Part shown: piece after piece, positions 1-64,000 of the stretch
Position numbering within the stretch: the first letter of the stretch is position 1
How the letters are laid out: the number at the start of each line of letters is the position of its first letter
Source: Patescibacteria group bacterium
Lineage (GTDB): Bacteria; Patescibacteriota; Patescibacteriia; UBA9934
Direction of reading: 5' to 3'
Length of the DNA: 64,000 nucleotides
Assembly (NCBI GenBank): GCA_018062825.1
Contig: JAGORL010000003.1
Span: forward strand, 72,333 to 136,332
The notes under the pieces: generated by a model
The model's database searches: none
Told to the model about the DNA's origin: nothing
Seen by the model: the letters and a program-made list of their open reading frames with translations, nothing else
Made by a program: the position numbers and the translations under genes

Positions 1-873
1 TCCAATGGTTCAAGCTCTATGGGCTCAACCTGTGGTGCCTCTTTGGCACTTATGGATGCCGGTGTACCGATCAAGGCACCAGTAGCCGGTATTGCGATGG
101 GTGTTGCTAGCGATGGCAAAGGTAACTTCCAGGTTATTACTGACTTGCAGGACCTTGAGGACGGTAATGGCGGTATGGACTTTAAGATCACCGGTACGCG
201 TACTGGCGTTACCGCTATCCAGCTTGATACTAAGACCGATGGTTTGCCTCGCTTTGTTATTGAGGAGACGATCGCTCGCTCAAAGGAGGCTCGCATGAAG
301 GTACTGGACGTGATGGCAACCGCTATTGCAGAACCTCGTGCTGACCTTTCGCCAAATGCTCCACGTATTCTTACGCTCAACATTAGCGTTGATAAGATTC
401 GTGAAGTCATTGGTCCTGGCGGCAAGATGATCAACGAAATCATTGAAAAGACGGGTGTTAATTCGATCGATATCGAGCAGACCGGTCTTGTGATGATCAC
501 CGCTACTAACGGCGAGGCGGGTAAGAAGGCTTTTGATTGGATTCATAACCTTACTCGCGAAGTTCAGGTTGGTGAGATTTTTGACGGTGAGGTTGTGCGG
601 TTGATGGACTTTGGTGCGTTTGTGCAGGTTTTGCCGGGCAAAGACGGTATGGTGCACGTTTCAGAACTCGCCCCATGGCGCGTTGGCAAGGTCTCTGACA
701 TGGTTAAGGTTGGCGACAAAGTAAAGGTGAAAGTGATTGAAATTGATGAAAAGGGTCGCATTAACCTGTCTATGAAGCAGGCTCCGGGTAATACTTATAC
801 GGATGAAATGAAGGCTCGTTCGCAAGAATCACGCCCGAGCGCCCCTAAGACTTTTGCACCAAAGTCTGAATAG
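1..873 (+). CDS. pnp: Polynucleotide phosphorylase (PNPase), C-terminal part with KH and S1 domains; 5' end lies outside the window
   Basis: Open in frame from nt 1. The translation carries PNPase hallmarks (GVTAIQLDTKTDG, a KH motif VIGPGGKMINEI, and an S1 domain GEIFDGEVVRLMDFGAFVQV). Confidence 0.9.
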   Translation, partial: SNGSSSMGSTCGASLALMDAGVPIKAPVAGIAMGVASDGKGNFQVITDLQDLEDGNGGMDFKITGTRTGVTAIQLDTKTDGLPRFVIEETIARSKEARMKVLDVMATAIAEPRADLSPNAPRILTLNISVDKIREVIGPGGKMINEIIEKTGVNSIDIEQTGLVMITATNGEAGKKAFDWIHNLTREVQVGEIFDGEVVRLMDFGAFVQVLPGKDGMVHVSELAPWRVGKVSDMVKVGDKVKVKVIEIDEKGRINLSMKQAPGNTYTDEMKARSQESRPSAPKTFAPKSE

Positions 874-875
874 CT

Positions 876-2105
876 GTGGCGCATGATCGCCTGTTCATCC
901 CACTTACTCCAAACGTAACGTCACAAAAAGCCTGGCGCGTCCTTCGCGTCGGCTTTTTGTTTGGGGTAGGGGCACTTGTTGGCATGCTCTTCTTTCAAGC
1001 TTTGCGTCATTCTGAGCAGATCAGCGTAACAGGCTATCCGGATGATCTTGTCACGGTTCGTCTTTTTAAAACGCCACGCTCCCTGGCTTTTTTCTCTGGC
1101 ACGCCAGGAGCTTCAACTATATTTCCGGATGCGCCAATGACGGTTCTTGAGGCGCTACGTCAGAGCGAAAGTGGCATTTCTTTGTTTCTGAGTGATGGAA
1201 ACGTTGTCGGGTATCTGACTGATGCCCGTGTTACAAGCGATAACATTAGCCAGTTTGGCTATGTGGCGACGAATTTTGAAGATCATGCGCTTATTAGCGC
1301 GCCGCAGTACACGCCAACTGCTACGCGCTCTGTACGACCGCGCTTCTTATTGAAAACACGCATAGATGGCGAGATTGTCCAGGCTGGTGTTGAAAAATCT
1401 CTACCGATACATTTTAGCGATCAATCGATCATTGTGCGCGGCCTGCCGCTTCTGCAAGAGGCAGCGTCTACGCTGACGTTGCCAAAAAATGCTGAACCAT
1501 TAGCTGCGTTTACGGTCGAGCCGGAACTACTCTCCTTCATGCGGGAAGTGGAGGTGCCACTTGTTTATAGCAATGCATCTTTCATGGTTGACCACGTCAT
1601 CGAACATGGTTTTTCCGCTGTACTTGGCCAAGATTTGCAGGGCATCACCCTTCATATTTCAACCGCCGCTGGCACAATCACCTCAACACAGGCGGCAGCA
1701 TTTGGTAAGGAATTTGTTGAAATTGCAGACGTCACTCACGATGAAGATGATGAGCTACTCACTCTACGACCTAAATCTCCAGGCATGGTATCGGTAACAG
1801 CAGAGAAGGATCTTGCTTTTATAACAGCAAGTGGCGAGAAATCTACATTATCATTGGCGCTATCCTCAGAAACCTTGGCAGCAAACAATCGCTTACTTGA
1901 GGCGGGAAATATCGGCGCAATTGAGCAGGAACTGTGTGGCATCCGAACGTCTGCATACTTACGTCCTCGCGCTTTCACAAAGCTTCTCTTTCCGACCGGA
2001 AAACTTGAAGCAGCGACGATTACTACACTTCTTAATCGTGCCGAAGCCATTGTGACGAAGCGCGCCACCACCACTGTCTGCTTCTTTGGTGTGCAGGATG
2101 AGTAG
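876..2105 (+). CDS. Hypothetical protein with an N-terminal transmembrane anchor
   Basis: 409-aa ORF starting with a hydrophobic N-terminal segment; no recognisable family motif. Confidence 0.45.
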   Translation: MAHDRLFIPLTPNVTSQKAWRVLRVGFLFGVGALVGMLFFQALRHSEQISVTGYPDDLVTVRLFKTPRSLAFFSGTPGASTIFPDAPMTVLEALRQSESGISLFLSDGNVVGYLTDARVTSDNISQFGYVATNFEDHALISAPQYTPTATRSVRPRFLLKTRIDGEIVQAGVEKSLPIHFSDQSIIVRGLPLLQEAASTLTLPKNAEPLAAFTVEPELLSFMREVEVPLVYSNASFMVDHVIEHGFSAVLGQDLQGITLHISTAAGTITSTQAAAFGKEFVEIADVTHDEDDELLTLRPKSPGMVSVTAEKDLAFITASGEKSTLSLALSSETLAANNRLLEAGNIGAIEQELCGIRTSAYLRPRAFTKLLFPTGKLEAATITTLLNRAEAIVTKRATTTVCFFGVQDE

Positions 2106-2587
2106 GTGGATACTTTCAGTGTTCATAAAATTGGTAATCTGGATTTGGTGTTTGCAGATATCGGAAGTTTGCTGCAAATGCTCAATGAAATTGCATGTGT
2201 ACAAATTGTGTTCATGTTTTTTGGCTCGATGTATACTGATTCTGTAATCGTTCTTTATCCAATTCCGTTGCTTTGCTGTGATAGCGAAGCACGACCAGGG
2301 GAAGTATTCCAAAGGTCCCATTCTTTGGAACACCTCAACGCATAGCGAACTAATTTGCTTGCACGATCGTCATTGTGGCACTTGCCTGGTGATCGCGCGG
2401 CGGTTTGTGGGCTGTGTGGGTCGCCGTGGCTGACGGACGATGTTGAGCGTTGCGTTATTAGCAGAAGATATTTTGCTAATACCCCAGCGTTCAAGATCGC
2501 CAGTTCCCACTGCAACCGAGGCGTGTAGACAGGGCTTAATTATGTACCTGTTTCTACCGCCTCTTTTCTGTTTCACGAGCATAGGAT

Positions 2588-3010
2588 ATGCTTAGACAAA
2601 CTCAACAAGTAACGTCCTCTATGGCTAAGGTTAAAGCTCTTTCCGCGTCTTTCATTGAAGATATGAAGAACGCGCTCATCAGTGAACAGGCTAAGCTCGA
2701 AAAAGAGCTATCCAGCTTTGCGCATCGCAACCCAAAGAGCTCTGACGCGTTTGATGTTGATTATCCGGAAGTTGGTACCGATGAAGGCGAAAATGCTGCC
2801 GAGGTTGCTCAATTTAGCGATAATCTGTCACTCGAACAGGAGCTCGAAAGTGCCCTTAAAGATGTAAAGTCAGCACTTACCGCTCTTGAAAAAGGGGAGT
2901 ACGGCTCTTGCAAGTACTGCAAGCAACAGATCGACGAAGCTCGCTTGCGCATTCGCCCAACATCAACTTCTTGCGTTGCTTGTAAGAAAACCCTTACACA
3001 GGAGGTCTAA
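2588..3010 (+). CDS. DksA/TraR-family C4 zinc-finger protein
   Basis: Coiled-coil N-terminus followed by C-x2-C-x17-C-x2-C (CKYCKQQ...CVACKK), typical of DksA/TraR. Confidence 0.7.
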   Translation: MLRQTQQVTSSMAKVKALSASFIEDMKNALISEQAKLEKELSSFAHRNPKSSDAFDVDYPEVGTDEGENAAEVAQFSDNLSLEQELESALKDVKSALTALEKGEYGSCKYCKQQIDEARLRIRPTSTSCVACKKTLTQEV

Positions 3011-3012
3011 TT

Positions 3013-3468
3013 ATGACCTCGGCGACGCGCGCTCGCATACTCGCCGTCACCGTTTTTTTTGGCATTCTTGATGCAATCATGAAGATGCTCGCGCTTCGTT
3101 CTTTTCCTGACGATAGCCAAGCGCAGGGGATTGCCAGTCTTGCGCTCCATCACAATTACGGGATTGCATTTAATATCCCAGTGCCACTTTACGCAGTGAT
3201 TCCATTCACGATCGCAGTGCTCGTTTTTTTTGCAGGATTTGCTTATCATGATTGGTCGATGCACGTTGCACGCTCAATGGCATCATGCATGGTCATTATT
3301 GGAGCTTTAGGCAACCTTGTTGACCGCGTTGTCCATGGGTTTACTACTGATTGGCTGATTCTTCTTGAGCGCTCTGCGGTTAATATCTCTGATGGGATTA
3401 TATTAGTCGGTATTCTTTTGTTCTTGTGGTACAGTGAACATACTCCCCAGGTTAGTGATTCACATTAA
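3013..3468 (+). CDS. lspA: Lipoprotein signal peptidase II
   Basis: Four hydrophobic segments and conserved LspA motifs (NYGIAFNI, GNLVDRVVHG). Confidence 0.75.
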   Translation: MTSATRARILAVTVFFGILDAIMKMLALRSFPDDSQAQGIASLALHHNYGIAFNIPVPLYAVIPFTIAVLVFFAGFAYHDWSMHVARSMASCMVIIGALGNLVDRVVHGFTTDWLILLERSAVNISDGIILVGILLFLWYSEHTPQVSDSH

Positions 3469-3492
3469 TTTTTAGAACTCCCCGTATATTCT

Positions 3493-5010
3493 ATGGGGAG
3501 TTCTTTTATTTCGAGTGTTGCGATTATTGGGCTTACTGGCGTATCCGTGCAGATTGAGGCTGATCACGCGTTCGGACTACCGCGCACGACGATTGTTGGC
3601 CTACCTGATGCGGCCATCAGCGAAGCTCGAGACCGAGTAAAATCAGCAATTAAAAATAGTGGATTTTCTTATCCGCCACACGTCGTTACGATCAATCTTG
3701 CACCAGCTGATGTAAAAAAATACGGTCCGGGCTTTGATTTACCGATCGCGATTGCGATCCTCCTTGCGACCGGTGTCCTTGAGCCGGCGCATGTTGAAAA
3801 TATTGTTTTTCTTGGTGAACTTGGACTTCACGGCGACATTCGTCCGATACGGGGCGCTCTACTTGCAGCGCAGGTTGCGGCGCGAGCCGGTGGCAAGACA
3901 CTTGTTGTGCCGACAGCTAACGCCGACGAAGCGGCGGTGATTGCTGACGTACAGGTTCATGCTGCGCACTCGCTTCGGGATCTTATCTGCGCACTGCAGG
4001 GACGTACCCTCGCTATTTGTAAGCACACGCCATGGAATCCGACGTTCGTCGCTACGGGGCATAATAATTTTGCGGACATACGCGGTCAGCAAGCAACGAA
4101 GCGAGCGCTTGAAATCGCCGCAGCCGGCGGACATAATGCTCTTATTTTTGGCCCACCCGGGAGCGGAAAAACGCTCCTTGCTCGTGCGCTTCCTGGCATC
4201 TTGCCACCACTTAGCTATGACGAGTCACTGGCTGTGACCGGTATTCACTCACTCTATGCAGCCGCGGGTACATACCGGGGACTCATGACTGAGCGACCTT
4301 TTCGAGCTCCACATCATGGAGCCTCGGCGAGCGCGCTTGTTGGCGGAGGAACCATTCCTCGTCCGGGTGAAGTGTCACTTGCGCATCGAGGTATTCTTTT
4401 TCTTGATGAGCTGCCGGAGTTCTCAAAGCATGTTCTTGAAGCACTACGACAACCTCTTGAGGATGGCGTCGTCACCATTAGTCGAGCCGCGGGAAGTATT
4501 GAGTTTCCAGCACAAACAACACTGATTGCCGCACTTAATCCGTGCCCTTGTGGTTACTTTGGAACAGATCGTGCCTGCACCTGCACTGATCGCATGCGCA
4601 TGCTTTATTTACGCAAGATCTCAGGTCCACTTCTTGATCGTATTGACCTTGCAATTCATGCGCGAGCTCTGTCGCCACTGGAACTCACGCAAACACCGAC
4701 ATCTGAATCTTCCGAGGCTATTCGTGAGCGCGTCATTCAAGCTCAGGGCTTTTGTCATGAGCGTGGACAGAAGCGGCGCAACGCCGACCTGCAAGGCAAG
4801 GAGATTGTAGAGATCGTGAAACTGACACGTGAAGCTGAACAGATGCTGCAAGGAGCAATGACTCATCTGCAACTTAGCGGACGCGGCTATCACCGTACAC
4901 TTCGGGTAGCACGAACAATTGCTGACTTAGCGAAATCAGACGCTACAACTGAACTTCATGTTGCCGAAGCTCTGAGCTACCGACTTCCTAAAACACTTCT
5001 GACGCCCTAG
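3493..5010 (+). CDS. comM: YifB/ComM-family Mg-chelatase-like AAA+ ATPase
   Basis: N-terminal Lon-protease-like domain, Walker A GPPGSGKT, Walker B ILFLDEL and a C-terminal Mg-chelatase-like tail. Confidence 0.85.
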   Translation: MGSSFISSVAIIGLTGVSVQIEADHAFGLPRTTIVGLPDAAISEARDRVKSAIKNSGFSYPPHVVTINLAPADVKKYGPGFDLPIAIAILLATGVLEPAHVENIVFLGELGLHGDIRPIRGALLAAQVAARAGGKTLVVPTANADEAAVIADVQVHAAHSLRDLICALQGRTLAICKHTPWNPTFVATGHNNFADIRGQQATKRALEIAAAGGHNALIFGPPGSGKTLLARALPGILPPLSYDESLAVTGIHSLYAAAGTYRGLMTERPFRAPHHGASASALVGGGTIPRPGEVSLAHRGILFLDELPEFSKHVLEALRQPLEDGVVTISRAAGSIEFPAQTTLIAALNPCPCGYFGTDRACTCTDRMRMLYLRKISGPLLDRIDLAIHARALSPLELTQTPTSESSEAIRERVIQAQGFCHERGQKRRNADLQGKEIVEIVKLTREAEQMLQGAMTHLQLSGRGYHRTLRVARTIADLAKSDATTELHVAEALSYRLPKTLLTP

Positions 5011-6395
5011 CGCGCTAGATAATCACCCGGGTTCTTGAAGACACCATTTAAGAGAACCTCAAAGTGTAAGTGTGTTCCTGTTGAATTTCCGGTTGATCCA
5101 CAACGACCAAGAGGGGTTCCAGAGGTAACGCTGTCACCTGATTTAACGTAGAGACTGTTAAAGTGGCCGTAGCGCGTGACAAGACCATCACCGTGATTCA
5201 CCTCAACAGTAAGACCGTAACCCTTCTTGGTGCCGGAGAACTGAATGATACCGTCAGCGGCAGCGTAGTTATCGTTGGTACTTGTGCCGTCGGCATGGCC
5301 ATTGCAGTCGATATCGTATCCGGTATGGAACCAGCTCGTTTTACGTACGATATATTTCAGATCGGTTGGCCAAATCATGGACGCACCTTCAGCAAGAGCG
5401 ATGTCAGCATTTGAATCACTTGGCGCTGAAGTAAAGATTTCTTTTACGGCGACAGTAACCGGGCGGGAGACTGGGGTGGTTACCCGCTTTTCACCGCCAG
5501 GCACAATTAAACGTTGTCCGATTTTGAGGGCGTTCGCGCTTTCAATGTTGTTATAGGCCAAGATCTCTTCTGAGGAAACGCCGTAGGTGTTTGCGATTGC
5601 CGAAAGGGTGTCGCCGCTTCTGACAGCGTGCTCAACACCTGTTACCGGTAGGATGGATAGGGTATTTCCAGGTTTGATAATCGAACGAACCGTAAGACTA
5701 TTTGCCCAAAGCAACGTATCAAGAGAGATGCCAAACTGCTCCGCGATTGATGAGAGGGTATCGCCTGAGGCTACAGTATATGTTTCAACCTCAGTGCGCG
5801 TTCTTGGCGTTACCGGAGCATCAACTGCAACTGTTGCTGCTAGTGACGTATCGGTTGAAGTTGGGACGTCAGCTGCAACCGGCTGAGCTGTGAGTACTGC
5901 GCTACTTAAATATGACGATGGCACGTGCGTGATGGCGGCCATTGGATCAATATATTCTTCAACGATCTCTACATTTTCTGTGGAGACCATGGCGTAAAGA
6001 ATGCTTTTCTGCCCTACTGAATCACGTTCAGCACGGACTGTTCCAATTTGAATATTGCTTGCACCAGCTACAACAGCGATCATAATCGCAACTACGTGCA
6101 CTGCAAACCGATTGGAGAGAAAAAACATGAACCGGTTCTTTGCTGGCCGGTAGAGCGAGGCGAGTTGGTGACGAAATGAAAAGGCGATCTCGTAGAGCGG
6201 CAGGATAAATAGCGACAAGAATAGGCGCCCGAACGGTCTTGCGACAATTAAAAGAAAGCTAGCGACCTTGATGATTAGTCGTTTTAAGGCTACCAAACCA
6301 CGCACGAACATTAGACCAATTTTAGCTAATGTTGGAGAAATATTTGCCATAGGATCGGCAACGGGTAGCATAGCAAACTTCCCGCTCTTCGCCAA
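5007..6395 (-). CDS. M23-family metallopeptidase with LysM domains and an N-terminal membrane anchor
   Basis: Two LysM motifs (GDTLSSIAEQFG.., GDTLSAIANTYG..) and an M23 catalytic region (HxGxD..HLHFEV). The start codon is uncertain; internal Met codons are possible. Confidence 0.8.
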   Translation of the reverse strand: MAKSGKFAMLPVADPMANISPTLAKIGLMFVRGLVALKRLIIKVASFLLIVARPFGRLFLSLFILPLYEIAFSFRHQLASLYRPAKNRFMFFLSNRFAVHVVAIMIAVVAGASNIQIGTVRAERDSVGQKSILYAMVSTENVEIVEEYIDPMAAITHVPSSYLSSAVLTAQPVAADVPTSTDTSLAATVAVDAPVTPRTRTEVETYTVASGDTLSSIAEQFGISLDTLLWANSLTVRSIIKPGNTLSILPVTGVEHAVRSGDTLSAIANTYGVSSEEILAYNNIESANALKIGQRLIVPGGEKRVTTPVSRPVTVAVKEIFTSAPSDSNADIALAEGASMIWPTDLKYIVRKTSWFHTGYDIDCNGHADGTSTNDNYAAADGIIQFSGTKKGYGLTVEVNHGDGLVTRYGHFNSLYVKSGDSVTSGTPLGRCGSTGNSTGTHLHFEVLLNGVFKNPGDYLAR

Positions 6396-6484
6396 TTGCT
6401 TTTATCATAATTTGGCTAACTGTAGCTATTAATTGACGAAAGCTCTGACACTGCTATACTCCTTTCGTTTTAGATGAATATCTT

Positions 6485-7774
6485 ATGGCTTATCGCATTG
6501 AAAAAGTAGACAAGAATCGTGTCAAAATTCACGTTACCGTTCCTAAGGAGCAGGTTGATGCTGGTTTGACACATGCTGTTGAGCATATGGGCGAAGGGCT
6601 CACTATTCCTGGCTTCCGTCCAGGCAAGGCACCGGCGGACGTTGTTCGCAAGCGCATTGGTGAAGCGGCGCTCATGGAACATGCCGCTGAAGAGCTTATT
6701 CGCGCAGCCTTAACCGAGGCTTTGCTTGATGAAGATTTGAGCGTTGTTGGTCAGCCTTATTTTCAAGTAGAAAAGATGGCTCCAGGAAATGATCTTATCT
6801 TTACGGCAGAGATCTCACTCATGCCACAAATCACTAAGCTTGCTGACGTTACAAAGCTTGAAGTGAAGGCTGAAGACACCACACCAACCCCAGAGCTCAT
6901 CGCTGAAGCCAAGAAAGACTTGCAACGCATGCGCACCACCGAAAAGCGCGCTGAGACCGGTGCTGAACTTCAGAAAGGGGACAAGGCGGTTGTTGATCTT
7001 GCCATGACACAGGACAAGGTTTCCGTTGAAGGCGGTGACGCTAAAAATCATGGTGTCTTTACGGCTGACGAATACTACATTCCAGGATTTGTAGAAAAGA
7101 TTCTTGGCATGAAAGAAGGTGAGGAGCGATCGTTTACACTTCCGTTTCCAAAGGACCACTACCAGAAGCACTTAGCTGGAAAAGATGTAGCATTTACCGT
7201 GAAGCTCAATGAAATTTTCAACCTCGTTGTCCCTGAATTTAATGACGAATTTGCAAAAGGCTTTGGCTTTGCAGATCAGGCAGCACTTGAGGTAAAGCTA
7301 ACGACAAATATTGCCGAGGAACGCGTACGTGAAGAGGCGCGTCGCCAGGAAAAGGCGGTGCTTGAAATGGTTGCTGAAAAGAGCACGTTTGATGAGTTCT
7401 CTGAACTCCTTGTTAACCAAGAGATCGATAAGATGGTTCAAGAGCTCCGTGTTTGGGTTACCGACAACGGTATGGAGTTTGATGCGTACCTGAAGAGCAT
7501 CAACAAATCCATCGCCGACATGAAGCTCGACTTTACCCCACAGGCAATTTTGCGCCTCAAGGTAGCACTTATCCTTGATAAAGTGGCGGCTGATGAGAAG
7601 ATCACCGCTGACGCCGCTGAGGTAGATAAGGAGGTTGATGCGCTCGCTGCACAGATGGGTGATAATAAAGAGCTCAAGGAGCGCGTATACTCACCGCAGT
7701 ATCGTGATCGCATTGAGCACCAGTTGCGCAACCGCATGACCGTTGAACACTTGCGTAAAATCATTGTTAAGTAA
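6485..7774 (+). CDS. tig: Trigger factor
   Basis: N-terminal ribosome-binding region with the GFRPGKAP motif, and typical length. A TTGACG-16-TATACT promoter lies at 6433-6460. Confidence 0.85.
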   Translation: MAYRIEKVDKNRVKIHVTVPKEQVDAGLTHAVEHMGEGLTIPGFRPGKAPADVVRKRIGEAALMEHAAEELIRAALTEALLDEDLSVVGQPYFQVEKMAPGNDLIFTAEISLMPQITKLADVTKLEVKAEDTTPTPELIAEAKKDLQRMRTTEKRAETGAELQKGDKAVVDLAMTQDKVSVEGGDAKNHGVFTADEYYIPGFVEKILGMKEGEERSFTLPFPKDHYQKHLAGKDVAFTVKLNEIFNLVVPEFNDEFAKGFGFADQAALEVKLTTNIAEERVREEARRQEKAVLEMVAEKSTFDEFSELLVNQEIDKMVQELRVWVTDNGMEFDAYLKSINKSIADMKLDFTPQAILRLKVALILDKVAADEKITADAAEVDKEVDALAAQMGDNKELKERVYSPQYRDRIEHQLRNRMTVEHLRKIIVK

Positions 7775-7850
7775 AAGAGAAAACCACCCAGCTGACCCTG
7801 ACTCGACGTTCTCGAGACTTGGTCAACGGGTGGTTTTACGTTTGTAGCGC

Positions 7851-8144
7851 TTAGCGGGGCTTACAGCCCTGGCCGTGCGGACGATCACCCCCTTCGAAGG
7901 AGGTATTGATCTGCGGCGCGAGATGGCCCGCGCGCACCGCAGCGCGCTGCTCCGGCGTGGCCGCGTGGAAATCCTCGAGCGTTGGCTGTCCGCCATGGAA
8001 GAACGTGGCCGGGATCGTATCCTCAAGGTCATGCTGGTCGAGCTCGTGGATGATCTTGGTCGCGGGGTCTGCGGAAACATCGCGGCGAGGTGGTGGGGTG
8101 AAGCTGGACAAGATAGCCTCCAATTGGCCGCAAAATAGTAGCAA
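7851..8144. other. Short GC-rich fragment with antiparallel ORFs (87 aa on +, 97 aa on -); possible remnant of a foreign high-GC gene
   Basis: A ~300 bp stretch whose G+C is well above both flanks, with high-GC ORFs open on both strands. No start context is convincing for either frame. Confidence 0.35.
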
Positions 8145-8277
8145 AGGTTAGCGGAAATGTAAAGGATAGAGTAGGTCCACTTCGTCCCAGCGGACTACGT
8201 TAGGACTGGAGAGTAGTTAGTAGGGAGCAGGGTTAGGAGTGATGATTCTTTATTACTTTGTTACACTCAGGATATCT

Positions 8278-9129
8278 ATGCGATTTGGAGCCCATGTGTC
8301 AGCGTCAGGTGGTTTATGGAAGGCGAGCATCCCGGCAAAAGCTTTGGGATGTGAGGTTATTCAGATCTTTAGCCGTGCCCCGCAAGCTTGGGCGGCAAAA
8401 CCAATTACAGATGAAGATGCTGAAAAATTTAAAGCCGCTGTACAAGATGCAGGGGTTCAGGCGACCTATATTCACGCCCCATACCTCATCAATCTGGCAT
8501 CAATGAATAACCGTACGCGCCATGGCTCAATCTCGATGCTTCGCCAGGAACTTGAGCGCGGCACGCAGATTGGCGCTGCTGGCATGATGTTTCACCCGGG
8601 ATCTGCTAAAGATGCTGGGCGAGAAAAGGGGGTTGAGATGGTTGTTGAGGGAATTAACAAAATTCTTGATGGCTACACGGGAAGCTGCCAGCTATTGATT
8701 GAGATTTCGGCAGGCGCGGGCGAAATCATGGGCGATACCTTTGAAGAGATAGCGGCCTTTATTAACGGCGCCGAGCGAGGAGCGGAGGTTGGCGTTTGCT
8801 TTGATACGCAGCACGCCTTTGCGTCTGGATACGATCTGCGCACCAAAAAAGCGGTTGACGAGACTTTTGCTTTATTTGATAAGACTATCGGTCTTAAAAA
8901 ACTCGTTGCTAGCCACTGCAATGACTCAAAGGTAGAGTTTCAGGCCCATAAAGATCGCCACGAACATCTTGGCGAAGGCTTCATTGGAGCTGAGGGATTT
9001 AAATATATTGTTCAGCACCCTCAGCTGCAACATATTGATCTTATCCTTGAGACTCCGTATGACGACGCTGGGGCTGACGAAGGTCGCCAGAAGGATTTGG
9101 CACTACTTAAAAAATATCGAGGTGATTAA
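8278..9129 (+). CDS. nfo: Endonuclease IV (AP endonuclease, xylose-isomerase-like TIM barrel)
   Basis: The protein starts MRFGAHVSASGG and contains HAPYLINLAS, as in Nfo. The track ORF begins at a GTG at 8239, but the ATG at 8278 fits the family N-terminus. Confidence 0.85.
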   Translation: MRFGAHVSASGGLWKASIPAKALGCEVIQIFSRAPQAWAAKPITDEDAEKFKAAVQDAGVQATYIHAPYLINLASMNNRTRHGSISMLRQELERGTQIGAAGMMFHPGSAKDAGREKGVEMVVEGINKILDGYTGSCQLLIEISAGAGEIMGDTFEEIAAFINGAERGAEVGVCFDTQHAFASGYDLRTKKAVDETFALFDKTIGLKKLVASHCNDSKVEFQAHKDRHEHLGEGFIGAEGFKYIVQHPQLQHIDLILETPYDDAGADEGRQKDLALLKKYRGD

Positions 9130-9134
9130 TACCT

Positions 9135-9578
9135 ATGCTTTTCGCTGATCAGCCGGATAATTACTCGCCACGCTTCCGCGTTACCTCATGCTTTGTGGAG
9201 TTTAATGGCAAAGTTCTCTTTCTGCATCGGCAAGGCCATAAGCCGCAAGGAAATACCTGGGGCGTTCCAGCTGGGAAAATTGATGGCGACGAGGACATTG
9301 CAACAGCAACAGCGCGCGAAATCTTTGAAGAAACGGGACTAACGATTTCACCTGATCGGATAGCTGAACAAAAGAGAGCTTTTGTTCGGTTTCCGGACTA
9401 TGATTTCGACTACTTTATGCATAGAGTAGTTCTCGATGCCGAGCCTCATATTCTGTTAAGTGACGATGAACACAAGGCATATACCTGGAAAACGCCGCAA
9501 GAGGCGGTTGCAAGCTTGCCACTTATACTTGATGAAGACGCGTGCTTGGCTCTGTATTACAACACCCCTTCATGTTGA
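9135..9578 (+). CDS. NUDIX hydrolase
   Basis: Nudix box GKIDGDEDIATATAREIFEETGL. Confidence 0.75.
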   Translation: MLFADQPDNYSPRFRVTSCFVEFNGKVLFLHRQGHKPQGNTWGVPAGKIDGDEDIATATAREIFEETGLTISPDRIAEQKRAFVRFPDYDFDYFMHRVVLDAEPHILLSDDEHKAYTWKTPQEAVASLPLILDEDACLALYYNTPSC

Positions 9579-9823
9579 TCACCTGCTTTGTAAAACCAAA
9601 CGCTCGAAAAACGGCCATTCTCAAAAGACTTGATGAGTGGTCTTTTTCGATCGCAATACACGCGGCGCCGATCGATGGGGCGGCTAACGAAGAACTTATT
9701 CGATTTTTAGCTAAAGAGCTGCGAGTTCCACAAAATTCACTGATTCTTAAGCGAGGACATCGATCAAAACAAAAAGTCGTGGAGGCGCCAAGTTCGGCTG
9801 ATCTCTCACGACTTCTTTCCTAA
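9572..9823 (+). CDS. DUF167/YggU-family protein
   Basis: Pattern VKPNARK..I...APPIDGAANEELIRFLAKEL.VP.....I..G..S..K.V matches YggU. The start was chosen at the internal Met overlapping the upstream stop. Confidence 0.6.
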   Translation: MLITCFVKPNARKTAILKRLDEWSFSIAIHAAPIDGAANEELIRFLAKELRVPQNSLILKRGHRSKQKVVEAPSSADLSRLLS

Positions 9824-10122
9824 GGCTCGTCGATACCTGGTTCGTGCCAAGGGTTACAGCGCGTGATGCGCAAGACTCCTTTTACACTTCCATGTACTAC
9901 GCCGTGGAGCATAATTGATCGGCGACAGTACTCAGAGCAACTCGGATAAAAGCGACAAAATCCATAGGGATACAGCGCTTTCATTGGACCATGATCAAAC
10001 GACATGGTTTTTTGATACACCATTATTGGAAAAGTGATGATTGCTCGCAAAAGTTGCTTACGCTTTGGCACTAAGGCGAGCTTTTGCGAGTACGGCAAGG
10101 AATCGTTGCTGTTTGGCGTCAT
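9820..10122 (-). CDS. yidD: Membrane protein insertion efficiency factor YidD
   Basis: CRFYPSCSEY and ITRCNPWH motifs. Position after rnpA is canonical. The start codon is uncertain because the ORF overlaps the rnpA 3' end. Confidence 0.7.
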   Translation of the reverse strand: MTPNSNDSLPYSQKLALVPKRKQLLRAIITFPIMVYQKTMSFDHGPMKALYPYGFCRFYPSCSEYCRRSIMLHGVVHGSVKGVLRITRCNPWHEPGIDEP

Positions 10123-10405
10123 AGTCGAGTGTCAGGGCGGGCTTTTGTACCATGCACAATATATCGTATGGCAGATCGAGAATCTCCGGATGTAGCCTGA
10201 TTATTTCTTGATACTGGCGACGGAGGCGGTTGCGATCAACGGCGTTCTTACTGACCTTTGTTCCAACAACGACCGCGAAGCGTCCGTGATCAAGGCCGTT
10301 TGGGGCGTACTTGATTCCGCATGCGCTATCAAAGACGCCCTTTTTTGAACGAAGGACTTTGTTTATATCTGTCTCTTTTCGAAGTCGATGTTTGGCGGCG
10401 TACAT
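10058..10405 (-). CDS. rnpA: Ribonuclease P protein component
   Basis: Basic ~115-aa protein with RNR-like motifs (RNRLRRQYQE) in the rpmH-rnpA-yidD arrangement. Confidence 0.8.
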   Translation of the reverse strand: MYAAKHRLRKETDINKVLRSKKGVFDSACGIKYAPNGLDHGRFAVVVGTKVSKNAVDRNRLRRQYQEIIRLHPEILDLPYDILCMVQKPALTLDYDAKQQRFLAVLAKARLSAKA

Positions 10406-10454
10406 ATGACACCATTATAGGAACAAAAAATCCCGGATGTCCGGGATGATCTGT

Positions 10455-10607
10455 TTAACGCGGACGCGCAGTGACGGTAAGGCGCTTGCGGCCCTTGAGA
10501 CGGCGGCGTTTTAGAACATTGCGGCCATCTTTCGTCTTCATGCGTGCCCGGAACCCATGTACCTTAGCGCGACGGCGCTTCTTGGGTTGGTATGTTCGCT
10601 TGGGCAT
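10455..10607 (-). CDS. rpmH: 50S ribosomal protein L34
   Basis: Hand-translated 50-aa product [45 protein letters not shown]... It is absent from the ORF track because it is shorter than 60 aa. Confidence 0.9.
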
Positions 10608-10798
10608 ATCAGTGGGTAAATACTACTTCCACCCCTAAAAAAAGTCAAACCCTGGCGGAATTAGGTGAGGTGCGGGGTATTGGAGTTAGGGAATAGAGTA
10701 TAGGGTGTGGGGTGCAGGCCCACTTCGTCCTAGCGGACAACGTTGGGGGCGGGGGGGAGCAGTGAGCGTGATTGACAATTTTCAAGGTGGTGAAAAAG

Positions 10799-10876
10799 TT
10801 ATCCCCATTCTGTGCACTCTTATCCCCAATGTGGACAACTTTTCGCTAATCTTTGTCACATTGTTTGTTGTGGATA
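10799..10876. promoter_or_regulatory. oriC element 1: cluster of DnaA boxes upstream of dnaA
   Basis: TTATCCCCA (twice), TGTGGACAA and TGTGGATAT within ~80 bp, followed by an AT-rich tract, directly upstream of dnaA and downstream of rpmH. Confidence 0.7.
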
Positions 10877-10954
10877 TTTTGACTATGATGGCAGCGTCGT
10901 CACGAACAAAGCAGCAGCCGCTTTTGCGGTCGCGCACACGTTGGAATATCGCCT

Positions 10955-12346
10955 ATGAATACGCACGAGTTATGGCAGGCCGTTCTTGGTGAGTTGGAAC
11001 TTAAACTCAGCAAAGCCCACTTCACTACGTGGTTTCGAAATACCTTTATTGCCGAATATCGCACGAACGAGGTAACGATCGGCGTACCGAATAGCATTTC
11101 CCAATCTTGGCTTAAGAATAAGTACCAACGCGACATTCTTGAAGCGATGCAGAACGTTACCAATCAACCAGTACGCGTTCTTGTTTGCCGCATTGAAACA
11201 AAAATTGCTTCACCTCAGCCAATTTCTTTTGAATCTCCGAAGTCCTCAACTTTTTCGACGGAGGAATATGGATTCTCAACAACAAGCGACTCTGTTCCAA
11301 TGCCGCCGCCATCTGGAAATATCGCCATAAATCCAAACTACACATTTAATACCTTTGTTGTAGGTAAGCAGAACGAACTTGCTCACGCCGCAGCCCAGGC
11401 GGTAGCAGCGCAACCGGGCGGCACCTATAATCCGCTTTTTATCTACGGTGGCGTTGGACTTGGTAAAACCCACTTACTTCATGCTATCGCTAACGAAATT
11501 CGCAAGCGCTGGAATGGGGCCAAGATCATGTACGTAACCTGCGAACACTTCACTACAGATTTCATTCACTCGGTTCGCTCCGGTAAAGGAAAAGAGTTCA
11601 AGGATCGTTACCGCAATGTTGATCTTCTTTTGATCGACGATATTCAGTTTATTACCGGTAAAGAGGGTACTCAAGAGGAATTTTTCCATACCTTCAACGC
11701 GCTTCACCAGGATAACAAGCAGATTGTTATCTCTTCAGATCGACCACCGCGCTCGATTGCTGGTCTTGAAAAACGCCTTCAGTCTCGCCTTGAGTGGGGC
11801 ATGCTTGTTGACGTTGGCACTCCAGACCTTGAAACACGGGTAGCGATTCTTGAGCGTAAGTGTATCGAGAAGGGAATAAACCTCACTCGAGAGATCCTGC
11901 ACTATGTTGCCTCGACGATCATCTCGAATGTTCGAGAGCTTGAAGGAGCCCTGAATAAAATCGTAGCCGTACACCAGTTCCGCAACATGGAGCCAAGTTT
12001 GGAATCCGTTAAGCCAATAATCGCCAGCTTTGAGAGTGACAACGTGAAAAAGACCGTTACTCCACGCCAAGTTATTAATATTGTTGCTGAATACTTTGAC
12101 ATTCAGATTGATGACGTTCTTGGTAAGAGCCGTGAAAAGCGTCTTGCATTCCCTCGGCAGATCATCATGTATCTTCTGCGTGAAGAGATGGCGAGTTCAT
12201 ATCCAACGATCGGAACAGAGCTTGGTGGGCGAGATCACACCACTGCAATGCACGCGCACAATAAAATTTCGGGACTTGTTGATACGGATGAGAAGCTTCA
12301 AAAAGATCTTGAGCTTATTAAGCAACGTTTGTACGCTAGCGGTTAA
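10955..12346 (+). CDS. dnaA: Chromosomal replication initiator DnaA
   Basis: Full domain set: AAA+ Walker A GGVGLGKTHL, Walker B LLLIDDIQF, and a C-terminal DNA-binding domain. Confidence 0.95.
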   Translation: MNTHELWQAVLGELELKLSKAHFTTWFRNTFIAEYRTNEVTIGVPNSISQSWLKNKYQRDILEAMQNVTNQPVRVLVCRIETKIASPQPISFESPKSSTFSTEEYGFSTTSDSVPMPPPSGNIAINPNYTFNTFVVGKQNELAHAAAQAVAAQPGGTYNPLFIYGGVGLGKTHLLHAIANEIRKRWNGAKIMYVTCEHFTTDFIHSVRSGKGKEFKDRYRNVDLLLIDDIQFITGKEGTQEEFFHTFNALHQDNKQIVISSDRPPRSIAGLEKRLQSRLEWGMLVDVGTPDLETRVAILERKCIEKGINLTREILHYVASTIISNVRELEGALNKIVAVHQFRNMEPSLESVKPIIASFESDNVKKTVTPRQVINIVAEYFDIQIDDVLGKSREKRLAFPRQIIMYLLREEMASSYPTIGTELGGRDHTTAMHAHNKISGLVDTDEKLQKDLELIKQRLYASG

Positions 12347-12386
12347 TTCTCCCCAGGTGACTGTGGAAAAACTGCAGATATGTGTA

Positions 12387-12598
12387 CAGTGGATAGCTCG
12401 GGGATAAAGCAGTGGATGAGTGGATGGATAAGTATGGGGATGAGCGTGGGACGAACAAGGGACAAAGGCATGGGCTATGAAACAACTTTGTTTCATACAC
12501 AGGCGACTCCCGCGGTCTTCCCAAACTTCTCCACATCAGGGACAATGGAATCGCTCAATAGACAATGCTTGAAGTGGAGTTATCCATGTCATCCACAG
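12387..12598. promoter_or_regulatory. oriC element 2: DnaA-box-like cluster in the dnaA-dnaN spacer
   Basis: Repeated GTGGATAG, GTGGATGA, TGGATGGATAAG, TTATCCATG and CATCCACAG motifs in a 290-bp non-coding spacer. Confidence 0.55.
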
Positions 12599-12640
12599 AC
12601 TCACAGCTACTATCAGTTTAGTAAATAAATTTATCTCTCT

Positions 12641-13774
12641 GTGAAGATCTCCTGTACGAAAGAGAACTTGCACCAAGGTCTCGCAATCGTGAGTCATATA
12701 AGTGGTAAGAATGCTAACTTACCAATACTCAACAATGTTCTGTTAAAAGCGGATGTATCGGGATTGAAGCTTACGGCAACAAATCTTGATATGACGGTGT
12801 CGTGTCATGTTCGTGGCAAGGTTGAACAGCCAGGCGAATATACGGTTCCAGCTCGACTTATTGCGGATTACGTCAGTTTGCTTCCAGACGAGCGAATCGA
12901 TATTGATTTACTCGATAGTGCGATTGCGATTTCTTGTAAGTCATCAAAGACCAAAATGCATGGTCTTCCGGCGGGTGAGTTTCCACTTATTCCTCAGGTT
13001 CAGGGTGGAATCACTTTTTCTGTACCGGTTAAGGCGCTTGATGCTGCGCTTTCACAGACGCTTTTTTCCGTGGCAACAAACGAGGCACGCCAGGTGCTTA
13101 CAGGTGTTTATCTTTATTTTAATGGTGATGCTCGTACGGTGACGGTGGCTGCGACTGATAGTTATCGTTTAGGGGAGAAGGTTATTCCGCTTATTGGTGA
13201 GCAGCTTGGTGAGCGACGAGTTGTTGTTCCGGCTCGCACGCTTGGGGAGCTGCGTCGAGTTTTTAGCGTGCTTCGTGATAGTGTCGAGACTCCGGAAAAT
13301 GTTGATATCGAACTTACGGATAATCAAGTTGCGTTTCGATACGGTAACGTTGAATTATCTTCTCGGACAATCGATGGAGTTTATCCCGACTATCGTCAAA
13401 TTATCCCCAAGTTAGCCACAACTGAGGTGATTGTCCCCAGAAATGAGTTCATGCAGGCGGTGAAGCGCACATCGCTTTTTTCAAAGCAAGGGCTTTTTGA
13501 TGTGAAGCTCGACATGAAGCCGGACAGTAATGAAATCGTACTTTCTGCTAACGATGCTGGTCGTGGAGAACATACCGTAGCTGTCTCTGGTGATATGAAG
13601 GGGTCAGCTAATGCGGTAACGCTTAACTATCGGTATTTACTTGATGGCGTTAGTGCCATGACTTCTGAGAGTATCGTGGTTAAGATCATTGATTCTATGA
13701 ATCCATGTGTCGTTGTTCCACATGAGCAGAAGGATGAGCAGTATCTTTACATCGTGATGCCGATTCGGCAGTAA
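12641..13774 (+). CDS. dnaN: DNA polymerase III beta sliding clamp
   Basis: 377-aa three-domain clamp with typical N-terminus (MKISCTKENL...) located after dnaA. Confidence 0.9.
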   Translation: MKISCTKENLHQGLAIVSHISGKNANLPILNNVLLKADVSGLKLTATNLDMTVSCHVRGKVEQPGEYTVPARLIADYVSLLPDERIDIDLLDSAIAISCKSSKTKMHGLPAGEFPLIPQVQGGITFSVPVKALDAALSQTLFSVATNEARQVLTGVYLYFNGDARTVTVAATDSYRLGEKVIPLIGEQLGERRVVVPARTLGELRRVFSVLRDSVETPENVDIELTDNQVAFRYGNVELSSRTIDGVYPDYRQIIPKLATTEVIVPRNEFMQAVKRTSLFSKQGLFDVKLDMKPDSNEIVLSANDAGRGEHTVAVSGDMKGSANAVTLNYRYLLDGVSAMTSESIVVKIIDSMNPCVVVPHEQKDEQYLYIVMPIRQ

Positions 13775-13777
13775 ACA

Positions 13778-13815
13778 AAAATCCCCCGAGTTTCCAAGGG
13801 GGGATTTTTGTTTTA
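13778..13815. terminator. Bidirectional intrinsic terminator between convergent dnaN and the 3D-domain gene
   Basis: Hairpin AAAAATCCCCCGAG..GGGGGGATTTTTGTTTT with an A-run on the left and a T-run on the right. Confidence 0.7.
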
Positions 13816-13900
13816 GCGCTTGCGCTTTGCCTTTTTTACATGGCGGAGCAGATCGAAGATGTCGATCATACTGATGAGAGTACCGAGGGCTTCAAACATA

Positions 13901-14476
13901 TTATTTTTGCACCGGGTACACCTCGATCGTTACGGTTTTAAGACCGAATTCACGAGCATCAGGAATTTCCTCCATCCAGATGTCGATACGCTTGGTATAG
14001 CGTGGGTTCATGCGGTCTTCAACGATAAAGATTTGATCGCCGAATACCTCAGGAATACGAACGCGGGTACCGAAGGGAAGGAAGTTTGCAGCAATAACAC
14101 CAAAGCGAGTCTGGGTATTACTTGCGGTTGTAAAAGGCGTATCGTCGGTCTGCCAAGGAACGGAGTTATAAGCCGTTGCCTGCACCGTTACTGTGTAGGA
14201 TGGACCGCGAAGATCGGCCTCGGGAAAGGTTCCATACGGAAGTGATTGGTTCTGCATGGCAGCCACTTCAAGCGCCGTAGCCTTGTTTCCTGACAAGGTA
14301 GCGGCAATGGTGGTGCCAGCTGAGGCAGGAATAGCGGCAAAACCGAAGAGCACAAGAAGGGCAGTGAAGGCGGCGGTTTCCACCGGCGCGCTGCGAAGTG
14401 CTTTTGCGATTTGACGTAATGAGAGTAGCTTCATAGGGGAAACAAAAACTTCCGGAAGAACCGGAAGAAACGTCAT
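13901..14476 (-). CDS. 3D-domain (YuiC/MltA-like) cell-wall-binding protein with signal peptide
   Basis: C-terminal region resembles the 3D domain (TATAYNSVPWQTDDTP...GTRVRIPEVFGD..IVEDR..IDIW). The start may be the internal Met at 14434. Confidence 0.55.
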   Translation of the reverse strand: MTFLPVLPEVFVSPMKLLSLRQIAKALRSAPVETAAFTALLVLFGFAAIPASAGTTIAATLSGNKATALEVAAMQNQSLPYGTFPEADLRGPSYTVTVQATAYNSVPWQTDDTPFTTASNTQTRFGVIAANFLPFGTRVRIPEVFGDQIFIVEDRMNPRYTKRIDIWMEEIPDAREFGLKTVTIEVYPVQK

Positions 14477-14636
14477 TATAGCTTATTTTAGCCACTTTGT
14501 CAAGGAAAAATGCCTATAATTTGGCTAATATTAGCTAAATAGCTTTAATAAGCTTCGCTAGCATTAGCCATGTTTTAGTATTTGGGTAGAAAATTGCTTT
14601 ACATCCCTGATTTTTTGGTACACTTTAGATGAATAT

Positions 14637-17573
14637 ATGATCCGCTACTCCCAAGGACGCGATTCGCGCCAATTTTCGGTCAAAGCTATTGTTCGACGTT
14701 TAAAGCGCATGGATAAGCGTGAGCTTACCGTCACTTTACTCAAGAATGGCTTGCTTCTTGCTTTAGCGCTTGGGCTTTTGGGTACACTTTTTGTCGTTGG
14801 ACTGTTTGCATGGTTCTCACGTGATCTTCCGGACCCAAATGCACTTACTGATCGTGATATTGCTGAGACAACAAAGATCTATGATCGTACTGGAACGCAT
14901 GTTTTGTATGAGATTTTTGGTGAAGAGAACCGTACGCTTGTAAAACTCCAAGAGGGATTTTGTAAGGATGATCCTAGTTTTGAAACCGATCCGAACGGTA
15001 TTCCTAATTACGTTTCGCAGGCGGTGCTCACAGCAGAAGACCGAGCTTTTTGTTCGCACTACGGATTTACCGTGAAGGGTATTGCTCGTGCTGTTTTATT
15101 TGGCGGTAGTCGTGGTGGTGGTTCGACCCTCACACAGCAGCTTGTTAAGAATGCTATTTTGAGTAATGAACAGACCATTACGCGTAAGATTAAAGAGTTG
15201 ATGTTGTCTGTTGAGCTTGAGCGTCGTTATTCAAAGGATGAAATTTTGCAGATTTATTTTAACGAGATTCCGTACGGATCTACGTATTACGGTATTCAAG
15301 CAGCTGCACAGAATTTTTACGGTAAAGAGGTTAAGGATTTGACGCTTGCTGAAGCAGCGACGCTTGCCGGTTTACCGCAGTTGCCGACGTATTACATTAA
15401 TAATCCAGATAGTTTGAAGGAGCGACGTGATTGGATTTTGGATAGCATGGTGGAGTTTGGTCACATTACGCAAGAGGAGGCGGATGGAGCGAAGGCTCAG
15501 GATTCAGCTCTTCAAATTACCGTCAGTGACATTGTTGCCCCGCACTTTGTTTTTTACGTGAAGGAGCAGCTTGAGGCGACATATGGGCAGCGAACCGTTG
15601 AGGCTGGAGGTTTAAAAGTTATTACAACGCTTGATTACGACAAACAGTTAGTGGCAGAAACGGCGATTGATAATGGTGTTATTGCAAATGGTGAACGGTA
15701 CGGCTTTTCTGGTGCTGGTCTTGTTTCCGTTGATCCATCAAATGGTCAGGTGTTAGCCATGGTTGGCTCACCAGACTTTTTTAATGAAGAGGCGGCTGGA
15801 CAGGTGAACGTTACGCTTCGTCCGCTTCAGCCAGGATCGAGCATTAAGCCGCTTGTGTATGCTGCGGCCTTTGAGAAGGGTTACACGCCAAATACGACCG
15901 TGTGGGACGTTTTAACGACCTTCCCAACAGCGACTGGCCCATACATTCCAAAGAACTATGATCTTCTTGATCATGGACCGGTGACTTTTAGAAAAGCGTT
16001 ACAGGGATCGCTTAATATTCCTGCGGTTAAGGCGCTCTATCTAGTTGGAATTGATTATGCGCTTAATTTTGCGCAGCGTCTTGGCTATACAACGCTCAAC
16101 GATCCGTCGCGTGTGGGACTTTCTCTTGTGCTTGGAGGAGCTGAGGTTAAACTCATTGAACACACGATGGCGTATGCTGTTTTTGCAAACGGTGGAACGC
16201 TTTATCCAACAGTGAGTATTTTGAAAGTTGAGGATGCTGATGGAAAGGTTCTTGAAGAGGTGAAGGAGGCAAAAGGTGAGCGTGTACTTGATAGCAATAT
16301 TGCTGCCATGATTACGAACGTGCTTGCCGATAACGAAGCCCGATCATGGGTATTTGGTCCAAACAGTTACCTGCAGCTTGGTAATCGTCCGGCTGCGGCA
16401 AAGACCGGTACCACGAACAATTACAATGATGCTTGGACAATGGGTTATACGCCGCAGCTTGTTACTGGTGTTTGGGTTGGTAATGCTGACGGATCTGAGA
16501 TGATCGGTGCGGCTGATGGATCAAAGATCGCAGCCCCAATTTGGAATGAGTACATGAAGTTAGCGCTAAAGGATGCGCCAATCATGAATTTCCCAGCGGT
16601 TACTATTCCGGTTACAGGTAAGGCGATGCTTGATGGTCAGATTCCAGCAACGACGGTTGTTATCGATCGAGCTTCTGGCAAGCTTGCGACTGATCGTACC
16701 CCGGAGCGCATGCGTGAGGAGAAAGTGTGTGGTGAGTATCACTCTATTTTGCACTACGTTGATACCTCTGCGCCACTTGGAGACGTGCCGGCTGACCCAA
16801 CTCGAGATGCAATGTATACCGTCTGGGAGACAGCGATTTCAGATTATATTGTTCGACATAATGCAGAGCTTGCTGAAGGTGAGTTGCCGATTGAGCGTTG
16901 TGTAGTGCCAACTGAATCTGATGATGTTCACACTCGTGCTAATGAGCCGTCTGTTGAGATTACAGCGCCAAATAATCGTGAAGAAGTTGGTCGGGTTATT
17001 ACTGTTGCCCTTGAGGCGATGGTGAAGCGCAGTTTTGATCGCGTTGAATACTTTATCGATGGTTCGTTTGTGGCGGTTAGCGATGACATGGATGGGGCAA
17101 CTGTTATTTTGCCAGGATGGGTGAGTGAGGGGGAACATACGCTTAGTGTTCGTATTTATGATGACGTTGATAATAGTGCAGCGGATGAAGTTAAAGTTCG
17201 GGTAACAGAAGAGGGCAATTCTGCAAATTTCCGGATCGTCAATCCGTTTAACAATCAGGTGATTGAGCGATCACAAGCGACGTATTCCATGGCTATCGAG
17301 GTTCCGAATGTAGAGGATTTTGCAACCGTGAGTGCGAGTGCGCGGAATTTGTGGACGGGTGCGGATATTGCTATTAGTGACGTTAATAATCCGTCGGCTA
17401 TTGTGCAGATGACATGGACACTGCCGGAAGAGGGTGAATATATTATTACGGTTCGAGGTGTAACAATAGGGGGAGCGGTATCTGAAGCGCCGCCTATTAA
17501 GGTCTTTGTGAAGGATCCGGCTGCTTCCGGCGGCATTTCGCTTGAAGACGTTATTGCTGAGATAGATCTTTAG
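14637..17573 (+). CDS. Class A penicillin-binding protein (PBP1A-type transglycosylase/transpeptidase) with a long C-terminal extension
   Basis: GT51 motifs (EDRAFCSHYG, RGGSTLTQQL) and transpeptidase motifs (SSIKP, SLN, KTGT). Confidence 0.9.
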   Translation: MIRYSQGRDSRQFSVKAIVRRLKRMDKRELTVTLLKNGLLLALALGLLGTLFVVGLFAWFSRDLPDPNALTDRDIAETTKIYDRTGTHVLYEIFGEENRTLVKLQEGFCKDDPSFETDPNGIPNYVSQAVLTAEDRAFCSHYGFTVKGIARAVLFGGSRGGGSTLTQQLVKNAILSNEQTITRKIKELMLSVELERRYSKDEILQIYFNEIPYGSTYYGIQAAAQNFYGKEVKDLTLAEAATLAGLPQLPTYYINNPDSLKERRDWILDSMVEFGHITQEEADGAKAQDSALQITVSDIVAPHFVFYVKEQLEATYGQRTVEAGGLKVITTLDYDKQLVAETAIDNGVIANGERYGFSGAGLVSVDPSNGQVLAMVGSPDFFNEEAAGQVNVTLRPLQPGSSIKPLVYAAAFEKGYTPNTTVWDVLTTFPTATGPYIPKNYDLLDHGPVTFRKALQGSLNIPAVKALYLVGIDYALNFAQRLGYTTLNDPSRVGLSLVLGGAEVKLIEHTMAYAVFANGGTLYPTVSILKVEDADGKVLEEVKEAKGERVLDSNIAAMITNVLADNEARSWVFGPNSYLQLGNRPAAAKTGTTNNYNDAWTMGYTPQLVTGVWVGNADGSEMIGAADGSKIAAPIWNEYMKLALKDAPIMNFPAVTIPVTGKAMLDGQIPATTVVIDRASGKLATDRTPERMREEKVCGEYHSILHYVDTSAPLGDVPADPTRDAMYTVWETAISDYIVRHNAELAEGELPIERCVVPTESDDVHTRANEPSVEITAPNNREEVGRVITVALEAMVKRSFDRVEYFIDGSFVAVSDDMDGATVILPGWVSEGEHTLSVRIYDDVDNSAADEVKVRVTEEGNSANFRIVNPFNNQVIERSQATYSMAIEVPNVEDFATVSASARNLWTGADIAISDVNNPSAIVQMTWTLPEEGEYIITVRGVTIGGAVSEAPPIKVFVKDPAASGGISLEDVIAEIDL

Positions 17574-17600
17574 AAAAAAACGGCCAACTGGCCGTTTTTT
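17574..17600 (+). terminator. Intrinsic terminator after the PBP gene
   Basis: AAAAAAACGGCCAACTGGCCGTTTTTT. Confidence 0.7.
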
Positions 17601-17625
17601 CTTTGATGCGCTATTGTAGCTTTGT

Positions 17626-18183
17626 ATGAAACGATTTCTACTTGCTTTAGGAGTGTTGGTACTTTTTGGTGCTGGTTGTTTGTCAAAATCACAGGAGCCG
17701 GTTGAGGTTGTGGGTGATTGGCATCTTGTTTTTGACCTACCAAGTGGGTGGGTAGCAGCTGCGCCATATGATGCACCAGAAGATAAGATTGTCACACTGC
17801 AGCGAGATCTGTCCGCGGACATGAATGAAGTAGTTGTGCAAAATACAGATCGACCTGTTGTACTTGCTAGCGACGTTGATGACGTTGAAGAGTCAGTTCC
17901 GGTCGATTCTTATACCTCAAGTAATTACGTTAAGGTCTCTGTTTTGCAGCTTGACGCACGACGCAAGATTCCAAGCGAAGCCGAGGATCTTGGCAACGGG
18001 TATTTCCGCGTGAAGCTGTGTGAAGATGGAGGTGGCTGCACGACTGGTGGTAAGTGGAATTACGAGTGGTATCTCAAGACGGCAACGGCTTCGTACCGAT
18101 TTACTGCCGTAAGTGACGGTACGGACTTTAGTGCGGTGGAAGGAATTGTGCGCGGCGCAACTGAAGCGACACGTATTGAGTAA
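17626..18183 (+). CDS. Putative lipoprotein
   Basis: Signal peptide with lipobox LFGAGC; no family motif. Confidence 0.5.
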   Translation: MKRFLLALGVLVLFGAGCLSKSQEPVEVVGDWHLVFDLPSGWVAAAPYDAPEDKIVTLQRDLSADMNEVVVQNTDRPVVLASDVDDVEESVPVDSYTSSNYVKVSVLQLDARRKIPSEAEDLGNGYFRVKLCEDGGGCTTGGKWNYEWYLKTATASYRFTAVSDGTDFSAVEGIVRGATEATRIE

Positions 18184-18221
18184 GTAGCAAAAATCCCTCG
18201 CGTATAGCGGGGGATTTTTGA

Positions 18222-18298
18222 TGGAGGCCGTGGCCGGGCTTGAACCGGCGTATAGCGGTTTTGCAGACCGCCGCGTTAACCAGCTTCGCCACACGGCC
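18222..18298 (-). tRNA. tRNA-Cys (GCA)
   Basis: Reverse complement folds as a cloverleaf. Anticodon arm is GCGGT-CTGCAAA-ACCGC, T arm is GGTTCAAGCC, CCA is encoded. Confidence 0.85.
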
Positions 18299-18371
18299 GA
18301 ACAGCGCCGAGCTTAGCAGAATCCTCACTCGATCGCAAGAGTGAAGTGTTATACTTTGGGAAGTAGCTTTC

Positions 18372-20165
18372 ATGGAGGAAAAGAAATTACCGACACCTCG
18401 CCCGGCTATGTGGCGCGAGATTTTTCACTTCCTAGCCCCATCTTTTCGTGGAACGTTTTTTTCATACGCAACTTCGATTTTCTTCATTGTTTTGACGGCG
18501 GTTTCTCAGGTAGTTGAACCGGTACTTTATGGCGTTATCATTGATCGTCTGATTGCTGCTGTTGATCTTGTGGCGGCGGCAAAGGATATTTTTCTTATAC
18601 TCGGTATTTGGGCAGCGGCGGTTTTACTTAGTGGCTTAGCAAAGGAGCTTGGTCAGTGGTATAGCTGGCGAGGTGCATACTTGGTGTATCAACATTTTGC
18701 TGACTATACGCTACGTAATGTTTTGTACTGGGATCCTGATCGTTATGCGCGACAGTCACTTGGAGCGCTTGCCAAGCGCCTTGATACGGTTTGGACGGCA
18801 ACCTGGACGCTAGCCGGTCGAACGCTCACTGACGTCGTTCCGTCGTTTATCGGCTTCTTTGTTTTTACTGGTGTTGGTTTTTGGCTTGATTGGCGTTTGG
18901 CGCTTGCTACGCTTGCGTGTGTACCGTTTTTAGCGACGTTAACTTTGTTTGCGTATCGACAAGCTGATGAAAAGCAGGAGCATTTGAATGAGGCATGGGA
19001 GGGTACGGCTCGTAGGCTGTTTGAAATTATTTCAAACATCGTTCCGATTAAATCGTTTGGACGGGAAGACGCTATTGCTCACTCGTATGCAAAGGAAACA
19101 ATTCAGGTAACGGGAGGCCAGCGTGATCTTAATATTACTTGGACAACTTTGGATGTTGCTAGTGGTGTTATTAGGTTGTTTGGTCGTGTTGGTGTGTTTT
19201 TACTTGGTCTTGTTTTTATCATCCAGGGTACGTTATCGGTTGGTGGTTTAGTGACATTTCTTGGCATGATGAGTTTCATGTTGGCGCCGTTTGATTATCT
19301 GCTTGCTGACGTTATGCGACGTGCAAGTGAGGTTAAGAGCGCCTTTGGTCGTATTGTTCCAGATCTGACGGCGCAGAATCTTATTGAAGATCCAAAGAAA
19401 CCGGTTAAGGTTAAGCGTCTGAAGGGTTCGGTACGATTTTCTGGAGTGAGTTATCGGTATCCGAATAATAAGGGTTATACCTTATCGGATATTCATTTAT
19501 TTGTGCCGGCTGGTACTAGTCTTGCTATTGTTGGGCCATCCGGGGGTGGTAAGAGCACGCTTACTAAGTTTGTTAATCGGTTTCTTGATCCTACGGTCGG
19601 CACAGTGGCGCTTGATGATCATGACGTGCGATCATATCGAGTACAGGATTTGAGGCGTCAGGTTGGTGTTGTGCATCAAGAGACTGTACTTTTTCACGAC
19701 ACGATTTTTGCCAATGTGCAGTTTGCCCGACCTAGTGCAACAAAGCTGCAAGTAATTGCGGCATGTAAAAAAGCTCAGGCACACGAGTTTATTATGCAGT
19801 TGCCTGATCAGTACAACACGATGGTTGGTGAGCGTGGAGCTAAGCTTTCGGGAGGTGAGCGTCAGCGACTAGCTATTGCGCGCGCTATTCTTGCTGATCA
19901 GCCTGTGCTTGTTTTAGATGAATCGACAAGTGCGCTTGATTCAGAGACCGAGTTAAAGTTGCAGATGGCCTTGAAGACGGTGATGGAGAAGCGAACGACG
20001 ATTATCATTGCGCACCGGCTCTCTACGATTTACATGGCTGACCAGATTGCAGTTATTGAAAAAGGAAAACTCGTCGAGCTTGGAACGCATGACGAGCTTT
20101 TGCGTGAAGGTGGATTGTATGAAAAATTGTGGCGTTTGCAGTCTGGTGGATATTTTCCGAACTAG
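18372..20165 (+). CDS. ABC transporter, fused permease/ATPase (MsbA-like exporter)
   Basis: Six-TM N-terminal half, Walker A GPSGGGKST, ABC signature LSGGERQR, Walker B VLVLDESTSALD. Confidence 0.9.
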   Translation: MEEKKLPTPRPAMWREIFHFLAPSFRGTFFSYATSIFFIVLTAVSQVVEPVLYGVIIDRLIAAVDLVAAAKDIFLILGIWAAAVLLSGLAKELGQWYSWRGAYLVYQHFADYTLRNVLYWDPDRYARQSLGALAKRLDTVWTATWTLAGRTLTDVVPSFIGFFVFTGVGFWLDWRLALATLACVPFLATLTLFAYRQADEKQEHLNEAWEGTARRLFEIISNIVPIKSFGREDAIAHSYAKETIQVTGGQRDLNITWTTLDVASGVIRLFGRVGVFLLGLVFIIQGTLSVGGLVTFLGMMSFMLAPFDYLLADVMRRASEVKSAFGRIVPDLTAQNLIEDPKKPVKVKRLKGSVRFSGVSYRYPNNKGYTLSDIHLFVPAGTSLAIVGPSGGGKSTLTKFVNRFLDPTVGTVALDDHDVRSYRVQDLRRQVGVVHQETVLFHDTIFANVQFARPSATKLQVIAACKKAQAHEFIMQLPDQYNTMVGERGAKLSGGERQRLAIARAILADQPVLVLDESTSALDSETELKLQMALKTVMEKRTTIIIAHRLSTIYMADQIAVIEKGKLVELGTHDELLREGGLYEKLWRLQSGGYFPN

Positions 20166-20166
20166 T

Positions 20167-20607
20167 TTATCCCTCCATGAGGATGCGAACGATATTGTTT
20201 AGGTCCATGGAGGCAAGATTTTTAGGTACGGTATCAAGTAGGGCTTTTTTAACGTCAGCGTGTAGAGCGTCTATCAGGATGTTTTTATTGATTTCTGGAA
20301 CACAGATAAGCACTTCTTCAACTCCATCGTGATCAATCATGGTGCGCAGTTTTTCTGAGATCGCGCTATAGAGTGTGACGAGACGGTTGTCTTTCATGTC
20401 ATCAATATCTTTTTTTGTTGAAGCATGCGCAGCTGTGATTCTCTCGGCGTGTTCAAACTCAGGTGATGCTAAGCCTTCTACTTCTTCAATTTCGCGGTGG
20501 TGCGCAATAAGTAGCCGACACCGTTCGTTGTTGGTGAGTGCGATAACGGTCTTTTTCTCAAAGGCTTTGTAGTGATCCGAGATGCGCATATAGATAAAGT
20601 GTACCAT
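20167..20607 (-). CDS. Host_attach (PF10116)-like protein, eRF1-like fold
   Basis: C-terminal pattern LICVPEINKNILIDALHADVKKALLDTVPKNL parallels the family's conserved block (VVAPPKTLGELRK..HKEV....L..KDLT). Matched from memory, not by search. Confidence 0.45.
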   Translation of the reverse strand: MVHFIYMRISDHYKAFEKKTVIALTNNERCRLLIAHHREIEEVEGLASPEFEHAERITAAHASTKKDIDDMKDNRLVTLYSAISEKLRTMIDHDGVEEVLICVPEINKNILIDALHADVKKALLDTVPKNLASMDLNNIVRILMEG

Positions 20608-20645
20608 TTTTCGTTCAAATTGCGGAAGCTAAGCATGTTACAATA

Positions 20646-21365
20646 GTGAATATGGCACGTGGAGGTATTAAGGACCGCCTGTTTTCAAGTATTCGTGAGA
20701 TTGTTTTTGGTTTGGAGGATAGTTTTGTTTCGACACTTGGTACGGTGAGTGGTGTTGCGGTTGGTAGTGGCAATAAAGAGATCGTGCTATTAGCTGGTTT
20801 TGTGATTGTAGCGGTCGAGGCGCTTTCTATGGCAGCTGGTAGCTATCTTTCCTCCAAAGCAGCAGATGAACTTTATACGGAACGCATGCGGCAGGATGCT
20901 GCTCGCGTTTTAAGTGAGCGAGTTTCTGATAAAGAGTCGCTGAGAGAATTTTTTCACCGTAAGGGATTTTCTGCAGATGAAGTGGCAATTGCGGTGCGGG
21001 CAATTGGACGAGAGCGAAAGTTGTGGCTTGATGAACTGATGCGCGGGGAGTTTAAAATGTCGCCGGCAGCTAGTGGGTCGCCGCTTTTAGCTGGAGTTGT
21101 GATGGGAGTATTTTATTTAGTTGGCGGAGCGCTTGTCCTTGTTCCGTACTTGCTTTTTCCGCTTTCACTCGCACTTCCCATCGCTGTTGTAATGACGTGT
21201 ATTGCACTTTTCATTTTGGGAGCTTGGAAGGCTACGCTTGCGAGTGTTCCGCCTGTGCGAAGTGGGCTTGAGATGATGATGGTTTCACTTGGTGCTGCCC
21301 TTCTTGGCATGGGTATTGGTCAGGTGTTTTCTTTTGTGACAGGAATATCATCCTATGGTCTTTAA
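20646..21365 (+). CDS. VIT1/CCC1-family membrane protein
   Basis: N-terminal GLEDSFVSTLGTVSGVAVG motif and C-terminal TM helices, typical of VIT-family iron/manganese transporters. Confidence 0.6.
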   Translation: MNMARGGIKDRLFSSIREIVFGLEDSFVSTLGTVSGVAVGSGNKEIVLLAGFVIVAVEALSMAAGSYLSSKAADELYTERMRQDAARVLSERVSDKESLREFFHRKGFSADEVAIAVRAIGRERKLWLDELMRGEFKMSPAASGSPLLAGVVMGVFYLVGGALVLVPYLLFPLSLALPIAVVMTCIALFILGAWKATLASVPPVRSGLEMMMVSLGAALLGMGIGQVFSFVTGISSYGL

Positions 21366-22350
21366 GGCGTATACCACCGTGCGAGCACCTGATTTTCCAG
21401 CGGGATTGCGCTGGCTATCTTCTGAGCCGCTTTCACTTACCAAATTACGAGGCAAGCCGGTTTTGATCGATATTTTTACCTATTCGTGCATTAATTGTCG
21501 TCGCACTTTTTCTCATTTGAAGCGCTGGCACGAAACGTATGCGAAATACGGGTTAACAATTATTGGTGTTCATACGCCAGAATTTACTTTTGAAAAAGAT
21601 GAGGTCAAGGTGAAGCAGTCGCTTCGAGAGGCGGGAATTACGTACCCGGTTGTACTTGACCCTGACTATAAGATTTGGCATGCATACGCTAATCGTTATT
21701 GGCCACGAAAGTTTTTGATTGATCGGGAAGGTAAAGTTATTTATGACCATGCAGGGGAGGGGGCATATGCTGAGACAGAGTTTGCTATTCAGAAAGAATT
21801 AAAAGCGATGGGCGTGAAGGATTTGCCAGCGATTGGACCTGATGATTCTATTGGTGGCCGTGTTTGTTACCGTACAACCCCAGAGCTTTATTTAGGGTAC
21901 TTGCGCGGAAGATTGGGGAACGCAGAAGATTTTTACCCAGAAGCGGAAACGGCGTTTACTGATGTGGGGTCTTACGAAGATGATGTTGTGTATCTTCATG
22001 GTCACTTTAATGTACATGGTGAATATTTGGAGCATGCTCGGAAGCTCAGCGCTCCTCATGAATACTTGCGTTTCAAGTACAGTGCTTTTTCCGTGAATGC
22101 AGTTTTTGGTTCAGCGAATAGCGCGACATCTGTTATTGAACTTGAACTTGATGGCAAGCCACTTTCATCTGATTTTGCAGGCGATGATGTTGTTATCACC
22201 AAAGAAGGCAAGGCTGAGCTGTTGGTGCGCGATCACCGTTTGTATTCTCTTGTTCGAGCTGACGTTCATCATCGAGGTGTTTTAACGGTTCGAGTTTTAA
22301 GTGGCAACCTTCAGGCGTATTCACTTACTTTCGGAAGTTGCGAAGAGTAG
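21355..22350 (+). CDS. Thioredoxin-fold (redoxin/DipZ C-terminal-like) protein with an extra C-terminal domain
   Basis: CxxC (SCINC) in a thioredoxin-like context (GKPVLIDIFTYSC..C....L......YAKYGLTIIGVHTPEF). Confidence 0.55.
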   Translation: MVFKAYTTVRAPDFPAGLRWLSSEPLSLTKLRGKPVLIDIFTYSCINCRRTFSHLKRWHETYAKYGLTIIGVHTPEFTFEKDEVKVKQSLREAGITYPVVLDPDYKIWHAYANRYWPRKFLIDREGKVIYDHAGEGAYAETEFAIQKELKAMGVKDLPAIGPDDSIGGRVCYRTTPELYLGYLRGRLGNAEDFYPEAETAFTDVGSYEDDVVYLHGHFNVHGEYLEHARKLSAPHEYLRFKYSAFSVNAVFGSANSATSVIELELDGKPLSSDFAGDDVVITKEGKAELLVRDHRLYSLVRADVHHRGVLTVRVLSGNLQAYSLTFGSCEE

Positions 22351-22375
22351 TCAGGGTTTGTTAAGGTGTTTCCTT

Positions 22376-23503
22376 ATGAAGTCTCCAGGTATCTATTTGG
22401 ATTATGCAGCTGCAACCCCGGTTGATAGACGGGTGTTTGCAGCAATGAAACCTTACTTTTTTGATATTTTTGGCAACCCCTCAAGCGTGCACCGTATTGG
22501 GGTTCTGGCACGTGAGGCAGTGGAGGTGGCTAGAAAGTCGGTAGCTGGGCTTGTTGGTGCTCGAAGTGAGGGTGTTACTTTTACCGCAAGTACAACCGAG
22601 GCGGCGGCAGTTCTTTTTCATTCCATCGCGAAGCAGTTTCCAGGCAAGCGCCACGCGGTAGCGCTTTCGATTGAGCATAAGGCGATTATTGAGAGCCTGC
22701 GGCTAGCGGGTTATGAAGTAACTCTCGTGAAGGTGGATCGATATGGCGTAGCGCGCGCCGAGGACGTGTTGTCGGCGATTCGACCTGATACGGGCATAGT
22801 GAGTGTGCAGCTTGTAAATAACGAAACCGGGGTAGTACAACCTGTTACCGTGATTGGTAAGGCGATTGCGATGTTATCGACCGATAAACCGGTATTTCAT
22901 AGTGATGTTTCGCAAGCGATGGTGACTCAGGTTATTGATCTTTCTGGGATGCACCTTGATGCGGTGACGTTTTCAGCGGCCAAGATGTATGGACCAAAGG
23001 GTGTTGCAGCGCTTGTGGTGAGACACGGTGTGCCGCTAGCACCATTTTTTTCAGGTGGTGGGCAAGAGCGTGGAGTACGAGCCGGTACAGAGAATGTGCC
23101 TGGGATCGTGGGTTTTGGTGAGGCGGCTCGTTTGTGCGTGCTTGAGCGATCCATGCGGGTTAAGCATTTGCTTGCTGCGCGCGAAGTATTTCTTGAGCGG
23201 CTTTCAGGGAGTGGATGTGTTGACTGGGCATCGCAGGCTGAGCGATCCCCGCACATTGCGAGCATTCGGACGCCGAAAGACGCAGAGATGTTGATGGTTC
23301 GTTTGGAGAATGTGGGAGTTTTTGTGTCTGCTGCAAGCGCGTGCACACGTGGCGAGTCAAAATCGCACGTATTGCAGGCTATTGGTATTCCAGATGGTGA
23401 TCTACTTAGAACTATTCGTGTATCCTTTGGGACACCAACGACGCTCTTACAGGCGCGTCGAGCTGGTAAGCTTGTTGCGCAGGCTGCCATTGACCAACTT
23501 TAG
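22376..23503 (+). CDS. Cysteine desulfurase (class V aminotransferase, NifS/IscS-like)
   Basis: Opening YLDYAATTPVD, PLP region (SFSAAKMYGPKG) and catalytic Cys loop (SAASACTRG). Start taken at the ATG at 22376 after the upstream stop. Confidence 0.85.
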   Translation: MKSPGIYLDYAAATPVDRRVFAAMKPYFFDIFGNPSSVHRIGVLAREAVEVARKSVAGLVGARSEGVTFTASTTEAAAVLFHSIAKQFPGKRHAVALSIEHKAIIESLRLAGYEVTLVKVDRYGVARAEDVLSAIRPDTGIVSVQLVNNETGVVQPVTVIGKAIAMLSTDKPVFHSDVSQAMVTQVIDLSGMHLDAVTFSAAKMYGPKGVAALVVRHGVPLAPFFSGGGQERGVRAGTENVPGIVGFGEAARLCVLERSMRVKHLLAAREVFLERLSGSGCVDWASQAERSPHIASIRTPKDAEMLMVRLENVGVFVSAASACTRGESKSHVLQAIGIPDGDLLRTIRVSFGTPTTLLQARRAGKLVAQAAIDQL

Positions 23504-23526
23504 GTGATTTTCTATCCTTTGCCCGT

Positions 23527-23793
23527 ATGAAGCTTCGCATTGTTGTTGACCCGGATTTGTGTATTGGTGCAGCCAGTTGCGTTACGATTGATCCTCAGTC
23601 ATTTGTCATGAATCTTGAGAATAAAGCTGAGGTTCTTGATCATGGCATGGCAGCTGGCGGCCCAGCGTATGAGCGCACGGTTGAGGCAACGGAGAGTGAG
23701 AAGGAAACTATCATTATGGCAGCCCAATCTTGCCCAACCCTTGCGATTAGTATCTTTTTGGAAGATGGCACTCAGATTTACCCTGCTTTTTAG
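23527..23793 (+). CDS. Small [4Fe-4S] ferredoxin
   Basis: 88 aa with Cys at CIGAASC and a distal C (SCP), typical of monocluster ferredoxins. Confidence 0.6.
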   Translation: MKLRIVVDPDLCIGAASCVTIDPQSFVMNLENKAEVLDHGMAAGGPAYERTVEATESEKETIIMAAQSCPTLAISIFLEDGTQIYPAF

Positions 23794-23796
23794 CCT

Positions 23797-24975
23797 ATGG
23801 CACGCCACGTAATCATTGGAGGTGGCATTGCTGGCGTGAGCGCTGCCGAGGAGATTCGTAAGATTGATCCGGCGAGCGATATTACGCTTTTTGAGATTGA
23901 GGAGATCCCATGCTATTCACGGGTGCTTTTGCCGCATTACGTGAAGGGTATTGTGCCGCGAGAGAAGGTTTTTTTACGCGCACCTGATTGGTATGGTCGC
24001 CAAGGTATTGATTGGCGTCACGGTGTGCATGTTGAAGGCGTTGACGTTTCCAATAGCTTTGTCACTACAAGTGAAGGAAGAGAAGAGCCTTTTGATACGC
24101 TTCTTATAACAACTGGAACTGAGGTGACTACGCTTCCTGAGCAACCGCGGGGTGTTTCTTATCTGTCTGAACTCGGAGACGCTGATCATTTACGCGAGCT
24201 TTTAGCTGAGGTTCGCGCAAAGGGCGATGACGCAAGAGGTTTTATTTATGGCGGTGGGTTTATTGCTTTTGAGTATGCGAATATTTTTGCGCATTACAAA
24301 GTTCCATTTGCGATTGCTATGCGTGGATCAGGTTTTTGGTCTAAGGTCTTATCTTCAGCGAGTCAGGCTGTTTTAGCTCAGCACGCACAAGCAAAGGGCG
24401 TTCAGGTTTATTTTAATGAGCCGCAGCCAGAGATTCTTGGAGGCTTAACTCTTGAAGGGGTAAGGCTTTCAGGTGGGGTTTCACAATCAGTAGATATTTT
24501 AGGTATTGGTATTGGTTCTTTACCGCAGCATTCATTAGCAAAAGCTGCGGGACTGGGGGTAGATCGTGGCATTTTGGCGAATGAGTATTTAGAAACATCG
24601 CTTCCTCACGTGTATACTGCCGGAGACGTCTCACAGGCGTTTGATCTCAACGTACGGCGTAACGTGCAGTACGGCAATTGGATGAATGCTCAACGGCAAG
24701 GAATGACCGTTGGTAAAACAATGGCTGGCGAGCGAACGGCGTTCAAGCTTGTGTCCTCGTATGCAACGCAGTTTCTTGGCAAGCACGTTGTATTTATTGG
24801 CGACGTGAGTCGTGAAGCGGCGGATGAGGTTCGTCAGGTGGTTCTTGAGCAAGACGTCGCGCAAGAGATCTTTTTACGAAATGGTATGGTAGTGGGTGCA
24901 TCGCTTATTGGCGATACGTCTCAACGAGCCGCTTTGACCGCAAGTATTGGTCAGCGAGCAGATGATGTTTTATGA
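23797..24975 (+). CDS. FAD-dependent pyridine-nucleotide-disulfide oxidoreductase (ferredoxin/rubredoxin reductase-like)
   Basis: Two Rossmann dinucleotide motifs (VIIGGGIAGVSAA and a second GGGFIAFEYA region), adjacent to the ferredoxin gene. Confidence 0.7.
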   Translation: MARHVIIGGGIAGVSAAEEIRKIDPASDITLFEIEEIPCYSRVLLPHYVKGIVPREKVFLRAPDWYGRQGIDWRHGVHVEGVDVSNSFVTTSEGREEPFDTLLITTGTEVTTLPEQPRGVSYLSELGDADHLRELLAEVRAKGDDARGFIYGGGFIAFEYANIFAHYKVPFAIAMRGSGFWSKVLSSASQAVLAQHAQAKGVQVYFNEPQPEILGGLTLEGVRLSGGVSQSVDILGIGIGSLPQHSLAKAAGLGVDRGILANEYLETSLPHVYTAGDVSQAFDLNVRRNVQYGNWMNAQRQGMTVGKTMAGERTAFKLVSSYATQFLGKHVVFIGDVSREAADEVRQVVLEQDVAQEIFLRNGMVVGASLIGDTSQRAALTASIGQRADDVL

Positions 24976-26048
24976 GTCTAGACACTGGAGCGGTTTATAA
25001 AAAATTTGATCCCGAAGATGTTGGCTATGGCATTGAGCAGTTGCCAGAGCAGATTCGTTTAGCGTGGCATGACACACGTGAACTTGTTTTTCCAGCCGCG
25101 TATGGCCAGATTGATCGAGTGATTGTGGCTGGTATGGGAGGATCATCGCTTGGCGCGCATGCTGCACTTTCTGTTTTACATGATCGTTTGACTGTTCCGG
25201 TGACTATTTTGCGTGATTACGATCTTCCCAAGTGGGCTGACAAGCGTACGGCGGTTGTTCTTTCGAGTTTTTCCGGAACCACCGAAGAGGTGCTTGCGGT
25301 TGGTCAGGCGGCTAAGAAGCGCGGTTGTAAGCTCATTGTGAGCGCGACAGGTGGTGATTTAGAGTCATTTGCTTCCGCCCATAAGTTGCCGGCATACATT
25401 TTTCATCCAGGAGAACTTGCTAAGCAGCCTAGATTTGCAACGGGATTTTCTTTTGTTGGCATGCTCGGTATTTTTGAGCGCCTAGGTCTTTGCAAGATTA
25501 AAGAGGAAGAGATTATGCTCATGGCAAACGCTATGAGTGAGGTTATTGATTCGTGTGCGGTTGATGTTTCACTTGAAGATAACCCAGCGAAGCAGGTGGC
25601 AACAGCGCTCAAGGGTAAGCTCGTTATGATCGTTACCGGCGGGCATCTTGCTGGCGTTGCTCATACTTTGCAGAATCATTTCAATGAAACGAGTAAGCAG
25701 ATGTCGTTTTATGTTGAGCTACCTGAGATGAATCACCATTTACTTGAGTCATTTGTTTATCCAACGACAGCGGTTTCTGCGTCCTGTGCGCTCATGCTCA
25801 GATCAGCTTTGTATCATGAGCGTGTTCAGAAGCGTTTTGTGATTACTGCCGATCTTTTGGAGTCGGCGGGCTTAGAGGTGATTGATTACGAGGCTCATGG
25901 AGCAACACTTCTTGAAGAGGCTGGAGAGGTTTTGCAGTTTGGTAGTTATGTTGGTTGGTATCTTGCGATGCTCAACAAGGTTAATACGACAGAGATTCCG
26001 TACGTGAAGCTACTTAAGGAGCGCATGGGAGGTAGTAAAAAATCCTAG
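24972..26048 (+). CDS. Bifunctional phosphoglucose/phosphomannose isomerase (SIS-domain, PGI/PMI family)
   Basis: SIS-domain core VIVAGMGGSSLG and a second SIS repeat; length matches the archaeal-type PGI/PMI family. Confidence 0.6.
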   Translation: MSLDTGAVYKKFDPEDVGYGIEQLPEQIRLAWHDTRELVFPAAYGQIDRVIVAGMGGSSLGAHAALSVLHDRLTVPVTILRDYDLPKWADKRTAVVLSSFSGTTEEVLAVGQAAKKRGCKLIVSATGGDLESFASAHKLPAYIFHPGELAKQPRFATGFSFVGMLGIFERLGLCKIKEEEIMLMANAMSEVIDSCAVDVSLEDNPAKQVATALKGKLVMIVTGGHLAGVAHTLQNHFNETSKQMSFYVELPEMNHHLLESFVYPTTAVSASCALMLRSALYHERVQKRFVITADLLESAGLEVIDYEAHGATLLEEAGEVLQFGSYVGWYLAMLNKVNTTEIPYVKLLKERMGGSKKS

Positions 26049-26070
26049 CCACATGGCTAGGATTTTTTGA
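26043..26070. terminator. Bidirectional terminator shared by the convergent PGI/PMI and ribH genes
   Basis: AATCCTAGCCACATGGCTAGGATTTTTT overlaps both stop codons. Confidence 0.65.
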
Positions 26071-26584
26071 TGGCAAGTACGGTCTCAATGGCGCTCATGC
26101 CGGCTTCGTACCCTTTTTTCTGACCGCCGAGCGACCTTACCTCGGCTTGTTCTTTATTTTCTGTGGTCAGTACGCCAAAGACGACGGGAAGGTGGTAGGT
26201 AAGTGAAACGTTCGTGAGGCCATTAGCAACAGCGTCCGCAATATAGTGATCGTGCCGAGTATCGCCTTTTATAATGACGCCAAGACAGATGATGGCATCA
26301 AATTTTCCGGATTGCGCTAGGGCGTCAGCGGCGACAGGGAGCTCAAAAGATCCTGGCACGCGAAGTGTGTGTACGTTTGTAACGCTGGCGTCAGTGAGCG
26401 CTTGCTCGCAGTCTTGTACAAGCGCATCGGTGAGCTCTTGATTGAAGCGTGCGCCGATAATGGCGATGCGAAGTTTTGAGCCGTCGAGCGTTGAAAAGTT
26501 ATTTGATTTCATGTGAGGATTTACGGGATTTTTTAGAGCGGTGATCAGTAGCGTATTTTTCACCCCAAGCATGCATTTGCGCAA
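26057..26584 (-). CDS. ribH: 6,7-dimethyl-8-ribityllumazine synthase
   Basis: Clear RibH sequence (IAIIGARFN, LRVPGSFELP, ICLGVIIKGDTRH). The start is probably the internal Met at 26512. Confidence 0.85.
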   Translation of the reverse strand: MRKCMLGVKNTLLITALKNPVNPHMKSNNFSTLDGSKLRIAIIGARFNQELTDALVQDCEQALTDASVTNVHTLRVPGSFELPVAADALAQSGKFDAIICLGVIIKGDTRHDHYIADAVANGLTNVSLTYHLPVVFGVLTTENKEQAEVRSLGGQKKGYEAGMSAIETVLAIKKS

Positions 26585-26861
26585 TGATCGGTTCCAGATC
26601 TTTGCCCTTTTTTGTGAGCGTATATTCTACGCGCTGGGGGTTGTCTTTGAAGGTTGTCTTGATGACGACGCCCCATTTTTCAAGATCTGATAGGCGCTTG
26701 GAGAGGGTACGGGGGTTTATTCCACCTACAGCATCTTGCAATTGGCAAAAGCGCGCCGTGCCAGTTGTGAGGTGGGCTATTAAGCGCGGTGTCCATTTAT
26801 TGCCAAGAACAAGGGCGCTGATGGCAACGAGTTCTAGGGATGTAGAGGGGTTGTCCGACAT
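26499..26861 (-). CDS. HxlR-family winged-helix transcriptional regulator
   Basis: Pattern LGNKWTPRLIAHLTTGTARFCQLQDAVGGINPRTLSKRLSDLEKWGVV is diagnostic of HxlR. Confidence 0.75.
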   Translation of the reverse strand: MSDNPSTSLELVAISALVLGNKWTPRLIAHLTTGTARFCQLQDAVGGINPRTLSKRLSDLEKWGVVIKTTFKDNPQRVEYTLTKKGKDLEPIIAQMHAWGEKYATDHRSKKSRKSSHEIK

Positions 26862-26971
26862 AGTGCTTGACGCTTGTTCGCGTAAGTTACTATACTTTTT
26901 ATACTAGTTGATCTTTTTACTTTTCGCAACGGACTTTGTGATTATTTATATCGTAGCAGACCTATTTTTCT

Positions 26972-28195
26972 ATGCCTAATCCTTTTGAAAATGCTTTATC
27001 CCAGATTGACCGAGCGGCGGCTGTTGCTCCGGTTTCCGATGAGCTCCTAGCGCGTTTAAGAAAAGCCGAGCGTGAGATCTCTGTTTCCATTCCGGTTGTT
27101 ATGGATTCAGGTAAGGAGCGAGTTTTTGAAGGTTATCGAGTTCAGCACAATAGTTTACGTGGGCCGTACAAGGGGGGTATACGTTTTCATGAAGCGACTG
27201 ATATTGACGAGGTTCGGGCGCTTGCTCTTTGGATGACCATGAAAACGGCGGTTGCGGGAATTGGTATGGGCGGGGGCAAGGGCGGGGTAACGGTGAACCC
27301 AAAGGAATTTTCCGCTTTAGAGATTGAGCGATTAAGTAGGGGATTTGTGCGGGCGTTGTATCGTGATCTTGGTCCGCGGGTTGATGTGCCAGCGCCGGAC
27401 GTGAATACCACGCCGGAGATTATGGCAATCATGGTTGATGAGTATCAAAAATTGACGGGTGATACGACGGGTGCGACGTTTACGGGAAAGCCTCTTACTC
27501 ATGGTGGCTCGCAAGGGCGGGGAGCGGCCACTGGTCAGGGTGGTTTTGCAGTATTTTCTGCACTACGATCTGCTTATGGACTTGGCAATGGCTTGACTGT
27601 CGCGATTCAGGGCATGGGAAACGTGGGTGGTCATGCTGCGCGTATTTTTTCTGCAGCTGGGCATAAGATTGTGACCATGAGTGATTCAAAAGGTGGCGTT
27701 TATAACCCGCAAGGACTTGATGTGGCGGCTGTTGAGGCTTACAAGAAGGAACGCGGATCGCTTGAGGGCTTTAGTGGAGGAGAGGCTATTACAAACGCTG
27801 CTCTTCTTGAGGTAGCGTGTGACGTTCTTATTCCGGCGGCGCTCGAGAATCAGATTACTGCTGATAATGCTGCTAGAATTCAGGCAAAGATGGTGCTTGA
27901 ACTTGCGAATGGTCCAACGACTCCGGAGGCTGACGATATTTTATTTGCGAAGGGCATTGCAGTTGTGCCTGATATTTTGGCAAACGCTGGGGGAGTGGTT
28001 GTTTCTACTTTTGAATGGGAGCAGAATCTTAAGCATGAAGCTTGGAGTGAGGAGGATGTTTTGTTGCGGTTGACAGCGCTTCTTGAAGATTCGTCGCGTG
28101 AGGTCTTGGAGCGTGCTCAGCGTTATGGTACTGATTTGCGTCGTGCGGCATTTTTGCTTGCACTTGAGCGCTTAGAATTAGCACGTACCACGTAG
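26972..28195 (+). CDS. Glu/Leu/Phe/Val-family dehydrogenase (glutamate dehydrogenase-like)
   Basis: Motifs KGGIRFH, active-site lysine region GGGKGG and NAD Rossmann GMGNVGG. Confidence 0.85.
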   Translation: MPNPFENALSQIDRAAAVAPVSDELLARLRKAEREISVSIPVVMDSGKERVFEGYRVQHNSLRGPYKGGIRFHEATDIDEVRALALWMTMKTAVAGIGMGGGKGGVTVNPKEFSALEIERLSRGFVRALYRDLGPRVDVPAPDVNTTPEIMAIMVDEYQKLTGDTTGATFTGKPLTHGGSQGRGAATGQGGFAVFSALRSAYGLGNGLTVAIQGMGNVGGHAARIFSAAGHKIVTMSDSKGGVYNPQGLDVAAVEAYKKERGSLEGFSGGEAITNAALLEVACDVLIPAALENQITADNAARIQAKMVLELANGPTTPEADDILFAKGIAVVPDILANAGGVVVSTFEWEQNLKHEAWSEEDVLLRLTALLEDSSREVLERAQRYGTDLRRAAFLLALERLELARTT

Positions 28196-28196
28196 T

Positions 28197-29723
28197 ATGC
28201 GCATTCCACTTGTTGATCGTTTTCTTGATGGCATCACGATGTATCGTTTGATGCTTTATGGTTTGAGTTTGATTGCGTTTGCGGCGATTGTTTTTGGATT
28301 CTTGGGAGTTTTGTCGTATTCGGGGTTGGCGTTACTTGTGTCGCTTGGTGTTTTGTTTGTGAGCGCGTACGCAAGTAATTTTATTTTGGCGAAGTTGTAC
28401 GGAGTGACTACTAACGCCGAGTCTTCAGCGATCACTGCACTTATCTTGTTCTTCTTGTTCATGCCGGCGACAAGCGCAAAAGAATTTGCTGTGCTTGTGC
28501 TTGCAGCGGTGATCGCCATGGCTTCCAAGTACGTTTTAGCGTATCGCGGCCGTCATTTATTTAATCCAGTTGCCGTGGCGGCGGTTGTATTTGGTTTTAG
28601 CGCGACAAGTGCGGCGATATGGTGGGTAGCAACGCCGACGCTACTTCCTTACACGCTTTTGTTTGGCTTCTTAGTTGTTCGTAAGATTGAGCGATTTGCT
28701 CTTGTTGGTTCGTTTACCGCGCTAGCGCTTATTGGCGTTGGAGTGATGGGTGTTCAGGCGGGCATGACAGCTATGCAGATTGTGCAGTTGGCGTTTGTTT
28801 CGTGGCCAATCATTTTCTTCAGCACAGTCATGCTTACTGAGCCGATTACTACTCCGCCAAGACAAAAGTTGCAGGCAGCCTATGGAGCGATTGTTGGTGT
28901 TATTTTTTCATCACAGCTTCATATCGGGCCATTTTTCGCCACACCTGAACTAGCTCTTATCATTGGAAATATCTTTTCCTATGCGGTTAGCAGTAAGGAG
29001 CGTTTAACGCTTGTCTTTAAGGAGAAGCGTCGTTTAGCAAATGATATTTACGAGTTTGTTTTTACGCCGAATAGAAAGATGGCGTTTAAACCTGGTCAGT
29101 ATGCTGAGTGGACGCTTGCGCACAATCCATCTGACACACGAGGCAATCGACGATATTTTACGATAGCCTCATCGCCAACAGAGCACGAGATGCTTCTTGG
29201 TGTGCGTTTACTTGCAGAGGGTGGCAGTAGCTTTAAAAAGTCACTGTATGAGATGAAAAAAGGCGACACGTTGTATGCCGGTCAATTCGCTGGTGATTTT
29301 ACCCTTCCCGCTGATCCAATAAAGAAGCTTGTTTTTATCGCGGGTGGTATTGGGGTGACGCCGTTTCGTAGCATGCTCGCGTATTTACGTGACACAAAGC
29401 AGAAGCGCGATATTGTCATGCTTTACTCGTGTAAAACTCCGGAAGATGTGGCGTACGAAAAGTTTTTCCGTGATATATCAGAAGTTGTTGGATTGCAGCT
29501 TGTTTGTACCGTGACAGACGCTGGTACTTCGGGAACTTGGACTGGGGAACAGGGAATGATCGACGCGGGATTTGTAAAACGAGCCATTCCTGATTTTACT
29601 GAGCGCCACTTTTTCATTTCTGGTCCACCGATGATGGTTAAGGGCATTGATACTTCACTCAGGGCCATGGGAGTTACTCGAAATAAAATTACAACTGACT
29701 TTTTCCCAGGATTTGGTGGTTAA
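28197..29723 (+). CDS. Fusion protein: polytopic membrane domain (RnfD/NqrB-like?) joined to a ferredoxin-NADP-reductase-type FAD/NAD(P)-binding domain
   Basis: About 260 aa of TM helices (FNPVAVAAVVFGF) followed by an FNR-like module (RRYFTIASSP; GGIGVTPFRSML). Confidence 0.6.
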   Translation: MRIPLVDRFLDGITMYRLMLYGLSLIAFAAIVFGFLGVLSYSGLALLVSLGVLFVSAYASNFILAKLYGVTTNAESSAITALILFFLFMPATSAKEFAVLVLAAVIAMASKYVLAYRGRHLFNPVAVAAVVFGFSATSAAIWWVATPTLLPYTLLFGFLVVRKIERFALVGSFTALALIGVGVMGVQAGMTAMQIVQLAFVSWPIIFFSTVMLTEPITTPPRQKLQAAYGAIVGVIFSSQLHIGPFFATPELALIIGNIFSYAVSSKERLTLVFKEKRRLANDIYEFVFTPNRKMAFKPGQYAEWTLAHNPSDTRGNRRYFTIASSPTEHEMLLGVRLLAEGGSSFKKSLYEMKKGDTLYAGQFAGDFTLPADPIKKLVFIAGGIGVTPFRSMLAYLRDTKQKRDIVMLYSCKTPEDVAYEKFFRDISEVVGLQLVCTVTDAGTSGTWTGEQGMIDAGFVKRAIPDFTERHFFISGPPMMVKGIDTSLRAMGVTRNKITTDFFPGFGG

Positions 29724-30586
29724 GCGGTAAATAATTTAGCAGGGAAATTCGGCGAGCGTACTGCCTCGCCGTTTTCTTTTAGATAACAATAGGAAAATGG
29801 CGCAATGGCGAGTAGCTTTTCCGGGGAGGTGAAGAAAAGGGCTGTGGCTAGTCCGTCTGCGGTCATGGCGTCTTTGGCGATTACCCAGGTAGCGATAATC
29901 GCACTTGGTGAGGCAAGAGTGTGGGGATTGATTGTGTGATTAAAACGATCCCAGGTACGACGATTGCCGGCTGAACCGCAGAGGCTTTGATTTTGAATCG
30001 CCGCCACGCCGATAATCTCCTTAGTGTTGTTTGGATTTTCAAGACCAACAGAAATAGGTTTTTGACCGTGTTGCTTCATGTCGCCGCCGGCATCGACACA
30101 ATATTCATGAATATTAAAGCCTTCGATAATTTCACAGACAAGATCGACAAGGTACCCCTTGCCGGCTGCGCCAATATCTAACATGACCGGTTCATGCACG
30201 GTGAGGATGGGGTTTTTCCACGATAGGACTTCTGACCAGTCTTTTGGTCGACTTAAGACGGCTTTTGGTTTCAAGGAGTAGGTGGCATCGTAACCGGCAT
30301 CGATGAGGGTATTGCCGATTAGTGGTGTGACCGCGCCATTTGTCGCCTCGTAGAGTTTTTTATAAAAGGTGAAGAGTTTGTCCGCATCGCTTGGAAAGGT
30401 GTGTAATCCTTTATTTTGTGCGATGTGACTTACGAGTGAGTCATTGCGAAAGCGAGAGTAGACATGATCAAAATCCGCGATGCGTTCGCGGATTTTGATT
30501 TCGAGTGCGGTACGAATTGTGGTATCGAGCGTGTTTGGTAGATCGATTTCCCAGTGCGTACCAATGGCTTCAAACGACCAGGCCAT
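29720..30586 (-). CDS. apbE: FAD:protein FMN transferase (ApbE family)
   Basis: ApbE-family pattern (DIGAAGKGY, CGSAGN) and ~290 aa length. Confidence 0.7.
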   Translation of the reverse strand: MAWSFEAIGTHWEIDLPNTLDTTIRTALEIKIRERIADFDHVYSRFRNDSLVSHIAQNKGLHTFPSDADKLFTFYKKLYEATNGAVTPLIGNTLIDAGYDATYSLKPKAVLSRPKDWSEVLSWKNPILTVHEPVMLDIGAAGKGYLVDLVCEIIEGFNIHEYCVDAGGDMKQHGQKPISVGLENPNNTKEIIGVAAIQNQSLCGSAGNRRTWDRFNHTINPHTLASPSAIIATWVIAKDAMTADGLATALFFTSPEKLLAIAPFSYCYLKENGEAVRSPNFPAKLFTA

Positions 30587-31068
30587 TAGACTTTGGCCTC
30601 GGTTTTAATCTCGGCAACAGCTTCATTGAAGCCGCTAGGAGTAAGTGATGATCCGGAAACTTTATCAAGCTTTACTTCATCCAAGCTTTTGCCAACAACG
30701 GCGGCACTTAGTCCATTTGAGAACTGTGTCTGCCAGTTTACTGAGGCTGGAAGCGTTGCTTGCACCTCGGCGCTTGCCGCGGTTATGATTCCGTTTTCAA
30801 GGGTGAGCGTGATGCCAACGGTTTCTGGGCCGCCTGGAGAGATGTAGTCGCCAGTAGCTGAATACGTGCCATCTTTGTAAGAGTTGTTGGTAGTGTTTGT
30901 GCCATTTGCGTTTGTATCGGTACCGTTATTTGCAGTTTCTGGGGCAGGAGTTGTTTCGACCGCTGTTTTTTGCGACAGGGCGTAGACGCCGGCGCCGATT
31001 GCTAGTACGACCGCACCAGAGATAACGATTGTAGGAACGCTCACATTCTGCTGCTTTGCATCACTCAT
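30586..31068 (-). CDS. Secreted or membrane-anchored FMN-binding-domain protein, likely flavinylation substrate
   Basis: N-terminal TM/signal, low-complexity linker, C-terminal FMN_bind-like segment with a DKVSGSSLT motif resembling the S/TGAT flavinylation site. Start overlaps the apbE stop. Confidence 0.5.
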   Translation of the reverse strand: MSDAKQQNVSVPTIVISGAVVLAIGAGVYALSQKTAVETTPAPETANNGTDTNANGTNTTNNSYKDGTYSATGDYISPGGPETVGITLTLENGIITAASAEVQATLPASVNWQTQFSNGLSAAVVGKSLDEVKLDKVSGSSLTPSGFNEAVAEIKTEAKV

Positions 31069-31193
31069 ACCGAAGGGGAAATAGTTAAGTGCTATACATT
31101 ATATACTAACTCGTTTACATGCTTGTTACAAGCCTGCGTACACAGGAACGTTACCATTGAAGTAATACGTTACGCCTCGCAACTTCTTTCACG

Positions 31194-31625
31194 TTACTTG
31201 TCCTTAGCGTCAGTATTATTGATTACGATGTCGGCGTACGCTAAATCTGCACTGTGAAATGGGCGGTTTGGTCGCTTGATGAAGATCTTTATATCGACAT
31301 CACGAAAAGGAAGGCCCTCATTTTCCACGAAAATAACGGCGCCCTTTTTAGAGCTGTCGTTTAAAAAATAAGGTCGTCTTTCTTCGATGTCTTGAGTTGT
31401 ACTCATTGTGGCTACTTTGAATCCTTTGCTATGCAGTCCTTGGGAGAGATTTTTCAGTAAATGTGTTTTTCCGACGTTGACGCCACTTCCGTAGATTGCA
31501 ATAACAACCTCGTCTTGTTGGGTGAGTGCCTCCTTTATTTTTTCTAAACTTTGTTGCACCCCTCTTTCGAATGACAGCTCAACGTGTTCTTTGCGTAAGT
31601 CTCGTGTGGGTTCTTTTCGTTCCAT
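31194..31625 (-). CDS. Small P-loop NTPase/kinase-like protein
   Basis: Walker A GSGVNVGKTHLL. Start set at the internal Met (31625) because the longer ORF would run into tRNA-Ser. Confidence 0.45.
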   Translation of the reverse strand: MERKEPTRDLRKEHVELSFERGVQQSLEKIKEALTQQDEVVIAIYGSGVNVGKTHLLKNLSQGLHSKGFKVATMSTTQDIEERRPYFLNDSSKKGAVIFVENEGLPFRDVDIKIFIKRPNRPFHSADLAYADIVINNTDAKDK

Positions 31626-31737
31626 AGTGGTTGTAGTGTAACAAAACAACCCCATGAAGGGTTGTTTTTTGTCACATTGGTGCGACGTTGTTGATTCGTC
31701 GTTCGTGACGACGAGGGTACGTTGGTCGCGACCGACG

Positions 31738-31827
<90 letters not shown>

Positions 31828-31946
31828 AAAAACCTACCCAAGTTGGCTATCTACTGTGTCGTCGATATTCGACTCGGCCTCTTCGTACTTATCAGTACGA
31901 TTTGGCCTGCGTCGTATCGTCTCTTTGTATATAGCCAACTTAGTAG
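31828..31946. repeat. tRNA-abutting structured element, copy 1
   Basis: Begins AAAACCT immediately at the tRNA-Ser 5' boundary and ends AGGTTTTT. A ~22-bp imperfect terminal inverted repeat encloses a ~75-nt core that is ~70% identical to copy 2 at 49910-50040. Confidence 0.6.
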
Positions 31947-32113
31947 GTTTTTATCGTGCGTCATTACTGTTTCTGTTTCAAACTATAGCTATTTGCTATG
32001 TTGTGAATTGCTTGATGAACTTGCTTTTAAGCGACATTACTTTAGTGCAGGTGACGTAATTTCGCAACTATGGTTTTATGGTGAGGTTTCATTTGCGTTA
32101 TACTTTTACTACT

Positions 32114-32977
32114 ATGCAGATTCGCAAAGCGATTATTCCGGTAGCTGGTATGGGGACACGATTCCTGCCCGCAACCAAGGCTCAGCCAAAAGAAATGTTG
32201 CCGGTCGTTGATAAGCCTGTTATTCAATACATCGTTGAAGAGGCGGTGGCGGCTGGTATTGAGGAGATTATTTTCGTGACCGCCATGGGCAAGAGGGCGC
32301 TTGAAGATCATTTTGATCGTAACTTTGAACTTGAGTATCGCTTAGAGCAAAAGAAGAAGCTTAAGGAGCTTGAGAGTGTGCAGCGTATAGGTAAGCTTGC
32401 TCGTTTTGCTTTCGTTCGTCAGCAAAAGCCACTTGGGGATGGTCATGCAATTTTAGCGGCTGCGCCTTTTGTTGGGAAAGATGAAGCGGTAGCTGTGTTA
32501 TTTGGTGATGACATTATTACCGGGAAACAACCGGCTATTGGTCAACTTATTGATGTTTACAATAAGTATCAGGATCCCGTGGTAGCTATTCAGGAGGTGC
32601 CGAAACAAAGTGTTTCTAGTTATGGTGTTATTGACGGTACAAAATTGGATGCGCATACCTGGCAGGTTCAGGATTTTATGGAGAAGCCTGATCCGAAAGA
32701 CGCTCCATCAAACTTGGCTGCTGTCGGAAGATATGTGATTACGCCAGAGATCATGCAGATTTTGGTTGATCAAAAACCGGGTAAGGATGGCGAGATTCGT
32801 TTAGCTGATGCCTTCATGACGTTTTTGAAGGAGCGACCAATGTATGGCTGTAAGTTTGAAGGCAATCGATATGATTGCGGAAATAAGTTGCAGTTCATCA
32901 TTGCACAAATTGAACTTGGACTTGAGCACGGTGAGGTGAAGGCTGAGCTTGCTAAGTACTTGAAGAAGATGAAATAG
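32114..32977 (+). CDS. galU: UTP-glucose-1-phosphate uridylyltransferase
   Basis: N-terminal signature KAIIPVAGMGTRFLPATKAQPKEMLPVVDKPVIQY and the expected length. Confidence 0.85.
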   Translation: MQIRKAIIPVAGMGTRFLPATKAQPKEMLPVVDKPVIQYIVEEAVAAGIEEIIFVTAMGKRALEDHFDRNFELEYRLEQKKKLKELESVQRIGKLARFAFVRQQKPLGDGHAILAAAPFVGKDEAVAVLFGDDIITGKQPAIGQLIDVYNKYQDPVVAIQEVPKQSVSSYGVIDGTKLDAHTWQVQDFMEKPDPKDAPSNLAAVGRYVITPEIMQILVDQKPGKDGEIRLADAFMTFLKERPMYGCKFEGNRYDCGNKLQFIIAQIELGLEHGEVKAELAKYLKKMK

Positions 32978-33027
32978 GGTATAGAGAAGGGAGTAGGAAG
33001 TAGTTAGTAGGGGGGGGTAGTGCGAGG

Positions 33028-33062
33028 AAAAGAGCACGCGACGATGAGTCGGTGCTCTTTTG
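33028..33062 (+). terminator. Intrinsic terminator of galU
   Basis: AAAAGAGCACGCGACGATGAGTCGGTGCTCTTTTG. Confidence 0.6.
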
Positions 33063-33082
33063 ATTTCTGTTACAATACAATC

Positions 33083-34477
33083 ACTATGCGCATGCGAAGA
33101 ATTTTTGGCGCCGTCCTTCTTGGCGCAACACTTGTCATGGTAGGTGCTGGCTGTAGTGGTGATAGTGCAAGTACGGCAAATACCACTAAGCCGGTAACGC
33201 TTACCTATTGGCGAGTATTTGATGATGAAGATGCATTTACTGAGATCATTTCTTCTTATCGAGTTTTGCATCCGAACGTAAAGATTGAGTATCGCAAACT
33301 CCGTGCAGAAGAATATGAGGAAGAGCTTTTGAAGGCGCTCGCAAAAGGTGAGGGGCCAGATATTTTTTCTGTACACAATTCACGTGTAGCTGAGTTCCAG
33401 GATCTTTTGCAGCCAATGCCGGCATCCGTACAGATTTCTACGCTTGAAGTTCAGGGATCGCTTCGTAAAGAGACGGTCTATGTACCAAAGACTGTTACGT
33501 TGTATACGCAAAAGCAATTGGAACAGCAATTTGTTGATGTTGTAGCTGAGGACGCGGTATTGCCGTATCAGCCTGATGAAGATACGCCTGCTACTGACCG
33601 TATTTACGGTTTGCCACTTTCGGTAGACACAATGGCGCTTTATTACAATCAGGATCTTCTTAACGCGGCTGGCATTGCCGAGCCACCAACTACTTGGGAT
33701 GCGTTTCAAGAGGCAGTGATTAAGCTTACAAAGATTGATGCCAATGGTCAGGTTACGCAGTCCGGTGCCGCGCTTGGTACATCTGAGAACGTTGAGCGAT
33801 CAAGTGATATTTTGGCACTTCTCATGATGCAGAATGGCACGCAGATGACTGATGATCGGGGGCGGGTTGCCTTTCAGACTATTCCGGTAGGAACGGAGCG
33901 CGGTGTTTTTCCAGCGCTTGATGCTACGCGTTTCTATACTGATTTTGCCAACCCAGCTAAAGAAACATATACCTGGAACGATAGCTTCCCGAATTCGTTT
34001 GATGCTTTTACTCGTGGTCAAACGGCTTTTTTCCTTGGTTATAGTTATCATGCGCCACTTATTACCGCGGCTAATCCGAAATTACGTTTTGAAGTTAGTG
34101 CGGCGCCACAGATTTCCGGTGGTCGACAGGTTAATTATGCTAACTACTGGATAGAAGGCGTTTCTAAGAATACAGATGCGAGTAACTATGCTTGGGATTT
34201 TCTCGCGTACGCTGCTAAGGCTGAGAATGTAGCTTCATATCTTGAGGAGGCCCAAAAACCTACGGCGCTTAGGAGCGTGATCAATGCGCAGCTTGAGGAT
34301 GATTTTCTAGGTGTATTTGCTTCCCAGATTCTTCTTGCAGATTCTTGGTATCACGGAAAGGATGCGCTTGCAGCTGAACAGGCGTTCTATGATCTTATTG
34401 ATGCGATTTTGAACGGCTCAGCTGAACCGGAAGATGAGGTAGAGTCAGCGGCTCGTATTATTTCGCAGACGTATTAG
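33083..34477 (+). CDS. ABC transporter extracellular solute-binding lipoprotein (family 1, sugar-type)
   Basis: Lipoprotein signal peptide (LVMVGAGCSG) followed by an SBP_bac_1-like fold. Start placed at a Met preceding the signal peptide. Confidence 0.7.
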   Translation, partial: TMRMRRIFGAVLLGATLVMVGAGCSGDSASTANTTKPVTLTYWRVFDDEDAFTEIISSYRVLHPNVKIEYRKLRAEEYEEELLKALAKGEGPDIFSVHNSRVAEFQDLLQPMPASVQISTLEVQGSLRKETVYVPKTVTLYTQKQLEQQFVDVVAEDAVLPYQPDEDTPATDRIYGLPLSVDTMALYYNQDLLNAAGIAEPPTTWDAFQEAVIKLTKIDANGQVTQSGAALGTSENVERSSDILALLMMQNGTQMTDDRGRVAFQTIPVGTERGVFPALDATRFYTDFANPAKETYTWNDSFPNSFDAFTRGQTAFFLGYSYHAPLITAANPKLRFEVSAAPQISGGRQVNYANYWIEGVSKNTDASNYAWDFLAYAAKAENVASYLEEAQKPTALRSVINAQLEDDFLGVFASQILLADSWYHGKDALAAEQAFYDLIDAILNGSAEPEDEVESAARIISQTY

Positions 34478-34501
34478 GAAGTAGTTAGTAGGGAGTATTT
34501 G

Positions 34502-34527
34502 CAAAAAAGCCCTGACGGGCTTTTTTG
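34502..34527 (+). terminator. Intrinsic terminator of the solute-binding-protein gene
   Basis: AAAAAAGCCCTGACGGGCTTTTTTG. Confidence 0.65.
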
Positions 34528-34548
34528 CTTGGTGTATACTTTTTGTAT

Positions 34549-35067
34549 ATGCAGGGTCGACGCGCCTTTTTTTTCATCCCGATTGTTCTTGGCTTGTTCT
34601 TTAGTTTTGTACCGGTGCAAGTTCAAGCGCAGGGTGAGGTTGAATCAGAATTTCAGGATATTTTAAGTCAGGGAATTGTCTTTGCCGGCATCTGTGATAG
34701 CGCCACGGCTCCATGTGCGTGTCGGGATGTTGGCCAGTGTCAGTTGGATGATATTTTGCAGTTATTTGTGAATGTGAGCATTCTGATTCTTGGTATCAGC
34801 GGATCGATCGTGCTTCTCATGTTTGTATGGGGTGGCTTGCAGTGGATTTTATCGCAAGGCAATCCAAGCATGATTGAAAGTGGTAAAAATACCATGATTA
34901 ATGCTGCTATTGGTCTGGCGATTATTTTCGGCTCGTACGCTATGATCAATATTCTTATTTCTGTAGCGACCGGGCAAGGTCCGGCAGCTTCGCCAACGAT
35001 TGAGGGCACTATTGAAGGCGCGGTTCCTGGTAGTAATCCTGGTGCGGTAGTTAATACCGTTGAATAA
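34549..35067 (+). CDS. TrbC/VirB2-like pilin-family protein, paralog 1 of 6
   Basis: Signal peptide, Cys-containing variable region, then conserved TM1-(WGGLQWILSQGNP)-basic loop-TM2, shared with the next five genes. Confidence 0.6.
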   Translation: MQGRRAFFFIPIVLGLFFSFVPVQVQAQGEVESEFQDILSQGIVFAGICDSATAPCACRDVGQCQLDDILQLFVNVSILILGISGSIVLLMFVWGGLQWILSQGNPSMIESGKNTMINAAIGLAIIFGSYAMINILISVATGQGPAASPTIEGTIEGAVPGSNPGAVVNTVE

Positions 35068-35071
35068 ACAT

Positions 35072-35434
35072 ATGATGCTTTTAAAACGTATTTCACAAAT
35101 TGGCGTTTCCATTGGATTGTTTCTGTTCCCATTTTTTGTTCACGCTCAGGCGGTGACACTCATTAACCCACTTGGTGAAGGGAGCAATGATCCACGTTTA
35201 CTTATTGGACGTTTGATTGCGGCGGTTCTTTCGATTGTTGGTTCTTTGGCATTACTTATGTTCCTGTATGGTGGTCTTATTTGGATTACCTCAATGGGTG
35301 AGAGTGATAAGGTTATGAAGGGTAAGAAGATCCTTATTTGGGCTACCCTTGGCCTGGTTATTGTGGCGAGCGCCTACGTAATTGTGAATGCCATTATTCT
35401 TGGTTTGACGACGGGAAATGTAACCACCACTTAG
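35072..35434 (+). CDS. TrbC/VirB2-like pilin-family protein, paralog 2
   Basis: LLMFLYGGLIWITSMGESDKVMKGKKILIWATLGLVIVASAY; same architecture. Confidence 0.6.
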   Translation: MMLLKRISQIGVSIGLFLFPFFVHAQAVTLINPLGEGSNDPRLLIGRLIAAVLSIVGSLALLMFLYGGLIWITSMGESDKVMKGKKILIWATLGLVIVASAYVIVNAIILGLTTGNVTTT

Positions 35435-35505
35435 CAGCAATGAGGAATCATACACACCTACCGTCAGAGTCTAGGAATTCATGTATAATATAAAAAAATT
35501 AACCT

Positions 35506-35928
35506 ATGCCTATGATCAAGTCTTTGGTACGTCTCGGGATGAGTGTTGCGCTCGGTTTGGCACTTGCTCTTCCGTTCCTCCGTTTGGCTCCATCAGCAAT
35601 CTCGGTTGCTCATGCTCAGCCACTTGATTCGGGAGATTTCTTGTCAGATGACTTTTCTGACTCTACGGGCCTTGGTCAGAGTGACTTGCAGACGACAATT
35701 GGTAATTTGATCCGCGTTGCCCTTGGTTTTCTTGGTGTGATCGCGGTATGTATCATCTTGTTCGGTGGTTTTAAGTGGATGGTAGCAGGTGGTAATGATG
35801 AGAAGGTTGCCGAGGCTAAGCGCTTGCTCATTGCTGGCGTTATCGGTCTAGCCATTATTTTGTCCGCTTACGCAATTGCTTCGTTCCTACTCACTTCAAT
35901 CTTGAACGCCTCAACCGATTCGCTCTAG
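35506..35928 (+). CDS. TrbC/VirB2-like pilin-family protein, paralog 3
   Basis: ILFGGFKWMVAGGNDEKVAEAKRLLIAGVIGLAIILSAYAI. A TATAAT box lies upstream, so it may have its own promoter. Confidence 0.6.
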   Translation: MPMIKSLVRLGMSVALGLALALPFLRLAPSAISVAHAQPLDSGDFLSDDFSDSTGLGQSDLQTTIGNLIRVALGFLGVIAVCIILFGGFKWMVAGGNDEKVAEAKRLLIAGVIGLAIILSAYAIASFLLTSILNASTDSL

Positions 35929-35974
35929 GTTTTTTACTAACGGTTCTCCTGAACAAATGTTCAGGGGTTCCGCT

Positions 35975-36388
35975 ATGAAGAAACTCGCTGTTGCAGCACT
36001 ATTTTCGATCGGCTTTTTGCTGCCGGGTATTTCTTTGGCACAGCTTTCTCCAGGTGATAACTATGGTTTGAATGATACGGCGCAGGCCGGATACGGTGAG
36101 GGCGTGACCAGCAATAGCAATATCGGCACTTATCTTGGTACTTATATTATTCAGCCAGTACTTGGTTTGATGGGTATTTTGTTTCTTTTACTGACAGTGT
36201 ATGCGGGATTTTTGTGGATGACAGCCCAAGGTGATGATAGCAAGGTTAAGAAAGCAAAAGATATTTTGGTGGCGGCGGTTATTGGGGCGGTGATCATGGC
36301 TTCAGCTTATGTTCTGACTGCGGCAGTTTTTAACGCCTTGAGCACGGGTAGTATTACAGCTGCGGCAACTACTTCTACCCAAGAATAG
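35975..36388 (+). CDS. TrbC/VirB2-like pilin-family protein, paralog 4
   Basis: LLLTVYAGFLWMTAQGDDSKVKKAKDILVAAVIGAVIMASAYVL. Confidence 0.6.
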   Translation: MKKLAVAALFSIGFLLPGISLAQLSPGDNYGLNDTAQAGYGEGVTSNSNIGTYLGTYIIQPVLGLMGILFLLLTVYAGFLWMTAQGDDSKVKKAKDILVAAVIGAVIMASAYVLTAAVFNALSTGSITAAATTSTQE

Positions 36389-36391
36389 TGT

Positions 36392-36787
36392 ATGAAAATT
36401 TCCCGCTCACTTATTTTGACACTTATTTTATCAGTTGTTTTATTTATTCCAGCCGTTGTTTTTGGGCAGTTTACTGACGGACTACCTGACGTCGCTGACG
36501 CCACTCAAGGTGGTTATAATGCAAATTCTAGCTTAGCCGGTACGATTGGTTTACTTATTCAAGCATTTTTGGGAATTTTGGGAGTAATTTTTTTACTCCT
36601 TACTATTTATGCTGGCTTCCTTTGGATGACGGCAGCTGGTGATGATGGCAAGGTCAAGCAGGCCAAAGAAACGCTCGTGCGAGCAGTGATAGGTATGGTG
36701 ATCGTGCTCGCTGCCTACAGTATTACTTTCTTTGTGCTGGGTTATGTTGCAGCTGCCACGTCACAGACGATTATTGGAGGTGTTTAA
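36392..36787 (+). CDS. TrbC/VirB2-like pilin-family protein, paralog 5
   Basis: LLLTIYAGFLWMTAAGDDGKVKQAKETLVRAVIGMVIVLAAYSI. Confidence 0.6.
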   Translation: MKISRSLILTLILSVVLFIPAVVFGQFTDGLPDVADATQGGYNANSSLAGTIGLLIQAFLGILGVIFLLLTIYAGFLWMTAAGDDGKVKQAKETLVRAVIGMVIVLAAYSITFFVLGYVAAATSQTIIGGV

Positions 36788-36822
36788 TAATGTGATACAC
36801 TATATTCATAATTAAAAGCACT

Positions 36823-37215
36823 ATGATTTCTACTTTAAAGAAGGTGTTCGTAGCTGGTGCGCTTGCTCTTTTGCCGTTTGGCGTTGCCGCTGTTCCTAGC
36901 GTGCACGCACAAAGTGCACTTGAGTCTACTTTGGATGATGTTCAGGCAGAATCAGGATTAGGTGATCAGGATTTGACTACCACCCTTGGTATGCTTATCC
37001 AGGCCATGCTTGGACTCCTGGGTGTTATTTTCCTGGTACTTATCATCTACGCTGGTTTCCTTTGGATGACAGCGGGTGGTGATGAGGGCAAGGTTAGCAC
37101 GGCTAAGGACATCATGATCCGTTCGGTGGTGGGCTTGGTGATCTTGCTCTCAGCGTACGCGATCAGTAGCTTCGTTATTGATGCGCTTATCGAGGCGACC
37201 GGTTCCGGTTCCTAA
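36823..37215 (+). CDS. TrbC/VirB2-like pilin-family protein, paralog 6
   Basis: LVLIIYAGFLWMTAGGDEGKVSTAKDIMIRSVVGLVILLSAYAI. Confidence 0.6.
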   Translation: MISTLKKVFVAGALALLPFGVAAVPSVHAQSALESTLDDVQAESGLGDQDLTTTLGMLIQAMLGLLGVIFLVLIIYAGFLWMTAGGDEGKVSTAKDIMIRSVVGLVILLSAYAISSFVIDALIEATGSGS

Positions 37216-37222
37216 TCAATTT

Positions 37223-37254
37223 AAAAAGACCTGCGGAAACCGCGGGTCTTTTTT
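37223..37254 (+). terminator. Intrinsic terminator closing the pilin array
   Basis: AAAAAGACCTGCGGAAACCGCGGGTCTTTTTT. It is nearly identical to the terminator at 50054-50085. Confidence 0.7.
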
Positions 37255-37305
37255 GTTTTATAAATAGCGAACGCCCCAGTTCTCCGAAGAGAATGGGGCG
37301 TGAGA

Positions 37306-37911
37306 TCACCGAGTGGGACACCGGCCGAGATTGAACTCGGAGCGGCGGCTCCACAGAGTGCTGTCCTTCATGATGTGGGCGAGGCTGTTGCAGCTCCCGA
37401 CCTTGTTGCCGGCAACCGTGGCGGGGCCAGCAGCGGTAACGGCCATGGAGTTCAGTGCGAACACTGCGATCCCGTTGTATACGCTGATGGTCTTAGAGCT
37501 TTCCGGCACAGCGCCACCGTAGGTGGAACCGGACAGTTGGACGCGCGGCGTGGACAGGATGGTCCAGGCCGAGCGACCGCTCGGAATGCAACTCACGAAT
37601 TCGGTGGGTGACACCCAGAGGCCGATGGCGATCCGGGTTTCGATCCCGCTTTGTTCGGTGAGGGTCATGACGGCGCTCGGATTTCCCGATCCGTCGAGGT
37701 TCGGGCGCAGACACCACTGGGTGGTGTTGCGCACCTCGAGACACAGCGGGTTGCTGTCGCAGCCCGCGGGCGGCGAGAGCACCCACTCGTTCTGGACGGT
37801 GGGGATGAACAACACCTGCGCGTTGTTCGTGCTTCCGGCACCCGCCAGGGCCGCCGTGGGGGCGAAGAAGGCGAGGACGAGGGTGAACAACGCGATGAGG
37901 GTGCGGATCAT
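37306..37911 (-). CDS. Secreted Cys-containing protein A of the GC-rich island
   Basis: Signal peptide MIRTLIALFTLVLAFFAPTAALA, six Cys, GC3-rich codons, and a GGAGG Shine-Dalgarno before the ATG at 37911. The track ORF extends further to 37962. Confidence 0.6.
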   Translation of the reverse strand: MIRTLIALFTLVLAFFAPTAALAGAGSTNNAQVLFIPTVQNEWVLSPPAGCDSNPLCLEVRNTTQWCLRPNLDGSGNPSAVMTLTEQSGIETRIAIGLWVSPTEFVSCIPSGRSAWTILSTPRVQLSGSTYGGAVPESSKTISVYNGIAVFALNSMAVTAAGPATVAGNKVGSCNSLAHIMKDSTLWSRRSEFNLGRCPTR

Positions 37912-38006
37912 GGGAACCTCCGAACTTGAAAGGGCGAGTGAACTCTGAGGCCTCGGCATCATGATTGATGCTGGTGCCAGTGGAGTGCCCTTCTTGCGAA
38001 AGGCGA

Positions 38007-38090
38007 GTTAGCTAGTTGCGAACGTCCAGGCTCCGTAGAGCATGATGGCTGCGATGGCGAAGAAGAAGATTGTGACGATTGACGCGGTCA
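38007..38090 (-). CDS. 27-aa single-TM hydrophobic peptide (MTASIVTIFFFAIAAIMLYGAWTFATS)
   Basis: Hand-found ORF between island genes B and A on the same strand, preceded by an AAGGAA Shine-Dalgarno 5 nt upstream. Below the ORF-track size cutoff. Confidence 0.35.
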
Positions 38091-38193
38091 TGTGGTTCCT
38101 TAGGTGTGTAACCCGCAGACAGCTCATCTTGAGTGATGAACGGTCAGTAGGGTGCCCGTTCGGACTTCTTGGAAGAAGCCGAACGGGACGTAG

Positions 38194-38826
38194 TCACTCT
38201 GCGAGCGCGTCGTTCGCGGCGCGGAGCGAGACCACTTCGCTCTCGAGCTCGCGGACGCGGGCGTCCGTGGCGGAGGAGGTGGTGGTCGACGGCGCGGGCG
38301 AGGCGGGCGGCGGGGTGATCTGGCCCATCGAGGCGGACTGGAACGCGAGCGTTCCCATCTGGCCGAGACCCGGCATGGCCATGCCGGGCATGAACATGCC
38401 GCCGTTGCCAACCGAGATGGCGGCGTACGGGGCGGCCTGGCCGGTGGCGATGAGGTCGCCGTCGGCGTAGGTCGCGACGTTCGCTTCGATGCCCGCGAGG
38501 GAGACGTCACGGCGGGTGCCGGCGTCGACCTGGCGCGTCGCGGCGTCGATGCAGCCGACGCCTTGCCCCATCATCTCGATGGTGTTCTTGGCGCTGACGT
38601 GCTCGGCGTCGATCGTGACACCGCACGCGTTGACCGACACCGTGGGGCGTCCGGTCAGCTGCGTGTTGCTCGTGGCGTCGACTCGGCCGCTGGTCTGCGT
38701 GCGGGGTGCAGCGGGGCTGCGCTCGGCGACCGTTGCGGTCGGGCGGCTGGTCGCGTTCGGGTTGCCACCGGCGAGGGCCGGGGTGGCGAAGGCGACGAGG
38801 GCGGCGAGGGTGATGAAGCGGATCAT
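38194..38826 (-). CDS. Secreted low-complexity protein B of the GC-rich island
   Basis: Signal peptide MIRFITLAALVAFATPALAGG, a Pro/Ala/Thr-rich region, and a C-terminal coiled-coil-like tail. GAGG Shine-Dalgarno before the ATG at 38826. Confidence 0.55.
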   Translation of the reverse strand: MIRFITLAALVAFATPALAGGNPNATSRPTATVAERSPAAPRTQTSGRVDATSNTQLTGRPTVSVNACGVTIDAEHVSAKNTIEMMGQGVGCIDAATRQVDAGTRRDVSLAGIEANVATYADGDLIATGQAAPYAAISVGNGGMFMPGMAMPGLGQMGTLAFQSASMGQITPPPASPAPSTTTSSATDARVRELESEVVSLRAANDALAE

Positions 38827-39203
38827 GGATGACCTCACAGTGGAAGGAGCGGATACTTTACCTGGCAGGTATTAGCCAGTTCAAGTAACACATATTTATA
38901 GCACAAATTTTGGAAAAAGTCAAGGGGGTTAGTGAGATAATTTGGCTAATATTAGAAGAAAATGTGAAATCGGAGATCGGGGATCGGAGATGGATTGAAA
39001 TGCTTTTTTGTGATTGCTACACGGAGATTTCTCAACTCGGCATTCAGACTCGTTCGGGATCGCAAGACGATACATGTAATTGTTTGTTGAGACCTTCCCG
39101 AACGAAAGTTAGGGATCTTGGTTATGTGTTGGCTCTTGGCACGAAGGCTAGACCCCTCACTTGCGTTCGGGGAAGTTTTCAATACTTTTAATAATGGCAT
39201 TTT

Positions 39204-39221
39204 ATAGCTAATATTAGCTAT
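39204..39221. promoter_or_regulatory. 18-bp perfect palindrome ATAGCTAATATTAGCTAT (candidate operator) upstream of the island gene C promoter
   Basis: Perfect dyad. Related sites occur at 14521-14537 (TTGGCTAATATTAGCTA), 38941-38955 (half-site) and 6411-6430, all in divergent promoter regions. Confidence 0.5.
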
Positions 39222-39239
39222 TTTTGTTTACTTATCCCA

Positions 39240-39268
39240 TTGACAAAACGTCGATTTTATGCTACTAT
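39240..39268 (+). promoter_or_regulatory. Sigma70-type promoter TTGACA-17-TACTAT for island gene C
   Basis: Consensus -35 and near-consensus -10 with a 17-nt spacer, ~85 nt upstream of the ATG at 39354. The hexamers match the rRNA promoter at 57222-57250. Confidence 0.6.
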
Positions 39269-39353
39269 ATAGTGTTCGCAAGTGCGGCACATCGCCCATT
39301 TCGCGAAAGCAACTTCACAATCTGCAGTCACAAAGTGACAATCGGAGATCGCC

Positions 39354-41384
39354 ATGGCCACGGAGTCTACTGGAGACAATCGTCGTATCGTTGAGCAGAC
39401 GCTTGGCGAGATCGGAGAAGAGTGGCTCGAGACGATCGGTAAGGGGATCAATCCCATGCCGTTCCTCGCGACGCCCCACTTCTGGGGTCCGCCGGCGCGA
39501 GCAATCGCGAAGCGCGTGGCTAAGCATCCGAACACGATCCTGGGCGGCTTTTCTTTTCTGGGCGCTGTTGCGCAGGAAAAGTTGCCCTTCGGTCGGGATG
39601 TCAACCTCATCGTCGCCACGATCTTGCGCGGTATCCCGCGTCTCGCTGAGAATTCGTTGGCGGCACATGGTGTGACCGCTGACAACATCGAACAGAAGAT
39701 TGTCGAGTGGGCTGTGCAGCTCGCGAAGGAGACCCCCATGACGACGACCATCGAGTCGAAGCCGGAGGCTCCCGCGACGCCCTCGGCACCCGCGTTCGAG
39801 CTCACGCAGGAGCAGGGCGATGCCCTCGGGCTTCTGCACCGCATCCTTGAGGTTCGCCTCACGGATGCGTTCAACTTCCCGACCGAGCCGCGGCGGTACC
39901 AGGCGCTGTTGCGCCGGCTGTCGGCGAGCCCGATCGCGGTTCAGTTCCTCCCGAAGCTCAAGAAGAAGGAGATCGATGCCACCCTCGCGCACTTGCGCAC
40001 CCTCCAGACCTGGACGGCGCCCAACGTGAGCGAGGACCGGCCGACCGACGAGATGGCCGCGCAGGCGCGGATCGAGGTGGAGAAGGTGCTCTGGCGCTAC
40101 ATGCGCTTCGAGGCCGCCCTCTTCGCCCATGATCACCACCTGAACGGCGCCTATTCGATCGTCATCGGGGCGCTCGATCGTCTCGATGCGAACGTGACGG
40201 ACGAACAGCGTCGCCAGTTCCGGGAGTTTTGGGAGCGTCAGCTCCAGAACCTCTCGGAGGCCGGCATCCCCGGCATGACCCGTGACTTCGCCGAGAACTC
40301 GGCGCGAGTCATCCGGGAACAGGCGGAGCGGCTGTTCGGCTTCACGGTCGACGTCGGCCGACAGGTGTTCGAGTTTGCGGCCTGGGCGTTTGTGGGGGTC
40401 AATAGCCTCCTCATCGCCGGGATCGCGCTCTGCCTCATGGGTATCACCATGGTGGCCGAGCAGACGTTCGTGGCTCCGGCGCTTCTCGGACTCCTCTTCG
40501 TGATCCAGGTCGGAATCGCTGGGCGTCTCCTCACGAGCTCTCTGAGCACGGCGTGGAAGGCGGCCATCGTCATCGCGGCGGCAGCGCTCCTCGTGTTCCA
40601 GGTGTCGTTCGTGTCTGCGCTTCTTGCGCACCCGAGCGTTCTCCTCTTCCAGGTGGGGATCTGCCTCATGTGGATCTGGTACTTCTTCGTCGGACTGTTC
40701 GACGCGGTCGTCAACGGCTTTGCGGCCTTGACGCGCGGAGAGCGGTTCGGCCGGGATGCCGGAACGATCACGAGGGCGTGGATCGCGACGCGCAATGCCA
40801 TCATCGGCCGCACGGTCGAGGGGCAGGGCACGGCGGATGTGCCGGTACAGTTCCGGTGGTTCCGCAATTGGTCGCCGACCGTCGTCATCATCGTCTCCCT
40901 CGTGGGTGGTGTTGGTAGCGCGACGCAGGCGTTCTGGTTCGGTGCTTCGGGCGGCTTGTTCTCGGCGCTCATGTTGCTTGGCTCCGGCTGGCTCACGGGC
41001 GGTTCCGCGATCATGTACACCCGTGGCAATCGGCAGTTGACGGCAGCGGACAAGGATAACTTCTGGTCGCTCGACTTGCGGCAGAAGTACGCCAAGCGGG
41101 CGTTCCTCGTTCCCGGTGTCCTCGGCCAGGTGATGCTCGTCGTTGGCCTTGCGACCCTCTTCGTTCCTTGGTTCAAGGGCGAGGCTCTCGGTCAGCAGGT
41201 CACGGTGGCGCAGCACGTAGTGGTCGAGCCCGCAGCTAAGCAGGAAGCGACGCCCGTCATCTCGACGAGCGACGCGGCCTGCGAGAAGGTCGAGCGAATG
41301 CTCCAGGCGTCTCCGGACGTTTGCACGCTCTCGCCCGGCCTCAAGAGCTGCGCCACTGCCAAGCGGTGCGGACTGCTGAAGTAA
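39354..41384 (+). CDS. 676-aa polytopic membrane protein of the GC-rich island (soluble N-terminal ~330 aa plus ~8 TM helices)
   Basis: Strong GC3 codon bias (ctc/gcg/acg/atc/gag) unlike the flanks, GGAGA Shine-Dalgarno, and no family motif recognised. The antisense 690-aa ORF is a high-GC artefact. Confidence 0.65.
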   Translation: MATESTGDNRRIVEQTLGEIGEEWLETIGKGINPMPFLATPHFWGPPARAIAKRVAKHPNTILGGFSFLGAVAQEKLPFGRDVNLIVATILRGIPRLAENSLAAHGVTADNIEQKIVEWAVQLAKETPMTTTIESKPEAPATPSAPAFELTQEQGDALGLLHRILEVRLTDAFNFPTEPRRYQALLRRLSASPIAVQFLPKLKKKEIDATLAHLRTLQTWTAPNVSEDRPTDEMAAQARIEVEKVLWRYMRFEAALFAHDHHLNGAYSIVIGALDRLDANVTDEQRRQFREFWERQLQNLSEAGIPGMTRDFAENSARVIREQAERLFGFTVDVGRQVFEFAAWAFVGVNSLLIAGIALCLMGITMVAEQTFVAPALLGLLFVIQVGIAGRLLTSSLSTAWKAAIVIAAAALLVFQVSFVSALLAHPSVLLFQVGICLMWIWYFFVGLFDAVVNGFAALTRGERFGRDAGTITRAWIATRNAIIGRTVEGQGTADVPVQFRWFRNWSPTVVIIVSLVGGVGSATQAFWFGASGGLFSALMLLGSGWLTGGSAIMYTRGNRQLTAADKDNFWSLDLRQKYAKRAFLVPGVLGQVMLVVGLATLFVPWFKGEALGQQVTVAQHVVVEPAAKQEATPVISTSDAACEKVERMLQASPDVCTLSPGLKSCATAKRCGLLK

Positions 41385-41388
41385 CAAA

Positions 41389-41419
41389 TACCTCCTTGCC
41401 CACGCGGGGCGAGGAGGTA
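41389..41419 (+). terminator. Terminator-like hairpin after gene C
   Basis: TACCTCCTTGCCCACGCGGGGCGAGGAGGTA, GC-rich with a weak U-tract. Confidence 0.4.
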
Positions 41420-41506
41420 CTCATCCCCTGATTCGAGCACTCGCTCGGGTCGGGGGATTCTCTTTTTAGGGAGTAGGAAGTAGTTAGTAGAAAGTAGGCC
41501 AGGTCA

Positions 41507-42736
41507 TCACTTACGTTCGGGAAGGGGAGTTGATTGAGCGCGACTTAACATCATTGCAAAGAGTAGTGCGCCGATGATTGCGAGATCATTTTTCATTAAT
41601 GGGACGTCTACCAAGCCGTGAATACAAAGTGTGCACAAGGCAGCAAAAGCGGCTAAGGTTAGTGGATCATGATTGCTTGACCTGACGACTTTTGCGGTTG
41701 CGAGCATAAATGCGATGAGCGCGATGAGGCCAAGAGCACCGAGCTCGACCCAGACGTTTAGGATGATGTTGTGCGGGTATTGGAAGGTCTCAAATAGAGT
41801 TGCATCATGGTATGGAGTAATGGCGATTGGGAAGCCGTTTAAGCCAGCACCTTTGAGCGGGTGATCTTTGAGAAGTTCAAAGGTTTCTTGCCAGGTATGG
41901 AGGCGCGCTTGGCCTGACCAGTCACGGAGCAGGATTTTTTCTCGAGTGATTGGGATGAGTAAAGCAGTGACGCCAAGAAGACAGGTCGCTCCAATAAGGG
42001 CGATTTTTTGTTTGCTTGAAATGTTGGCGCATAGGAGGGAGCACAGCATGCCGATTGGAATGGCGATGAGTGCGGCTTCGGTTTGGGCAAGAAGAATTGC
42101 GAGTATGCCGATGGCGCTCAAGCTAAGAAGCGACTTTCGATGCTTTTTTGTGAGGATGGCAAGAGTAGTAGTTAGCGCGACGATGGGCGCTACAAAAAGG
42201 CCAAGTGCGTTTGGATACTCAAAGAAGCCGGTAGCACGACGCTCGATATCCCACGGGAGCGGAATTCCGAATCCGGTTGTCACTTGAAATAAGGCAAAGA
42301 CGGTCATGATGCCGACACTTGCCCCAAGAGCGCCAATGGCCTCTAGATAGTCATTTTTTGCTTTCCACGTGACGCGCATCATTATGAGTACGGCCATTGG
42401 TTCTAGGTAAAATGCTTTCCAAATGCCGAGTGCGGAAAAGATGTCGGGAGCGAGGGCGGCGCTGACTGAGGCTGCGGCAATAAGTAGTAGGAGAGGGGTG
42501 CGATATGGACCAAGAATCTGCAAGGGAAAGAGTTTCCAGGCTTGGTACTTGATCGTAAAAATGATGATGCTAGCAATAACGAGGAGCTCAAGCAGGGTTG
42601 TTGGGATTGGACCAATGTTAAAACGCAGGAGATATGTAGGTAGTAGCGCCATGAGTACCTTGAGGGCCAGTGGAAAATCACGCCAAGCAATAATGGCGTA
42701 TCCAATGACGATCAGTGCGGCCAAGATGAGCAACAT
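41507..42736 (-). CDS. O-antigen ligase/Wzy-like polytopic membrane protein
   Basis: ~10 TM helices and a periplasmic loop with YPHNIILNVWVELGALG, typical of the Wzy_C/O-antigen ligase family. Confidence 0.55.
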   Translation of the reverse strand: MLLILAALIVIGYAIIAWRDFPLALKVLMALLPTYLLRFNIGPIPTTLLELLVIASIIIFTIKYQAWKLFPLQILGPYRTPLLLLIAAASVSAALAPDIFSALGIWKAFYLEPMAVLIMMRVTWKAKNDYLEAIGALGASVGIMTVFALFQVTTGFGIPLPWDIERRATGFFEYPNALGLFVAPIVALTTTLAILTKKHRKSLLSLSAIGILAILLAQTEAALIAIPIGMLCSLLCANISSKQKIALIGATCLLGVTALLIPITREKILLRDWSGQARLHTWQETFELLKDHPLKGAGLNGFPIAITPYHDATLFETFQYPHNIILNVWVELGALGLIALIAFMLATAKVVRSSNHDPLTLAAFAALCTLCIHGLVDVPLMKNDLAIIGALLFAMMLSRAQSTPLPERK

Positions 42737-42739
42737 AGA

Positions 42740-44176
42740 TTAGCTGGTTCCGGGCGTTGTCGGGAGAAAGAGGAGCTTGATATCTCTTGGCTTAGGTCCG
42801 CCGACAAGAATGAGTGTGCAGCCGTACACGATGACGCCGAGGGCCACTGACATAATGGGGTTTGGCATTGGGAGGAAGAAGATTGCAGTACTCATCGTTA
42901 TGGTGGCAATTAGCGCTCGTAACGCCATGCCAATTTTAGGGAGGGAGCCGGTGGTCTTTGTTACGTAAGTGAAGGCAATAGCAGTAATGAGCACTTCTGA
43001 TACGAGCGTAACGAGGGCGGCTGCCCAGGCACCATACGTTGGAATGAAGGTGATGTATCCAATGATTGAGAGGAGCGCAACGACAAGATAGCCAAGCACC
43101 ATCTGTTTTTGTTTGTTGATCGCGACAATGGCGTGACCGTAGAGGGTATTAAAGAAGACGATAGCGGTTACCGGGCCCATGATCCACTGCAAATGACCGG
43201 CAAGAATGAGGTCTGGTTTTACAAACGTCATTAAGGATGTGCCAACAAGCGCGGCACCGGCGGCAATAGGTAGAGCAAAAATAACAAAGAAATCAAAGGC
43301 GTCTTGCAGGCGCTTATGAAAGAGTTCTTTATTTTTTTGCGTCCATGCTGCCACAAGTAGGGGGAGAATGAGGCCCATAAACGTGATCGGGATCATGGTC
43401 ACTACATCAATTACTTTGTAGGCGGCGCCGTACTGACCAATTTCTTCAGAGGTTCGATTAAAGATCCACATGAAGAAGATGTCGCCTTTGAGATAGATGA
43501 GATTGAAGAGGATAGAGAGTCCGATTGGCCAGCTGCGGGTAATGATTTCTTTCCAGATTTTTAGTTCCATTCGTGGAGTGAAGCGTACGGCATGGATTGC
43601 GAAGCCAACCATGATGACGAGCTGTGCTAGCGCTCCAACAAAAAAGCCGATGGTTGAAAAGATGATCGGTAATTGCCAAAAGCCGGCAAGAGCAATAACG
43701 CCGAGGGCCAGTGAGCGATTTGCGAGTTCAGCGGCAACAGGAATTACGAGTGTGAGGCGTTTTTGAAAGACCCCGATGAAGGTTTGCGCCACGGCTGAAC
43801 AGAAGTACGAACCGGTTGCTACAAAGATGAGCGGCAGGATGTTTTCGCTTGGAAGAAAGAGAGCGCCGATCGGGGCAAGTCCCATGAAAATAAGGGCGCT
43901 TATGACACGAAGTGAGAGTAGGTTGCCGAGAATTCGTTTTTCATCTGCTTTATGCTCAGAAATCATCTGTGCGGTGGTGAGCGTGAGTCCGAAATCGACG
44001 ATGATCGCAAAGATGGAGACGTAGGTGGTGGCGGTTGTTATTTCTCCGTATCCGCTCGTGCCAAAGATATGCAATAGGAGATAGAAGGTGGCTAGTCCAA
44101 ATATGGTACTGATCACTTTGCCCGCAACTTGAAGGGCGGTGCTTTTGGCGAGAGCATTTGTTACTTGGTGCGACAT
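42740..44176 (-). CDS. Polysaccharide biosynthesis flippase (MOP/Wzx-like)
   Basis: ~12-14 TM helices, Polysacc_synt-like N-terminus. Confidence 0.6.
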   Translation of the reverse strand: MSHQVTNALAKSTALQVAGKVISTIFGLATFYLLLHIFGTSGYGEITTATTYVSIFAIIVDFGLTLTTAQMISEHKADEKRILGNLLSLRVISALIFMGLAPIGALFLPSENILPLIFVATGSYFCSAVAQTFIGVFQKRLTLVIPVAAELANRSLALGVIALAGFWQLPIIFSTIGFFVGALAQLVIMVGFAIHAVRFTPRMELKIWKEIITRSWPIGLSILFNLIYLKGDIFFMWIFNRTSEEIGQYGAAYKVIDVVTMIPITFMGLILPLLVAAWTQKNKELFHKRLQDAFDFFVIFALPIAAGAALVGTSLMTFVKPDLILAGHLQWIMGPVTAIVFFNTLYGHAIVAINKQKQMVLGYLVVALLSIIGYITFIPTYGAWAAALVTLVSEVLITAIAFTYVTKTTGSLPKIGMALRALIATITMSTAIFFLPMPNPIMSVALGVIVYGCTLILVGGPKPRDIKLLFLPTTPGTS

Positions 44177-44233
44177 ATTGGCTGTGAACGTTTAGCGTGC
44201 AACTCTTTCCATACATTGTATACTCAAATTCAT

Positions 44234-46054
44234 ATGCGCGCTTTTTTGAGAACGCTGTTTTTCGCCGTTTTGATCGCGATCAGCCTACCGTCTTTACCAC
44301 TAGCTACCCAAGCTGCCCCTCTTTCGTTTGAGGCGATTCGTGTTACCACCACTGGAAGTGGCGTTTTATCCATGAATCCTGGTGACGTGAAGAAGGTCAC
44401 GGTTAGTTTCCAGAATGCTGGTAGTAGTACGTGGAAGAATGATGGTTATGGTTATATTTCGCTTTATACCTATGGACCAAAGTATCGCAAGAGCGCATTT
44501 GATCCTGGTACGTGGCTGTCTGCACAGCAGGTGCGCCGTTTGAGTGAAGTTAGTGTTGCGCCAGGGGCAGTTGGAAGCGTAACTTTTGAACTGCGTGCGC
44601 CGCAGACCGAAGGTGCTTATAAAGAGACTTTTCATTTGGCGGCTGAGGATTTGTCATGGGTGCCGGGCGGTGAATTTACCTTGACTGTAAACGTTAGCAA
44701 GCAAGCTGTTTCGACAGCGCCTGTGGTCGCGGTGAATCCATCTGAAGGACTTGATGCAGATTTGTTGGCAGTGAGCGCCAACAGTTTGGCAATGAAAGCC
44801 GGAAAATCGATCGTGCTTTCGGCGGCTTTTACAAATACGGGCACAAAGACTTGGTCGTCTTATGGTCTACAAACGGGAGATTATGGCATGGCGTCAGCGA
44901 CCTCTTCCTCTTTTGCGCACTCTTCTTGGAAGGGAACGAAGTTGGCGGTCGTTGATGGCGCTAGCGTGGCGCCTGGAGCTAAGGCTGAGCTGTCGTTTTT
45001 TCTGACAGCTCCGCAGCAGAATGGCCAACACAGCGTGAAGTTGCAGCTGACGGCAAACGGCAACCCGGTTCCTGAGGCTTTTATTGAGTTGCCGGTTACG
45101 GTGACGGGTGGATCGGGGGAGATTGTGCAGGCGCCGCTTCGTGAGGATATTGAACCGACGGTTGCTTATATTGAAGAGCCCATCATGCGCGTTGGGGTTT
45201 TGATCGTTGACGAGGAGACTAATAACGAGGTGGCGATTACGTCTGAAACAAGTGCATTTACGCTTACCAATGAGGCAGGTGATGTTCTTGGTTCTTATGA
45301 TGCTGGTGACATTGTGTGGGCGGCCTATGTAAGCGGTAAGTATGTGTACGGCACAACGGCGGAAGCTAAGGCACAATCAAGCACTACGCCACTACGCTTT
45401 GTGCCTGAGGTTGATCATGCTGTTATGACGATTGTTAACTTTGATCGTCGAGTCACTCGAGGCACGAGTTTTGCTAATAATACCTTTAGAAATGTTCTTG
45501 AGTTTCGTTACAATGATGATAATGATCGGTCATGGATTATCAATGAGATTGCCATGGAGTACTATTTGCGAGGCTTGGCGGAAACGTCTAATAGCTCGCC
45601 AATGGAGTACCAGAAAGCCATTCTTACCGCTGCTCGTACGTATGCGTATTTTCACTTAACGCGTCAGAATAAGCATGCGGATGAAGGGTTTGATGTCGAT
45701 GCTTATCGGGATCAGGTGTACTGGGGTTATGATCAAGAGGCGAGAAATCCACTCATCACAAAAGCGGTTGAGGATACGAGAGGTAGGGTAGTGACGATTG
45801 CGGGCGAGATAGTTATTACTCCGTATTTTTCTCGTTCAGATGGCATGACTCGAGACTGGGATGATGTTTGGGCAGGCAAGCAAGATCACTTGCGGTCAGT
45901 TGTCGTGCCTTGTGATCAGGGTCGTACGCTTTGGGGACATGGGGTTGGTATCTCGGCATCCGGGGCAATTTGTATGGCTAATGACGGTCAGACGTTTGAG
46001 CAGATTCTGACGTATTTTTATCAAGGGATTGCAATCGAGAAGAAGTGGGAGTAG
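44234..46054 (+). CDS. SpoIID/LytB-domain protein with N-terminal tandem Ig-like domains and signal peptide
   Basis: C-terminal ~250 aa matches the SpoIID/LytB amidase-enhancer domain (YYLRGLAE, ARTYAYFHL, PYFSRSDGMTRDW). Start at the ATG at 44234 gives the signal peptide MRAFLRTLFFAVLIAISLPSLPLA. Confidence 0.7.
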   Translation: MRAFLRTLFFAVLIAISLPSLPLATQAAPLSFEAIRVTTTGSGVLSMNPGDVKKVTVSFQNAGSSTWKNDGYGYISLYTYGPKYRKSAFDPGTWLSAQQVRRLSEVSVAPGAVGSVTFELRAPQTEGAYKETFHLAAEDLSWVPGGEFTLTVNVSKQAVSTAPVVAVNPSEGLDADLLAVSANSLAMKAGKSIVLSAAFTNTGTKTWSSYGLQTGDYGMASATSSSFAHSSWKGTKLAVVDGASVAPGAKAELSFFLTAPQQNGQHSVKLQLTANGNPVPEAFIELPVTVTGGSGEIVQAPLREDIEPTVAYIEEPIMRVGVLIVDEETNNEVAITSETSAFTLTNEAGDVLGSYDAGDIVWAAYVSGKYVYGTTAEAKAQSSTTPLRFVPEVDHAVMTIVNFDRRVTRGTSFANNTFRNVLEFRYNDDNDRSWIINEIAMEYYLRGLAETSNSSPMEYQKAILTAARTYAYFHLTRQNKHADEGFDVDAYRDQVYWGYDQEARNPLITKAVEDTRGRVVTIAGEIVITPYFSRSDGMTRDWDDVWAGKQDHLRSVVVPCDQGRTLWGHGVGISASGAICMANDGQTFEQILTYFYQGIAIEKKWE

Positions 46055-46066
46055 GGCGTAGGAAAT

Positions 46067-46095
46067 AAAAAGATGGCTGATTCAGCCATCTTTTT
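46067..46095 (+). terminator. Intrinsic terminator of the SpoIID-domain gene
   Basis: AAAAAGATGGCTGATTCAGCCATCTTTTT. Confidence 0.65.
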
Positions 46096-46180
46096 GGTAC
46101 CGCGGGCGGGAGTCGAACCCGCACGACCTTTCGGTCAGGGGATTTTAAGTCCCCGCTGTCTACCATTCCATCACCGCGGC
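46096..46180 (-). tRNA. tRNA-Leu (TAA)
   Basis: Class II tRNA on the minus strand with anticodon arm GGGGA-CTTAAAA-TCCCC, a long variable arm, T arm GGTTCGACTCC, and CCA encoded. Confidence 0.85.
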
Positions 46181-46272
46181 GTACCGTGAGATATTTTGTC
46201 TGAAAAACAAAGTTTCTACAAGCCACAGGTGGCCTTTCCCAAAAAACCGCATCCTTCGTACACTAGGTGCGT

Positions 46273-47295
46273 ATGATTGAGGAGAATGACTTTACTCCAC
46301 CTAAGCGTGACATTGCCCCGCAAGCCGGGGAAGAGGAGCGGGTAATTGAGGTCGGGCTTCGTCCGCAGCGACTTTCGGATTTCATCGGTCAGCCGGACCT
46401 GAAGGCTAATTTAGATATTTTTTTATCGGCCGCAAAGGCGCGTGGTGAGGCTTTGGAGCACCTGCTTTTTTACGGCAATCCTGGACTTGGCAAGACGACA
46501 CTTGCGCATATTATTGCAAACGAAATGGGTGCGAATGTGCGAGTTACGAGCGGTCCGGCGCTGGAGCGCGTGGGTGATTTGGCGGCAATTTTGTCCAATT
46601 TAGCAAAAGGTGACATTTTATTTATTGATGAGATTCATCGTTTGCCAAAAGCGATTGAGGAAGTGTTGTATCCAGCGATGGAGGATTATGCACTTGATCT
46701 TGTTGTTGGTAAGGGGCCATCCGCGCGTACGCTGCGATTAGCACTTGAGCCGTTTACGATTATTGGTGCTACGACCCGGCTTTCGCTTTTATCCGCTCCG
46801 CTTCGTGATCGATTTGGTACCATTTTTCATCTCGATTTTTATGGCGATGAAGATATGGCGGCGATTGTTGAGCGTAGTGCCGGTCTTTTGAAGATCGATC
46901 TTGCCGAAGGCGCTTCCGGCGCAGTTGCTAGTAGATCCCGCAAGACGCCGCGCATTGCCAACCGACTCCTTAAGCGCGTGCGAGATTACGCGCAGATGAA
47001 AAATAATGGGATAGTTACACATGACGTTGCTCATGCGGCGCTTACCATGCTTTCTATTGACCCACTTGGTTTAGATACTGTTGATCGACGTTTACTTGAA
47101 ACGATTATTGAGAAGTTTCGTGGGGGACCGGTTGGACTTACCACGCTTGCAGCCGCTACGCAGGAAGAGATGGAGACTTTAGAAGATGTTGTTGAGCCAT
47201 TTTTGATTCAGCTTGGGTTCTTAGAGCGAACGCCGCGAGGTCGTATGGCGACATCGCGTGCTTATGCTCATCTTGGTCGTGAGCAACAGGGATAG
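46273..47295 (+). CDS. ruvB: Holliday junction branch migration ATPase RuvB
   Basis: RuvB signature ([31 protein letters not shown], sensor and winged-helix C-terminus). Confidence 0.9.
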
Positions 47296-47332
47296 GTTTT
47301 GTTTTTGTTAGGGGTGATACAATAGAGGTGCT

Positions 47333-47599
47333 ATGCCTTTGTGGTACCTCATTTTGCCATTTGTTATCGTGAGCCTATTTGCCCTTTTGTTTTTGTTTTT
47401 TAATATTTTTCACTTAAAGCGTTACGCGATTACTGGCTGGAAGACTGAGGCGCTCATGGGGCTTTATGTTGTCGGCTTTTTGATTATCTTTGGAATTGGC
47501 GCTGCGATTTTGAGTTCGTATGATTGGTTTTTGGTTGTTGATGCTGCTGATTTATTGCCGGCTATGTTTAACGGTGGCGCGTCTCAATACGGTTTATGA
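47333..47599 (+). CDS. Small membrane protein (3 TM helices)
   Basis: Hydrophobic 88-aa ORF; 4-bp overlap with the next gene suggests an operon. Confidence 0.4.
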   Translation: MPLWYLILPFVIVSLFALLFLFFNIFHLKRYAITGWKTEALMGLYVVGFLIIFGIGAAILSSYDWFLVVDAADLLPAMFNGGASQYGL

Positions 47600-48186
47600 T
47601 GCATCTTGATAAGCTTCCTAATAGTCAACCAGGCGAGCGCGTTGTACTTGTGCTTCGTCGCCATTGGATTGATTTACTTCGTATTTTAGCTTTTTCCGCA
47701 GTGTTAGCACTCGTGCCGGCAGCGGTTTTTGGGATTATTTTTGTCGTGCAGGTGGATGTATTGTCACATCCGGTTTATGCGCCACTTTCCATTTCACTGC
47801 TGTTTTCTTACGCATTTCTTCTTTTCACCTTAACGATTACTGAGATTACTGATTACTGGCTTGATGTGTGGATCGTGACAACGGAGCGTATTATCAATAC
47901 TGAACAGCACGGATTATTTAATCGTTTAGTTTCCGAGGTGCGTTTGGAGCAGATTCAGGATGTCACTAGTGAAACGTTGGGATTCTTGGAGACTTTCCTT
48001 ACGTATGGAGATGTATACATTCAGACTGCCGGTGAAAAAATGCGTTTTCGTTTCAAGAATGTTGATAATCCAGATGAGGTGAAGATTTCGATCATTCAGC
48101 TTTCGACTGAATGTCAGGATCACCATCACCATACGCCGCCTGCACAGCGTCAGCGACCGCCCCAGGCTCCACAACCCACAGTATAA
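47596..48186 (+). CDS. Membrane protein with bacterial PH (bPH_2/YdbT-like) domain
   Basis: Two TM helices followed by a YdbS/YdbT-like bPH fold (WIVTTERIINTEQHGLFNR..E..L..IQDV). The C-terminus is His/Pro/Gln-rich. Confidence 0.5.
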   Translation: MMHLDKLPNSQPGERVVLVLRRHWIDLLRILAFSAVLALVPAAVFGIIFVVQVDVLSHPVYAPLSISLLFSYAFLLFTLTITEITDYWLDVWIVTTERIINTEQHGLFNRLVSEVRLEQIQDVTSETLGFLETFLTYGDVYIQTAGEKMRFRFKNVDNPDEVKISIIQLSTECQDHHHHTPPAQRQRPPQAPQPTV

Positions 48187-48233
48187 GAAAAGAGGACTTT
48201 CCTCTTTTTTGTTTTAGAGTAAACTCATTTAGT

Positions 48234-48719
48234 ATGTCTGAAGTTTATCGACCAAATGCGGCAGTTATTGTGACCGATGGCAAAGGACGTGTTTTGTTAT
48301 GTCAGCGCATTGAAGACACGTTGAAGCAGCATTGGCAGGTTGTACAAGGCGGGATTGATGAGGGTGAGACCGCACGCCAAGCAGCGGAGCGTGAATTGCA
48401 AGAAGAACTTGGCATCGCCCCAGACTCTTTTCAGATACTAGCTGAATCGCGTGAGGTTTATCGGTATACGTGGACACCTGAGTATTTAGCGTCTCTCCCG
48501 CCTCGACCTATTTCTGAGCAGTACGTTGGCCAAGAGCAGCGTTATTTTTTAGCTCAGTACACCGGTGACTTGGCCGACCTTGATCTCGACGCTCACGGAC
48601 GAGAGTTTGCTGAAGTTCGTTGGGGCACACCTCAAGAACTCGTTGATGGAGCCTGGGAAGGGAAGCGGCCAGGTATTTTGGCGGCACTTACGGAGTTTGG
48701 ACTACTGGCCGCGGAATAG
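48234..48719 (+). CDS. NUDIX hydrolase (RppH-like)
   Basis: Nudix box GGIDEGETARQAAERELQEELGI. Start at the ATG at 48234, after the upstream terminator at 48187-48212. Confidence 0.75.
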   Translation: MSEVYRPNAAVIVTDGKGRVLLCQRIEDTLKQHWQVVQGGIDEGETARQAAERELQEELGIAPDSFQILAESREVYRYTWTPEYLASLPPRPISEQYVGQEQRYFLAQYTGDLADLDLDAHGREFAEVRWGTPQELVDGAWEGKRPGILAALTEFGLLAAE

Positions 48720-49755
48720 TCAGAACAAGATTGTCGATATTCAAGGCAGCTTGCGCTTCATCGTTCCATGAGTCATCAAAGAGTACTTGCCTATAGACGA
48801 TGCGAATGGGGAGGAACTCGATTTTGATTTCCCTTGTTGTTATTTCGAGTACCGCGACTAGGCCCGTCTTTGTCTCTTCAGAAAAATCCTGATCAAATAA
48901 AAAGTTTCCAAGTGAATAGATAACAGGAACGCCGTCTATCTCTTCATATTGCTGTATGACGTGAGGATGTGCGCCGATGATAAGGTCGGCACCGGCTTTT
49001 ATAAATCGTTTTGCGGCTTCTTGCTGGTAGATTGATGGCGTATTGACGTACTCGGTTCCCCAGTGCGGATAGATGATAATAAAACGCCCCGCTTCTTGTT
49101 CGGCTTTAATCGCATCTTCAATATCAATAACGTATTCATTGAAGGCGTGAAAGCCGATGAGACTAATGTTTTGATCGCCTAATGTAAAGCGCTCGATGTA
49201 CTTTCCACTTTCAGTTGCATCGCCAAAGGGGATGATCCCGTATTCTTCGACGGCGGATCGAGTTTCGATTGTTACTTCTTGGCCAAAGTCGTCGGTGTGG
49301 TTGTTGGCTAATGATAGGTGGGTGAAGCCGGCGTCTTTGAGTATTTTTATGTTTTTAGGAATGGTATCGAAGTTAAGTACGTTTTCCTCTTCAATCTGTT
49401 CCGTTTCTCTTACGGTGGTTTCTAAGTTGCCAACAATCACGCTCGCAAGGCTTGGGAGCTCTGGAGTGAGTTGCATGAATGGCCAGTCGGCACCGCGATT
49501 TTTAATCGTTCGCTCAACGTCTCGAGCCAGCATGATGTCGCCTACGAAAAGAAGTTTGGTTGAGGTTGGCGCTATGGGTGTTTCTAGGGTTGGGGTGTCG
49601 GTTGTTGGCTCGGTTATTTCAGGTTCAGGCTGGGGCGTTTGTACGATTGGGGATGAAGGAGCGAGAATTGGAAATGCTATCGCCAGACCAAAGGAAATGA
49701 GGCCTATGCTTGCTGGGATAATGTAGGGGAAGGATGAGCGTTTGCTGATAGCCAT
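48688..49755 (-). CDS. CapA/PgsA-family metallophosphatase
   Basis: Metallophosphatase motifs (GNLE, GFTHLSLANNH, HWGTEY, GAHPHVIQ) and an N-terminal signal/TM. Confidence 0.7.
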   Translation of the reverse strand: MAISKRSSFPYIIPASIGLISFGLAIAFPILAPSSPIVQTPQPEPEITEPTTDTPTLETPIAPTSTKLLFVGDIMLARDVERTIKNRGADWPFMQLTPELPSLASVIVGNLETTVRETEQIEEENVLNFDTIPKNIKILKDAGFTHLSLANNHTDDFGQEVTIETRSAVEEYGIIPFGDATESGKYIERFTLGDQNISLIGFHAFNEYVIDIEDAIKAEQEAGRFIIIYPHWGTEYVNTPSIYQQEAAKRFIKAGADLIIGAHPHVIQQYEEIDGVPVIYSLGNFLFDQDFSEETKTGLVAVLEITTREIKIEFLPIRIVYRQVLFDDSWNDEAQAALNIDNLVLTIPRPVVQTP

Positions 49756-49834
49756 AGGTGATTCTTGGCTTAGTATACAGGTGCGTTGACGACTTTTTGA
49801 AAAACCGTTATATTGCCACTCGTTCAGACTACCG

Positions 49835-49909
49835 GCGGCGGTAGTTCAGTGGTAGAACATCTCCTTGCCAAGGAGAGGGTCGAGGGTTCGAGTCCCTTCC
49901 GCCGCTCCA
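49835..49909 (+). tRNA. tRNA-Gly (GCC)
   Basis: GCGGCGGTAGTTCAGTGGTAGAAC..TCTCC-TTGCCAA-GGAGA..GGTTCGAGTCCC..CCGCCGCTCCA. Confidence 0.9.
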
Positions 49910-50040
49910 CAAAAAACCTCATATAATTTCCCCTGGCTGTGTCGTCGGCCCTAGGCTCGGACTCGTCGTACTTTCTTAGTACGCCTCGTCCTGCGCCGGG
50001 CCATCTCCTTGCCAGAGAAAATTATCTGAGGTTTTTTATT
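49910..50040. repeat. tRNA-abutting structured element, copy 2
   Basis: Starts AAAAACCT directly after the tRNA-Gly CCA and ends AGGTTTTTT. A ~25-bp terminal inverted repeat (sequence differs from copy 1) encloses a core homologous to copy 1 (shared CTGTGTCGTCG, CTCGG, CGTACTT-loop-AGTACG hairpin, CCTGCG). Confidence 0.6.
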
Positions 50041-50053
50041 TACTCATATTTCA

Positions 50054-50085
50054 AGACCCACGGAAAACCGCGGGTCTTTTGTTTT
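50054..50085 (+). terminator. Intrinsic terminator after tRNA-Gly and the element
   Basis: AGACCCACGGAAAACCGCGGGTCTTTTGTTTT; near-copy of the terminator at 37223. Confidence 0.7.
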
Positions 50086-50305
50086 ATGCTGAGGTTGGCA
50101 CTGGCGCTGCTGCTCCGGCCATCTGTTTGCGAATCCAGGAGATTCCGGAGCGATTACCCGCTCGGTACTGGTCTTTAGCGATTGAGACTACGAACTGCTG
50201 AAGTTCCCATTCGATATCTTCCGGCATGTCGTACTTGCGCATGAGGGCTTGGAATTTATCAGTGAGTTCAGTGAACCAGCGACCGGTTGTTTTTTCATCG
50301 GACAT
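50084..50305 (-). CDS. Small hypothetical protein (73 aa) translationally coupled to the upstream LTD protein gene
   Basis: ATG overlaps the stop of the 800-aa gene by 11 nt; charged soluble product, no motif recognised. Confidence 0.45.
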   Translation of the reverse strand: MSDEKTTGRWFTELTDKFQALMRKYDMPEDIEWELQQFVVSIAKDQYRAGNRSGISWIRKQMAGAAAPVPTSA

Positions 50306-52634
50306 ATGTTTCTAGGTGAGAGGTAAGTGAAGTAAGTAATTCAGGTTTTGTTTTTAAGAGCCAGTAACTCATCAGTCCCAGCGCGACTGCGCCAAGCGAT
50401 ATTCCGGCTGCAGTAACAGGAACGGCGCTATTTGTTGGCGCTATTGTGCCTAGCGGTACGGACGTTGAGGGTACGGTTTTTGTTGCAGTATCCTGCTTCA
50501 AATCCTCAAACGATCGCGGATAGACTTCATAGGCGCCAGCCTTATTTTTTACGAGCACGCCTGTTACCGTTATAGCTCCAGTAGTCAGCTTGGCGCTTGT
50601 TACATCGCTTGCAGCTTTGACGTTTACTGCGATATCGCCGGTTTTTGTTTTCAAGGTAAAGCCGGTTTTTGTCAGCAGGCTAAGATCACCAGAGATTGTG
50701 ACAAGGCGTCCGCTGCCAATGGCGGCAAGATCAGCTACTGATGCGATCATGGGAGGCGTTTCCTCGTTTGTGCCATGTAAGACAATATCCTCTGCATTGG
50801 CTACTTTTATGCGGCTATTTGTGCTTTCATGATCTACGATCCCAGTTATAGTTACACTGCTTCCTACGGGAAGCTTTGACCAATCGGCGGCATGAAAATA
50901 GATTTCAAGTCCTTCAAGATACATGACTTGTTTTGCTATTTTCATCGGCTCCATAATCACTATTCCGGTTACTGAGACTTTGTCGCCGTGGTTCATTTTT
51001 GCTATTTCAGTTGTTGTCATTTGCGGCACGCTTTCCTCATTTTTCGTTGTCACTTTGGTGCTACTAGTAGAGCTTTTTACACCTTCTTCGATTACCGGTT
51101 GCGCAATGGCGATAATCCGGCGAATACCATTGGTGGCATCGGTGGTCGTCGCAAGCTTCGACTCTTCCAATTGAGGAGCACTGGTGTCAGAATCCACTTT
51201 AGTGGTGTGAGTGTTGTTGTCTTGCGCATAGATTAGCTCGTCAGTCGAGCTTATATTTTCAATAGATGGCTCGATAGTGGGTTCTGTATTCATCTGATTT
51301 GGAGATGGAGTTCCCGTGAGCCAGCCGTTTGTGGTGTAGTTGAGGCTTTGATCTTTTTCTGGAGCGACTATTTCATCCGTTCCGTAAGTAAGAGTGTCGA
51401 TAACGTCCGCGTACTCATTTCTTATTGTTAGTTCATCGCCGTCATTATTTAGTTTTCCTGCAGGGTTCTTGATAATGAGATAGCTATTTCCTGCAATATC
51501 TCCAGAGAGTACAGTTGCTTTTCCGGAAGCATCCGTAATTGTCCAACCGTCGAGCGTGAACGTTTCCTGCGTTGTGTTATAGATCTCTATCCACTCATCG
51601 CCAGTACTTGGCGCGCTTACGATTTCGTTGATACGGATTTCGCCAGCTTTTCCAGTTCTCTTTGGTGTTACATGTGGGCTCTCTTGCTCTTCTTGTTCGA
51701 TGTCTTCAGGAGTTTCATTCTCCGGTATTTCAACGATATGTGTGGTTGATTCGACCGTCTGATTCGTGTCAGTTTGGGTAATGATATTCTGAACACTATC
51801 TGTATCCACGGCTTCTGATTCGGTCGTTTCCACGTACGGTTCCTCCTCGATTATTTCTACGAATTCATACGAGCTTTCTTCGCTTATGTTAGTAGAATTT
51901 TCCGCATCATCTGCGGTATTTTCTTCGGTAGATATTTGTGTGTCGATTTGAGGTGGTGACACTTCGTTTTGTGACGTACTTTCTGTGTTCACCGTTTGTA
52001 TCTCCGGCGTTTGCATTTCCGGTGGTATATCGTTTTCTGATTGTTGGCTTTCTTCCTCATTTTCTGTCAGCGCTGTGAATATTACGTGGCCCGGCGTTCC
52101 GAATTGTGTTTCAACTGTTAGCCCAAGGGTTGTCACGCTATTTTGCCAAGCCTTGGTGACGATATCTCGTTCAATGCTTGCAATAGGTGATGTGTTGCCA
52201 AAGTCCGGAGTGCCCGTATCTTCATACGAATCGTGCACGAGACCGTGCGGATCCGTAAGAAATACGTGGAGACTAGAGTTAGCGAGCGATAGGGCGGTTG
52301 TAACAAGGTTCGGTTCGGTGCTTAGCGTTGATTTTTCGTCGCTGCTTTTGTAGTTTGCTATGAGTAACGTCTGCTGTGGTTGAAGGATAGTGGCGTCGGG
52401 TAAGGCGATTGCGTCGCCGCCGGTTGCAGCTCCTACGAGCAGCCAACCGGAAATATCCGTAGCGGTATCTTTCGTGTTTACGAGTTCGATCCATTCATCC
52501 GCTTGGCTTTTTTCCGACCCCGCCCAATTGATTTCCGAGATGAGAATCCCGGATGATCCTTGCGCGTTCGTGGGTACAAGAGGCACAGCGGACACGAGGA
52601 TTGCGATTCCTGCGAGCCCATACAGTAGCTTCAT
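50295..52634 (-). CDS. Large surface protein with two lamin-tail-domain (LTD) modules, an acidic low-complexity region and a C-terminal TM anchor
   Basis: Signal peptide MKLLYGLAGIAILVSAVP. LTD-like blocks ILISEINW..DEWIELVNT..DISGWLL and IRINEIVS..DEWIEIYNT..LDGWTITD. Track ORF extends to 52697. Confidence 0.65.
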   Translation of the reverse strand: MKLLYGLAGIAILVSAVPLVPTNAQGSSGILISEINWAGSEKSQADEWIELVNTKDTATDISGWLLVGAATGGDAIALPDATILQPQQTLLIANYKSSDEKSTLSTEPNLVTTALSLANSSLHVFLTDPHGLVHDSYEDTGTPDFGNTSPIASIERDIVTKAWQNSVTTLGLTVETQFGTPGHVIFTALTENEEESQQSENDIPPEMQTPEIQTVNTESTSQNEVSPPQIDTQISTEENTADDAENSTNISEESSYEFVEIIEEEPYVETTESEAVDTDSVQNIITQTDTNQTVESTTHIVEIPENETPEDIEQEEQESPHVTPKRTGKAGEIRINEIVSAPSTGDEWIEIYNTTQETFTLDGWTITDASGKATVLSGDIAGNSYLIIKNPAGKLNNDGDELTIRNEYADVIDTLTYGTDEIVAPEKDQSLNYTTNGWLTGTPSPNQMNTEPTIEPSIENISSTDELIYAQDNNTHTTKVDSDTSAPQLEESKLATTTDATNGIRRIIAIAQPVIEEGVKSSTSSTKVTTKNEESVPQMTTTEIAKMNHGDKVSVTGIVIMEPMKIAKQVMYLEGLEIYFHAADWSKLPVGSSVTITGIVDHESTNSRIKVANAEDIVLHGTNEETPPMIASVADLAAIGSGRLVTISGDLSLLTKTGFTLKTKTGDIAVNVKAASDVTSAKLTTGAITVTGVLVKNKAGAYEVYPRSFEDLKQDTATKTVPSTSVPLGTIAPTNSAVPVTAAGISLGAVALGLMSYWLLKTKPELLTSLTSHLETYVR

Positions 52635-52839
52635 AGAAAGACGGTGTCTTTCTTGACGATTGAAGTGAGGTGATCGATCAAAGTCCCGGCGCCACAAACG
52701 AAAAACCCCACCAGCCTTGCCGAAGCCTCGGAAGGAAGGTGGGGAGTTCGTTTGTTATTTCTATTAAGCGTTACCTAGCTGTGATCGACAAGATATAGAT
52801 GTGGACAACTGAGAAACTTTCAATGTTTTATTGTGCTTT

Positions 52840-52924
52840 TGGTGGGCGAGGAGGGACTCGAACCCTCATGGATTGCTCCACATGTTCCTAAGACATGCGC
52901 GTATACCAATTCCGCCACTCGCCC
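52840..52924 (-). tRNA. tRNA-Leu (TAG)
   Basis: Class II tRNA GGGCGAGTGGCGGAATTGGTA..CATGT-CTTAGGA-ACATG..GGTTCGAGTCCC..CTCGCCCACCA. Confidence 0.85.
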
Positions 52925-52986
52925 ATACCGGAGAGTATTGAACTCTATTTTCAAACTCTTGAAAAGTCACTTGCACCCTGTACTGT

Positions 52987-54162
52987 ATGGACTACACTGT
53001 TTTTAGTTTATTTTTTACCATCTTTATTATGGTACAGGTAGTCACCACTACGGGGTATTTTCAACGGATTATGCAATCCGTTGGCGGCGTTTTACTCGGT
53101 ATAGTGTTGTTTTTTTCCTCTTTTGGAGTTTTGTTTTGGAATGAAGGCCGAGTTGATTTGTCTAAAATTGCTAAGAAAGCAGAAGTTGTTTCAGCTGGTC
53201 AGGTAGATGCCAATAAGAATGGCGTTTTTGCTTCTGTTTCTGGTGAGGTCACTACTGATAGCACCCTTGGTGATGGTTTGTATCTTGCTCCGGGCATGTA
53301 CTTAAGCATTTCCCGCATTGCCGAGATTTACGCTTGGGAAGAGGATTCAAAGTCTGAAACAACCACTAATACCGGTGGATCGGAAACCACAACTACAACG
53401 TATACCTACGAGAAGGCTTGGACTTCAGATCCTCAGGATTCCTCAGAGTTCCAGGAGGTTACTGGTCATGAGAATCAAGTTCAAACGCAGACTGAAACTT
53501 CACTACAGACTGAATCTATCAATGTTGGCGCCTGGGCTGTTGATGGACGTTCTGTTGATCTGCCTGGAGGTGAGCAGCTCACGCTTAACGAGGAGCGCGT
53601 TACACTTCCGGCTGGCGCCCAGATTTCCGGCGGTTACGTTTACTTAAATGGTGCAGATCCTGCGCTTCCTGACATTGGTGATGAGCGAGTGAAATATACG
53701 GCGCTTATGCCGGGTTTTGATGGCACAATCTTTGGTGAGGTTGATGGGGCAAATGGTCAGATTGCACGTTATACGGATAAGAACGGCAATGCTTTTTACC
53801 GTATCTTTGAAGGTGGTCGTGATGAGGCGCTTGCTACCATGCATGGCGAGTATGTTATGGCCTTGTGGATCTTCCGCTTTGTTGGTTTCTTGATGATGTG
53901 GATCGGCTTGTCCATGGTTTTTGGTCCAATATCAGCTCTTCTTGATATCTTGCCAATTTTTGGTCGGTTATCACGTACGCTTATTGGCGGTGTTACTTTC
54001 TTGATTGCGGGGCTCTTGTCTATCGTGACGATCCTCGTATCCATGATCTTGCATTCACTTGTTGCACTTATCATCGCTGTACTTCTTATAATCGGTGGCA
54101 TTATCGGTGGTTTATACTGGTATAAGAACAATAAAATGCAGCCAGTTGTTACTAGCGCTTAG
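52987..54162 (+). CDS. Membrane protein (N-terminal TM, ~270-aa exposed region, C-terminal 3-4 TM; possibly TMEM43/DUF1625-like)
   Basis: Topology from hydrophobicity only; family assignment is weak. Confidence 0.35.
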   Translation: MDYTVFSLFFTIFIMVQVVTTTGYFQRIMQSVGGVLLGIVLFFSSFGVLFWNEGRVDLSKIAKKAEVVSAGQVDANKNGVFASVSGEVTTDSTLGDGLYLAPGMYLSISRIAEIYAWEEDSKSETTTNTGGSETTTTTYTYEKAWTSDPQDSSEFQEVTGHENQVQTQTETSLQTESINVGAWAVDGRSVDLPGGEQLTLNEERVTLPAGAQISGGYVYLNGADPALPDIGDERVKYTALMPGFDGTIFGEVDGANGQIARYTDKNGNAFYRIFEGGRDEALATMHGEYVMALWIFRFVGFLMMWIGLSMVFGPISALLDILPIFGRLSRTLIGGVTFLIAGLLSIVTILVSMILHSLVALIIAVLLIIGGIIGGLYWYKNNKMQPVVTSA

Positions 54163-54233
54163 TAACCTGCACTCACAAAACAAGGCCTCAGGGCCTTGTT
54201 TTGATTTGTGAACGTGTTATCTTTTCTTATGCT

Positions 54234-54584
54234 ATGTCTAGCGAATTTGATATTCGACCCTGGGGGCGCTTTGACGTCTTACAAGATCACGATTATTGCA
54301 AGGTGAAGCGTTTGACGATTGATCCGGGGAAGCGTATTTCCTATCAGCGTCATCAACGCCGAACTGAACATTGGATCATTGTGAGTGGTGTTGCTCAAGT
54401 GACGCGTAATGAAGAAGTGACGCTTCATGAAGTCGGCTCTACTGTTGTTATTGAGCGCCAGATGAAGCACCGTTTACATAATCCAGGAGAGGTGCCGCTT
54501 ATTGTTATTGAGGTGCAGCTTGGTGATTATTTTGGCGAGGATGATATTGAGCGTTTTGATGATGATTTTGGTCGTATTGCTTAG
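54234..54584 (+). CDS. Cupin-domain protein (mannose-6-phosphate isomerase type II C-terminal-like)
   Basis: RPWG..F.VL......KVKRLTIDPG...SYQ.H..R.EHWI.V.G pattern of ManC-type cupins. Confidence 0.55.
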   Translation: MSSEFDIRPWGRFDVLQDHDYCKVKRLTIDPGKRISYQRHQRRTEHWIIVSGVAQVTRNEEVTLHEVGSTVVIERQMKHRLHNPGEVPLIVIEVQLGDYFGEDDIERFDDDFGRIA

Positions 54585-54589
54585 CTTTT

Positions 54590-55183
54590 ATGCGTGTTAT
54601 CGGTATTCATGGTTACAAATCAGCTCCGGGTAAGAATTTTTGGCCGTGGCTTGAGCGAGAATTGCGTGGCCGCGGATTTGAGGTTGTTATTCCTGAGCTT
54701 CCTAATCCAGCCGAACCTGATCGCGACCTTTGGACTCAGGCGCTACTAGATGCAGTAGCCCCGCTTTCTGATAAGGATATTATTGTCGGTCATAGCTTAG
54801 GTGGGGCTGCAGCACTTCGTTTTTTGGAGGCGGCGGAGGCGCGTACCACGCCGCATGCGTGTGTTTTAATTTCGACACCGTGGATGATTCGAGACGAGCG
54901 ATTTTCCGGATTCTTTTTAACCGAACTCGATCACGATGTTTTGATGTGGCGAGCAAGTAAGTTTGTAGTTCTTCATGCTAAGGATGACTCCGTTATTCCG
55001 GTTTCATCCGCGCAGCGCTACGCTGATATTTTTCATGCCCGTCTTGTAACTCCAGAACTTGGAGGTCATTTTGATGGCGAATCGTATCCAGATATTTTGA
55101 ATGAAATTTTGCGTATTGCTCAAGAGCCGATTGTGTACGCCCCAGGGCAGTCGCTTGATGATGAGTATGTCGACGTCCGCTAA
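54590..55183 (+). CDS. Alpha/beta hydrolase (RBBP9/YdeN-like serine hydrolase)
   Basis: Nucleophile elbow GHSLGG, ~190-aa single domain. Confidence 0.6.
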   Translation: MRVIGIHGYKSAPGKNFWPWLERELRGRGFEVVIPELPNPAEPDRDLWTQALLDAVAPLSDKDIIVGHSLGGAAALRFLEAAEARTTPHACVLISTPWMIRDERFSGFFLTELDHDVLMWRASKFVVLHAKDDSVIPVSSAQRYADIFHARLVTPELGGHFDGESYPDILNEILRIAQEPIVYAPGQSLDDEYVDVR

Positions 55184-55838
55184 GCGCGGCTCAGTGTATC
55201 TAGATTTTGATCGAACATTGTTTGATGTAGACGCCATGATGCGGCCGGTTCGGGAGTTTCTTCTTTCATATATTGATGAAGCGATATACCAGCAAGCATA
55301 TTTAGAGGCTAAGCGTGGCGGGTATTCTTTTGAGCGACATGTAGGTGCACTAGGTCTTTCTCAAGAAAAGCAGCAACAGGCACGCATACTTTTTACTTCT
55401 CGAACTGAGCTTGGTGACGAGCTGCTTTTTTCTGACGTAGCTTCGACCCTTTTGCAGTTGCAAGAAGATTTTGACCTTTTTCTTCTTACTTTTGGCGCTC
55501 CGGAGCTTCAGCAACGTAAGTTTCTGGCATGTCGTTTAATCACTGGAATGTTTACTGATTCCTATTACGTGCATGGTTTGCAAACAAAAGGTCAAGTTTT
55601 AGCTGAGGCGGCGACCGGTGGCGGCGTGAGTTACTTTCTTGACGATAGTGCTTTTGAGCTACAAGATGTTCGTAAGCAGGCGCCGAAGGTCGGCGTTGTG
55701 CAGATTGCTCGTCAGGGTTTATCGGTAAAGGTGGGGGAGATCTTGTTGGACAATGATTGGCCGATTGTCCCGGATCTATCATCTTTTCAGGCTTACCTTT
55801 ATGAATCTCTTGAATCCAAATCACGCACCTCAACTTGA
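55158..55838 (+). CDS. HAD-superfamily hydrolase-like protein
   Basis: Motif I (VYLDFDRTLFD). Start codon is ambiguous (ATGs at 55158/55161/55167) and overlaps the upstream gene. Confidence 0.45.
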   Translation: MMSMSTSAKRGSVYLDFDRTLFDVDAMMRPVREFLLSYIDEAIYQQAYLEAKRGGYSFERHVGALGLSQEKQQQARILFTSRTELGDELLFSDVASTLLQLQEDFDLFLLTFGAPELQQRKFLACRLITGMFTDSYYVHGLQTKGQVLAEAATGGGVSYFLDDSAFELQDVRKQAPKVGVVQIARQGLSVKVGEILLDNDWPIVPDLSSFQAYLYESLESKSRTST

Positions 55839-56694
55839 AGTGCCTGAAGAACCTGTTGTGTATATGCGTCGACCACTGTTTGATCGCAAGAGTGTGAGCG
55901 CGGGTGTGTTAGGTCTTTTAGGGGTGATACTTTTTATTGTCTTTGTTTTCCCGCCATTTACGATTGTTTCCGCAGGTCACCGTGGAGTTGCGGTACTTTT
56001 TGGAGCTGTTCAGGACCAGGTTTACGGTGAGGGTTTGCACTGGAAAAATCCGCTCATGAGCGTGGTTGCTATGGATGTTCGCACGCAGATTCTTCAGGCT
56101 GAGGCTGATAGTGCAAGCAAGGATCTTCAAAGCGTGACCGCCACTATTGCTGTGAACTATCGTATTGATACTGCTGACGTGCAGACTCTTTATCAAGAAG
56201 TCGGTCTTGATTACGAGATGACGGTTATTGCGCCAGCTATTCAGGAGTCAGTGAAGGCTGCGACCGCTCAGTTTACCGCGGAGGAACTTATTACTAAGCG
56301 ACCAGAGGTTCGAGCGGCAATTCACGCCAATCTTGAGAATCGTTTAGATGATCGCTCCTTGATTATTGAAGATGTTTCCATTGTTAACTTCCAGTTTTCT
56401 GATCAGTTTGATGCAGCCATTGAGGCTAAACAGACAGCAGAGCAGCAGGCATTGAAAGCAGCGAATGATTTGAGGCGTATTGAGCTTGAGGCCCAGCAGA
56501 CGGTAGTGCGTGCGCAGGCTGAGGCTGAGAGCATTCGCATTCAGTCGCAGGCGCTCACTACAAGTAACTCGCTCATTAATCTTGAAGCTGTACGCCGTTG
56601 GGACGGTGAATTGCCGGTGTATTACTCGGGTGATACATTGCCATTCTTTACGACCTCAACGCCTTCACTTACTACGCAAATTTCCGGAGAGTAA
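55801..56694 (+). CDS. SPFH/band-7 (prohibitin/HflC-like) membrane protein
   Basis: TM helix followed by an SPFH core (SAGHRGVAVLFG...LHWKNPLMSV...) and a C-terminal coiled coil. Confidence 0.7.
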   Translation: MNLLNPNHAPQLEVPEEPVVYMRRPLFDRKSVSAGVLGLLGVILFIVFVFPPFTIVSAGHRGVAVLFGAVQDQVYGEGLHWKNPLMSVVAMDVRTQILQAEADSASKDLQSVTATIAVNYRIDTADVQTLYQEVGLDYEMTVIAPAIQESVKAATAQFTAEELITKRPEVRAAIHANLENRLDDRSLIIEDVSIVNFQFSDQFDAAIEAKQTAEQQALKAANDLRRIELEAQQTVVRAQAEAESIRIQSQALTTSNSLINLEAVRRWDGELPVYYSGDTLPFFTTSTPSLTTQISGE

Positions 56695-56695
56695 A

Positions 56696-56731
56696 TAAAA
56701 AATCCCGCCATCAATATGTGGCGGGATTTTT
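56696..56731. terminator. Bidirectional terminator between the SPFH gene and rlmH
   Basis: AAAAAATCCCGCCATCAATATGTGGCGGGATTTTTG. Confidence 0.65.
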
Positions 56732-56733
56732 GT

Positions 56734-57156
56734 TTAATAGTGATATTTCATGCCTTTTACTATAGAGCAGGCACGGTAGAGCTGTTCTAAGTAGAAGATG
56801 TGCGCAAGATCATGGGTTGTTGTCATTGGGGAGAGGGAGAGGCGTAGATGGGCACGTTTTTTTAGTTCGTCTGACAGGCCATGTGGACCACCAAGAACAA
56901 TAGCAACATGGAGACCGGTGTCTTCCCAGCGTCCAACTTCTTTTGCGAATCCTTCAGAATTGAAGGATTTACCATCTGCATCTAATACGACAAGAAAAGC
57001 GTCTTTAGGCAGGCTTTCTGTGAGGGTCGCTTCGTTCTTGTAGGTACGATGATCAAACCGGGCAAATTTTTTGAGATGCAGCTTTAAATTAGTCGCAATT
57101 TCCAAAAATGGTCCGCGGGGAGTTTCGCCAATGGTCATGGAGGTTATTCGCAGCAT
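56734..57156 (-). CDS. rlmH: 23S rRNA (pseudouridine1915-N3)-methyltransferase RlmH-like SPOUT protein
   Basis: C-terminal knot motif LSLSPMTTTHDLAHIFYLEQLYRACSIVKGMKYH matches RlmH. Confidence 0.6.
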   Translation of the reverse strand: MLRITSMTIGETPRGPFLEIATNLKLHLKKFARFDHRTYKNEATLTESLPKDAFLVVLDADGKSFNSEGFAKEVGRWEDTGLHVAIVLGGPHGLSDELKKRAHLRLSLSPMTTTHDLAHIFYLEQLYRACSIVKGMKYHY

Positions 57157-57221
57157 AACGGCGTATCTTAGCCCAATTTTTTCTTTCTGGCAACGGTGGA
57201 TAACTGGGGATGAGGTAATCC

Positions 57222-57250
57222 TTGACAGGCTTATAAAGCTTTTGTACTAT
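57222..57250 (+). promoter_or_regulatory. rRNA promoter TTGACA-17-TACTAT
   Basis: Consensus hexamers ~160 nt upstream of the 23S processing stem. Confidence 0.65.
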
Positions 57251-57408
57251 TCCGCCGCACTGTTCGTGAACAAAAGTTCACTTCAGAAGAGCTTTTTGGA
57301 CGAAAGTCCAGCGCGCCCTTCTGAACGTTTACAACTAAATATTCTACGAAGAAAAAGCAAACGCACTGATATCATGACCAAAAGGTCATGCGTACTCAGT
57401 GAATGGAG

Positions 57409-60418
<3,010 letters not shown>

Positions 60419-60480
60419 TCCATTCACTGAGTGCGTTAAATCGCACGCGTTTGCTAAACGAATAAAAAAACATTTCATTG

Positions 60481-60590
60481 TCTTGGTGGCATTTCCAGCG
60501 GGGACACACCCGTTCCCTTCCCGAACACGGAAGTTAAGCCCGTTTGGGCCGATGGTAGCCAAGTGTGGCGAGAGTAGGTGGCCGCCAGGA
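60481..60590 (+). rRNA. rrf: 5S ribosomal RNA
   Basis: TCTTGGTGGC..CCGAACACGGAAGTTAAGCCCG..GATGGTAGC..GAGAGTAGGTGGCCGCCAGGA; ends pair. Confidence 0.9.
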
Positions 60591-60604
60591 CAATGCAATG
60601 TTTT

Positions 60605-60629
60605 CCGAACCGTATGGTTCGGTTTTTTG
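60605..60629 (+). terminator. Intrinsic terminator of the 23S-5S transcript
   Basis: CCGAACCGTATGGTTCGGTTTTTTG. Confidence 0.75.
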
Positions 60630-60667
60630 TTTGCCAAAGAGTCTCCGGTCTTTTACCATGGTCTAGT

Positions 60668-61417
60668 ATGCAATCCACTCAAGTCGTTATATTAGCGGCA
60701 GGTAAGGGGAAACGAATGGGCAGCTCTGTTCCTAAGCCACTAGTTTCTATTTCTGGTAAGCCAATGCTTGCGCATTTACTTGAGAATTTACAGAAAGCAG
60801 CTATCGATCCACGTCCGATTGTGGTTGTTCATCCGGATTATCAGGAGCTTTTTCAAAAGGCACTTCATGCTGATGTTATTTTTGCTCATCAGATTGAGCA
60901 GCTTGGCACAGGGCACGCTGTTATGTCGGCATTTTCAGTTATTCGTGAGGGAGCGACGCATGTTATGGTTTTGTACGGTGACCATCCGTTTTTGAGCGCT
61001 GCGCTTCTTCAGTCGCTTCCTGCGATGGCACAAGAGAAGCCGGAAGCGCTTGTCATGCTTACCGCAAAGGTTCCACATTTTACTAATGAGTACGCAGGCT
61101 TTATTTCTTGGGGGAGAATTGTGCGTGATGATCAAGGCAAGGTTATTGCTATTCGTGAGGCAAAGGACGCTACTGATGAAGAGAAAACGATCACAGAGTT
61201 GAATCCAGCAATTTATTGTTTTCCACTTTCGCTTTTGCGAAGAGCACTTCCTCAGTTGTCGAATGCGAATGCTTCTGGTGAGTACTATTTAACCGATGTC
61301 ATTGCTTTTGCGATGCGTGAAGGGATTGAGATTGTTACTCAGTCGGTTGATGCTCTTGAGGTTATTGGTGTGAATACACCTGACGAACTTAAGGTTGCTG
61401 AGTCCATTCACGGATAA
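60668..61417 (+). CDS. Sugar-phosphate nucleotidyltransferase (GlmU N-terminal-domain-like, no acetyltransferase domain)
   Basis: VVILAAGKGKRMGSSVPKPL..G.PML and the GT-A-like NTP-transferase fold, only 249 aa. The track ORF start at 60578 overlaps the 5S gene, so start is taken at the ATG at 60668. Confidence 0.65.
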   Translation: MQSTQVVILAAGKGKRMGSSVPKPLVSISGKPMLAHLLENLQKAAIDPRPIVVVHPDYQELFQKALHADVIFAHQIEQLGTGHAVMSAFSVIREGATHVMVLYGDHPFLSAALLQSLPAMAQEKPEALVMLTAKVPHFTNEYAGFISWGRIVRDDQGKVIAIREAKDATDEEKTITELNPAIYCFPLSLLRRALPQLSNANASGEYYLTDVIAFAMREGIEIVTQSVDALEVIGVNTPDELKVAESIHG

Positions 61418-61425
61418 TTTGTTTT

Positions 61426-62064
61426 ATGGAGGTGCATACTCATTTTCGTCACCCGGCCTACATGCTTATCGCTTCTTTCAAAGATTACGCACGCGATCTT
61501 GGAAAGACATTGCAGGCTTTGGGTGTTTTTGGACCACTATTCTTATTACTTGCGGTAGCTGAGGGTGTGTTTCCTGTTCTGACTCTTCATGCCCTAGGTG
61601 TGTGGTTTGATGCAGTGCTTGGTGCGCGGGCTGTTGGTGCTGTTACGAGTGATTTAACTGATGCTACGCGCATGGTGATTGGGTACTTTGCGGTTAGCGC
61701 TGTCACAACAGGAGTTTCTGAGGTGCTCTTAGGGGGTAGAGCGCGGGAAGTTTTGCGTGCTTTGGCACTTGCAGCATCGATTTTTGTGGTTTTGGTTTTG
61801 ACGGCTCCTGTACTTCTTTTTCTTTTATTAGGATTAGCGCTTATTGTTCTTGCTGTGCTTAGCATTGCTCACGTTAAGGCTCGATCAGCCATGGTGCTTG
61901 TTTTTGCTACACTCTTCATGTCGCAGATTTTTTGGCACATGAGCAAGCTTGTTATGGTGCGTGCGTATACCGCGGGAGAGTCATTGAGCATTCTTTTGCT
62001 TTCTTGTGGGGTATTTATTGTAGGGGTGTTTTTGACTCTGCCAACATATGAAAATCGTCGCTGA
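61426..62064 (+). CDS. Hypothetical polytopic membrane protein
   Basis: ~6 hydrophobic helices, no motif. Confidence 0.4.
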   Translation: MEVHTHFRHPAYMLIASFKDYARDLGKTLQALGVFGPLFLLLAVAEGVFPVLTLHALGVWFDAVLGARAVGAVTSDLTDATRMVIGYFAVSAVTTGVSEVLLGGRAREVLRALALAASIFVVLVLTAPVLLFLLLGLALIVLAVLSIAHVKARSAMVLVFATLFMSQIFWHMSKLVMVRAYTAGESLSILLLSCGVFIVGVFLTLPTYENRR

Positions 62065-63316
62065 TCTGCATGTTCACTCAAAGTACTCCCGAGCTTGTTC
62101 TCAGGAACTGACGCTTCATAATAACGCCGCGGCCTGCATGAAGAAGGGTGTTAATCTGCTTGGTACAGGCGATTTTACTCACCCAGATTGGTTTAAGGAA
62201 ATTGAAACACATCTTGACGAGCGTGAGCCTGGTCTTTTTGGGTTGAAAGATGGATCACATGCGCAGATGCGTTTCATGATTACAACTGAGGTGGCGCAAA
62301 TTTATAAAAAAGGTGGGAAGACACGCCGCATTCACAACCTTCTTTTTGTACCGAGTATTTCCTCTGCGAAAAAAGTGATAGCTTGGCTTACTGATCGTGG
62401 CCATAATTTGAAATCTGATGGCAGGCCGATTCTTGGCATTGATTCTGAAGAGCTGTATAAGCACCTACGAGACATTGATGAGCGTATTGTACTTACACCT
62501 GCTCATGCGTGGACACCGTGGTTTTCTGTTTTTGGATCAAAGTCTGGCTTTGATTCACTTGAGGAATGCTTTGGATCAATGACGCCTTATGTGTACGCTA
62601 TTGAGACTGGCCTCTCGAGTGATCCGATTATGAATCGATCACTTTCTTTACTTGATGGTGTATCGCTTATTTCAAATTCTGATGCACATGGTCCTGCGAA
62701 TTTTGGCAGGGAAGCAAATGTATTTGAAGTTGAAGCATCCAAGTATTCTTTTGATGAAATGATTCGTATTTTGCGAGAGCGAGATAGAAAAGCTTTCTTG
62801 TATACGATTGAGTTTTTTCCTGAAGAAGGAAAGTATCACATTGATGGACACCTGGCGTGTAATTTTTCTTGTGAACCAGATGAGACTAAACGTCTGGGTG
62901 GGAAGTGTCCGACATGCGGTAAGCCTATTACCGTCGGCGTTCTTTCGCGCGTGAATGATCTTGCAGATAGGCTGCGTACGCCTGAGGTGATGCAGGGTCA
63001 CGTGCCGTTTAAATCGATCGTACCGCTACCGATGCTTATTGCTGACGCATGCCACGTGAGAACGACAACTGGAAAGAAAGTTTCAGCGTACTATGAAAAG
63101 TTGGTCTCCGAACTTGGTAGTGAGTTTTACATTTTGTTAGAGGCATCGATTGCTGATATCGCTCATGCTAGTACTGCAAAAATTGCGGAAGCAGTACGTA
63201 GAATGCGTGTACATGATGTGCAGATTTCTCCAGGATTTGATGGTAAATTTGGTGTTGTTCGAGTTTTTACTGACAAGGAACAGAAAAACTCTTTTCAAGG
63301 ATCACTCCTTGAGTAA
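62048..63316 (+). CDS. Endonuclease Q-like protein (PHP-family hydrolase with C-terminal zinc ribbon; TIGR00375 family)
   Basis: DLHVHSKYSRACS, GVNLLGTGDFTHPDW, HNLLFVP, TPAHAWTPW, SNSDAHGPANFGREANVFEV, GKYH and CPTCGKP match the EndoQ motif order. Matched from memory, not by search. Confidence 0.7.
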   Translation: MKIVADLHVHSKYSRACSQELTLHNNAAACMKKGVNLLGTGDFTHPDWFKEIETHLDEREPGLFGLKDGSHAQMRFMITTEVAQIYKKGGKTRRIHNLLFVPSISSAKKVIAWLTDRGHNLKSDGRPILGIDSEELYKHLRDIDERIVLTPAHAWTPWFSVFGSKSGFDSLEECFGSMTPYVYAIETGLSSDPIMNRSLSLLDGVSLISNSDAHGPANFGREANVFEVEASKYSFDEMIRILRERDRKAFLYTIEFFPEEGKYHIDGHLACNFSCEPDETKRLGGKCPTCGKPITVGVLSRVNDLADRLRTPEVMQGHVPFKSIVPLPMLIADACHVRTTTGKKVSAYYEKLVSELGSEFYILLEASIADIAHASTAKIAEAVRRMRVHDVQISPGFDGKFGVVRVFTDKEQKNSFQGSLLE

Positions 63317-63390
63317 AACAAAAAATTCGCTCGGTGACGAGAACCTCCTCCAGGAGTACATCCTCGTTACGCGTGCGAATTTTTTTGTGC

Positions 63391-63531
63391 TTAGCGCTTC
63401 TTGGAAGCTTTTCGCTTTGCCGCTTTACGCTTGGCTGGTGCCTTGCGCTTTGCTGGTGCCTTCTTAGCTACCTTGCGCTTTGCTGGGCGCTTGGCAACTT
63501 TCTTCTTGGCGGCTTTTTTCTTCATCGCCAT
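63391..63531 (-). CDS. Small lysine/alanine-rich basic protein (histone H1-like AKRK/PAKRK repeats), 46 aa
   Basis: Hand-translated MAMKKKAAKKKVAKRPAKRKVAKKAPAKRKAPAKRKAAKRKASKKR; below the ORF-track cutoff. The antisense 79-aa track ORF is an artefact. Confidence 0.4.
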   Translation of the reverse strand: MAMKKKAAKKKVAKRPAKRKVAKKAPAKRKAPAKRKAAKRKASKKR

Positions 63532-63632
63532 AATTTCGCCTGTGTTAACGCCGCGTTAATTGTCACGGCCTAGGAAAATGATAGCAAATTTTTTGCACTC
63601 TTATGAGTTTTTAGTGTGTTGGTGTGCATAAC

Positions 63633-64000
63633 TTACGGTGTAATTTCTACAACAGCACCAACATTTGCCCAGTTGAAAATCCATTCTGCATTTTCCATGT
63701 TGAGATTTACACAACCGTGACTGACACGACGACCGAAATTGTTGTGCCAGTATGCGGAATGAATGTAGTAATGCTTTCTAAATCGTAAATTCCATTTTAC
63801 TCCTGCGAGTGAGTAGTTGCGTGGATCATTTTCTCCGTATGACCATGTATAGGTGTGTACCGGAAGTTTATCAGTAACGGTTGTTGTACCTAGCGGAGTG
63901 TTGTGCCCATCTTTTCCGGTTGAGACGAGAAAAGAGTTTACTAGAATTCCGTTTTCGTAAGCATAGAGTTTCTGATCAGAGATATCGATTTTGATATATT
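63633..64000 (-). CDS. L,D-transpeptidase (YkuD) catalytic domain, C-terminal part; gene continues beyond the window end
   Basis: Reverse translation gives ...RRVSHGCVNLNMENAEWIFNWANVGAVVEITP* with the YkuD active-site motif SHGC(V/I)(R/N)L. Confidence 0.6.
   Translation of the reverse strand, partial: YIKIDISDQKLYAYENGILVNSFLVSTGKDGHNTPLGTTTVTDKLPVHTYTWSYGENDPRNYSLAGVKWNLRFRKHYYIHSAYWHNNFGRRVSHGCVNLNMENAEWIFNWANVGAVVEITP

Follow-up and report, generated by a model that had tools for sequence, protein, structure and literature searches.

An 18-bp palindrome with the properties expected of an operator family, positioned at either of two fixed distances before some promoters of an Uhrbacteria-like Patescibacterium

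The DNA analyzed here, which we call the window, is a stretch of 64,000 nucleotides with a G+C content of 48.6%. Its source genome is that of an Uhrbacteria-like Patescibacterium, and the closest relatives of its trigger factor, at 58-66% identity and in one case 94%, are found in Patescibacteria and 'Candidatus Uhrbacteria' assemblies. The window carries genes for PNPase, LspA, Nfo, RnpA, DnaA and DnaN together with dksA-like and comM-like genes, as well as two gene pairs, one formed by an M23-LysM peptidase gene on the minus strand and tig on the plus strand, the other by the gene for a 3D-domain exported protein on the minus strand and that for PBP1A on the plus strand. A GC-rich island at 37306-41387, a block of 59-61% G+C in a 48% genome, directly follows six type IV secretion pilin paralogues (34525-37215). 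The products of the island are a 676-aa multi-pass membrane protein and two exported proteins; the exported proteins, among them the product of the leftward gene, have signal peptides. The 676-aa protein is identical to KBC55_03590 of 'Patescibacteria group bacterium', and no other relative was found among 5.8 billion proteins. Long ORFs occupy both strands at 39315-41387, which is an artefact of the G+C content; a promoter and a GGAG before the ATG point to the plus strand as the coding one.

The palindromic sites (dyads) and the promoters to which they relate are as follows, with scores in bits from the weight matrix described below:

6322-6339: dyad-like site TTAGCTAATGTTGGAGAA, 18.1 bits, in the 5′ region of the M23 gene (leader or coding sequence)
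6367-6395, minus strand: putative promoter of the M23-LysM peptidase gene, TTGGCG-17-TATGCT, read directly, 8/12 matches, below the scan threshold
6412-6429: dyad TTGGCTAACTGTAGCTAT, 18.8 bits, common to the divergent tig and M23-peptidase promoters
6433-6460, plus strand: tig promoter, TTGACG-16-TATACT, from the promoter scan, 10/12 matches, with TG before the -10 box
14475-14503, minus strand: promoter of the 3D-domain exported-protein gene, TTGACA-17-TATAAT, from the promoter scan, 12/12 matches
14478-14495: weaker dyad ATAGCTTATTTTAGCCAC, 16.4 bits, overlapping the spacer and -10 box of the 3D-gene promoter
14521-14538: dyad TTGGCTAATATTAGCTAA, 25.6 bits, the best dyad, 17 nt 5′ of the leftward -35 box and centered at about -61.5
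14554-14571: third dyad of the 14478-14571 cluster, TTCGCTAGCATTAGCCAT, 17.5 bits, 33 nt from the main dyad at 14521-14538
38862-38879: dyad-like site CTGGCAGGTATTAGCCAG, a CTGGC..GCCAG variant read directly, below the matrix threshold and of uncertain membership, in the predicted leader of the leftward island transcript
38895-38923, minus strand: leftward island promoter, TTGACT-17-TATAAA, read directly, driving the exported-protein gene that ends at 38194
38942-38959: dyad TTGGCTAATATTAGAAGA, 17.2 bits, 18 nt 5′ of the leftward island promoter
39204-39221: dyad ATAGCTAATATTAGCTAT, 22.2 bits, a perfect 18-nt palindrome 18 nt 5′ of the rightward island promoter
39240-39268, plus strand: rightward island promoter, TTGACA-17-TACTAT, from the promoter scan, driving the gene for the 676-aa membrane protein (39354-41384)

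The -35 and -10 boxes of tig are conserved among relatives. The M23 promoter of the window was inferred by analogy with the related loci L003, L006 and L008-L011, in which 16-17 nt separate the dyad from a leftward promoter. The original prediction had picked out four dyads by eye, one between the M23 peptidase gene and tig, one between the 3D-domain and PBP1A genes and two between island genes B and C, and had called the last a perfect palindrome; the sequence confirms all four sites at the coordinates given and the 18-nt perfection of 39204-39221. The other dyads and dyad-like sites listed above are additional to that prediction. Its partner at 38942-38959 is half-degenerate, with only the left unit and the center intact. 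Around these two sites runs a 37-nt imperfect inverted repeat (38919-38955 / 39208-39244) enclosing 252 nt, which arises because two modules, each composed of a -35 box, an 18-nt gap and a dyad, face each other as mirror images. The 252 nt between the island sites gave no Rfam match and do not fold better than shuffled sequences (z = -1.6). A long imperfect hairpin, CCTTCCCGAACG ... CGTTCGGGGAAG, was also noticed at 39085-39180 between the two island dyads, with a related 17-mer at 41509-41525.

Across this genome and its relatives the palindrome has the 18-bp consensus TTGGCTAAnnTTAGCCAA. The recognition unit is the 8-mer TTGGCTAA, with complement TTAGCCAA, and two inverted units placed 10 bp apart yield the 18-bp dyad TTGGCnAAnnTTnGCCAA. 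Enumeration of exact dyads (5-mer arms, spacers of 0-12) returned GCTAA-N2-TTAGC as intergenic in only 4/5 copies; this approach was too strict to reveal the family, so a weight matrix was used instead. The matrix is symmetrised, has 18 columns and the consensus TTGGCnAAnnTTnGCCAA, and was built from 14 sites that were picked by eye, several of them for an adjoining TTGAC. The DNA scanned with it was the window together with 28 related tig loci, 496 kb in total; a crude ORF call leaves 11% of this sequence intergenic. These 28 loci came from a scan of a genome collection with a trigger-factor alignment and extend up to 10 kb on each side; since the relatives were sampled around tig, many of the sites are orthologous rather than independent.

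That the sites belong to one family, as had been proposed, is borne out by their number, by their bias toward non-coding DNA and by a quantised spacing to the -35 box. Searching both strands of the window with TTGGCTAATATTAGCTA at up to 3 mismatches gave 7 matches where 0.15 would be expected by chance, a number that not one dinucleotide shuffle out of 100 attained. At a threshold of at least 14 bits, the matrix found 39 matches in the 496 kb, compared with 0-6 in mononucleotide shuffles. A similar density inside genes had been named in advance as the outcome that would count against the prediction, and it is not what we see: 25 of the 39 matches (64%) fall in the 11% of the sequence that is intergenic, and most of the "coding" matches lie within a few dozen bases of the 5′ end of ORFs called with the longest possible start. 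Within the coding and rRNA sequence of the window, just two weak matrix matches (13-14 bits, at 24202 and 60545) were detected. The dyads form a single motif family that is restricted to non-coding DNA. Several small ORFs beside dyads (L004 11267-11770, L004 400-735 and window 7851-8144) look spurious, with no homologues and an odd composition.

The internal structure of the sites bears on what is being conserved. High-scoring sites keep the outer TTGGC/GCCAA and the inner AA/TT positions but often have non-complementary bases at dyad positions 6 and 13 (C/A, G/A, T/C). Base pairing is thus not the conserved property, and a hairpin is not required. Single units, TTGGCTAA or TTAGCCAA, also recur in either orientation at offsets of 10, ~22 and ~33 bp, for example at L026 9921/9931, at L028 18310/18320 and in the window cluster at 14478-14571, and the TTAGCCAA unit is found within the tig promoter spacer of L006-L011. 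This recurrence suggests cooperative binding on one face of the helix. Together with the location of the sites 5′ of their promoters, these features favor a site for a protein over a structure formed by the nucleic acid itself.

The position of the dyads relative to promoters is fixed. For every dyad of at least 15 bits we sought the best match to TTGACA-16..18-TATAAT on either side, and the distance from dyad edge to -35 hexamer falls into two narrow classes of 3-5 nt and 16-18 nt. The shorter gap occurs at tig (window, L003, L004, L006, L008-L011, L015, L016, L026) and on the rpmH-rnpA side of the rnpA-dnaA spacer (L001, L002, L004). The longer gap is found at the 3D-gene promoter (window, L001, L013, L026, L027, L028), on the M23 side (L003, L006, L008-L011), at L004 11885 and at both island promoters of the window. 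The reverse analysis, starting from promoters in the window and the 28 tig loci, gave the same picture: 40 of 151 sigma70-like promoter matches on both strands are preceded, at a distance of 0-79 nt, by a dyad that scores at least 12 bits. Among these 40 dyads, 36 lie at the two preferred gaps (18 at 3-5, 18 at 15-18), leaving 4 elsewhere. Ten column-permuted palindromic matrices used as a control produced 0-1 matches in total. By our own count, at least eight promoter families obey the distance rule: tig, the rpmH-rnpA side, M23, the 3D gene, the PBP1A side in L027, island left, island right and L004 11885.

Divergent promoter pairs often share a single dyad, at one distance per side. The dyad at 6412-6429 has its edge 3 nt 5′ of the tig -35 box and lies 16 nt from the putative M23 -35 box; likewise, at L006 and L008-L011 a single dyad is 5 nt from the -35 box of tig and 17 nt from that of the divergent M23 promoter. 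Assuming a 17-nt spacer and transcription starting 7 nt past the -10 box, so that all starts are predicted ones, the dyad centers lie at about -47.5 to -49.5 for the 3-5 nt class and about -61.5 for a 17-nt gap. The two position classes are 12-13 bp apart, which is not a whole number of helical turns and is awkward for a single activation geometry. The dyads had been described as lying 30-100 bp upstream of sigma70-like promoters; the promoters are real by their matches to consensus, but the distance needs correction, with the sites 3-18 nt 5′ of the -35 box and their centers ~47-62 nt before the predicted starts.

Not every promoter has a dyad. Within the window, only 3 of 16 promoter-like matches do, and none was found at the promoters of the 23S rRNA, tRNA-Gly, rpmH or the gene divergent from the HxlR gene. 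The window's PBP1A promoter has no dyad at either canonical distance; the dyads between the 3D and PBP1A genes are canonical in position for the leftward 3D-gene promoter alone. The dyad marks a subset of promoters and is not a generic promoter part.

When tig promoters were anchored on the -35 box, a dyad was present at a gap of 3-5 in 15 of 28 loci, within flanks that have diverged. The tig dyad is absent from loci with tig identity of 51% or less and also from some closer ones; the near relatives L149 and L154 retain the site at 6412-6429. At the 3D gene the dyad is kept at a gap of 16-17 in L001, L013, L026, L027 and L028. Orthologous promoters with a conserved dyad are those of tig, the M23 peptidase, the 3D-domain exported protein and rpmH-rnpA. 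The dyad-like site at 6322-6339 is, in L149, a conserved block with variable flanks around it. The dyads of the window neighbor tig, the genes for the M23-LysM peptidase and the 3D-domain protein, the PBP1A region and both island operons. In relatives they also neighbor rpmH-rnpA, beside dnaA, and the region 5′ of nfo in L004, and in L005, L007, L013 and L027 a conserved non-coding RNA 5′ of a dksA-like gene is driven from a promoter that has both a dyad and a DnaA box next to it.

A dyad that precedes only some promoters, and does so at two fixed distances, points to the binding site of a putative regulator. We put at about 65% the probability that the dyads are operators of one sequence-specific regulator, most likely a homodimer, in this Uhrbacteria-like Patescibacteria lineage. 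The operator geometry that had been predicted for a dimeric regulator is consistent with the fixed distances to the -35 box and with conservation of the dyad at orthologous promoters. We hypothesize that a homodimeric regulator would bind the dyad just 5′ of the sigma70-type promoter core, at either of the two set distances, and that the bound protein would contact RNA polymerase, through the alpha C-terminal domain or sigma region 4, and so set the output of this promoter subset. Of the possible signs of regulation we favor activation by such a contact, since -61.5 is the class I activation position and about -49 is the position at TnrA-activated promoters of Bacillus. Weaker units inside promoter spacers, or in clusters ~2-3 helical turns apart, would allow cooperative binding and possibly repression at high occupancy, and sites that overlap core promoter elements may have a repressive or dual role. 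The regulon predicted for the window would comprise tig, the M23-LysM peptidase gene, the 3D-domain exported-protein gene and both island operons, to which relatives would add rpmH-rnpA and others. A link between cell-wall genes and the island had been anticipated, and it holds insofar as both island promoters carry the module; the set is not specific to the cell wall, however, as in relatives it also takes in tig, rpmH-rnpA, the promoter of the non-coding RNA and other targets.

The same geometry could be explained without a separate regulator if the dyad were a lineage-specific UP-like upstream element read directly by two alpha C-terminal domains of RNA polymerase. The 3-5 nt class would span approximately -40 to -58, the zone of UP elements, and the distance to the -35 box varies as little as that of a core promoter element. 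UP elements are A/T tracts at -38 to -59 of strong promoters, especially those of rRNA, whereas the dyad is a palindrome with conserved G and C, so that the proximal class alone agrees with such an element, and it does so in position and not in sequence. The second class also lies 12-13 bp farther upstream, units occur within promoter spacers and in clusters, and a minority of promoters have a dyad, with the strongest housekeeping ones (23S rRNA, tRNA) going without. We therefore consider direct reading by the polymerase unlikely. Assignment to a known regulon, such as HrcA/CIRCE (heat shock), LexA (SOS) or a local regulator of the SlyA/MarR or HxlR type, appears less likely still. As leads, half-sites of the form TTAGC/GCTAA occur also in CIRCE (TTAGCACTC-N9-GAGTGCTAA) and in the SlyA site TTAGCAAGCTAA, tig encodes a chaperone, and an HxlR gene is present in the window. 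Against these points, the dyad has 8-nt arms and a 2-nt spacer where CIRCE has 9-nt arms and a 9-nt spacer, the targets (peptidase, exported protein, rpmH, island genes) belong to neither the heat-shock nor the SOS response, and no dyad lies near the HxlR gene. For LexA the comparison is one of gene content: lexA, recA and uvrA are absent from the sampled DNA, and the targets seen are non-SOS except for nfo in L004.

Two further explanations would deprive the sites of a regulatory role altogether. They could be copies or remnants of a small repetitive or mobile element (MITE- or REP-like) or a recombination site, with 38942 and 39204 as the inverted ends of a 300-bp insertion, and both the 37-nt imperfect inverted repeat around 252 nt and the occurrence of the exact 18-mer at the center of a high-copy MITE-like family in unrelated metagenome contigs would suit such an origin. 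The mirrored promoter-dyad modules fully account for the inverted repeat, though, and the window sites share no further similarity in their flanks. Among genomes with tig proteins of 53-66% identity, the dyads are found at orthologous positions with drifted sequences, a pattern at odds with recent transposition, and the spacing to promoters is quantised. We regard a mobile-element origin as very improbable. As a direct candidate, a MITE/REP repeat was rejected on the absence of a shared flank among the window copies and on the orthologous positions in diverged genomes. Finally, intergenic DNA is richer in AT than coding DNA and short palindromes are common, so that chance resemblance among AT-rich intergenic sequences deserves mention; given that dinucleotide shuffles, mononucleotide shuffles and permuted matrices yield far fewer matches, and that the dyad is conserved at orthologous sites, we find this scarcely credible.

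If the dyads are operators of a single regulator, as we favor, they differ from the well-studied sites to which they bear some likeness. CRP acts at lac from a class I site centered at -61.5, with the CRP consensus TGTGA-N6-TCACA and that of FNR being TTGAT-N4-ATCAA. The dyad resembles a CRP/FNR class I site in being palindromic and suited to a dimer, in a possible 5-6-5 layout (TGGCT-N6-AGCCA), in having one class whose predicted center is at about -61.5 and in its ability to serve divergent promoters; it differs in an unrelated consensus and in a second class with a predicted center at about -48/-49 instead of -41.5. Direct reading of the sites revealed no CRP, FNR or Lrp consensus, and no CRP-family gene was seen in the window. 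TnrA/GlnR of Bacillus subtilis binds 17-bp dyads, TGTNAN7TNACA, with activating sites ~49-51 bp upstream of the start. Like the proximal class, these sit just 5′ of the -35 box without overlap, at about -49, and TnrA/GlnR can repress when its sites overlap the core promoter. The consensus is a different one, however, and the regulon of TnrA/GlnR, which are of the MerR type, is nitrogen-specific.

Operators of KorA and KorB, global regulators of IncP plasmids (GTTTAGCTAAAC and TTTAGCSGCTAAA), share with the dyad TTAGC/GCTAA half-sites and a small number of fixed operator position classes relative to promoters. They are 12-13 bp long with abutting arms and are plasmid-borne, with KorB being of the ParB type, whereas the dyad is 18 bp long, chromosomal and conserved in its lineage. 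CIRCE, the HrcA site, is likewise an inverted repeat that starts with TTAGC and ends with GCTAA, and a chaperone gene (tig) is among the dyad targets, but the 9-nt arms and 9-nt spacer of CIRCE lie over or past the groE/dnaK promoters, whereas the 8-nt units and 2-nt spacer of the dyad lie 5′ of the -35 box. When the dyad was read as CIRCE, the arms TTAGCACTC/GAGTGCTAA at 9-nt spacing were not found, and the ACTC/GAGT part is missing. A sigma-54 promoter, TGGCAC-N5-TTGC, has its GG and GC exactly 10 nt apart and is not palindromic. The dyad was rejected as a promoter of this kind, as GG and GC are 9 nt apart in TTGGCTAATATTAGC, the site has dyad symmetry and it is followed by -35 and -10 boxes of the sigma70 type.

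The genes flanking the dyads include no recognizable DNA-binding protein, and no cognate candidate was found among them. The HxlR gene (26499-26861), the only classical transcription factor in the window, had been put forward as a candidate regulator; that proposal finds no support, as neither its own promoter nor that of its divergent neighbor has a dyad, and HxlR looks like a local regulator of that neighbor. A metagenome scan for TTGGCTAAWWTTAGCCAA returned mostly the MITE-like repeat family, the rest being scattered contigs of unassigned taxa, and yielded no candidate for the regulator. Perfect dyads in those contigs adjoin genes of the ArsR, Rrf2 and HrcA types, and these proteins have no homologue in the window or the tig loci. 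The exact consensus palindromes in such unrelated metagenome contigs are 8-9 nt and 14 nt from promoters, unlike the dyads of the Patescibacteria. As for the repeat family itself, it is found in contigs of one metagenome project (L029-L148; JAAUYA01..., JAAUXW01...), where it is present in high copy with the 18-mer TTGGCTAA(AA/TT)TTAGCCAA at its center and GCAGCCAA and TTCTGATCCAAATTTTGTCATCTCTGAGATCAGTGTAAATCAAGTGAGAA on either side. The family has no relation to the dyad sites of the Patescibacteria.

We found no description of the motif in a full-text literature search. To our knowledge, almost nothing is known of transcription control in the Patescibacteria (Candidate Phyla Radiation), which are mostly uncultured and have tiny genomes with few regulators. 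The motif offers a concrete regulon in this group that can be tested, along with a handle on its regulator. The island adds a case in which genes of foreign composition, acquired recently, are equipped with the promoter-plus-operator module of their host. The dyad would be an operator of an ordinary kind, and no concept changes unless the regulator proves unusual.

A more ambitious version of the operator reading is that the protein is a lineage-specific master regulator coupling chromosome replication to ribosome and chaperone supply and to envelope growth, and thereby playing the part that CtrA or Spo0A has elsewhere. Its sites of action would be promoters near the origin (rpmH-rnpA/dnaA and the DnaA-box-flanked promoter of the non-coding RNA), M23, 3D, the PBP1A region and tig, with the newly acquired GC-rich island wired in. 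We speculate along these lines while holding the idea to be doubtful. CtrA binds TTAA-N7-TTAA and Spo0A boxes read TGTCGAA. As with those regulators, dyads of the relatives occur in the rnpA-dnaA intergenic region, by DnaA boxes and at wall genes (PBP1A region, M23, 3D); unlike theirs, the consensus is a different one, no response-regulator gene is linked and the DnaA-box clusters of the window have no dyad, so that the likeness is one of target genes only. Clusters of DnaA-box-like 9-mers flank dnaA at 10799-10877 and 12362-12597, and this region is likely the replication origin; no window dyad lies inside the clusters. The '82-aa ORF' at 12380-12628 is probably non-coding.

Several other elements were noticed in the intergenic regions. 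The plus strand at 2244-2585, between its own promoter and the dksA-like gene, contains a candidate structured RNA of ~340 nt that is also present in L001, L005, L007, L010, L011, L013, L027 and L149. It starts with the invariant GTAATCGTTCTTTC, its hairpins show compensatory changes, and at its end a GC stem and a T run resemble a terminator. The RNA is ~95% identical to that of L149, where the DNA just 5′ of it has diverged, and double changes occur in 13 of 30 predicted pairs. The region has no Rfam match even at E<=1, and we regard it as a candidate new structured RNA. A hairpin that resembles a terminator, CTTCCGGTTCTTCCGGAAG with TTTTTGTTT after it, is present on the minus strand at 14449-14467, within the first ~20 nt of the predicted transcript of the 3D gene. 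It lies between the perfect consensus promoter of this gene and the likely start codon at 14434 and could be a leader attenuator or a stabilizing 5′ hairpin.

Two short repeats lie near gene starts. An identical 13-mer, TTTAGATGAATAT, occurs at 6469-6481 and 14624-14636, immediately 5′ of the tig and PBP1A start codons, neither of which has a Shine-Dalgarno sequence; the two exact copies exceed chance, while the count with 2 mismatches is not significant. A purine-rich intergenic repeat, GGAGTAGGAAGTAGTTAGTAGGGAG, is present on the plus strand at 8205-8238, 32985-33019, 34478-34495 and 41465-41500, three times just 5′ of an ORF start. Its 15-mer GTAGTTAGTAGGGAG has 4 matches at up to 3 mismatches against 0.9 expected, and a complementary-looking version stands 5′ of tig in L022. 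The 23S rRNA (~3.0 kb, against a 2925-nt model) and 5S rRNA genes are at 57404-60590 with no 16S gene upstream, and since protein genes lie directly 5′ of the 23S promoter, the rRNA operon is unlinked. At 20167-20607 on the minus strand, a 146-aa protein matches the bacterial archaeo-eukaryotic release-factor-like families (baeRF family 10 and 12).

Follow-up and report, generated by a model that had tools for sequence, protein, structure and literature searches.

Organisation of the tig-nfo spacer

The window, i.e. the whole 64-kb stretch of DNA that was analysed, contains between tig and nfo a short GC-rich stretch, which is occupied by a small gene on the minus strand. The neighbours of this gene code for trigger factor, endonuclease IV, a NUDIX protein and a PF1765-like protein. 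Its elements are listed below; L001 and L092 are contigs from another strain of the same species and from a sister species, respectively.

7851-8111, minus strand: small protein-coding gene, equal to the GC-rich stretch (ORF list; NCBI protein P0001; frame open in L001 and L092)
8111 to 7851, minus strand: TTG start at 8111, 86 codons, TAA stop at 7853-7851 (sequence)
8163-8135, minus strand: predicted sigma-70-like promoter, TTTACA, 17 nt, TGc-TACTAT (extended -10) (promoter scan)
8121-8117, minus strand: Shine-Dalgarno sequence GGAGG, 5 nt upstream of the TTG (read from the sequence)
7780-7837, both strands: bidirectional intrinsic-terminator hairpin (AAAACCACCC ... GGGTGGTTTT), common to tig (plus) and the small gene (minus)

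The minus-strand frame is annotated at NCBI as hypothetical protein KBC55_03395 (86 aa, identical to P0001), from a Patescibacteria metagenome-assembled genome (197.6-kb contig). In all the Logan contigs examined the gene was missed by the gene callers.

The predicted promoter is the sole promoter-like site between 7600 and 8400, where shuffled sequences give 0.4. Its region is 93–97% identical between strains, unlike the coding sequence, and the -10 of L001 reads TATTAT. The GGAGG is kept in both L001 and L092. The terminator hairpin, a 10-nt perfect inverted repeat, begins 13 nt past the stop of the small gene. Its free energy is -30.3 kcal/mol on the plus strand (z -4.1) and -36.7 kcal/mol on the minus strand (z -5.5), where it is followed by UUUUCUCUUUU. 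It is almost unchanged in the L001 strain; the sister species retains the 10-nt stem ends but differs at several positions in the stem interior. The kept flanks of the gene are TAGCGGGGCTTACAGCCCTGGC and CCTCCAATTGGCCGCAAAATA. Read in this way, the GC-rich stretch would be a complete minus-strand transcription unit, from predicted promoter to terminator, and not a fragment.

Base composition

The initial annotation had described a jump in base composition between tig and nfo, and sliding-window G+C confirms it. The G+C is about 65% at 7850-8110 versus 48.6% for the whole window. By interval it is 0.625 (7850-8150) and 0.649 (7840-8110), with a peak of 0.80 in 30-nt windows. Windows of 150 nt give 0.63–0.69 between 7800 and 8100 versus 0.42–0.54 in tig and nfo. 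Windows of 300 nt average 0.486 over the 64 kb (sd 0.052), and only the tig-nfo stretch and a region at 37.26-41.5 kb exceed 0.60. The boundaries are abrupt and coincide with the ends of the coding sequence.

The small gene lies outside the range of the host genes. The 51 host ORFs of at least 120 aa have a G+C of 0.475 (sd 0.024) and a GC3 of 0.441 (sd 0.045, max 0.55), versus 0.65–0.66 and 0.75–0.76 for the small gene, which is thus about 17 points GC-richer than its host; GC1 is raised as well as GC3. No native gene of equal G+C was found within the window, the maximum among the 51 host ORFs being 0.53. The high-GC codon structure noticed earlier is supported, and the stretch is a sharp compositional outlier: its codon-position profile (0.68/0.48/0.72) is of the high-GC coding sequence type, which one frame on each strand fits equally. 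The description of the stretch as open in antiparallel frames was also correct, since four ORFs of 81–97 aa occupy four of its six frames.

The second GC-rich region of the window is a large island at 37260-41500, with a G+C of 0.56–0.72 and a GC3 of up to 0.93. Six tandem T4SS_pilin (PF18895) paralogues immediately precede it, and independent metagenome assemblies from Logan and NCBI contain it as well. It holds three orphan ORFs:

37306-37962, minus strand: orphan ORF, no Pfam match
38194-38838, minus strand: orphan ORF, no Pfam match
39354-41384, plus strand: orphan ORF, no Pfam match

Further along, 57404-60590 holds 5S and 23S rRNA genes, the 23S gene measuring 3021 nt and carrying several insertions when compared with the bacterial model; a 16S rRNA gene was not found in any part of the 64 kb.

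Other assemblies and additional alleles

Logan contigs of other sequencing runs encode Tig and Nfo proteins identical to those of the window. Two of these contigs, L002 (SRR11088486) and L083 (SRR11088367), are 99.97–100% identical to the window over tig, the small gene and nfo. Both GC junctions are reproduced, so that three independent assemblies agree, that of the window included.

A second strain of the species (tig dS 0.05) is represented by contigs L001 and L084 (SRR26424693); its flanks are 98.3% identical to the window over 5.5 and 3.5 kb. Between the two strains tig shows 14 differences in 1290 nt and nfo three in 852 nt, all at third positions. Contigs L092 and L093 (SRR17347193), which were reached via a 90%-cluster member of Tig, represent a sister species (tig 83.5% identical in nucleotides, dS 1.4, dN 0.031). 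The sister species holds a third allele at the same site and with the same high G+C, which shows that the small stretch is not a recent insertion.

The mis-join of reads that the initial annotation wished to exclude is not found, the assemblies of SRR11088486 and SRR11088367 being identical to the window across both junctions. The abrupt change of composition could nevertheless recall an assembly or binning artefact, i.e. a high-GC read or contig joined into a Patescibacteria contig, and the Logan contigs of two samples do break inside the spacer. These contigs however end in its repeat-rich part upstream of nfo and not at the GC boundaries, and two further lineages carry divergent alleles joined to the same tig terminator. 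With these independent assemblies in agreement, we give an artefact practically no credence.

Two observations concern the contig ends. Those of L001 and L084 overlap across the CCACTTCGTCC repeat described below, and the G/A/T-rich part that precedes nfo consists, in the sister species (L093 1-30), of four tandem copies of GGTTAGG.

Coding capacity and selection

In both L001 and L092 the minus-strand frame starts at the same TTG, behind the same ribosome-binding site, and stays open up to the same C-terminus, and every other frame is interrupted. The indels between the window and L001 alleles total 36 nt, a multiple of three, and the changes between strains follow the codon periodicity. Sixteen residues conserved between these two alleles carry synonymous third-position changes. 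Conservation of a frame by chance is nevertheless fairly common in GC-rich DNA; it was estimated at about 0.08 for L001 alone.

Across allele comparisons dN/dS is 0.23–0.54 in the minus-strand frame, although with three alleles these selection statistics are weak. Between the window and L001 it is 0.45 overall and 0.38 when only the N-terminal block, which has no gaps, is counted; the central part of this alignment is gapped and was placed with the help of the protein frame. Other frames tested on this pair give 1.08–1.86, and the contrast between synonymous and non-synonymous changes has a Fisher p of 0.013. Between the window and L092, over 86 codons, the amino acid identity is 72%, dS 0.78, dN 0.18 and dN/dS 0.23. 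Because of the low ratios in this frame for both pairs (0.45 and 0.23), purifying selection appears to act on the small gene, and in the three alleles on the minus-strand frame only. The small protein evolves 6–9 times faster than Tig (dN 0.031) or Nfo (dN 0.019).

The plus-strand ORF at 7875-8138 (87 aa) was considered and rejected: it contains stops in L001 and L092, its in-register antisense dN/dS is 1.49, and the protein search returned no relatives of it. The earlier description of the stretch as a fragment of a gene is also abandoned, as it has the parts of a complete gene, a frame open in three divergent alleles and dN/dS below 1.

A GC-rich block between a terminator and the next gene might instead be a structured non-coding RNA or a regulatory RNA, as is often the case for GC-rich spacers when the genome has a moderate G+C. 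However, no Rfam family is found inside the element even at E <= 10, and its folding is no better than that of shuffled sequences on the two strands (z +0.78 and +0.25). The codon-periodic changes and the indels in multiples of three also go against an RNA, which we consider extremely improbable.

Properties of the small protein and search for homologues

The small protein is rich in Pro, Ala, Thr, Asp, Gly, Arg and His. It shows no signal peptide and no hydrophobic or transmembrane segment, and its sequence is that of a putative soluble protein. The three alleles share an N-terminal motif, FTPP-x2-R-x4-DPAT-x-II-x2-LDQ-x-DL, and a C-terminal motif, GG-x-RPH-x-QG-x-KPR. From the single sequence AlphaFold2 gives a pLDDT of 57, with two short helices, the remainder unstructured, and no confident fold.

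About 15 billion predicted proteins were searched for homologues. A query of the 5.8-billion-cluster protein index, made with the single sequence and with a two-allele profile, returned only the gene itself. HMMER, run exhaustively against 1.84 billion cluster representatives, returned the gene itself and one match that we judge spurious, P0002 (433 aa, E = 8.7e-4), a low-complexity repeat protein. Pfam, NCBIfam, PHROGs and PADLOC contain no family for the small protein (a PHROG match at E = 0.19 is noise), and a profile search of the PDB sequences found no relative. No homologue was detected in phage and plasmid records by tblastn or in IMG/VR by a protein-profile scan. The other parts of the window, the large GC island included, have no similarity to the small gene by blastn or tblastn.

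A protein-profile scan of the JGI metagenomes gave one match, L085, and a profile search of the six-frame ORFs of the 90-odd fetched loci found only the known alleles and L085. In this high-GC soil contig (JGI Ga0210400_10213132), at 229-282, an alternative frame of the dnaK sequence coding for the conserved DnaK motif LSKEEIDRMVKDA reads FEGGDRPHGQGC, which matches exactly 12 C-terminal residues of the small protein; the DNA agrees at 28 of 35 positions, with mismatches at third positions only. The match is probably due to chance and to the search bias of a pattern-directed scan. The stretch was rejected as a dnaK (HSP70) fragment: the DNA similarity to the L085 dnaK ends at 35 nt, and no HSP70 match was obtained in Pfam at E <= 1 with four of the six frames of the GC-rich stretch.

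Alternatively, the stretch could be a functionless piece of a foreign high-GC gene that stayed behind in the spacer after horizontal transfer. Its composition and high-GC codon profile agree with such an origin, several frames are open as in random GC-rich DNA, and the 12-aa, 35-nt match to an alternative frame at the dnaK 3' end of L085 might be a trace of one. But this match stops at 35 nt and was picked by a pattern-directed scan without HSP70 support, and no longer homologue appeared in any database searched. A remnant would also be expected neither to have a predicted promoter, ribosome-binding site and terminator of its own, nor to keep one frame in three alleles at dN/dS 0.23–0.54 while the other frames break. 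We therefore hold a fragment to be very unlikely. No foreign donor of the kind that had been postulated was found, the protein and DNA collections searched giving only self matches. Judged from these searches, the small protein appears to be a new family and a lineage-restricted orphan.

Divergence and mosaicism of the alleles

The difference between the window and L001 is concentrated in one tract:

7879-8118: hyperdivergent tract, window versus L001, 0.13–0.73 identity per 30 nt, coinciding with the coding sequence

Outside this tract the identity is 0.93–1.0 per 30 nt, and the tract of L001 is 36 nt shorter than that of the window. The divergence begins at the start codon and stops about nine codons short of the stop codon, and the promoter and terminator flanks are 93–100% identical between the strains. 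In the small gene these same-species alleles have a protein identity of 49%, with dS 0.87 and dN 0.46. The dS of the flanks of the same two strains, 0.016–0.05, is far below the value of about 0.9 for the small gene. The two same-species alleles (49% amino acid identity) also diverge more than the window does from the sister species (72%).

The relationship between the alleles changes along the gene. In the first 32 codons L001 and L092 agree (83% amino acid identity); in the rest of the gene the window and L092 agree (80%), and the L001 segment is divergent and shorter. A maximum-contrast test places an intragenic breakpoint at coding nucleotide 66 (about codon 22), where the site patterns change from 4/16 on the left to 45/10 on the right (p = 1.5e-6 without correction for the approximately 65 cuts tested). 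At the level of these sequences the alleles appear mosaic and intragenic recombination is demonstrated.

Sharp divergence inside the coding sequence together with conserved flanks is the pattern of allele exchange by homologous recombination: alleles would be swapped via the kept terminator and promoter flanks. Selection may maintain the allele diversity; the pairwise dN/dS of the small gene, below 1, gives no sign of positive selection. The variable region was rejected as the target of a diversity-generating retroelement, given differences at all four bases and indels of 3–8 codons; a template copy for such variation was not found either, there being no second copy of the region within the window.

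Repeats upstream of nfo

Two repeats accompany the small gene on its nfo side:

8209-8227, plus strand: C-free 19-nt motif GAGAGTAGTTAGTAGGGAG (sequence scan)
8209-8227, 32996-33014, 34477-34495 and 41476-41494, plus strand: four copies of the C-free motif GGAAGTAGTTAGTAGGGAG, all in spacers
8173-8204 (plus strand) and 10716-10747: 32-nt repeat AGGYCCACTTCGTCCYAGCGGACWACGTTRGG, copies 88% identical, containing CCACTTCGTCC

Both the G/A/T-only motif at 8209-8227 and the CCACTTCGTCC repeat (at 8177-8187, inside the 32-nt repeat) are present where they had been reported. The C-free 19-mer is found four times in the window versus zero expected by chance. The link to GC islands which had been proposed for these motifs stands only in part. 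Two of the four C-free copies (8209 and 41476) adjoin GC-rich DNA; the other two (32996 and 34477) do not, and are situated just past the stop codons of ordinary host genes, before terminator hairpins. The second copy of the 32-nt repeat is not in the GC island but in the rpmH-dnaA spacer, and both copies are embedded in G/A/T-rich sequence, upstream of nfo and of dnaA. With copies in spacers without GC-rich DNA, the C-free motif and the CCACTTCGTCC repeat were rejected as island boundaries. They are host spacer repeats, not signatures of GC insertions.

The rpmH-dnaA spacer also contains four DnaA-box-like 9-mers at 10790-10880 (TTATCCCCA twice, TTGTCCACA and ATATCCACA), and further DnaA-like boxes are found near 12360-12600 and 13400-13420. 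This spacer is probably the replication origin region.

The tig-nfo spacer in relatives

A Tig search gave 80 related species loci, from Uhrbacteria, Magasanikbacteria and other Patescibacteria, with a best Tig identity of 65%. In about 40 of the 80, and in the four Logan strains, nfo is downstream of tig in the same orientation. Where nfo was found the gap between the two genes is 30–2122 nt, and in many cases 30–170 nt; relative to these many short gaps the GC-rich stretch is indeed extra DNA, as first described. A homologue of the small gene is absent from all 80 related tig loci.

The spacer of relatives, among them Uhrbacteria and Magasanikbacteria, carries either no gene at all or other inserts: ORF6N (E = 5e-33), HicA (E = 1.7e-14) with a HicB-like partner, membrane proteins and unrelated orphan genes. 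The HicA toxin and its partner are at 6038-6575 of L080, and an ORF6N-domain protein is at 5398-5925 of L011, with similar-looking ORFs in L009 and L018. In L045 and L046 (Magasanikbacteria, about 40% G+C) unrelated small inserts reach a G+C of 0.61–0.62. The tig-nfo site was found to contain no integrase or other mobility gene, as would be expected if its content turns over by homologous recombination in the flanks.

Origin and possible role of the small gene

Taken together, the locus is probably a real, independently transcribed minus-strand gene (8111 to 7851), a lineage-restricted orphan at a variable spacer, which would be both selected and recombining. What had looked like a foreign fragment can thus be re-read as a small gene of the opposite strand that is intact, lineage-specific and under selection. 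In the collections searched this gene appears only in the candidate-phyla-radiation bacterium of the window and in the sister species.

The high G+C of the gene is persistent. In all three alleles GC3 is 0.72–0.75 versus 0.45–0.49 in the hosts, notwithstanding a dS of 0.8–1.4, and a crude relaxation estimate would place GC3 at about 0.56–0.62 given the synonymous divergence observed. Such persistence fits poorly with a single ancient acquisition whose composition then drifted toward that of the host. A GC3 above the relaxation estimate implies that the gene was originally much GC-richer, that it is re-imported from a high-GC pool, or that its G+C is actively maintained, e.g. by GC-biased gene conversion. 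A foreign origin is plausible, and it is composition that speaks for it, since no donor or homologue was found. The gene may have been acquired horizontally, from a high-GC source, by the common ancestor of the two species, or its alleles may have been re-imported repeatedly from such a pool.

The gene could also be real but native, whether it originated in this lineage or had belonged to it all along, its high G+C being made locally, e.g. by GC-biased gene conversion at a locus prone to recombination or by selection on the sequence. Its presence at the same site in two species, the GC3 kept in all alleles through large synonymous divergence, the intragenic recombination and the failure of every collection searched to provide a donor are all compatible with this. 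The excess is however very large (GC3 0.75 versus 0.44, with GC1 raised too), its abrupt boundaries match the coding sequence, the gene is missing from the other 80 related tig loci, and import of high-GC DNA is suggested by the other, larger GC-rich island of the window with its orphan ORFs. On balance we think a native origin unlikely.

As for the role of this small gene, the protein may take part in an interaction under diversifying or frequency-dependent selection, such as a conflict with phages, mobile elements or host cells. Its hypervariability and the cargo found at the site in relatives suggest, with low confidence, a small soluble factor in an antagonistic interaction. That it represents a new small-protein family whose alleles are kept diverse across species by frequency-dependent selection, with a G+C kept up by re-import from a high-GC host bacterium or mobile element or by GC-biased gene conversion at a recombination hotspot, we consider unlikely; in that case an immunity, anti-defence or partner-recognition factor of an episymbiotic candidate-phyla-radiation bacterium is possible. 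If the protein does act in phage or host interactions, it would provide a handle on conflict systems in uncultured bacteria of this radiation.

Comparison with known systems

Since the same core genes flank variable content, the tig-nfo spacer can be classed, as a variable site, with the hotspots of Oliveira et al. 2017 (Nat Commun 8:841, PMC5635113), although our comparison spans species-level metagenome-assembled genomes and is not a formal pangenome of one species. As in the horizontal-transfer hotspots of these authors, a core pair, here tig and nfo, borders the variable content; unlike them, the site holds in our case a single 86-codon gene and not a multi-gene island.

The small gene also resembles the atypical ORFans and genomic islets, being short, of narrow lineage and of atypical G+C and GC3. 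As a rule, orphan genes and genes of recent acquisition are AT-richer than the host. The small gene, in contrast, is GC-richer, and it remains so in the sister species as well. With type II toxin-antitoxin and defence cargo it shares its location, as a small gene at the site which in L080 holds HicA and its HicB-like partner. It was rejected as such a module, being a single gene without partner and without match in Pfam, NCBIfam, PADLOC or PHROGs. A ribosomal peptide or pheromone precursor locus was rejected likewise, its neighbours including no modification, protease or export genes.

Deeply divergent, recombining alleles within a species are known from pherotype peptides (agrD, comC), immunity genes and surface antigens. 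The small gene differs from loci of the agrD/comC type in that no processing, export, toxin or receptor genes are adjacent to it and its product has no signal peptide or membrane segment. It is like them in its conserved ends and variable middle, in its mosaic alleles, in flanks homogenised up to the coding edges, and in a divergence that is greater within the species than between species.

What the first reader, a model, noticed from the sequence alone, without database searches (positions are those of the whole stretch)
8209..8227. C-depleted G/A/T-only motif GGAAGTAGTTAGTAGG(GAG): four same-strand copies just 3' of plus-strand stop codons, trailing both GC-rich insertions
Copies were found by eye at 8209-8227, 32988-33017, 34477-34495 and 41468-41498. 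All read in the same orientation. All lie 0-80 nt after a plus-strand stop: the GC fragment, galU, the solute-binding-protein gene and island gene C. Two copies sit upstream of the intrinsic terminator of their genes, inside the 3' UTR. The surrounding 40-60 nt are almost C-free and carry stacked SD-like GGGAG/AGGAAG words. This could be a 3'-UTR RNA-stability or protein-binding element, or a recombination or cassette-boundary site. Its presence after both high-GC insertions is notable.
Basis: seen in the sequence. Interest (0 to 1): 0.6.

Follow-up and report, generated by a model that had tools for sequence, protein, structure and literature searches.

The report
Solo arms of a TAG-heptad repeat
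Four same-strand copies of a short repeat built from 7-base units (AGTAGNN) lie between genes of this candidate-phyla-radiation bacterium; they look like single arms of a hairpin-forming intergenic repeat family that resembles REP elements, puts a TAG stop codon in every reading frame, and in other genomes fills the gaps between ribosomal-protein genes and even sits inside 23S rRNA.

Summary
AGTAGTTAGTAG occurs exactly four times, always on the + strand and always between genes; chance expects about 0.24 near-matches to the 16-mer. The motif is a run of 3-5 imperfect heptads (AGTAGNN), so TAG falls in all three reading frames.

- Copies 2 and 3 lie between a stop codon and an intrinsic terminator, and copy 3 supplies the stop.
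- Copy 4 lies after a strong terminator, between convergent genes.
- Copy 1 lies in a divergent promoter region, because the "GC fragment" is a minus-strand gene.
- No evidence supports a cassette boundary.

The same heptads occur in many phyla. In other genomes two arms in the fixed order GTAG-arm…CTAC-arm (16 of 16 pairs) form hairpins of about 66 nt with compensatory base changes. These hairpins fill the stop-to-start spacers of ribosomal-protein operons and sit inside 23S rRNA in the helix-98 region. In 835 kb from relatives, TAG is the most 7-periodic of all 64 trinucleotides.

The window holds only solo arms, with no hairpin. They are absent at the one orthologous junction that could be checked, and the motif occurs nowhere in the relatives' loci.

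Best reading: lineage-specific, REP-like insertional repeats. They are tolerated because they stop translation at their edge. Function and means of spread are unproven.

The parts
8205..8239 (+). Copy 1: ACTGGAG AGTAGTT AGTAGGG AGCAGGG TTAGGAG. Two perfect AGTAG heptads plus decayed ones, with TAG in all 3 frames. It lies between the start of the minus-strand small GC-rich gene and the nfo promoter (TGtTACACT at 8259-8267; ATG at 8279).
32985..33012 (+). Copy 2: AGAAGGG AGTAGGA AGTAGTT AGTAGGG. It begins 8-15 nt after the galU stop (TAG at 32975-32977) and sits upstream of the galU terminator hairpin (about 33031-33058). It is part of a 63-nt C-free tract, 32960-33022.
34473..34500 (+). Copy 3: ATTAGGA AGTAGTT AGTAGGG AGTATTT. 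Its first TAG (34475-34477) is the stop codon of the solute-binding-protein gene. The terminator at 34501-34528 follows directly.
41465..41499 (+). Copy 4: TTTAGGG AGTAGGA AGTAGTT AGTAGAA AGTAGGC, the longest array. It lies downstream of the two terminator hairpins of island gene C and 9 nt from the stop (41507-41509) of the convergent minus-strand Wzy_C gene.
10684..10766 (+). Decayed relative of the copy 1 region, between rpmH (minus strand) and the DnaA boxes upstream of dnaA. It carries heptad-spaced TAGs (TAGGGAATAGAGTATAG), then the 29-nt companion repeat, then GGGAGCAGTGAGCG in place of AGTAGTTAGTAG.
   Evidence: local alignment with the copy 1 region, z = 8.6
8173..8201 (+). The 29-nt companion repeat AGGTCCACTTCGTCCCAGCGGACTACGTT, immediately upstream of copy 1. 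Its second copy is at 10716-10744 (90% identical). It is conserved in strain L138.

Best explanation
The four sites are copies of one short dispersed repeat made of 3-5 imperfect heptanucleotide units (AGTAGNN). They are solo 'GTAG arms' of a family of TAG-heptad elements that is common in candidate-phyla-radiation (Patescibacteria) genomes and also occurs in Bacteroidota, Fibrobacterota, Acidobacteriota and viral contigs.

In its full form the element has two arms in the fixed order (AGTAGNN)x4-5, loop, (NNCTACT)x4-5. These fold into a hairpin of about 66 nt made of 4-bp GUAG/CUAC helices. The hairpin begins at a stop codon and ends a few bases before the next start codon.

The family behaves like REP/REPIN-type insertional intergenic repeats:
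- it is gained in particular lineages;
- it is multi-copy within a genome;
- it is largely excluded from coding sequence;
- it is tolerated in operon spacers and in a variable rRNA helix.

Because 7 = 1 mod 3, any three units place TAG in all three frames. Translation entering from outside therefore ends at the edge of the element.

In this window the copies are single arms with no hairpin. I infer that they spread by copying, not by independent slippage, since they share the same spacer order GA-TT-GG. I also infer that they persist as near-neutral passengers. At most they serve as the stop codon or back-up stops (the SBP stop; downstream of galU).

Shown: the repeat, its heptad structure, its three-frame TAGs, its contexts, its lineage specificity, and the hairpin family elsewhere.

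Inferred: homology of the solo arms to the hairpin family, copy-and-insert spread, and lack of a dedicated function here.
For: The repeat is real and heptadic.

Common origin of the copies: the spacers are identical in order, and the copies share 16-23 identical nt.

Lineage-specific gain: there is no copy in 835 kb from 80 relatives, and none at the orthologous junction downstream of the SBP gene.

Contexts in the window are heterogeneous, namely divergent, tandem x2 and convergent. This argues against one RNA-level role.

The 19-mer AGTAGGAAGTAGTTAGTAG is identical to the 5' arm of 67-69-nt elements in a Saccharibacteria MAG:
- There are six copies with 91% column identity. Each folds at -29 to -36 kcal/mol, with z from -3.4 to -7.3.
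- They lie at the S10|L3, L4|L23, L2|S19, S19|L22, IF3|L35 and L35|L20 junctions. Gene identities come from Pfam for the S10 operon and from reading the L35 and L20 sequences.

Hairpins of the same kind lie inside 23S rRNA in three CPR MAGs. The window's own 23S lacks them.

A covariance model finds full hairpins in several phyla. Across 37 matches 92% of cells pair, 14 of 25 pairs change on both sides, and 0 of 500 shuffles reach the observed values.

All 16 inverted pairs have the GTAG arm first.

TAG/CTA is the most 7-periodic of all 64 trinucleotides in the unbiased relatives set: 28 arrays against a background of 1.8. Of these arrays, 18 of 25 are intergenic although 87% of the sequence is coding.

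REP behaviour that matches (PMC3733652): a GTAG tag, location downstream of ORFs, inverted dimers, and termini that supply TAG stop codons.
Against: - No transposase, empty site, target duplication or presence/absence polymorphism was seen. The strain contigs are either 100% identical or end at the motif.
- There are only four copies, and their shared orientation is not significant (p about 0.125).
- The covariance model finds no 3' arm or hairpin in the window (best E = 0.88, at an unrelated site). Homology of the solo arms to the hairpin family therefore rests on a shared 19-mer, which could also arise by convergence on AGTAGNN.
- Perfect conservation of 12-23 nt across copies could instead reflect selection for a binding site.
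- Sense and antisense strands of the hairpins fold equally well, so the level at which they act (RNA or DNA) is unresolved.
Confidence: 0.5

Rival explanations
1. Selected three-frame translational stop (an 'insulator'). The heptad spacing is maintained because it places TAG in every frame. Read-through or frameshifted ribosomes are then released before they reach the terminator hairpin or the next gene.
For: - TAG falls in all three frames in every copy.
- Copy 3 supplies the SBP stop codon, and copy 2 lies 8-15 nt after the galU stop.
- In other genomes 11 of 34 co-oriented arrays supply the stop codon, and all 16 pairs have the TAG-bearing arm facing outward on both strands.
- Lineages with different heptad units share only the TAG: TAGCTGT, TAGAAAT, AGTAGNN.
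Against: - Copies 1 and 4 are not placed where plus-strand ribosomes would arrive.
- Solo arms elsewhere show no orientation preference relative to the upstream gene: 20 same against 25 opposite, and 8 against 9 in the unbiased set.
- The motif is not conserved at the orthologous junction.
- This idea does not explain the conserved AG before TAG, or the occurrence inside rRNA.
Confidence: 0.15
2. Binding site for a protein that reads a 7-nt register. On RNA this could be a HutP-like recognition of UAG-N4-UAG-N4-UAG, or binding by Csp/S1-type OB folds. On DNA it could be heptad iterons like those bound by ribbon-helix-helix omega/ParB proteins.
For: - The pattern UAG-N4-UAG-N4-UAG is present in copies 2, 3 and 4.
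- The tract is predicted to be unpaired just upstream of terminators at copies 2 and 3.
- The AGTAG core is invariant while the spacers vary.
- Heptamer repeats have been proposed as sites for S1, Csp or CsrA in Beggiatoaceae (PMC4679880).
- The HutP and omega precedents are from my own knowledge and were not tested here.
Against: - No candidate binding protein was identified; only 64 kb of the genome is available.
- The contexts are heterogeneous: promoter region, 3' UTR, and downstream of a terminator.
- Distances to the downstream -10 boxes vary (39, 61 and 44 nt, read from the sequence).
- The motif is absent from relatives.
- Arrays of 10-15 units, and copies inside rRNA, occur elsewhere.
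Confidence: 0.15
3. Recombination site or cassette boundary that marks the ends of horizontally acquired GC-rich DNA.
For: - Copy 4 sits at the right junction of a clearly foreign island (GC3 of 0.83-0.92 against 0.39-0.49 for native genes).
- Copy 1 lies next to a GC-rich gene that is hypervariable between strains.
Against: - The variable segment near copy 1 ends about 100 nt before the motif and lies inside the gene.
- There are no heptads at the left junction of the island.
- Copies 2 and 3 flank native genes.
- No recombinase gene is adjacent.
- The motif has no inverted-repeat core.
Confidence: 0.05
4. Neutral simple-sequence repeats that arose independently at each site by replication slippage, in C-depleted intergenic DNA.
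For: - Homogeneous GTAG-heptamer arrays of up to 15 units exist in viral and Bacteroidota/Fibrobacter contigs.
- This strand is generally poor in C.
Against: - The four copies share the same non-identical unit order (GA, TT, GG spacers) and 16-23 identical nt. Slippage at independent sites would not reproduce this.
- Chance expectation is 0.24.
Confidence: 0.1

Closest known systems
GTAG-tagged REP / REPIN elements (repetitive extragenic palindromes; Di Nocera et al. 2013, PMC3733652)
   Same: Both are short, multi-copy intergenic repeats that contain GTAG. Both lie mostly downstream of ORFs, between same-direction or convergent genes. Both often occur as inverted pairs that fold into larger hairpins, and their termini can supply the TAG stop codon. 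Both have a sporadic, lineage-specific distribution.
   Different: A REP has one unpaired GTAG tag next to a 20-40-bp GC-rich palindrome. Here GTAG is iterated every 7 nt and forms the body of the arm, and the window copies are not palindromic at all. No RAYT transposase was seen. REPs were reported mainly in Proteobacteria, not in CPR.
TAACTGA heptanucleotide direct repeats of Beggiatoaceae, Cyanobacteria and Bacteroidetes (MacGregor 2015, PMC4679880)
   Same: Both are intergenic tandem heptamers that give stop codons in all three frames in the forward orientation. Both sometimes overlap the upstream stop codon, occur in ribosomal-protein operons, are patchily distributed across phyla, and have no known function.
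   Different: The unit differs (AGTAGNN with variable spacers, against an exact TAACTGA). TAACTGA sets lie mostly just upstream of start codons, and only one inverted set was reported. The window copies are not next to start codons, although the Nomurabacteria locus L053 shows that arrangement in the CUAC orientation.
Intervening sequences / expansion hairpins of 23S rRNA (from my own knowledge) and the variable helix 98 of CPR 23S rRNA (PMC9297842)
   Same: In L056, L037 and L006 the heptad hairpin is an extra stem-loop inside the 23S gene, at a helix known to vary or be lost in CPR.
   Different: The window's own 23S has no such insertion. Processing by RNase III was not tested.
HutP anti-terminator binding site, UAG-N4-UAG-N4-UAG (from my own knowledge)
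   Same: It has the same trinucleotide and the same 7-nt spacing, and lies upstream of a terminator at copies 2 and 3.
   Different: HutP sites sit in a 5' leader and overlap the terminator they control. Here the tract lies at the 3' end of genes or outside transcripts altogether, and no hutP gene is known in this organism.

Membership tests
GTAG-tagged REP/REPIN | A 20-40-bp imperfect palindrome able to form a stem-loop | tested here: not met
   The heptad tract is unpaired in all folds. The covariance model of the full hairpin finds nothing at the four sites. The feature is met by the related elements in L048/L021 and elsewhere.
GTAG-tagged REP/REPIN | A single unpaired GTAG tetranucleotide at one end of the palindrome | tested here: inconclusive
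   GTAG is present 2-4 times per copy, but as the repeated body of the element and not as a terminal tag.
GTAG-tagged REP/REPIN | Multi-copy, intergenic, mainly downstream of ORFs between same-direction or convergent genes; termini may supply a TAG stop | tested here: met
   There are four intergenic copies in 64 kb. Three of the four lie in tandem or convergent spacers, and copy 3 supplies the SBP stop codon. Copy 1 is the exception, lying in a divergent spacer.
GTAG-tagged REP/REPIN | An associated RAYT (Y1/HUH) transposase in the genome | not testable with these tools
   Only 64 kb of a MAG contig of at least 197 kb is available. The window ORFs were not all scanned.
Heptanucleotide tandem direct repeats (TAACTGA type / long simple sequence repeats) | Head-to-tail units of period 7, at least 2-3 copies | tested here: met
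   GTAG/TAG arrays occur only at period 7. Tandem Repeats Finder reports period 7 with 4.6 copies at 41467-41498.
Heptanucleotide tandem direct repeats (TAACTGA type / long simple sequence repeats) | Identical units, as replication slippage would produce | tested here: not met
   The units differ in their last two bases (GA, TT, GG, AA, GC), but in the same order in different copies.
Heptanucleotide tandem direct repeats (TAACTGA type / long simple sequence repeats) | Stop codons in all three frames in the forward orientation, hence excluded from same-strand ORFs | tested here: met
   The TAG frames are 0/1/2 in every copy.
HutP-type RNA site | Three UAG separated by 4-nt spacers | tested here: met
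   The regex finds hits at 32994, 34475, 41467, 41474 and 41481.
HutP-type RNA site | Located in a 5' leader and overlapping the terminator it controls; a hutP gene present | tested here: not met
   The copies lie at gene 3' ends, behind a terminator, or in a promoter region. Presence of a hutP gene is not testable from 64 kb.
Intrinsic terminator | The motif forms the GC-rich hairpin followed by a U tract | tested here: not met
   The terminator hairpins are separate sequences, 3' of copies 2 and 3 and 5' of copy 4.
Recombination site / cassette boundary (attC-like or att-like) | The site lies at both ends of the inserted DNA, or at the exact edge of the strain-variable DNA, and has an inverted-repeat core | tested here: not met
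   There are no heptads at the left junction of the island. The variable segment ends about 100 nt before copy 1. The motif has no inverted repeat.

The most novel reading that the evidence does not exclude
TAG-heptad arms and hairpins may be a previously unrecognised, cross-phylum class of self-insulating intercistronic modules. The outward-facing GUAG arm would stop translation in every frame. The hairpin would act in mRNA processing, stability or translational coupling. The G-free CUAC arm would serve as a leader for the next cistron that does not depend on a Shine-Dalgarno sequence. The class would spread by a mechanism, still unknown, that targets stop codons and variable rRNA helices. 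On this reading the window's copies are working solo stop arms.
Probability: 0.2. Interest if true: 0.75.

Novelty: new variant of a known kind. Interest (0 to 1): 0.5.

Why it matters
For this window the practical result is modest. The motif is a real repeat, but it is not a uniform 3'-UTR signal and not a marker of island boundaries.

The wider pattern it led to is more interesting. TAG is the most 7-periodic of all 64 trinucleotides in the CPR sequence sampled here. Hairpins built from heptads fill the stop-to-start spacers of ribosomal-protein operons and occur inside 23S rRNA. The order of the two arms is invariant.

CPR bacteria have tiny genomes, often lack a normal anti-Shine-Dalgarno sequence, and carry many rRNA insertions. 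A repeat that supplies a stop, a hairpin and a G-free leader in one unit could therefore be an unrecognised part of how their operons are punctuated. It could equally be a new type of selfish mini-element. Either possibility can be tested with existing metagenomes and with the few cultivated Saccharibacteria.

Tried and rejected
- **Rfam:** no family matched at the motif sites or at the full hairpins.
- **More copies:** a profile search found none in the window or in the relatives.
- **Hidden 3' arm:** a covariance-model search of the window with filters off found none.
- **RNA structure of the solo arms:** none was predicted.
- **Strand asymmetry of the hairpin folds** (sense against antisense), meant to separate RNA-level from DNA-level selection: the energies were similar, so the test was inconclusive.
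- **Promoter element:** rejected, because distances to the downstream -10 boxes vary and terminators intervene.
- **Orientation tied to replication:** cannot be tested. dnaA and the DnaA boxes lie at about 10.8 kb, yet copy 1, to their left, has the same orientation as the other copies, and the GC skew does not change sign.
- **Seed of a small RNA derived from a 3' UTR:** no complementary site exists in the window.
- **Cassette boundary:** rejected.
- **Family matches for the GC-rich ORFs:** Pfam (gene C and the plus-strand frame of the small ORF) and NCBIfam (all of them) gave nothing.
- **Strain polymorphism:** Logan and NCBI contigs are 100% identical, or in the case of L138 end exactly where copy 1 begins.
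- **Extending the genome beyond the window:** only 456 nt were gained.
- **Ideas considered from memory and dropped without testing:** primase initiation sites (CTA), DnaA-trios, Rho utilisation sites on the antisense strand, and RelE cleavage at UAG.

Full report
**1. The observation**

The 16-mer GGAAGTAGTTAGTAGG has four hits with at most 3 mismatches, at 8209, 32996, 34477 and 41476. All are on the + strand. Dinucleotide-preserving shuffles expect 0.24, and none of 100 shuffles reaches four. The 12-mer AGTAGTTAGTAG is exact in all four. Copies 2 and 4 share 23 of 23 nt, copies 2 and 3 share 19 of 19, and copies 1 and 3 share 16 of 16. In a self-comparison of the window it is the strongest dispersed repeat that is neither coding nor palindromic. 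An nhmmer profile of the four finds no fifth copy; the next hit has E = 6.7.

**2. What the motif is made of**

Read in register, each copy is a run of heptads:
- Copy 1: ACTGGAG AGTAGTT AGTAGGG AGCAGGG
- Copy 2: AGAAGGG AGTAGGA AGTAGTT AGTAGGG
- Copy 3: ATTAGGA AGTAGTT AGTAGGG AGTATTT
- Copy 4: TTTAGGG AGTAGGA AGTAGTT AGTAGAA AGTAGGC

GTAG or TAG arrays of three or more units exist in the window only at period 7 and only on the + strand. Tandem Repeats Finder independently calls copy 4 period 7 with 4.6 copies. Because 7 = 1 mod 3, every copy carries TAG in all three frames.

The C-poor context is real, at 4-14% C against 21% overall. It is also a property of the whole strand: there are 49 C-free runs of at least 24 nt against 8 G-free runs, and the GC skew is strongly positive.

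**3. Organism and gene context**

The window's DnaA and trigger factor are identical to proteins of an NCBI MAG named 'Patescibacteria group bacterium', from a 197.6-kb contig. The window carries dnaA with DnaA boxes, rpmH, six T4SS-pilin genes, and an unlinked 23S-5S rRNA pair.

- **Copy 2** lies 8-15 nt after the galU stop and ahead of the galU terminator.
- **Copy 3** starts with the TAG that ends the solute-binding-protein gene, and the terminator follows directly.
- **Copy 4** lies downstream of two strong hairpins. The second (41423-41458) has 16 pairs and a T run. Copy 4 is 9 nt from the stop of a convergent minus-strand Wzy_C gene.
- **Copy 1** needs a correction. A 98.3%-identical strain (L138) diverges sharply inside the 'GC fragment'. 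In both alleles the minus-strand frame is open and homologous (…FTPP…DPAT.II..LDQ.DL…RPHGQGCKPR*), while the plus-strand frame is broken in L138. The fragment is therefore a small minus-strand gene. Copy 1 lies between it and the promoter of the nfo-like AP-endonuclease gene (TGtTACACT at 8259-8267; ATG at 8279).

The four contexts are thus divergent, tandem, tandem and convergent. In every fold the heptad tract is unpaired. This variety argues against a single 3'-UTR RNA function.

**4. Cassette-boundary idea**

Island genes A, B and C are clearly foreign (GC3 of 0.83-0.92 against 0.39-0.49 for native genes). However, the left junction of the island has no heptads. The strain-variable DNA near copy 1 ends about 100 nt before the motif. 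Copies 2 and 3 flank native genes. I found no support for a boundary or recombination role.

**5. Relatives**

Eighty metagenome loci encode relatives of the solute-binding protein at 40-63% identity, 835 kb in total. They contain no copy of the motif, and the junction downstream of the SBP gene lacks it. The motif was therefore gained in this lineage. Copy 1 is part of a segment of about 85 nt that is homologous (z = 8.6) to a tract between rpmH and the DnaA boxes. There the heptads have decayed to AGCAGTGAGCG.

**6. The wider family**

A scan of one genome per species for TAGGAAGTAGTTAGTAG returned 56 loci from very different phyla, several with multiple hits per MAG. Nearly all hits lie within longer AGTAGNN arrays, and many are followed by inverted CTACT heptads.

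In a 1.2-Mb Saccharibacteria contig, six elements of 67-69 nt with 91% column identity have this layout: stop codon, (AGTAGNN)x4, loop, (NNCTACT)x4, about 10 nt, then ATG. They lie at the S10|L3, L4|L23, L2|S19 and S19|L22 junctions (Pfam), and on both sides of rpmI. Each folds at -29 to -36 kcal/mol, with z from -3.4 to -7.3. Their 5' arm matches the window's AGTAGGAAGTAGTTAGTAG over 19 nt. The L3|L4 spacer holds a different heptad hairpin, of the TAGTGAA/CACT type.

In three other CPR MAGs the hairpin lies inside the 23S rRNA gene. In two of them it is in the helix-98 region, where the window's 23S has only the short native helix. Helix 98 is known to be variable or lost in CPR (PMC9297842).

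A covariance model built from the six elements finds full hairpins in CPR, Bacteroidota, Acidobacteriota and Auribacterota loci, and in 3 of the 80 relatives. Across 37 matches, 92% of cells pair and 14 of 25 pairs show changes on both sides. No shuffle of 500 reaches the observed values, and the slid controls collapse. The alignment was fitted to the model, which favours the structure. The same model finds nothing at the window's four sites, so the window holds solo arms only.

**7. Statistics on the class**

- In the 835 kb not selected for the motif, TAG/CTA is the most 7-periodic of all 64 trinucleotides: 28 arrays against a mean of 1.8 at other periods that are not multiples of 3. Next come AGC/GCT and GTA/TAC. 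The base before TAG differs between lineages.
- 18 of 25 arrays are intergenic although 87% of the sequence is coding. Orientation relative to the upstream gene is even, 8 against 9.
- In the 56 loci, all 16 inverted pairs have the GTAG arm first (p about 1.5e-5).
- 11 of 34 co-oriented arrays supply the upstream stop codon.
- Solo arms show no orientation preference, 20 against 25.
- In a Nomurabacteria locus, three solo arms lie 0-5 nt upstream of start codons in the G-free CUAC orientation.
- Viral contigs also carry many GTAG-heptamer arrays, mostly homogeneous.

**8. Interpretation**

The best-supported reading is that the window's four sites are solo arms of a lineage-specific, REP-like insertional repeat family built from TAG heptads. 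The shared spacer order shows that the copies have a common origin and did not arise by independent slippage.

The family matches published REP behaviour (PMC3733652): a GTAG motif, location downstream of ORFs, inverted dimers, and TAG termini that serve as stop codons. It also matches TAACTGA heptamer repeats (PMC4679880): three-frame stops and presence in ribosomal-protein operons. It fails the defining REP feature of a palindromic body with a single GTAG tag, and no transposase was seen.

The invariant arm order and the three-frame TAGs suggest that the element insulates itself from incoming translation. That would explain why it is tolerated at gene ends, in operon spacers and in rRNA. Whether the solo arms in this window do anything beyond ending translation (copy 3, and perhaps copy 2) is not shown.

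The rival explanations are a selected three-frame stop, a protein-binding site with a 7-nt register, a recombination boundary, and independent slippage. They are weighed in the Rival explanations section of this report.

**9. Limits**

- Only 64 kb of the genome could be read.
- Strain contigs gave no presence/absence polymorphism.
- The scan that found the 56 loci was selected for one 17-mer.
- Gene calls in the fetched loci were a simple longest-ORF heuristic.
- E-values from the covariance model are rough.
- The literature search covered open-access text only. It found no earlier description of GTAG- or TAG-heptad hairpins.

Noticed in passing
window 10770-10950: This is a likely oriC. DnaA-box-like words (TTATCCCCA x2, TGTGGACAA, TGTGGATAT) lie between rpmH (minus strand, start near 10612) and dnaA (10955-12346). 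The GC skew does not change sign here, and genes to the left are mostly on the + strand.
   Followed up: partly
window 14519-14540, 39204-39221, 38937-38955, 6407-6425: A palindromic, operator-like repeat built on GCTAATATTAGC; a perfect 18-nt palindrome, ATAGCTAATATTAGCTAT, lies at 39204-39221. Two copies sit in the AT-rich spacer inside the foreign GC-rich island, and others lie upstream of native genes. This suggests one regulator acting on both.
   Followed up: no
window 37260-41460: A foreign high-GC island directly after a cluster of six T4SS-pilin genes. Genes A (37306-37911, minus strand) and B (38194-38826, minus strand) have signal peptides. Gene C (39354-41384, plus strand) encodes a 676-aa multi-pass membrane protein. 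GC3 is 0.83-0.92 against 0.39-0.49 for native genes. There are no Pfam or NCBIfam matches. The island is present and identical in two other samples.
   Followed up: partly
window 7851-8144 (minus strand); L138 5500-5700: A small GC-rich minus-strand gene (GC3 of 0.72) whose central part, about 230 nt, is hypervariable between two strains that are 98.3% identical elsewhere. Its N- and C-terminal ends are conserved. The likely start is a TTG after a GGAGG, about 30 nt inside the listed ORF.
   Followed up: partly
window 38969-38991 and 39338-39353: A second period-7 tandem repeat, ATCGGAG x3.3, carrying GGAG words. A related AATCGGAGATCGCC lies directly upstream of the ATG of island gene C.
   Followed up: no
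window 33068-33089, 8259-8281, 34535-34552: Genes appear to start 8-11 nt after an extended -10 box (TGtTACAAT, TGtTACACT, TATACT), with little or no Shine-Dalgarno sequence. This indicates very short leaders or leaderless mRNAs.
   Followed up: no
window 57404-60424: The 23S rRNA is not linked to a 16S gene within the window. It carries insertions of about 59 nt, about 59 nt and about 23 nt relative to the bacterial model, within the first 350 model positions. There is no heptad hairpin at helix 98.
   Followed up: partly
L056 1826-1915, L037 5078-5149, L006 7435-7525: GTAG-heptad hairpins lie inside the 23S rRNA genes of three CPR MAGs. Two of them are orthologous insertions in the helix-98 region. 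At the base of the stem there is one compensatory change (C-G in L037, U-A in L056).
   Followed up: partly
L048 3366-3424: The L3|L4 spacer of the same S10 operon holds a hairpin made of a different heptad unit, (TAGTGAA/AGTGNNN) facing (NNNCACT). Heptad hairpins of more than one sequence type therefore coexist in one operon.
   Followed up: no
L053 576-606, 1308-1338, 7929-7959: In a Nomurabacteria MAG, three solo arms lie 0-5 nt upstream of the ATG of minus-strand genes. In the mRNA they read as G-free CUAC heptads, a possible leader that does not depend on a Shine-Dalgarno sequence.
   Followed up: partly
window 39094-39178 and 41505-41530: A short repeat, CACTT(R)CGTTCGGG(R)AAG, occurs at 39165 and 41509, with an inverted partner at 39094. 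The copy at 41509 overlaps the 3' end of the Wzy_C ORF, just past copy 4.
   Followed up: no

Follow-up and report, generated by a model that had tools for sequence, protein, structure and literature searches.

A probable NQR/RNF-like flavin-based electron-transfer module with a signal-less ApbE in a Patescibacteria genome

Genes at the locus and their surroundings

The window analysed here is a stretch of 64,000 nucleotides from a Patescibacteria group bacterium (contig JAGORL010000003.1, positions 72,333 to 136,332), and all positions below are counted from its first letter. An ORF check recovered all three genes that an earlier note on this DNA had proposed, which we call A, B and C; they are listed here with the adjoining features.

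26972..28195, forward strand: glutamate dehydrogenase gene, gdh (Pfam ELFV_dehydrog, 1e-70)
28197..29723, forward strand: gene A, fusion of an RnfD/NqrB-like domain of 10 TM helices and an NqrF-like FNR domain, 508 aa (ORF, Pfam, AF2 model)
29720..30586, reverse strand: gene B, ApbE-family FAD:protein FMN transferase, 288 aa (ORF, Pfam, PDB ApbE matches)
29750..29781, forward strand: terminator-like hairpin with a T-run (consensus scan)
30586..31068, reverse strand: gene C, membrane-anchored divergent 'type I' FMN_bind protein, 160 aa (NqrC/RnfG-like subunit)

The earlier note had read A as a fusion of RnfD/NqrB-like and FNR domains, B as an ApbE and C as an FMN_bind protein with a flavinylation motif, and these domain calls were borne out by Pfam, fold and profile searches. 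The overlap of B with C that it described amounts to 1 nt, the stop codon of C and the start codon of B forming TAATG. A and B run towards each other and share TTAA at their overlapping stop codons. The hairpin lies 27 nt past the stop codon of A, within the opposite-strand 3' end of the B coding sequence; the scan returned 13 such sites against 7.7 expected, which makes it weak evidence.

A single nucleotide separates the end of gdh from the ATG of A (junction TAGtATG). The two genes are probably co-transcribed, and gdh is possibly a local source of NAD(P)H. It is nevertheless context, outside the conserved module: the adjacency of gdh and A was rejected as a conserved coupling, being absent in the closest relatives (loci L081 and L082). 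Pfam searches of 20 neighbouring ORFs (18.4-25, 26-28, 31-35.4 and 37-44 kb) found neither other Nqr/Rnf subunits nor a match to a membrane-anchored Ndh2, and the domains matched by a Pyr_redox_2 protein close by (23797-24975) are of the soluble rubredoxin-reductase type.

Domains and motifs of the three proteins

Of the Pfam families that the earlier note expected here, ApbE and NAD_binding_1 are matched above their cut-offs, and PF03116 and PF04205 fall below theirs on the window proteins. Gene A has the following parts.

28197..29000, forward strand: A residues 1-268, membrane domain of RnfD/NqrB fold, N-in/C-in (Foldseek, K+R topology)
28596..28634, forward strand: A residues 134-146, outer loop with W142-W143 and no conserved Ser/Thr acceptor (319-member alignment)
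28830..28859, forward strand: A residues 212-221, MLTEPITTPP, near-invariant cytoplasmic-face loop (319 sequences; membrane side from topology)
29001..29723, forward strand: A residues 269-508, FNR-type domain (profile matches, Foldseek, invariant motifs)
29151-29171, forward strand: FAD motif of A, R319-Y-F-T-I-A-S325 (invariant residues)
29340-29366, forward strand: NAD(P)H motif of A, A382-GGIGVTPF390 (invariant residues)

On its own, A scores under the cut-off of NQR2_RnfD_RnfE (PF03116; E 0.0037, 17.1 bits vs 27.7), a family matched by 19 of 23 A homologues (best 5.7e-10). The AlphaFold model of residues 1-269 (pLDDT 85; 84.6 for the AF2 model of full A) has RnfD/NqrB chains as its top 15 PDB matches in Foldseek, with TM-scores of 0.57-0.73; urea and ammonium transporters were also found for this domain, ranked under RnfD/NqrB. 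A search with the whole-A model returned FNR-type matches only, and the RnfD/NqrB fold emerged from the separate model of the N-terminal domain. The predicted topology comprises 10 TM helices with both termini inside, the cytoplasmic loops carrying 8 K+R and the outer loops 0 (15 inner vs 1 outer when helix flanks are included), which places the FNR domain in the cytoplasm. The latter domain matches NAD_binding_1 (PF00175) at 2.8e-14 (54 bits vs a cut-off of 22) and FAD_binding_6 at 0.064, and 20 of the 23 A homologues also match NAD_binding_6. Its closest sequence matches are NqrF FAD domains (profile, ~8e-18; NqrF among the best PDB matches), and Foldseek relates it to NqrF, flavohaemoglobin and NOX dehydrogenase domains. 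The C-terminus of A, F506-G-G, is invariant.

Two loops of the membrane domain stand out in the alignment of 319 family members. In the outer loop, the WW pair is invariant and [ST]G[AS][ST] occurs in one member; judged by its position, without residue-level alignment, this loop is probably the counterpart of the flavinylation loop of RnfD/NqrB. The flavinylated Thr of NqrB/RnfD is missing from the TM domain of A (equivalent loop, 319 members), as is also reported for the TM subunit of NQR/RNF-like systems by Huang et al. 2024 (PMC11334425). A 'GFSATS' stretch in the outer loop of A was rejected as a relic acceptor, since even close relatives do not conserve it and 318 of the 319 members lack it. 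In the cytoplasmic-face loop, conservation reaches 95% or more at M212, E215, P216, T218 and P220, and the loop is a candidate contact site for the FNR domain, an ion or a flavin bound non-covalently; its LTEP, with E215, resembles the conserved TDP motif of NqrB/RnfD. The same loop (LTEPxTTPP) was dismissed as a cytosolic target for B, as it bears no resemblance to a flavinylation motif. No conserved Cys pairs were found in the 319 sequences of the A family, which argues for an electron chain made of flavins only.

B matches Pfam ApbE (PF02424) at 8.3e-40 (137 bits vs a cut-off of 25.6) and solved ApbE structures in PDB with E down to 6e-12, and belongs to the 'type I' ApbE clade of ~290 aa.

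29855..29974, reverse strand: catalytic region of B, with S205 (29972-29974), H217 (29936-29938), D244 (29855-29857) and T248

The catalytic triad, on which the earlier note had made its ApbE assignment depend, is intact: S205, H217 and D244 correspond to S241, H257 and D285, the catalytic residues of V. cholerae ApbE (PMC12052999), and together with T248 they are invariant in 69 of 69 homologues. B is predicted to be a dedicated FMN transferase acting on C. A lipoprotein or secretion signal at the N-terminus is typical of most characterised ApbEs, though not universal. In B, the N-terminus MAWSFEAIGTHW leads directly into the first conserved strand, and neither B nor the 68 other cluster-linked ApbEs (69 in total) has an N-terminal signal or hydrophobic segment. 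Likewise, no signal peptide or hydrophobic N-terminus was found in 120 further ApbE relatives; the first conserved strand begins 4-12 residues in for nearly all of these 120 and the 69 cluster-linked ORFs. The label of extracytosolic flavinylation that the earlier note had attached to the enzyme therefore finds no support in these proteins.

C contains two features of interest.

30640..30666, reverse strand: C residues 135-143, DKVSGSSLT, flavinylation motif; FMN predicted on S141
30976..31032, reverse strand: C residues 13-31, predicted N-terminal signal-anchor helix (mean Kyte-Doolittle 2.16 over 19 residues)

Alone, C remains under the cut-off of Pfam FMN_bind (PF04205; E 0.08, 14 bits vs 22), which is matched by 21 of 30 C homologues. 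Against the solved FMN-binding domain 8p2a the C-family profile scores 2.3e-16, and the motif columns line up, DKVSGSSLT lying opposite DAVSGATYT, so that the motif pointed out in the earlier note withstands alignment. Moreover, the profile of the C subtype aligns with that of the canonical subtype at 97% probability and E = 4e-11 (hhalign). The type I FMN_bind profile alone also has 8p2a as its top PDB match, though not a significant one (E = 0.18), and the homology of C therefore rests on profile-profile and mixed-profile evidence. The motif D135-K-V-S-G-S-S141 fits D-x-x-[S/T]-G-[A/S]-[S/T] near the C-terminus, and all 71 C homologues have Ser or Thr in the acceptor column; covalent FMN is predicted on S141. 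The anchor helix is followed by a T/N/P-rich linker (residues 35-63). Homologues of C begin with MKK and a hydrophobic stretch or carry lipoboxes, six having lipoprotein signals; such signals occur in actinobacterial and Peribacteria homologues, and a few homologues have Tat-like RR signals. The K/R bias across homologues is N-in in 31 loci vs 14, and the window protein, with a single K/R to either side of its TM helix, shows no clear bias. The N-terminal anchor, together with the lipoprotein signals of the actinobacterial and Peribacteria homologues, suggests that the FMN_bind domain of C lies outside.

Conservation, subtypes and relation to catalogued systems

A, B and C lie within 3 kb in 67 of the 80 loci that encode an A homologue, the outcome of the synteny check that the earlier note had suggested, and their adjacency is therefore not due to chance. 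The usual order is C-B-A, found in Patescibacteria, Chloroflexota, Hyphomicrobiales, Actinomycetota and Spirochaetota; neighbouring stop and start codons often overlap in these loci, and the convergent layout of A and B is kept in the closest relatives of the window locus. Around 10 of the 78 A homologues stand without B or C in their vicinity. All-against-all clustering of the neighbours in the 80 loci yielded no universal partner that could serve as a conserved fourth gene for the terminal acceptor, and no further Nqr/Rnf subunits recur near the module in these loci. The neighbours are patchy, including OmpR/HK pairs (14-19 loci), MacB-type ABC with HlyD-like proteins (10) and VIT1 (4).

ApbE subtype and the acceptor motif of C vary together. 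In all 17 loci with a classified type I ApbE the acceptor is a Ser within G[SA]S-L; with type II ApbEs the acceptor is Thr (SGAT/TGAT) in 39 of 43 loci, and the other four have SGAS/TGAS. The window locus, with Ser as acceptor in a GSSLTP motif, falls in a divergent subtype.

An NqrB/RnfD-like domain fused to an NqrF-like PF00175 domain, an NqrC/RnfG-like FMN_bind protein and an ApbE together make up the NQR/RNF-like system, which has been catalogued by sequence analysis (Meheust et al. 2021, eLife, PMC8238504; Huang et al. 2024, mSystems, PMC11334425); the taxa named in these papers (CPR, Actinobacteria, Ktedonobacteria) match those found here. Meheust et al. 2021 (PMC8238504) define the system by a C-terminal PF00175 domain, which A possesses, by ApbE/FMN_bind genes within five genes, B and C being the next two, and by PF03116, for which the own score of A is under the cut-off and the assignment comes from its homologues and the RnfD/NqrB PDB matches. 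The window locus differs from the catalogued system in its Ser acceptor subtype and its ApbE clade of ~290 aa, with PF03116 and PF04205 below cut-offs, and from the usual C-B-A operon in that its genes are convergent. Since its FMN_bind and PF03116 scores are under the Pfam cut-offs, it may have escaped published screens. The minimal transmembrane chain driven by NAD(P)H that the earlier note envisaged coincides with the model in these two papers (PMC8238504, PMC11334425); it is thus essentially a published hypothesis, not a new system, and the function is still one that we infer. The A family comprises 391 clusters at 50% identity (E <= 1e-30) and more than 5000 clusters at 90% identity, mostly from Patescibacteria; the latter count was obtained with the full-length query, and some of its members may be FNR-only matches. 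The NQR/RNF-like family therefore looks far larger than the 127 genomes from which it is reported (PMC8238504 / PMC11334425). The window locus is an ordinary member, so what deserves attention is the class and not the window itself.

Electron path, alternatives and the site of flavinylation

We consider it likely that A, B and C constitute a flavin-based transmembrane electron-transfer module of the 'NQR/RNF-like' kind. In such a module, FAD in the cytoplasmic NqrF-like domain of A would be reduced by NAD(P)H, and the electron would pass through the RnfD/NqrB-fold domain across the membrane, where the carrier is assumed, by analogy with NqrB/RnfD, to be a non-covalent flavin in the cytoplasmic half. 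From there it would move onto FMN covalently held at Ser141 of membrane-anchored C and onward to an extracytosolic acceptor encoded outside the module. C would dock on A from the outside, its FMN standing in for the one bound covalently to NqrB/RnfD themselves, and B would be the enzyme loading FMN onto C. The domain identities, the topology of A, the intact motifs, the synteny, the subtype co-variation and the loss of the site in A support this reading, within which the donor and acceptor of the electrons, the direction in which they flow, the intramembrane flavin and the compartment of B are our inferences. Furthermore, a published AlphaFold-multimer model (PMC11334425) puts the flavinylation site of C beside the flavin site of the TM subunit, and in RnfD/NqrB the FMN sits nearer the periplasm and the riboflavin nearer the cytoplasm (PMC12174285). 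Several findings weigh against the module: B is signal-less and the substrate domain presumably outside, no acceptor gene is conserved beside the trio, and the window proteins score under the PF03116 and PF04205 cut-offs on their own.

The first of these could be accommodated if C were N-out/C-in, with its FMN_bind domain flavinylated and working in the cytoplasm between the FNR and membrane domains, the latter reducing a membrane-soluble or outer acceptor. The cluster ApbEs are signal-less in every case examined, known signal-less ApbEs modify cytosolic substrates (PMC12052999) and the charge bias of the window C is, as mentioned above, undecided. We regard this arrangement as unlikely, however, given the prevailing N-in bias of the homologues (31 loci vs 14), the many that begin with MKK and a hydrophobic stretch, the six lipoprotein signals and linkers rich in T/N/P/S, typical of extracytoplasmic stalks; moreover, NqrC/RnfG are periplasmic, and the published multimer model docks C outside (PMC11334425, PMC12174285).

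The outward-directed module shares with Na+-NQR and RNF the membrane fold, the anchored FMN_bind subunit, the NqrF-type FAD/NADH domain with a terminal Phe-x-x and, as predicted, maturation by ApbE. Unlike them, it contains no NqrA/D/E or RnfA/B/C/E, no Fe-S clusters, no 2Fe-2S ferredoxin domain and, as predicted from sequence, no covalent FMN on the B/D-type subunit; its electron path is predicted to be one-way, in contrast to their semicircular path, and ion pumping is without support. Some of these differences count against the view that the membrane domain of A is mainly an ion or solute path, with the flavin chain gating or driving cations as a minimal redox pump or regulated channel. The Amt/urea-transporter-like relatives ranked under RnfD/NqrB, the invariant acidic E215 of the LTEP loop and the Na+ path proposed for NqrB (PMC12174285) are in its favour, but the D/E (A/E) subunits and the 2Fe-2S cluster that drive the NQR/RNF switch are absent and one-way outward flow alone builds no useful gradient, which renders it improbable. 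Similarly improbable is an inward or reversible flow, by which an extracellular or host-derived reductant would deliver electrons via the FMN of C to form NAD(P)H in a cell without a respiratory chain. FNR-type modules are reversible, RNF is bidirectional (PMC12174285) and no dedicated acceptor gene is conserved; however, without coupling to an ion gradient most plausible donors would have to push electrons uphill, the RnfA/E-type switch subunits through which RNF is coupled to the gradient are missing from the module, and the adjoining gdh would be a source of NAD(P)H and not a consumer. Finally, chance adjacency, or a B serving another genomic target, is very improbable and already largely refuted by synteny: A is on the strand opposite B and C, so that the window genes are not one operon, and the ~10 solitary A homologues would also agree with it, but the trio is retained in most loci, where stop and start codons often overlap, the closest relatives keep the convergent layout and the ApbE subtype tracks the acceptor motif of C.

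The earlier note had also likened the module to flavin-based extracellular electron transfer, which in Listeria involves Ndh2, EetA/EetB, PplA, FmnB and FmnA/RibU. Both would carry electrons from cytosolic NADH to an ApbE-flavinylated FMN_bind protein at the surface, but the Listeria route uses a type II NADH dehydrogenase, quinone and EetA/B, and the module an RnfD-fold flavoprotein. With no match to a membrane-anchored Ndh2 among the 20 ORFs scanned, it is probably better placed in a separate class built on the NqrB/RnfD fold. FmnB, moreover, is a secreted lipoprotein fed by a FAD exporter, whereas the module ApbE is signal-less and has no exporter linked to it. NOX and ferric reductases, such as Streptococcus pneumoniae NOX (PDB 8qt6), similarly combine a polytopic domain with a C-terminal cytosolic FNR dehydrogenase and send electrons outward, and the SpNOX dehydrogenase domain is a structural match of A; the NOX membrane domain is unrelated, having six helices and two haems, in contrast to the RnfD/NqrB fold with flavins predicted for A. 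With respect to maturation, a close parallel is the cytosolic ApbE of Klebsiella pneumoniae, also signal-less and encoded beside its substrate. That substrate is a soluble cytoplasmic fumarate reductase, whereas C has a predicted signal anchor or, in homologues, a lipoprotein signal.

Because the cluster ApbEs are signal-less and their FMN_bind substrates bear a predicted signal anchor or lipoprotein signal, flavinylation may take place in the cytoplasm, before export. We tentatively suggest, as a possibility, that throughout the class a signal-less ApbE and cytosolic FAD modify the C-terminal Ser/Thr of the FMN_bind protein before or during export, which would proceed via Sec in most lineages. 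Signal-less ApbEs are not addressed in the available parts of PMC8238504 or PMC11334425, and their pairing with exported substrates bears on the open question of how and where extracytosolic flavoproteins receive their FAD-derived cofactor. If the suggestion is true, extracytosolic flavoproteins would mature without a secreted ApbE or a FAD exporter, which would suit genome-reduced CPR, and screens that demand an ApbE signal peptide would undercount flavinylation in CPR. The family is large and its biochemistry so far absent from the literature searched, in which no experiment on any member was found and in which, for this family and for ApbE in Patescibacteria, nothing came up apart from the two sequence-based papers of the Light lab. 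To our knowledge, Patescibacteria are without respiratory chains, and a three-gene discharge of electrons from NAD(P)H could be a main route of their redox balance, iron reduction or exchange with the host.

Gene order and protein families of the module

Three adjacent genes make up the module: A, an RnfD/NqrB-like membrane domain fused to an FNR-type domain; B, an ApbE FMN transferase; and C, a membrane-anchored FMN_bind protein.

28197-29723, + strand: A, 508-aa ORF
29720-30586, - strand: B, 288-aa ORF
30586-31068, - strand: C, 160-aa ORF

The C stop and B start have one base in common (TAATG), whereas A and B are convergent, with overlapping stop codons that form the palindrome TTAA; the glutamate dehydrogenase gene stops 1 nt before the A start. 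A scan with one genome per species yielded 80 loci encoding A homologues (L-numbered below), mostly in Patescibacteria but also in Ktedonobacteria and other Chloroflexota, Mesorhizobium/Kaistia, Microbacteriaceae/Cellulomonas and Spirochaetota. C, B and A lie within 3 kb of each other in 67 of these loci, most commonly as a C-B-A operon read in one direction, in which stop and start codons overlap. The convergent A/B layout is unusual among the loci and is common to the closest relatives of the window locus (56-58% identity). Either ApbE alone or both ApbE and FMN_bind are missing within 6 kb of the A-type gene in L025, L026, L030, L032, L034, L035, L054, L059, L065 and L078; L032 is a complete Daviesbacteria chromosome, and L026 has two tandem FMN_bind genes. 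Located 27 nt past the A stop, a GC-rich hairpin followed by a T-run (29750-29781, + strand) falls within the final codons of the convergently oriented B and is possibly a terminator embedded in the opposite gene.

The window comes from a Patescibacteria genome, and the database entry identical to A is annotated 'oxidoreductase [Patescibacteria group bacterium]'. In Pfam, A matches NAD_binding_1 (2.8e-14), FAD_binding_6 (0.064) and, under the gathering cut-off, NQR2_RnfD_RnfE (0.0037). Family-level evidence is stronger than these single-sequence scores: among 23 full-length homologues, 19 match PF03116 (best 5.7e-10), 12 match FAD_binding_6 and 20 match the NOX-type NAD_binding_6. PDB matches of an AlphaFold model of whole A (mean pLDDT 84.6) are all of FNR type, namely, NqrF, flavohaemoglobin, cytochrome b5 reductase and the SpNOX dehydrogenase domain. 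When residues 1-269 are modeled alone (pLDDT 85, pTM 0.85), the 15 best matches are RnfD/NqrB chains (TM-score 0.57-0.73), followed by urea and ammonium transporters, known distant relatives of the RnfD/NqrB fold (PMC12174285). The ten helices have an N-in/C-in arrangement, with 8 K/R in predicted cytoplasmic loops versus 0 in outer loops, a topology that places the FNR domain, as modeled, in the cytoplasm. The FAD motif R319-Y-F-T-I-A-S325 and the nucleotide motif AGGIGVTPF are invariant, and the conserved C-terminal F506-G-G parallels Phe406 of the 408-residue NqrF. Fe-S clusters are unlikely, since the A family has no conserved Cys pairs. Outer loop 134-146, which contains an invariant WW pair, is by position probably the counterpart of the covalent-FMN loop of RnfD/NqrB; an [ST]G[AS][ST] acceptor occurs there in only 1 of 319 family members. 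The 'GFSATS' of this loop in the window protein was rejected as an acceptor, being unconserved even among close relatives. The full-length query retrieved >5000 A clusters at 90% identity, which may include some FNR-only matches, and the N-terminal domain alone retrieved 391 clusters at 50% identity (E <= 1e-30).

In C, a hydrophobic anchor at the N-terminus (residues 13-31) is joined by a T/N/P-rich linker to a C-terminal domain of ~95 residues, which contains D135-K-V-S-G-S-S141-L-T. By itself C reaches just E = 0.08 against Pfam FMN_bind, a family matched by 21 of the 30 cluster-linked homologues in the alignment (best 1.7e-11). The profile of this 30-homologue alignment matches the solved FMN-binding domain 8p2a (2.3e-16), pairing VSGSSLT of C with VSGATYT, which bears out the FMN_bind-like assignment and flavinylation motif proposed in the earlier note. 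The C family comprises two subtypes. The window protein belongs to type I (x-x-V-[S/A/G]-G-S-S-L-T-P..GFN), whose profile alone has no significant PDB match (E = 0.18) but aligns with canonical type II (DIVSGATxT) over the whole domain (97% probability, E = 4e-11). These comparisons identify C as a divergent FMN_bind protein with a predicted Ser acceptor, the residue that would carry covalent FMN.

B matches Pfam ApbE (8.3e-40) and solved ApbE structures (E down to 6e-12). S241, H257 and D285 have been named as the only conserved active-site residues of V. cholerae ApbE (PMC12052999); their equivalents in B are S205, H217 and D244. Together with T248, K143, G144, D169 and R210, these residues are invariant in all 69 ApbE homologues linked to A-type genes. 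Thus, the loss of catalytic residues that would have spoken against an ApbE is not seen. The homologues form two clades: type I (~290 aa) starts with FEAIGTHW and type II (~247 aa) with MKQTRILMGMPITVE. ApbE clade follows the acceptor motif of C, as compared in 17 classified type I and 43 classified type II loci.

Acceptor residue of C by ApbE clade
ApbE type I, 17 loci: Ser acceptor 17 (G[SA]S-L motif); Thr acceptor 0
ApbE type II, 43 loci: Ser acceptor 4 (SGAS/TGAS); Thr acceptor 39 (SGAT/TGAT)

Such co-variation is good evidence, at the sequence level, that B acts on C. In a single neighbour-joining distance tree without support values, actinobacterial type I ApbEs (Microbacteriaceae and Cellulomonas; L072, L076, L077, L079, L080) cluster with those of Saccharimonadales (L058, L070) inside an otherwise CPR (Patescibacteria) clade, which hints at gene transfer between Saccharibacteria and actinobacterial hosts.

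Genomic surroundings

No fourth gene is universally linked to the trio among the 80 loci. OmpR/histidine-kinase pairs occur nearby in 14-19 loci (including L041-L052, L056, L063 and L073), and a MacB-type ABC transporter with an HlyD-like protein in 10 CPR loci (including L002, L016, L020, L023, L036 and L074). Neither set is present in the window; they may represent lineage-specific regulators or partners. A VIT1 iron transporter adjoins the module in four loci (L046, L050, L052 and L057), a link also seen in six clusters of Meheust et al. 2021 (PMC8238504). In the window, a run of redox- or iron-type genes (20646-25000) precedes the module by 3-7 kb; the glutamate dehydrogenase gene belongs to the same stretch.

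20646-21365: VIT1 iron transporter, 7 kb upstream of the module
21355-22350: AhpC/TSA and thioredoxin-like fusion
22301-23503: class V aminotransferase, cysteine-desulfurase type
23797-24975: Pyr_redox_2 protein with a Rubredoxin_C domain
26057-26861, - strand: lumazine synthase (ribH) and HxlR-type regulator, overlapping, just upstream of the glutamate dehydrogenase gene and A

This stretch fits a redox or iron theme, although the connection is circumstantial. Of note for position, ribH is a riboflavin-synthesis gene beside a flavin-dependent module.

On the other side of the module, the longest ORF at 31194-31784 (- strand) overruns tRNA-Ser (31738-31827, - strand), so that its true start is further in; the encoded protein contains the motif GSGVNVGKT, which resembles a P-loop, and its Pfam matches are all weak. 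Four tandem small membrane proteins are encoded at 34525-36388, and the two scanned match Pfam T4SS_pilin (1.5e-09 and 1.8e-10); CPR typically have such arrays. Adjoining these pilin genes is a GC-rich stretch (37300-41400; 0.59-0.61 versus ~0.47 elsewhere), spanned by a long antisense ORF. None of its three proteins has a Pfam match, and it may be a horizontally acquired island.

37306-37962, - strand: signal-peptide protein
38194-38838, - strand: signal-peptide protein
39354-41384, + strand: 676-aa polytopic membrane protein

The window encodes 23S and 5S rRNAs (57404-60590) but has no 16S rRNA gene in the remainder of its 64 kb; possibly its rRNA operon is an unlinked one. The 23S rRNA is 3021 nt long against a 2925-position model and may contain a small insertion.

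Relation to NQR/RNF-like systems and the site of flavinylation

The architecture of A, B and C is that of the NQR/RNF-like system of Meheust et al. 2021 (PMC8238504), in which an NqrB/RnfD-like domain fused to PF00175 lies beside ApbE and FMN_bind genes. Huang et al. 2024 (PMC11334425) reported that the Thr of NqrB/RnfD is missing from its TM subunit and that, in a model of the Ktedonobacter complex built with AlphaFold-multimer, the FMN_bind flavinylation site adjoins an apparent non-covalent flavin site of this subunit. Both points are reproduced independently for the window locus. In RnfD/NqrB, riboflavin on the cytoplasmic side and covalent FMN on the periplasmic side are ~8 A apart (PMC12174285). 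By analogy with these positions, electrons would likely pass from NAD(P)H to FAD in the FNR domain of A, from there to a non-covalent flavin in the inner half of its membrane domain, then to FMN on S141 of C, docked at the outer half, and finally to an external acceptor. The transmembrane electron-transfer chain suggested in the earlier note thus equals the hypothesis published for NQR/RNF-like systems, a family for which no experimental work was found in the literature searched. The finding is real and was correctly read at the outset: the locus belongs, as an unremarkable member of a divergent subtype, to a class that earlier sequence analyses had described.

Where C would be flavinylated is less straightforward. 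Characterised ApbEs are mostly secreted lipoproteins, and the known signal-less ones act on cytosolic substrates (PMC12052999). All 69 cluster-linked ApbE ORFs, read at maximal length and many beginning directly after the C stop, lack an N-terminal hydrophobic segment, as do 120 independently called relatives of the window ApbE (all 286-311 aa), in nearly all of which the first conserved strand begins 4-12 residues from the N-terminus. By contrast, C proteins look exported: homologues begin with MKK followed by a hydrophobic stretch, K/R bias favours N-in in 31 loci versus 14, and six C proteins, including all five actinobacterial ones, carry lipoprotein signals. Flavinylation of C in the cytoplasm, ahead of export, would be physically plausible because ApbE can use short peptide tags as substrates and SecYEG tolerates bulky adducts on side chains. 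Otherwise, either B, despite its signal-less N-terminus, exits the cell through an unrecognised route, or C is oriented inward after all.

This pairing of a signal-less ApbE with an exported substrate is not discussed in the available portions of Meheust et al. 2021 (PMC8238504), Huang et al. 2024 (PMC11334425) and the ApbE review (PMC12052999). The published screens counted only clusters with a signal peptide and with matches above Pfam thresholds, and CPR seemed 'strikingly underrepresented' (PMC8238504), an underrepresentation that these requirements may explain. This scarcity of CPR differs from the size of the A family here, even with FNR-only matches possibly among its clusters. Overall, the interest of the window locus itself is modest, and that of the class as a whole, which concerns the site of ApbE action, is higher.
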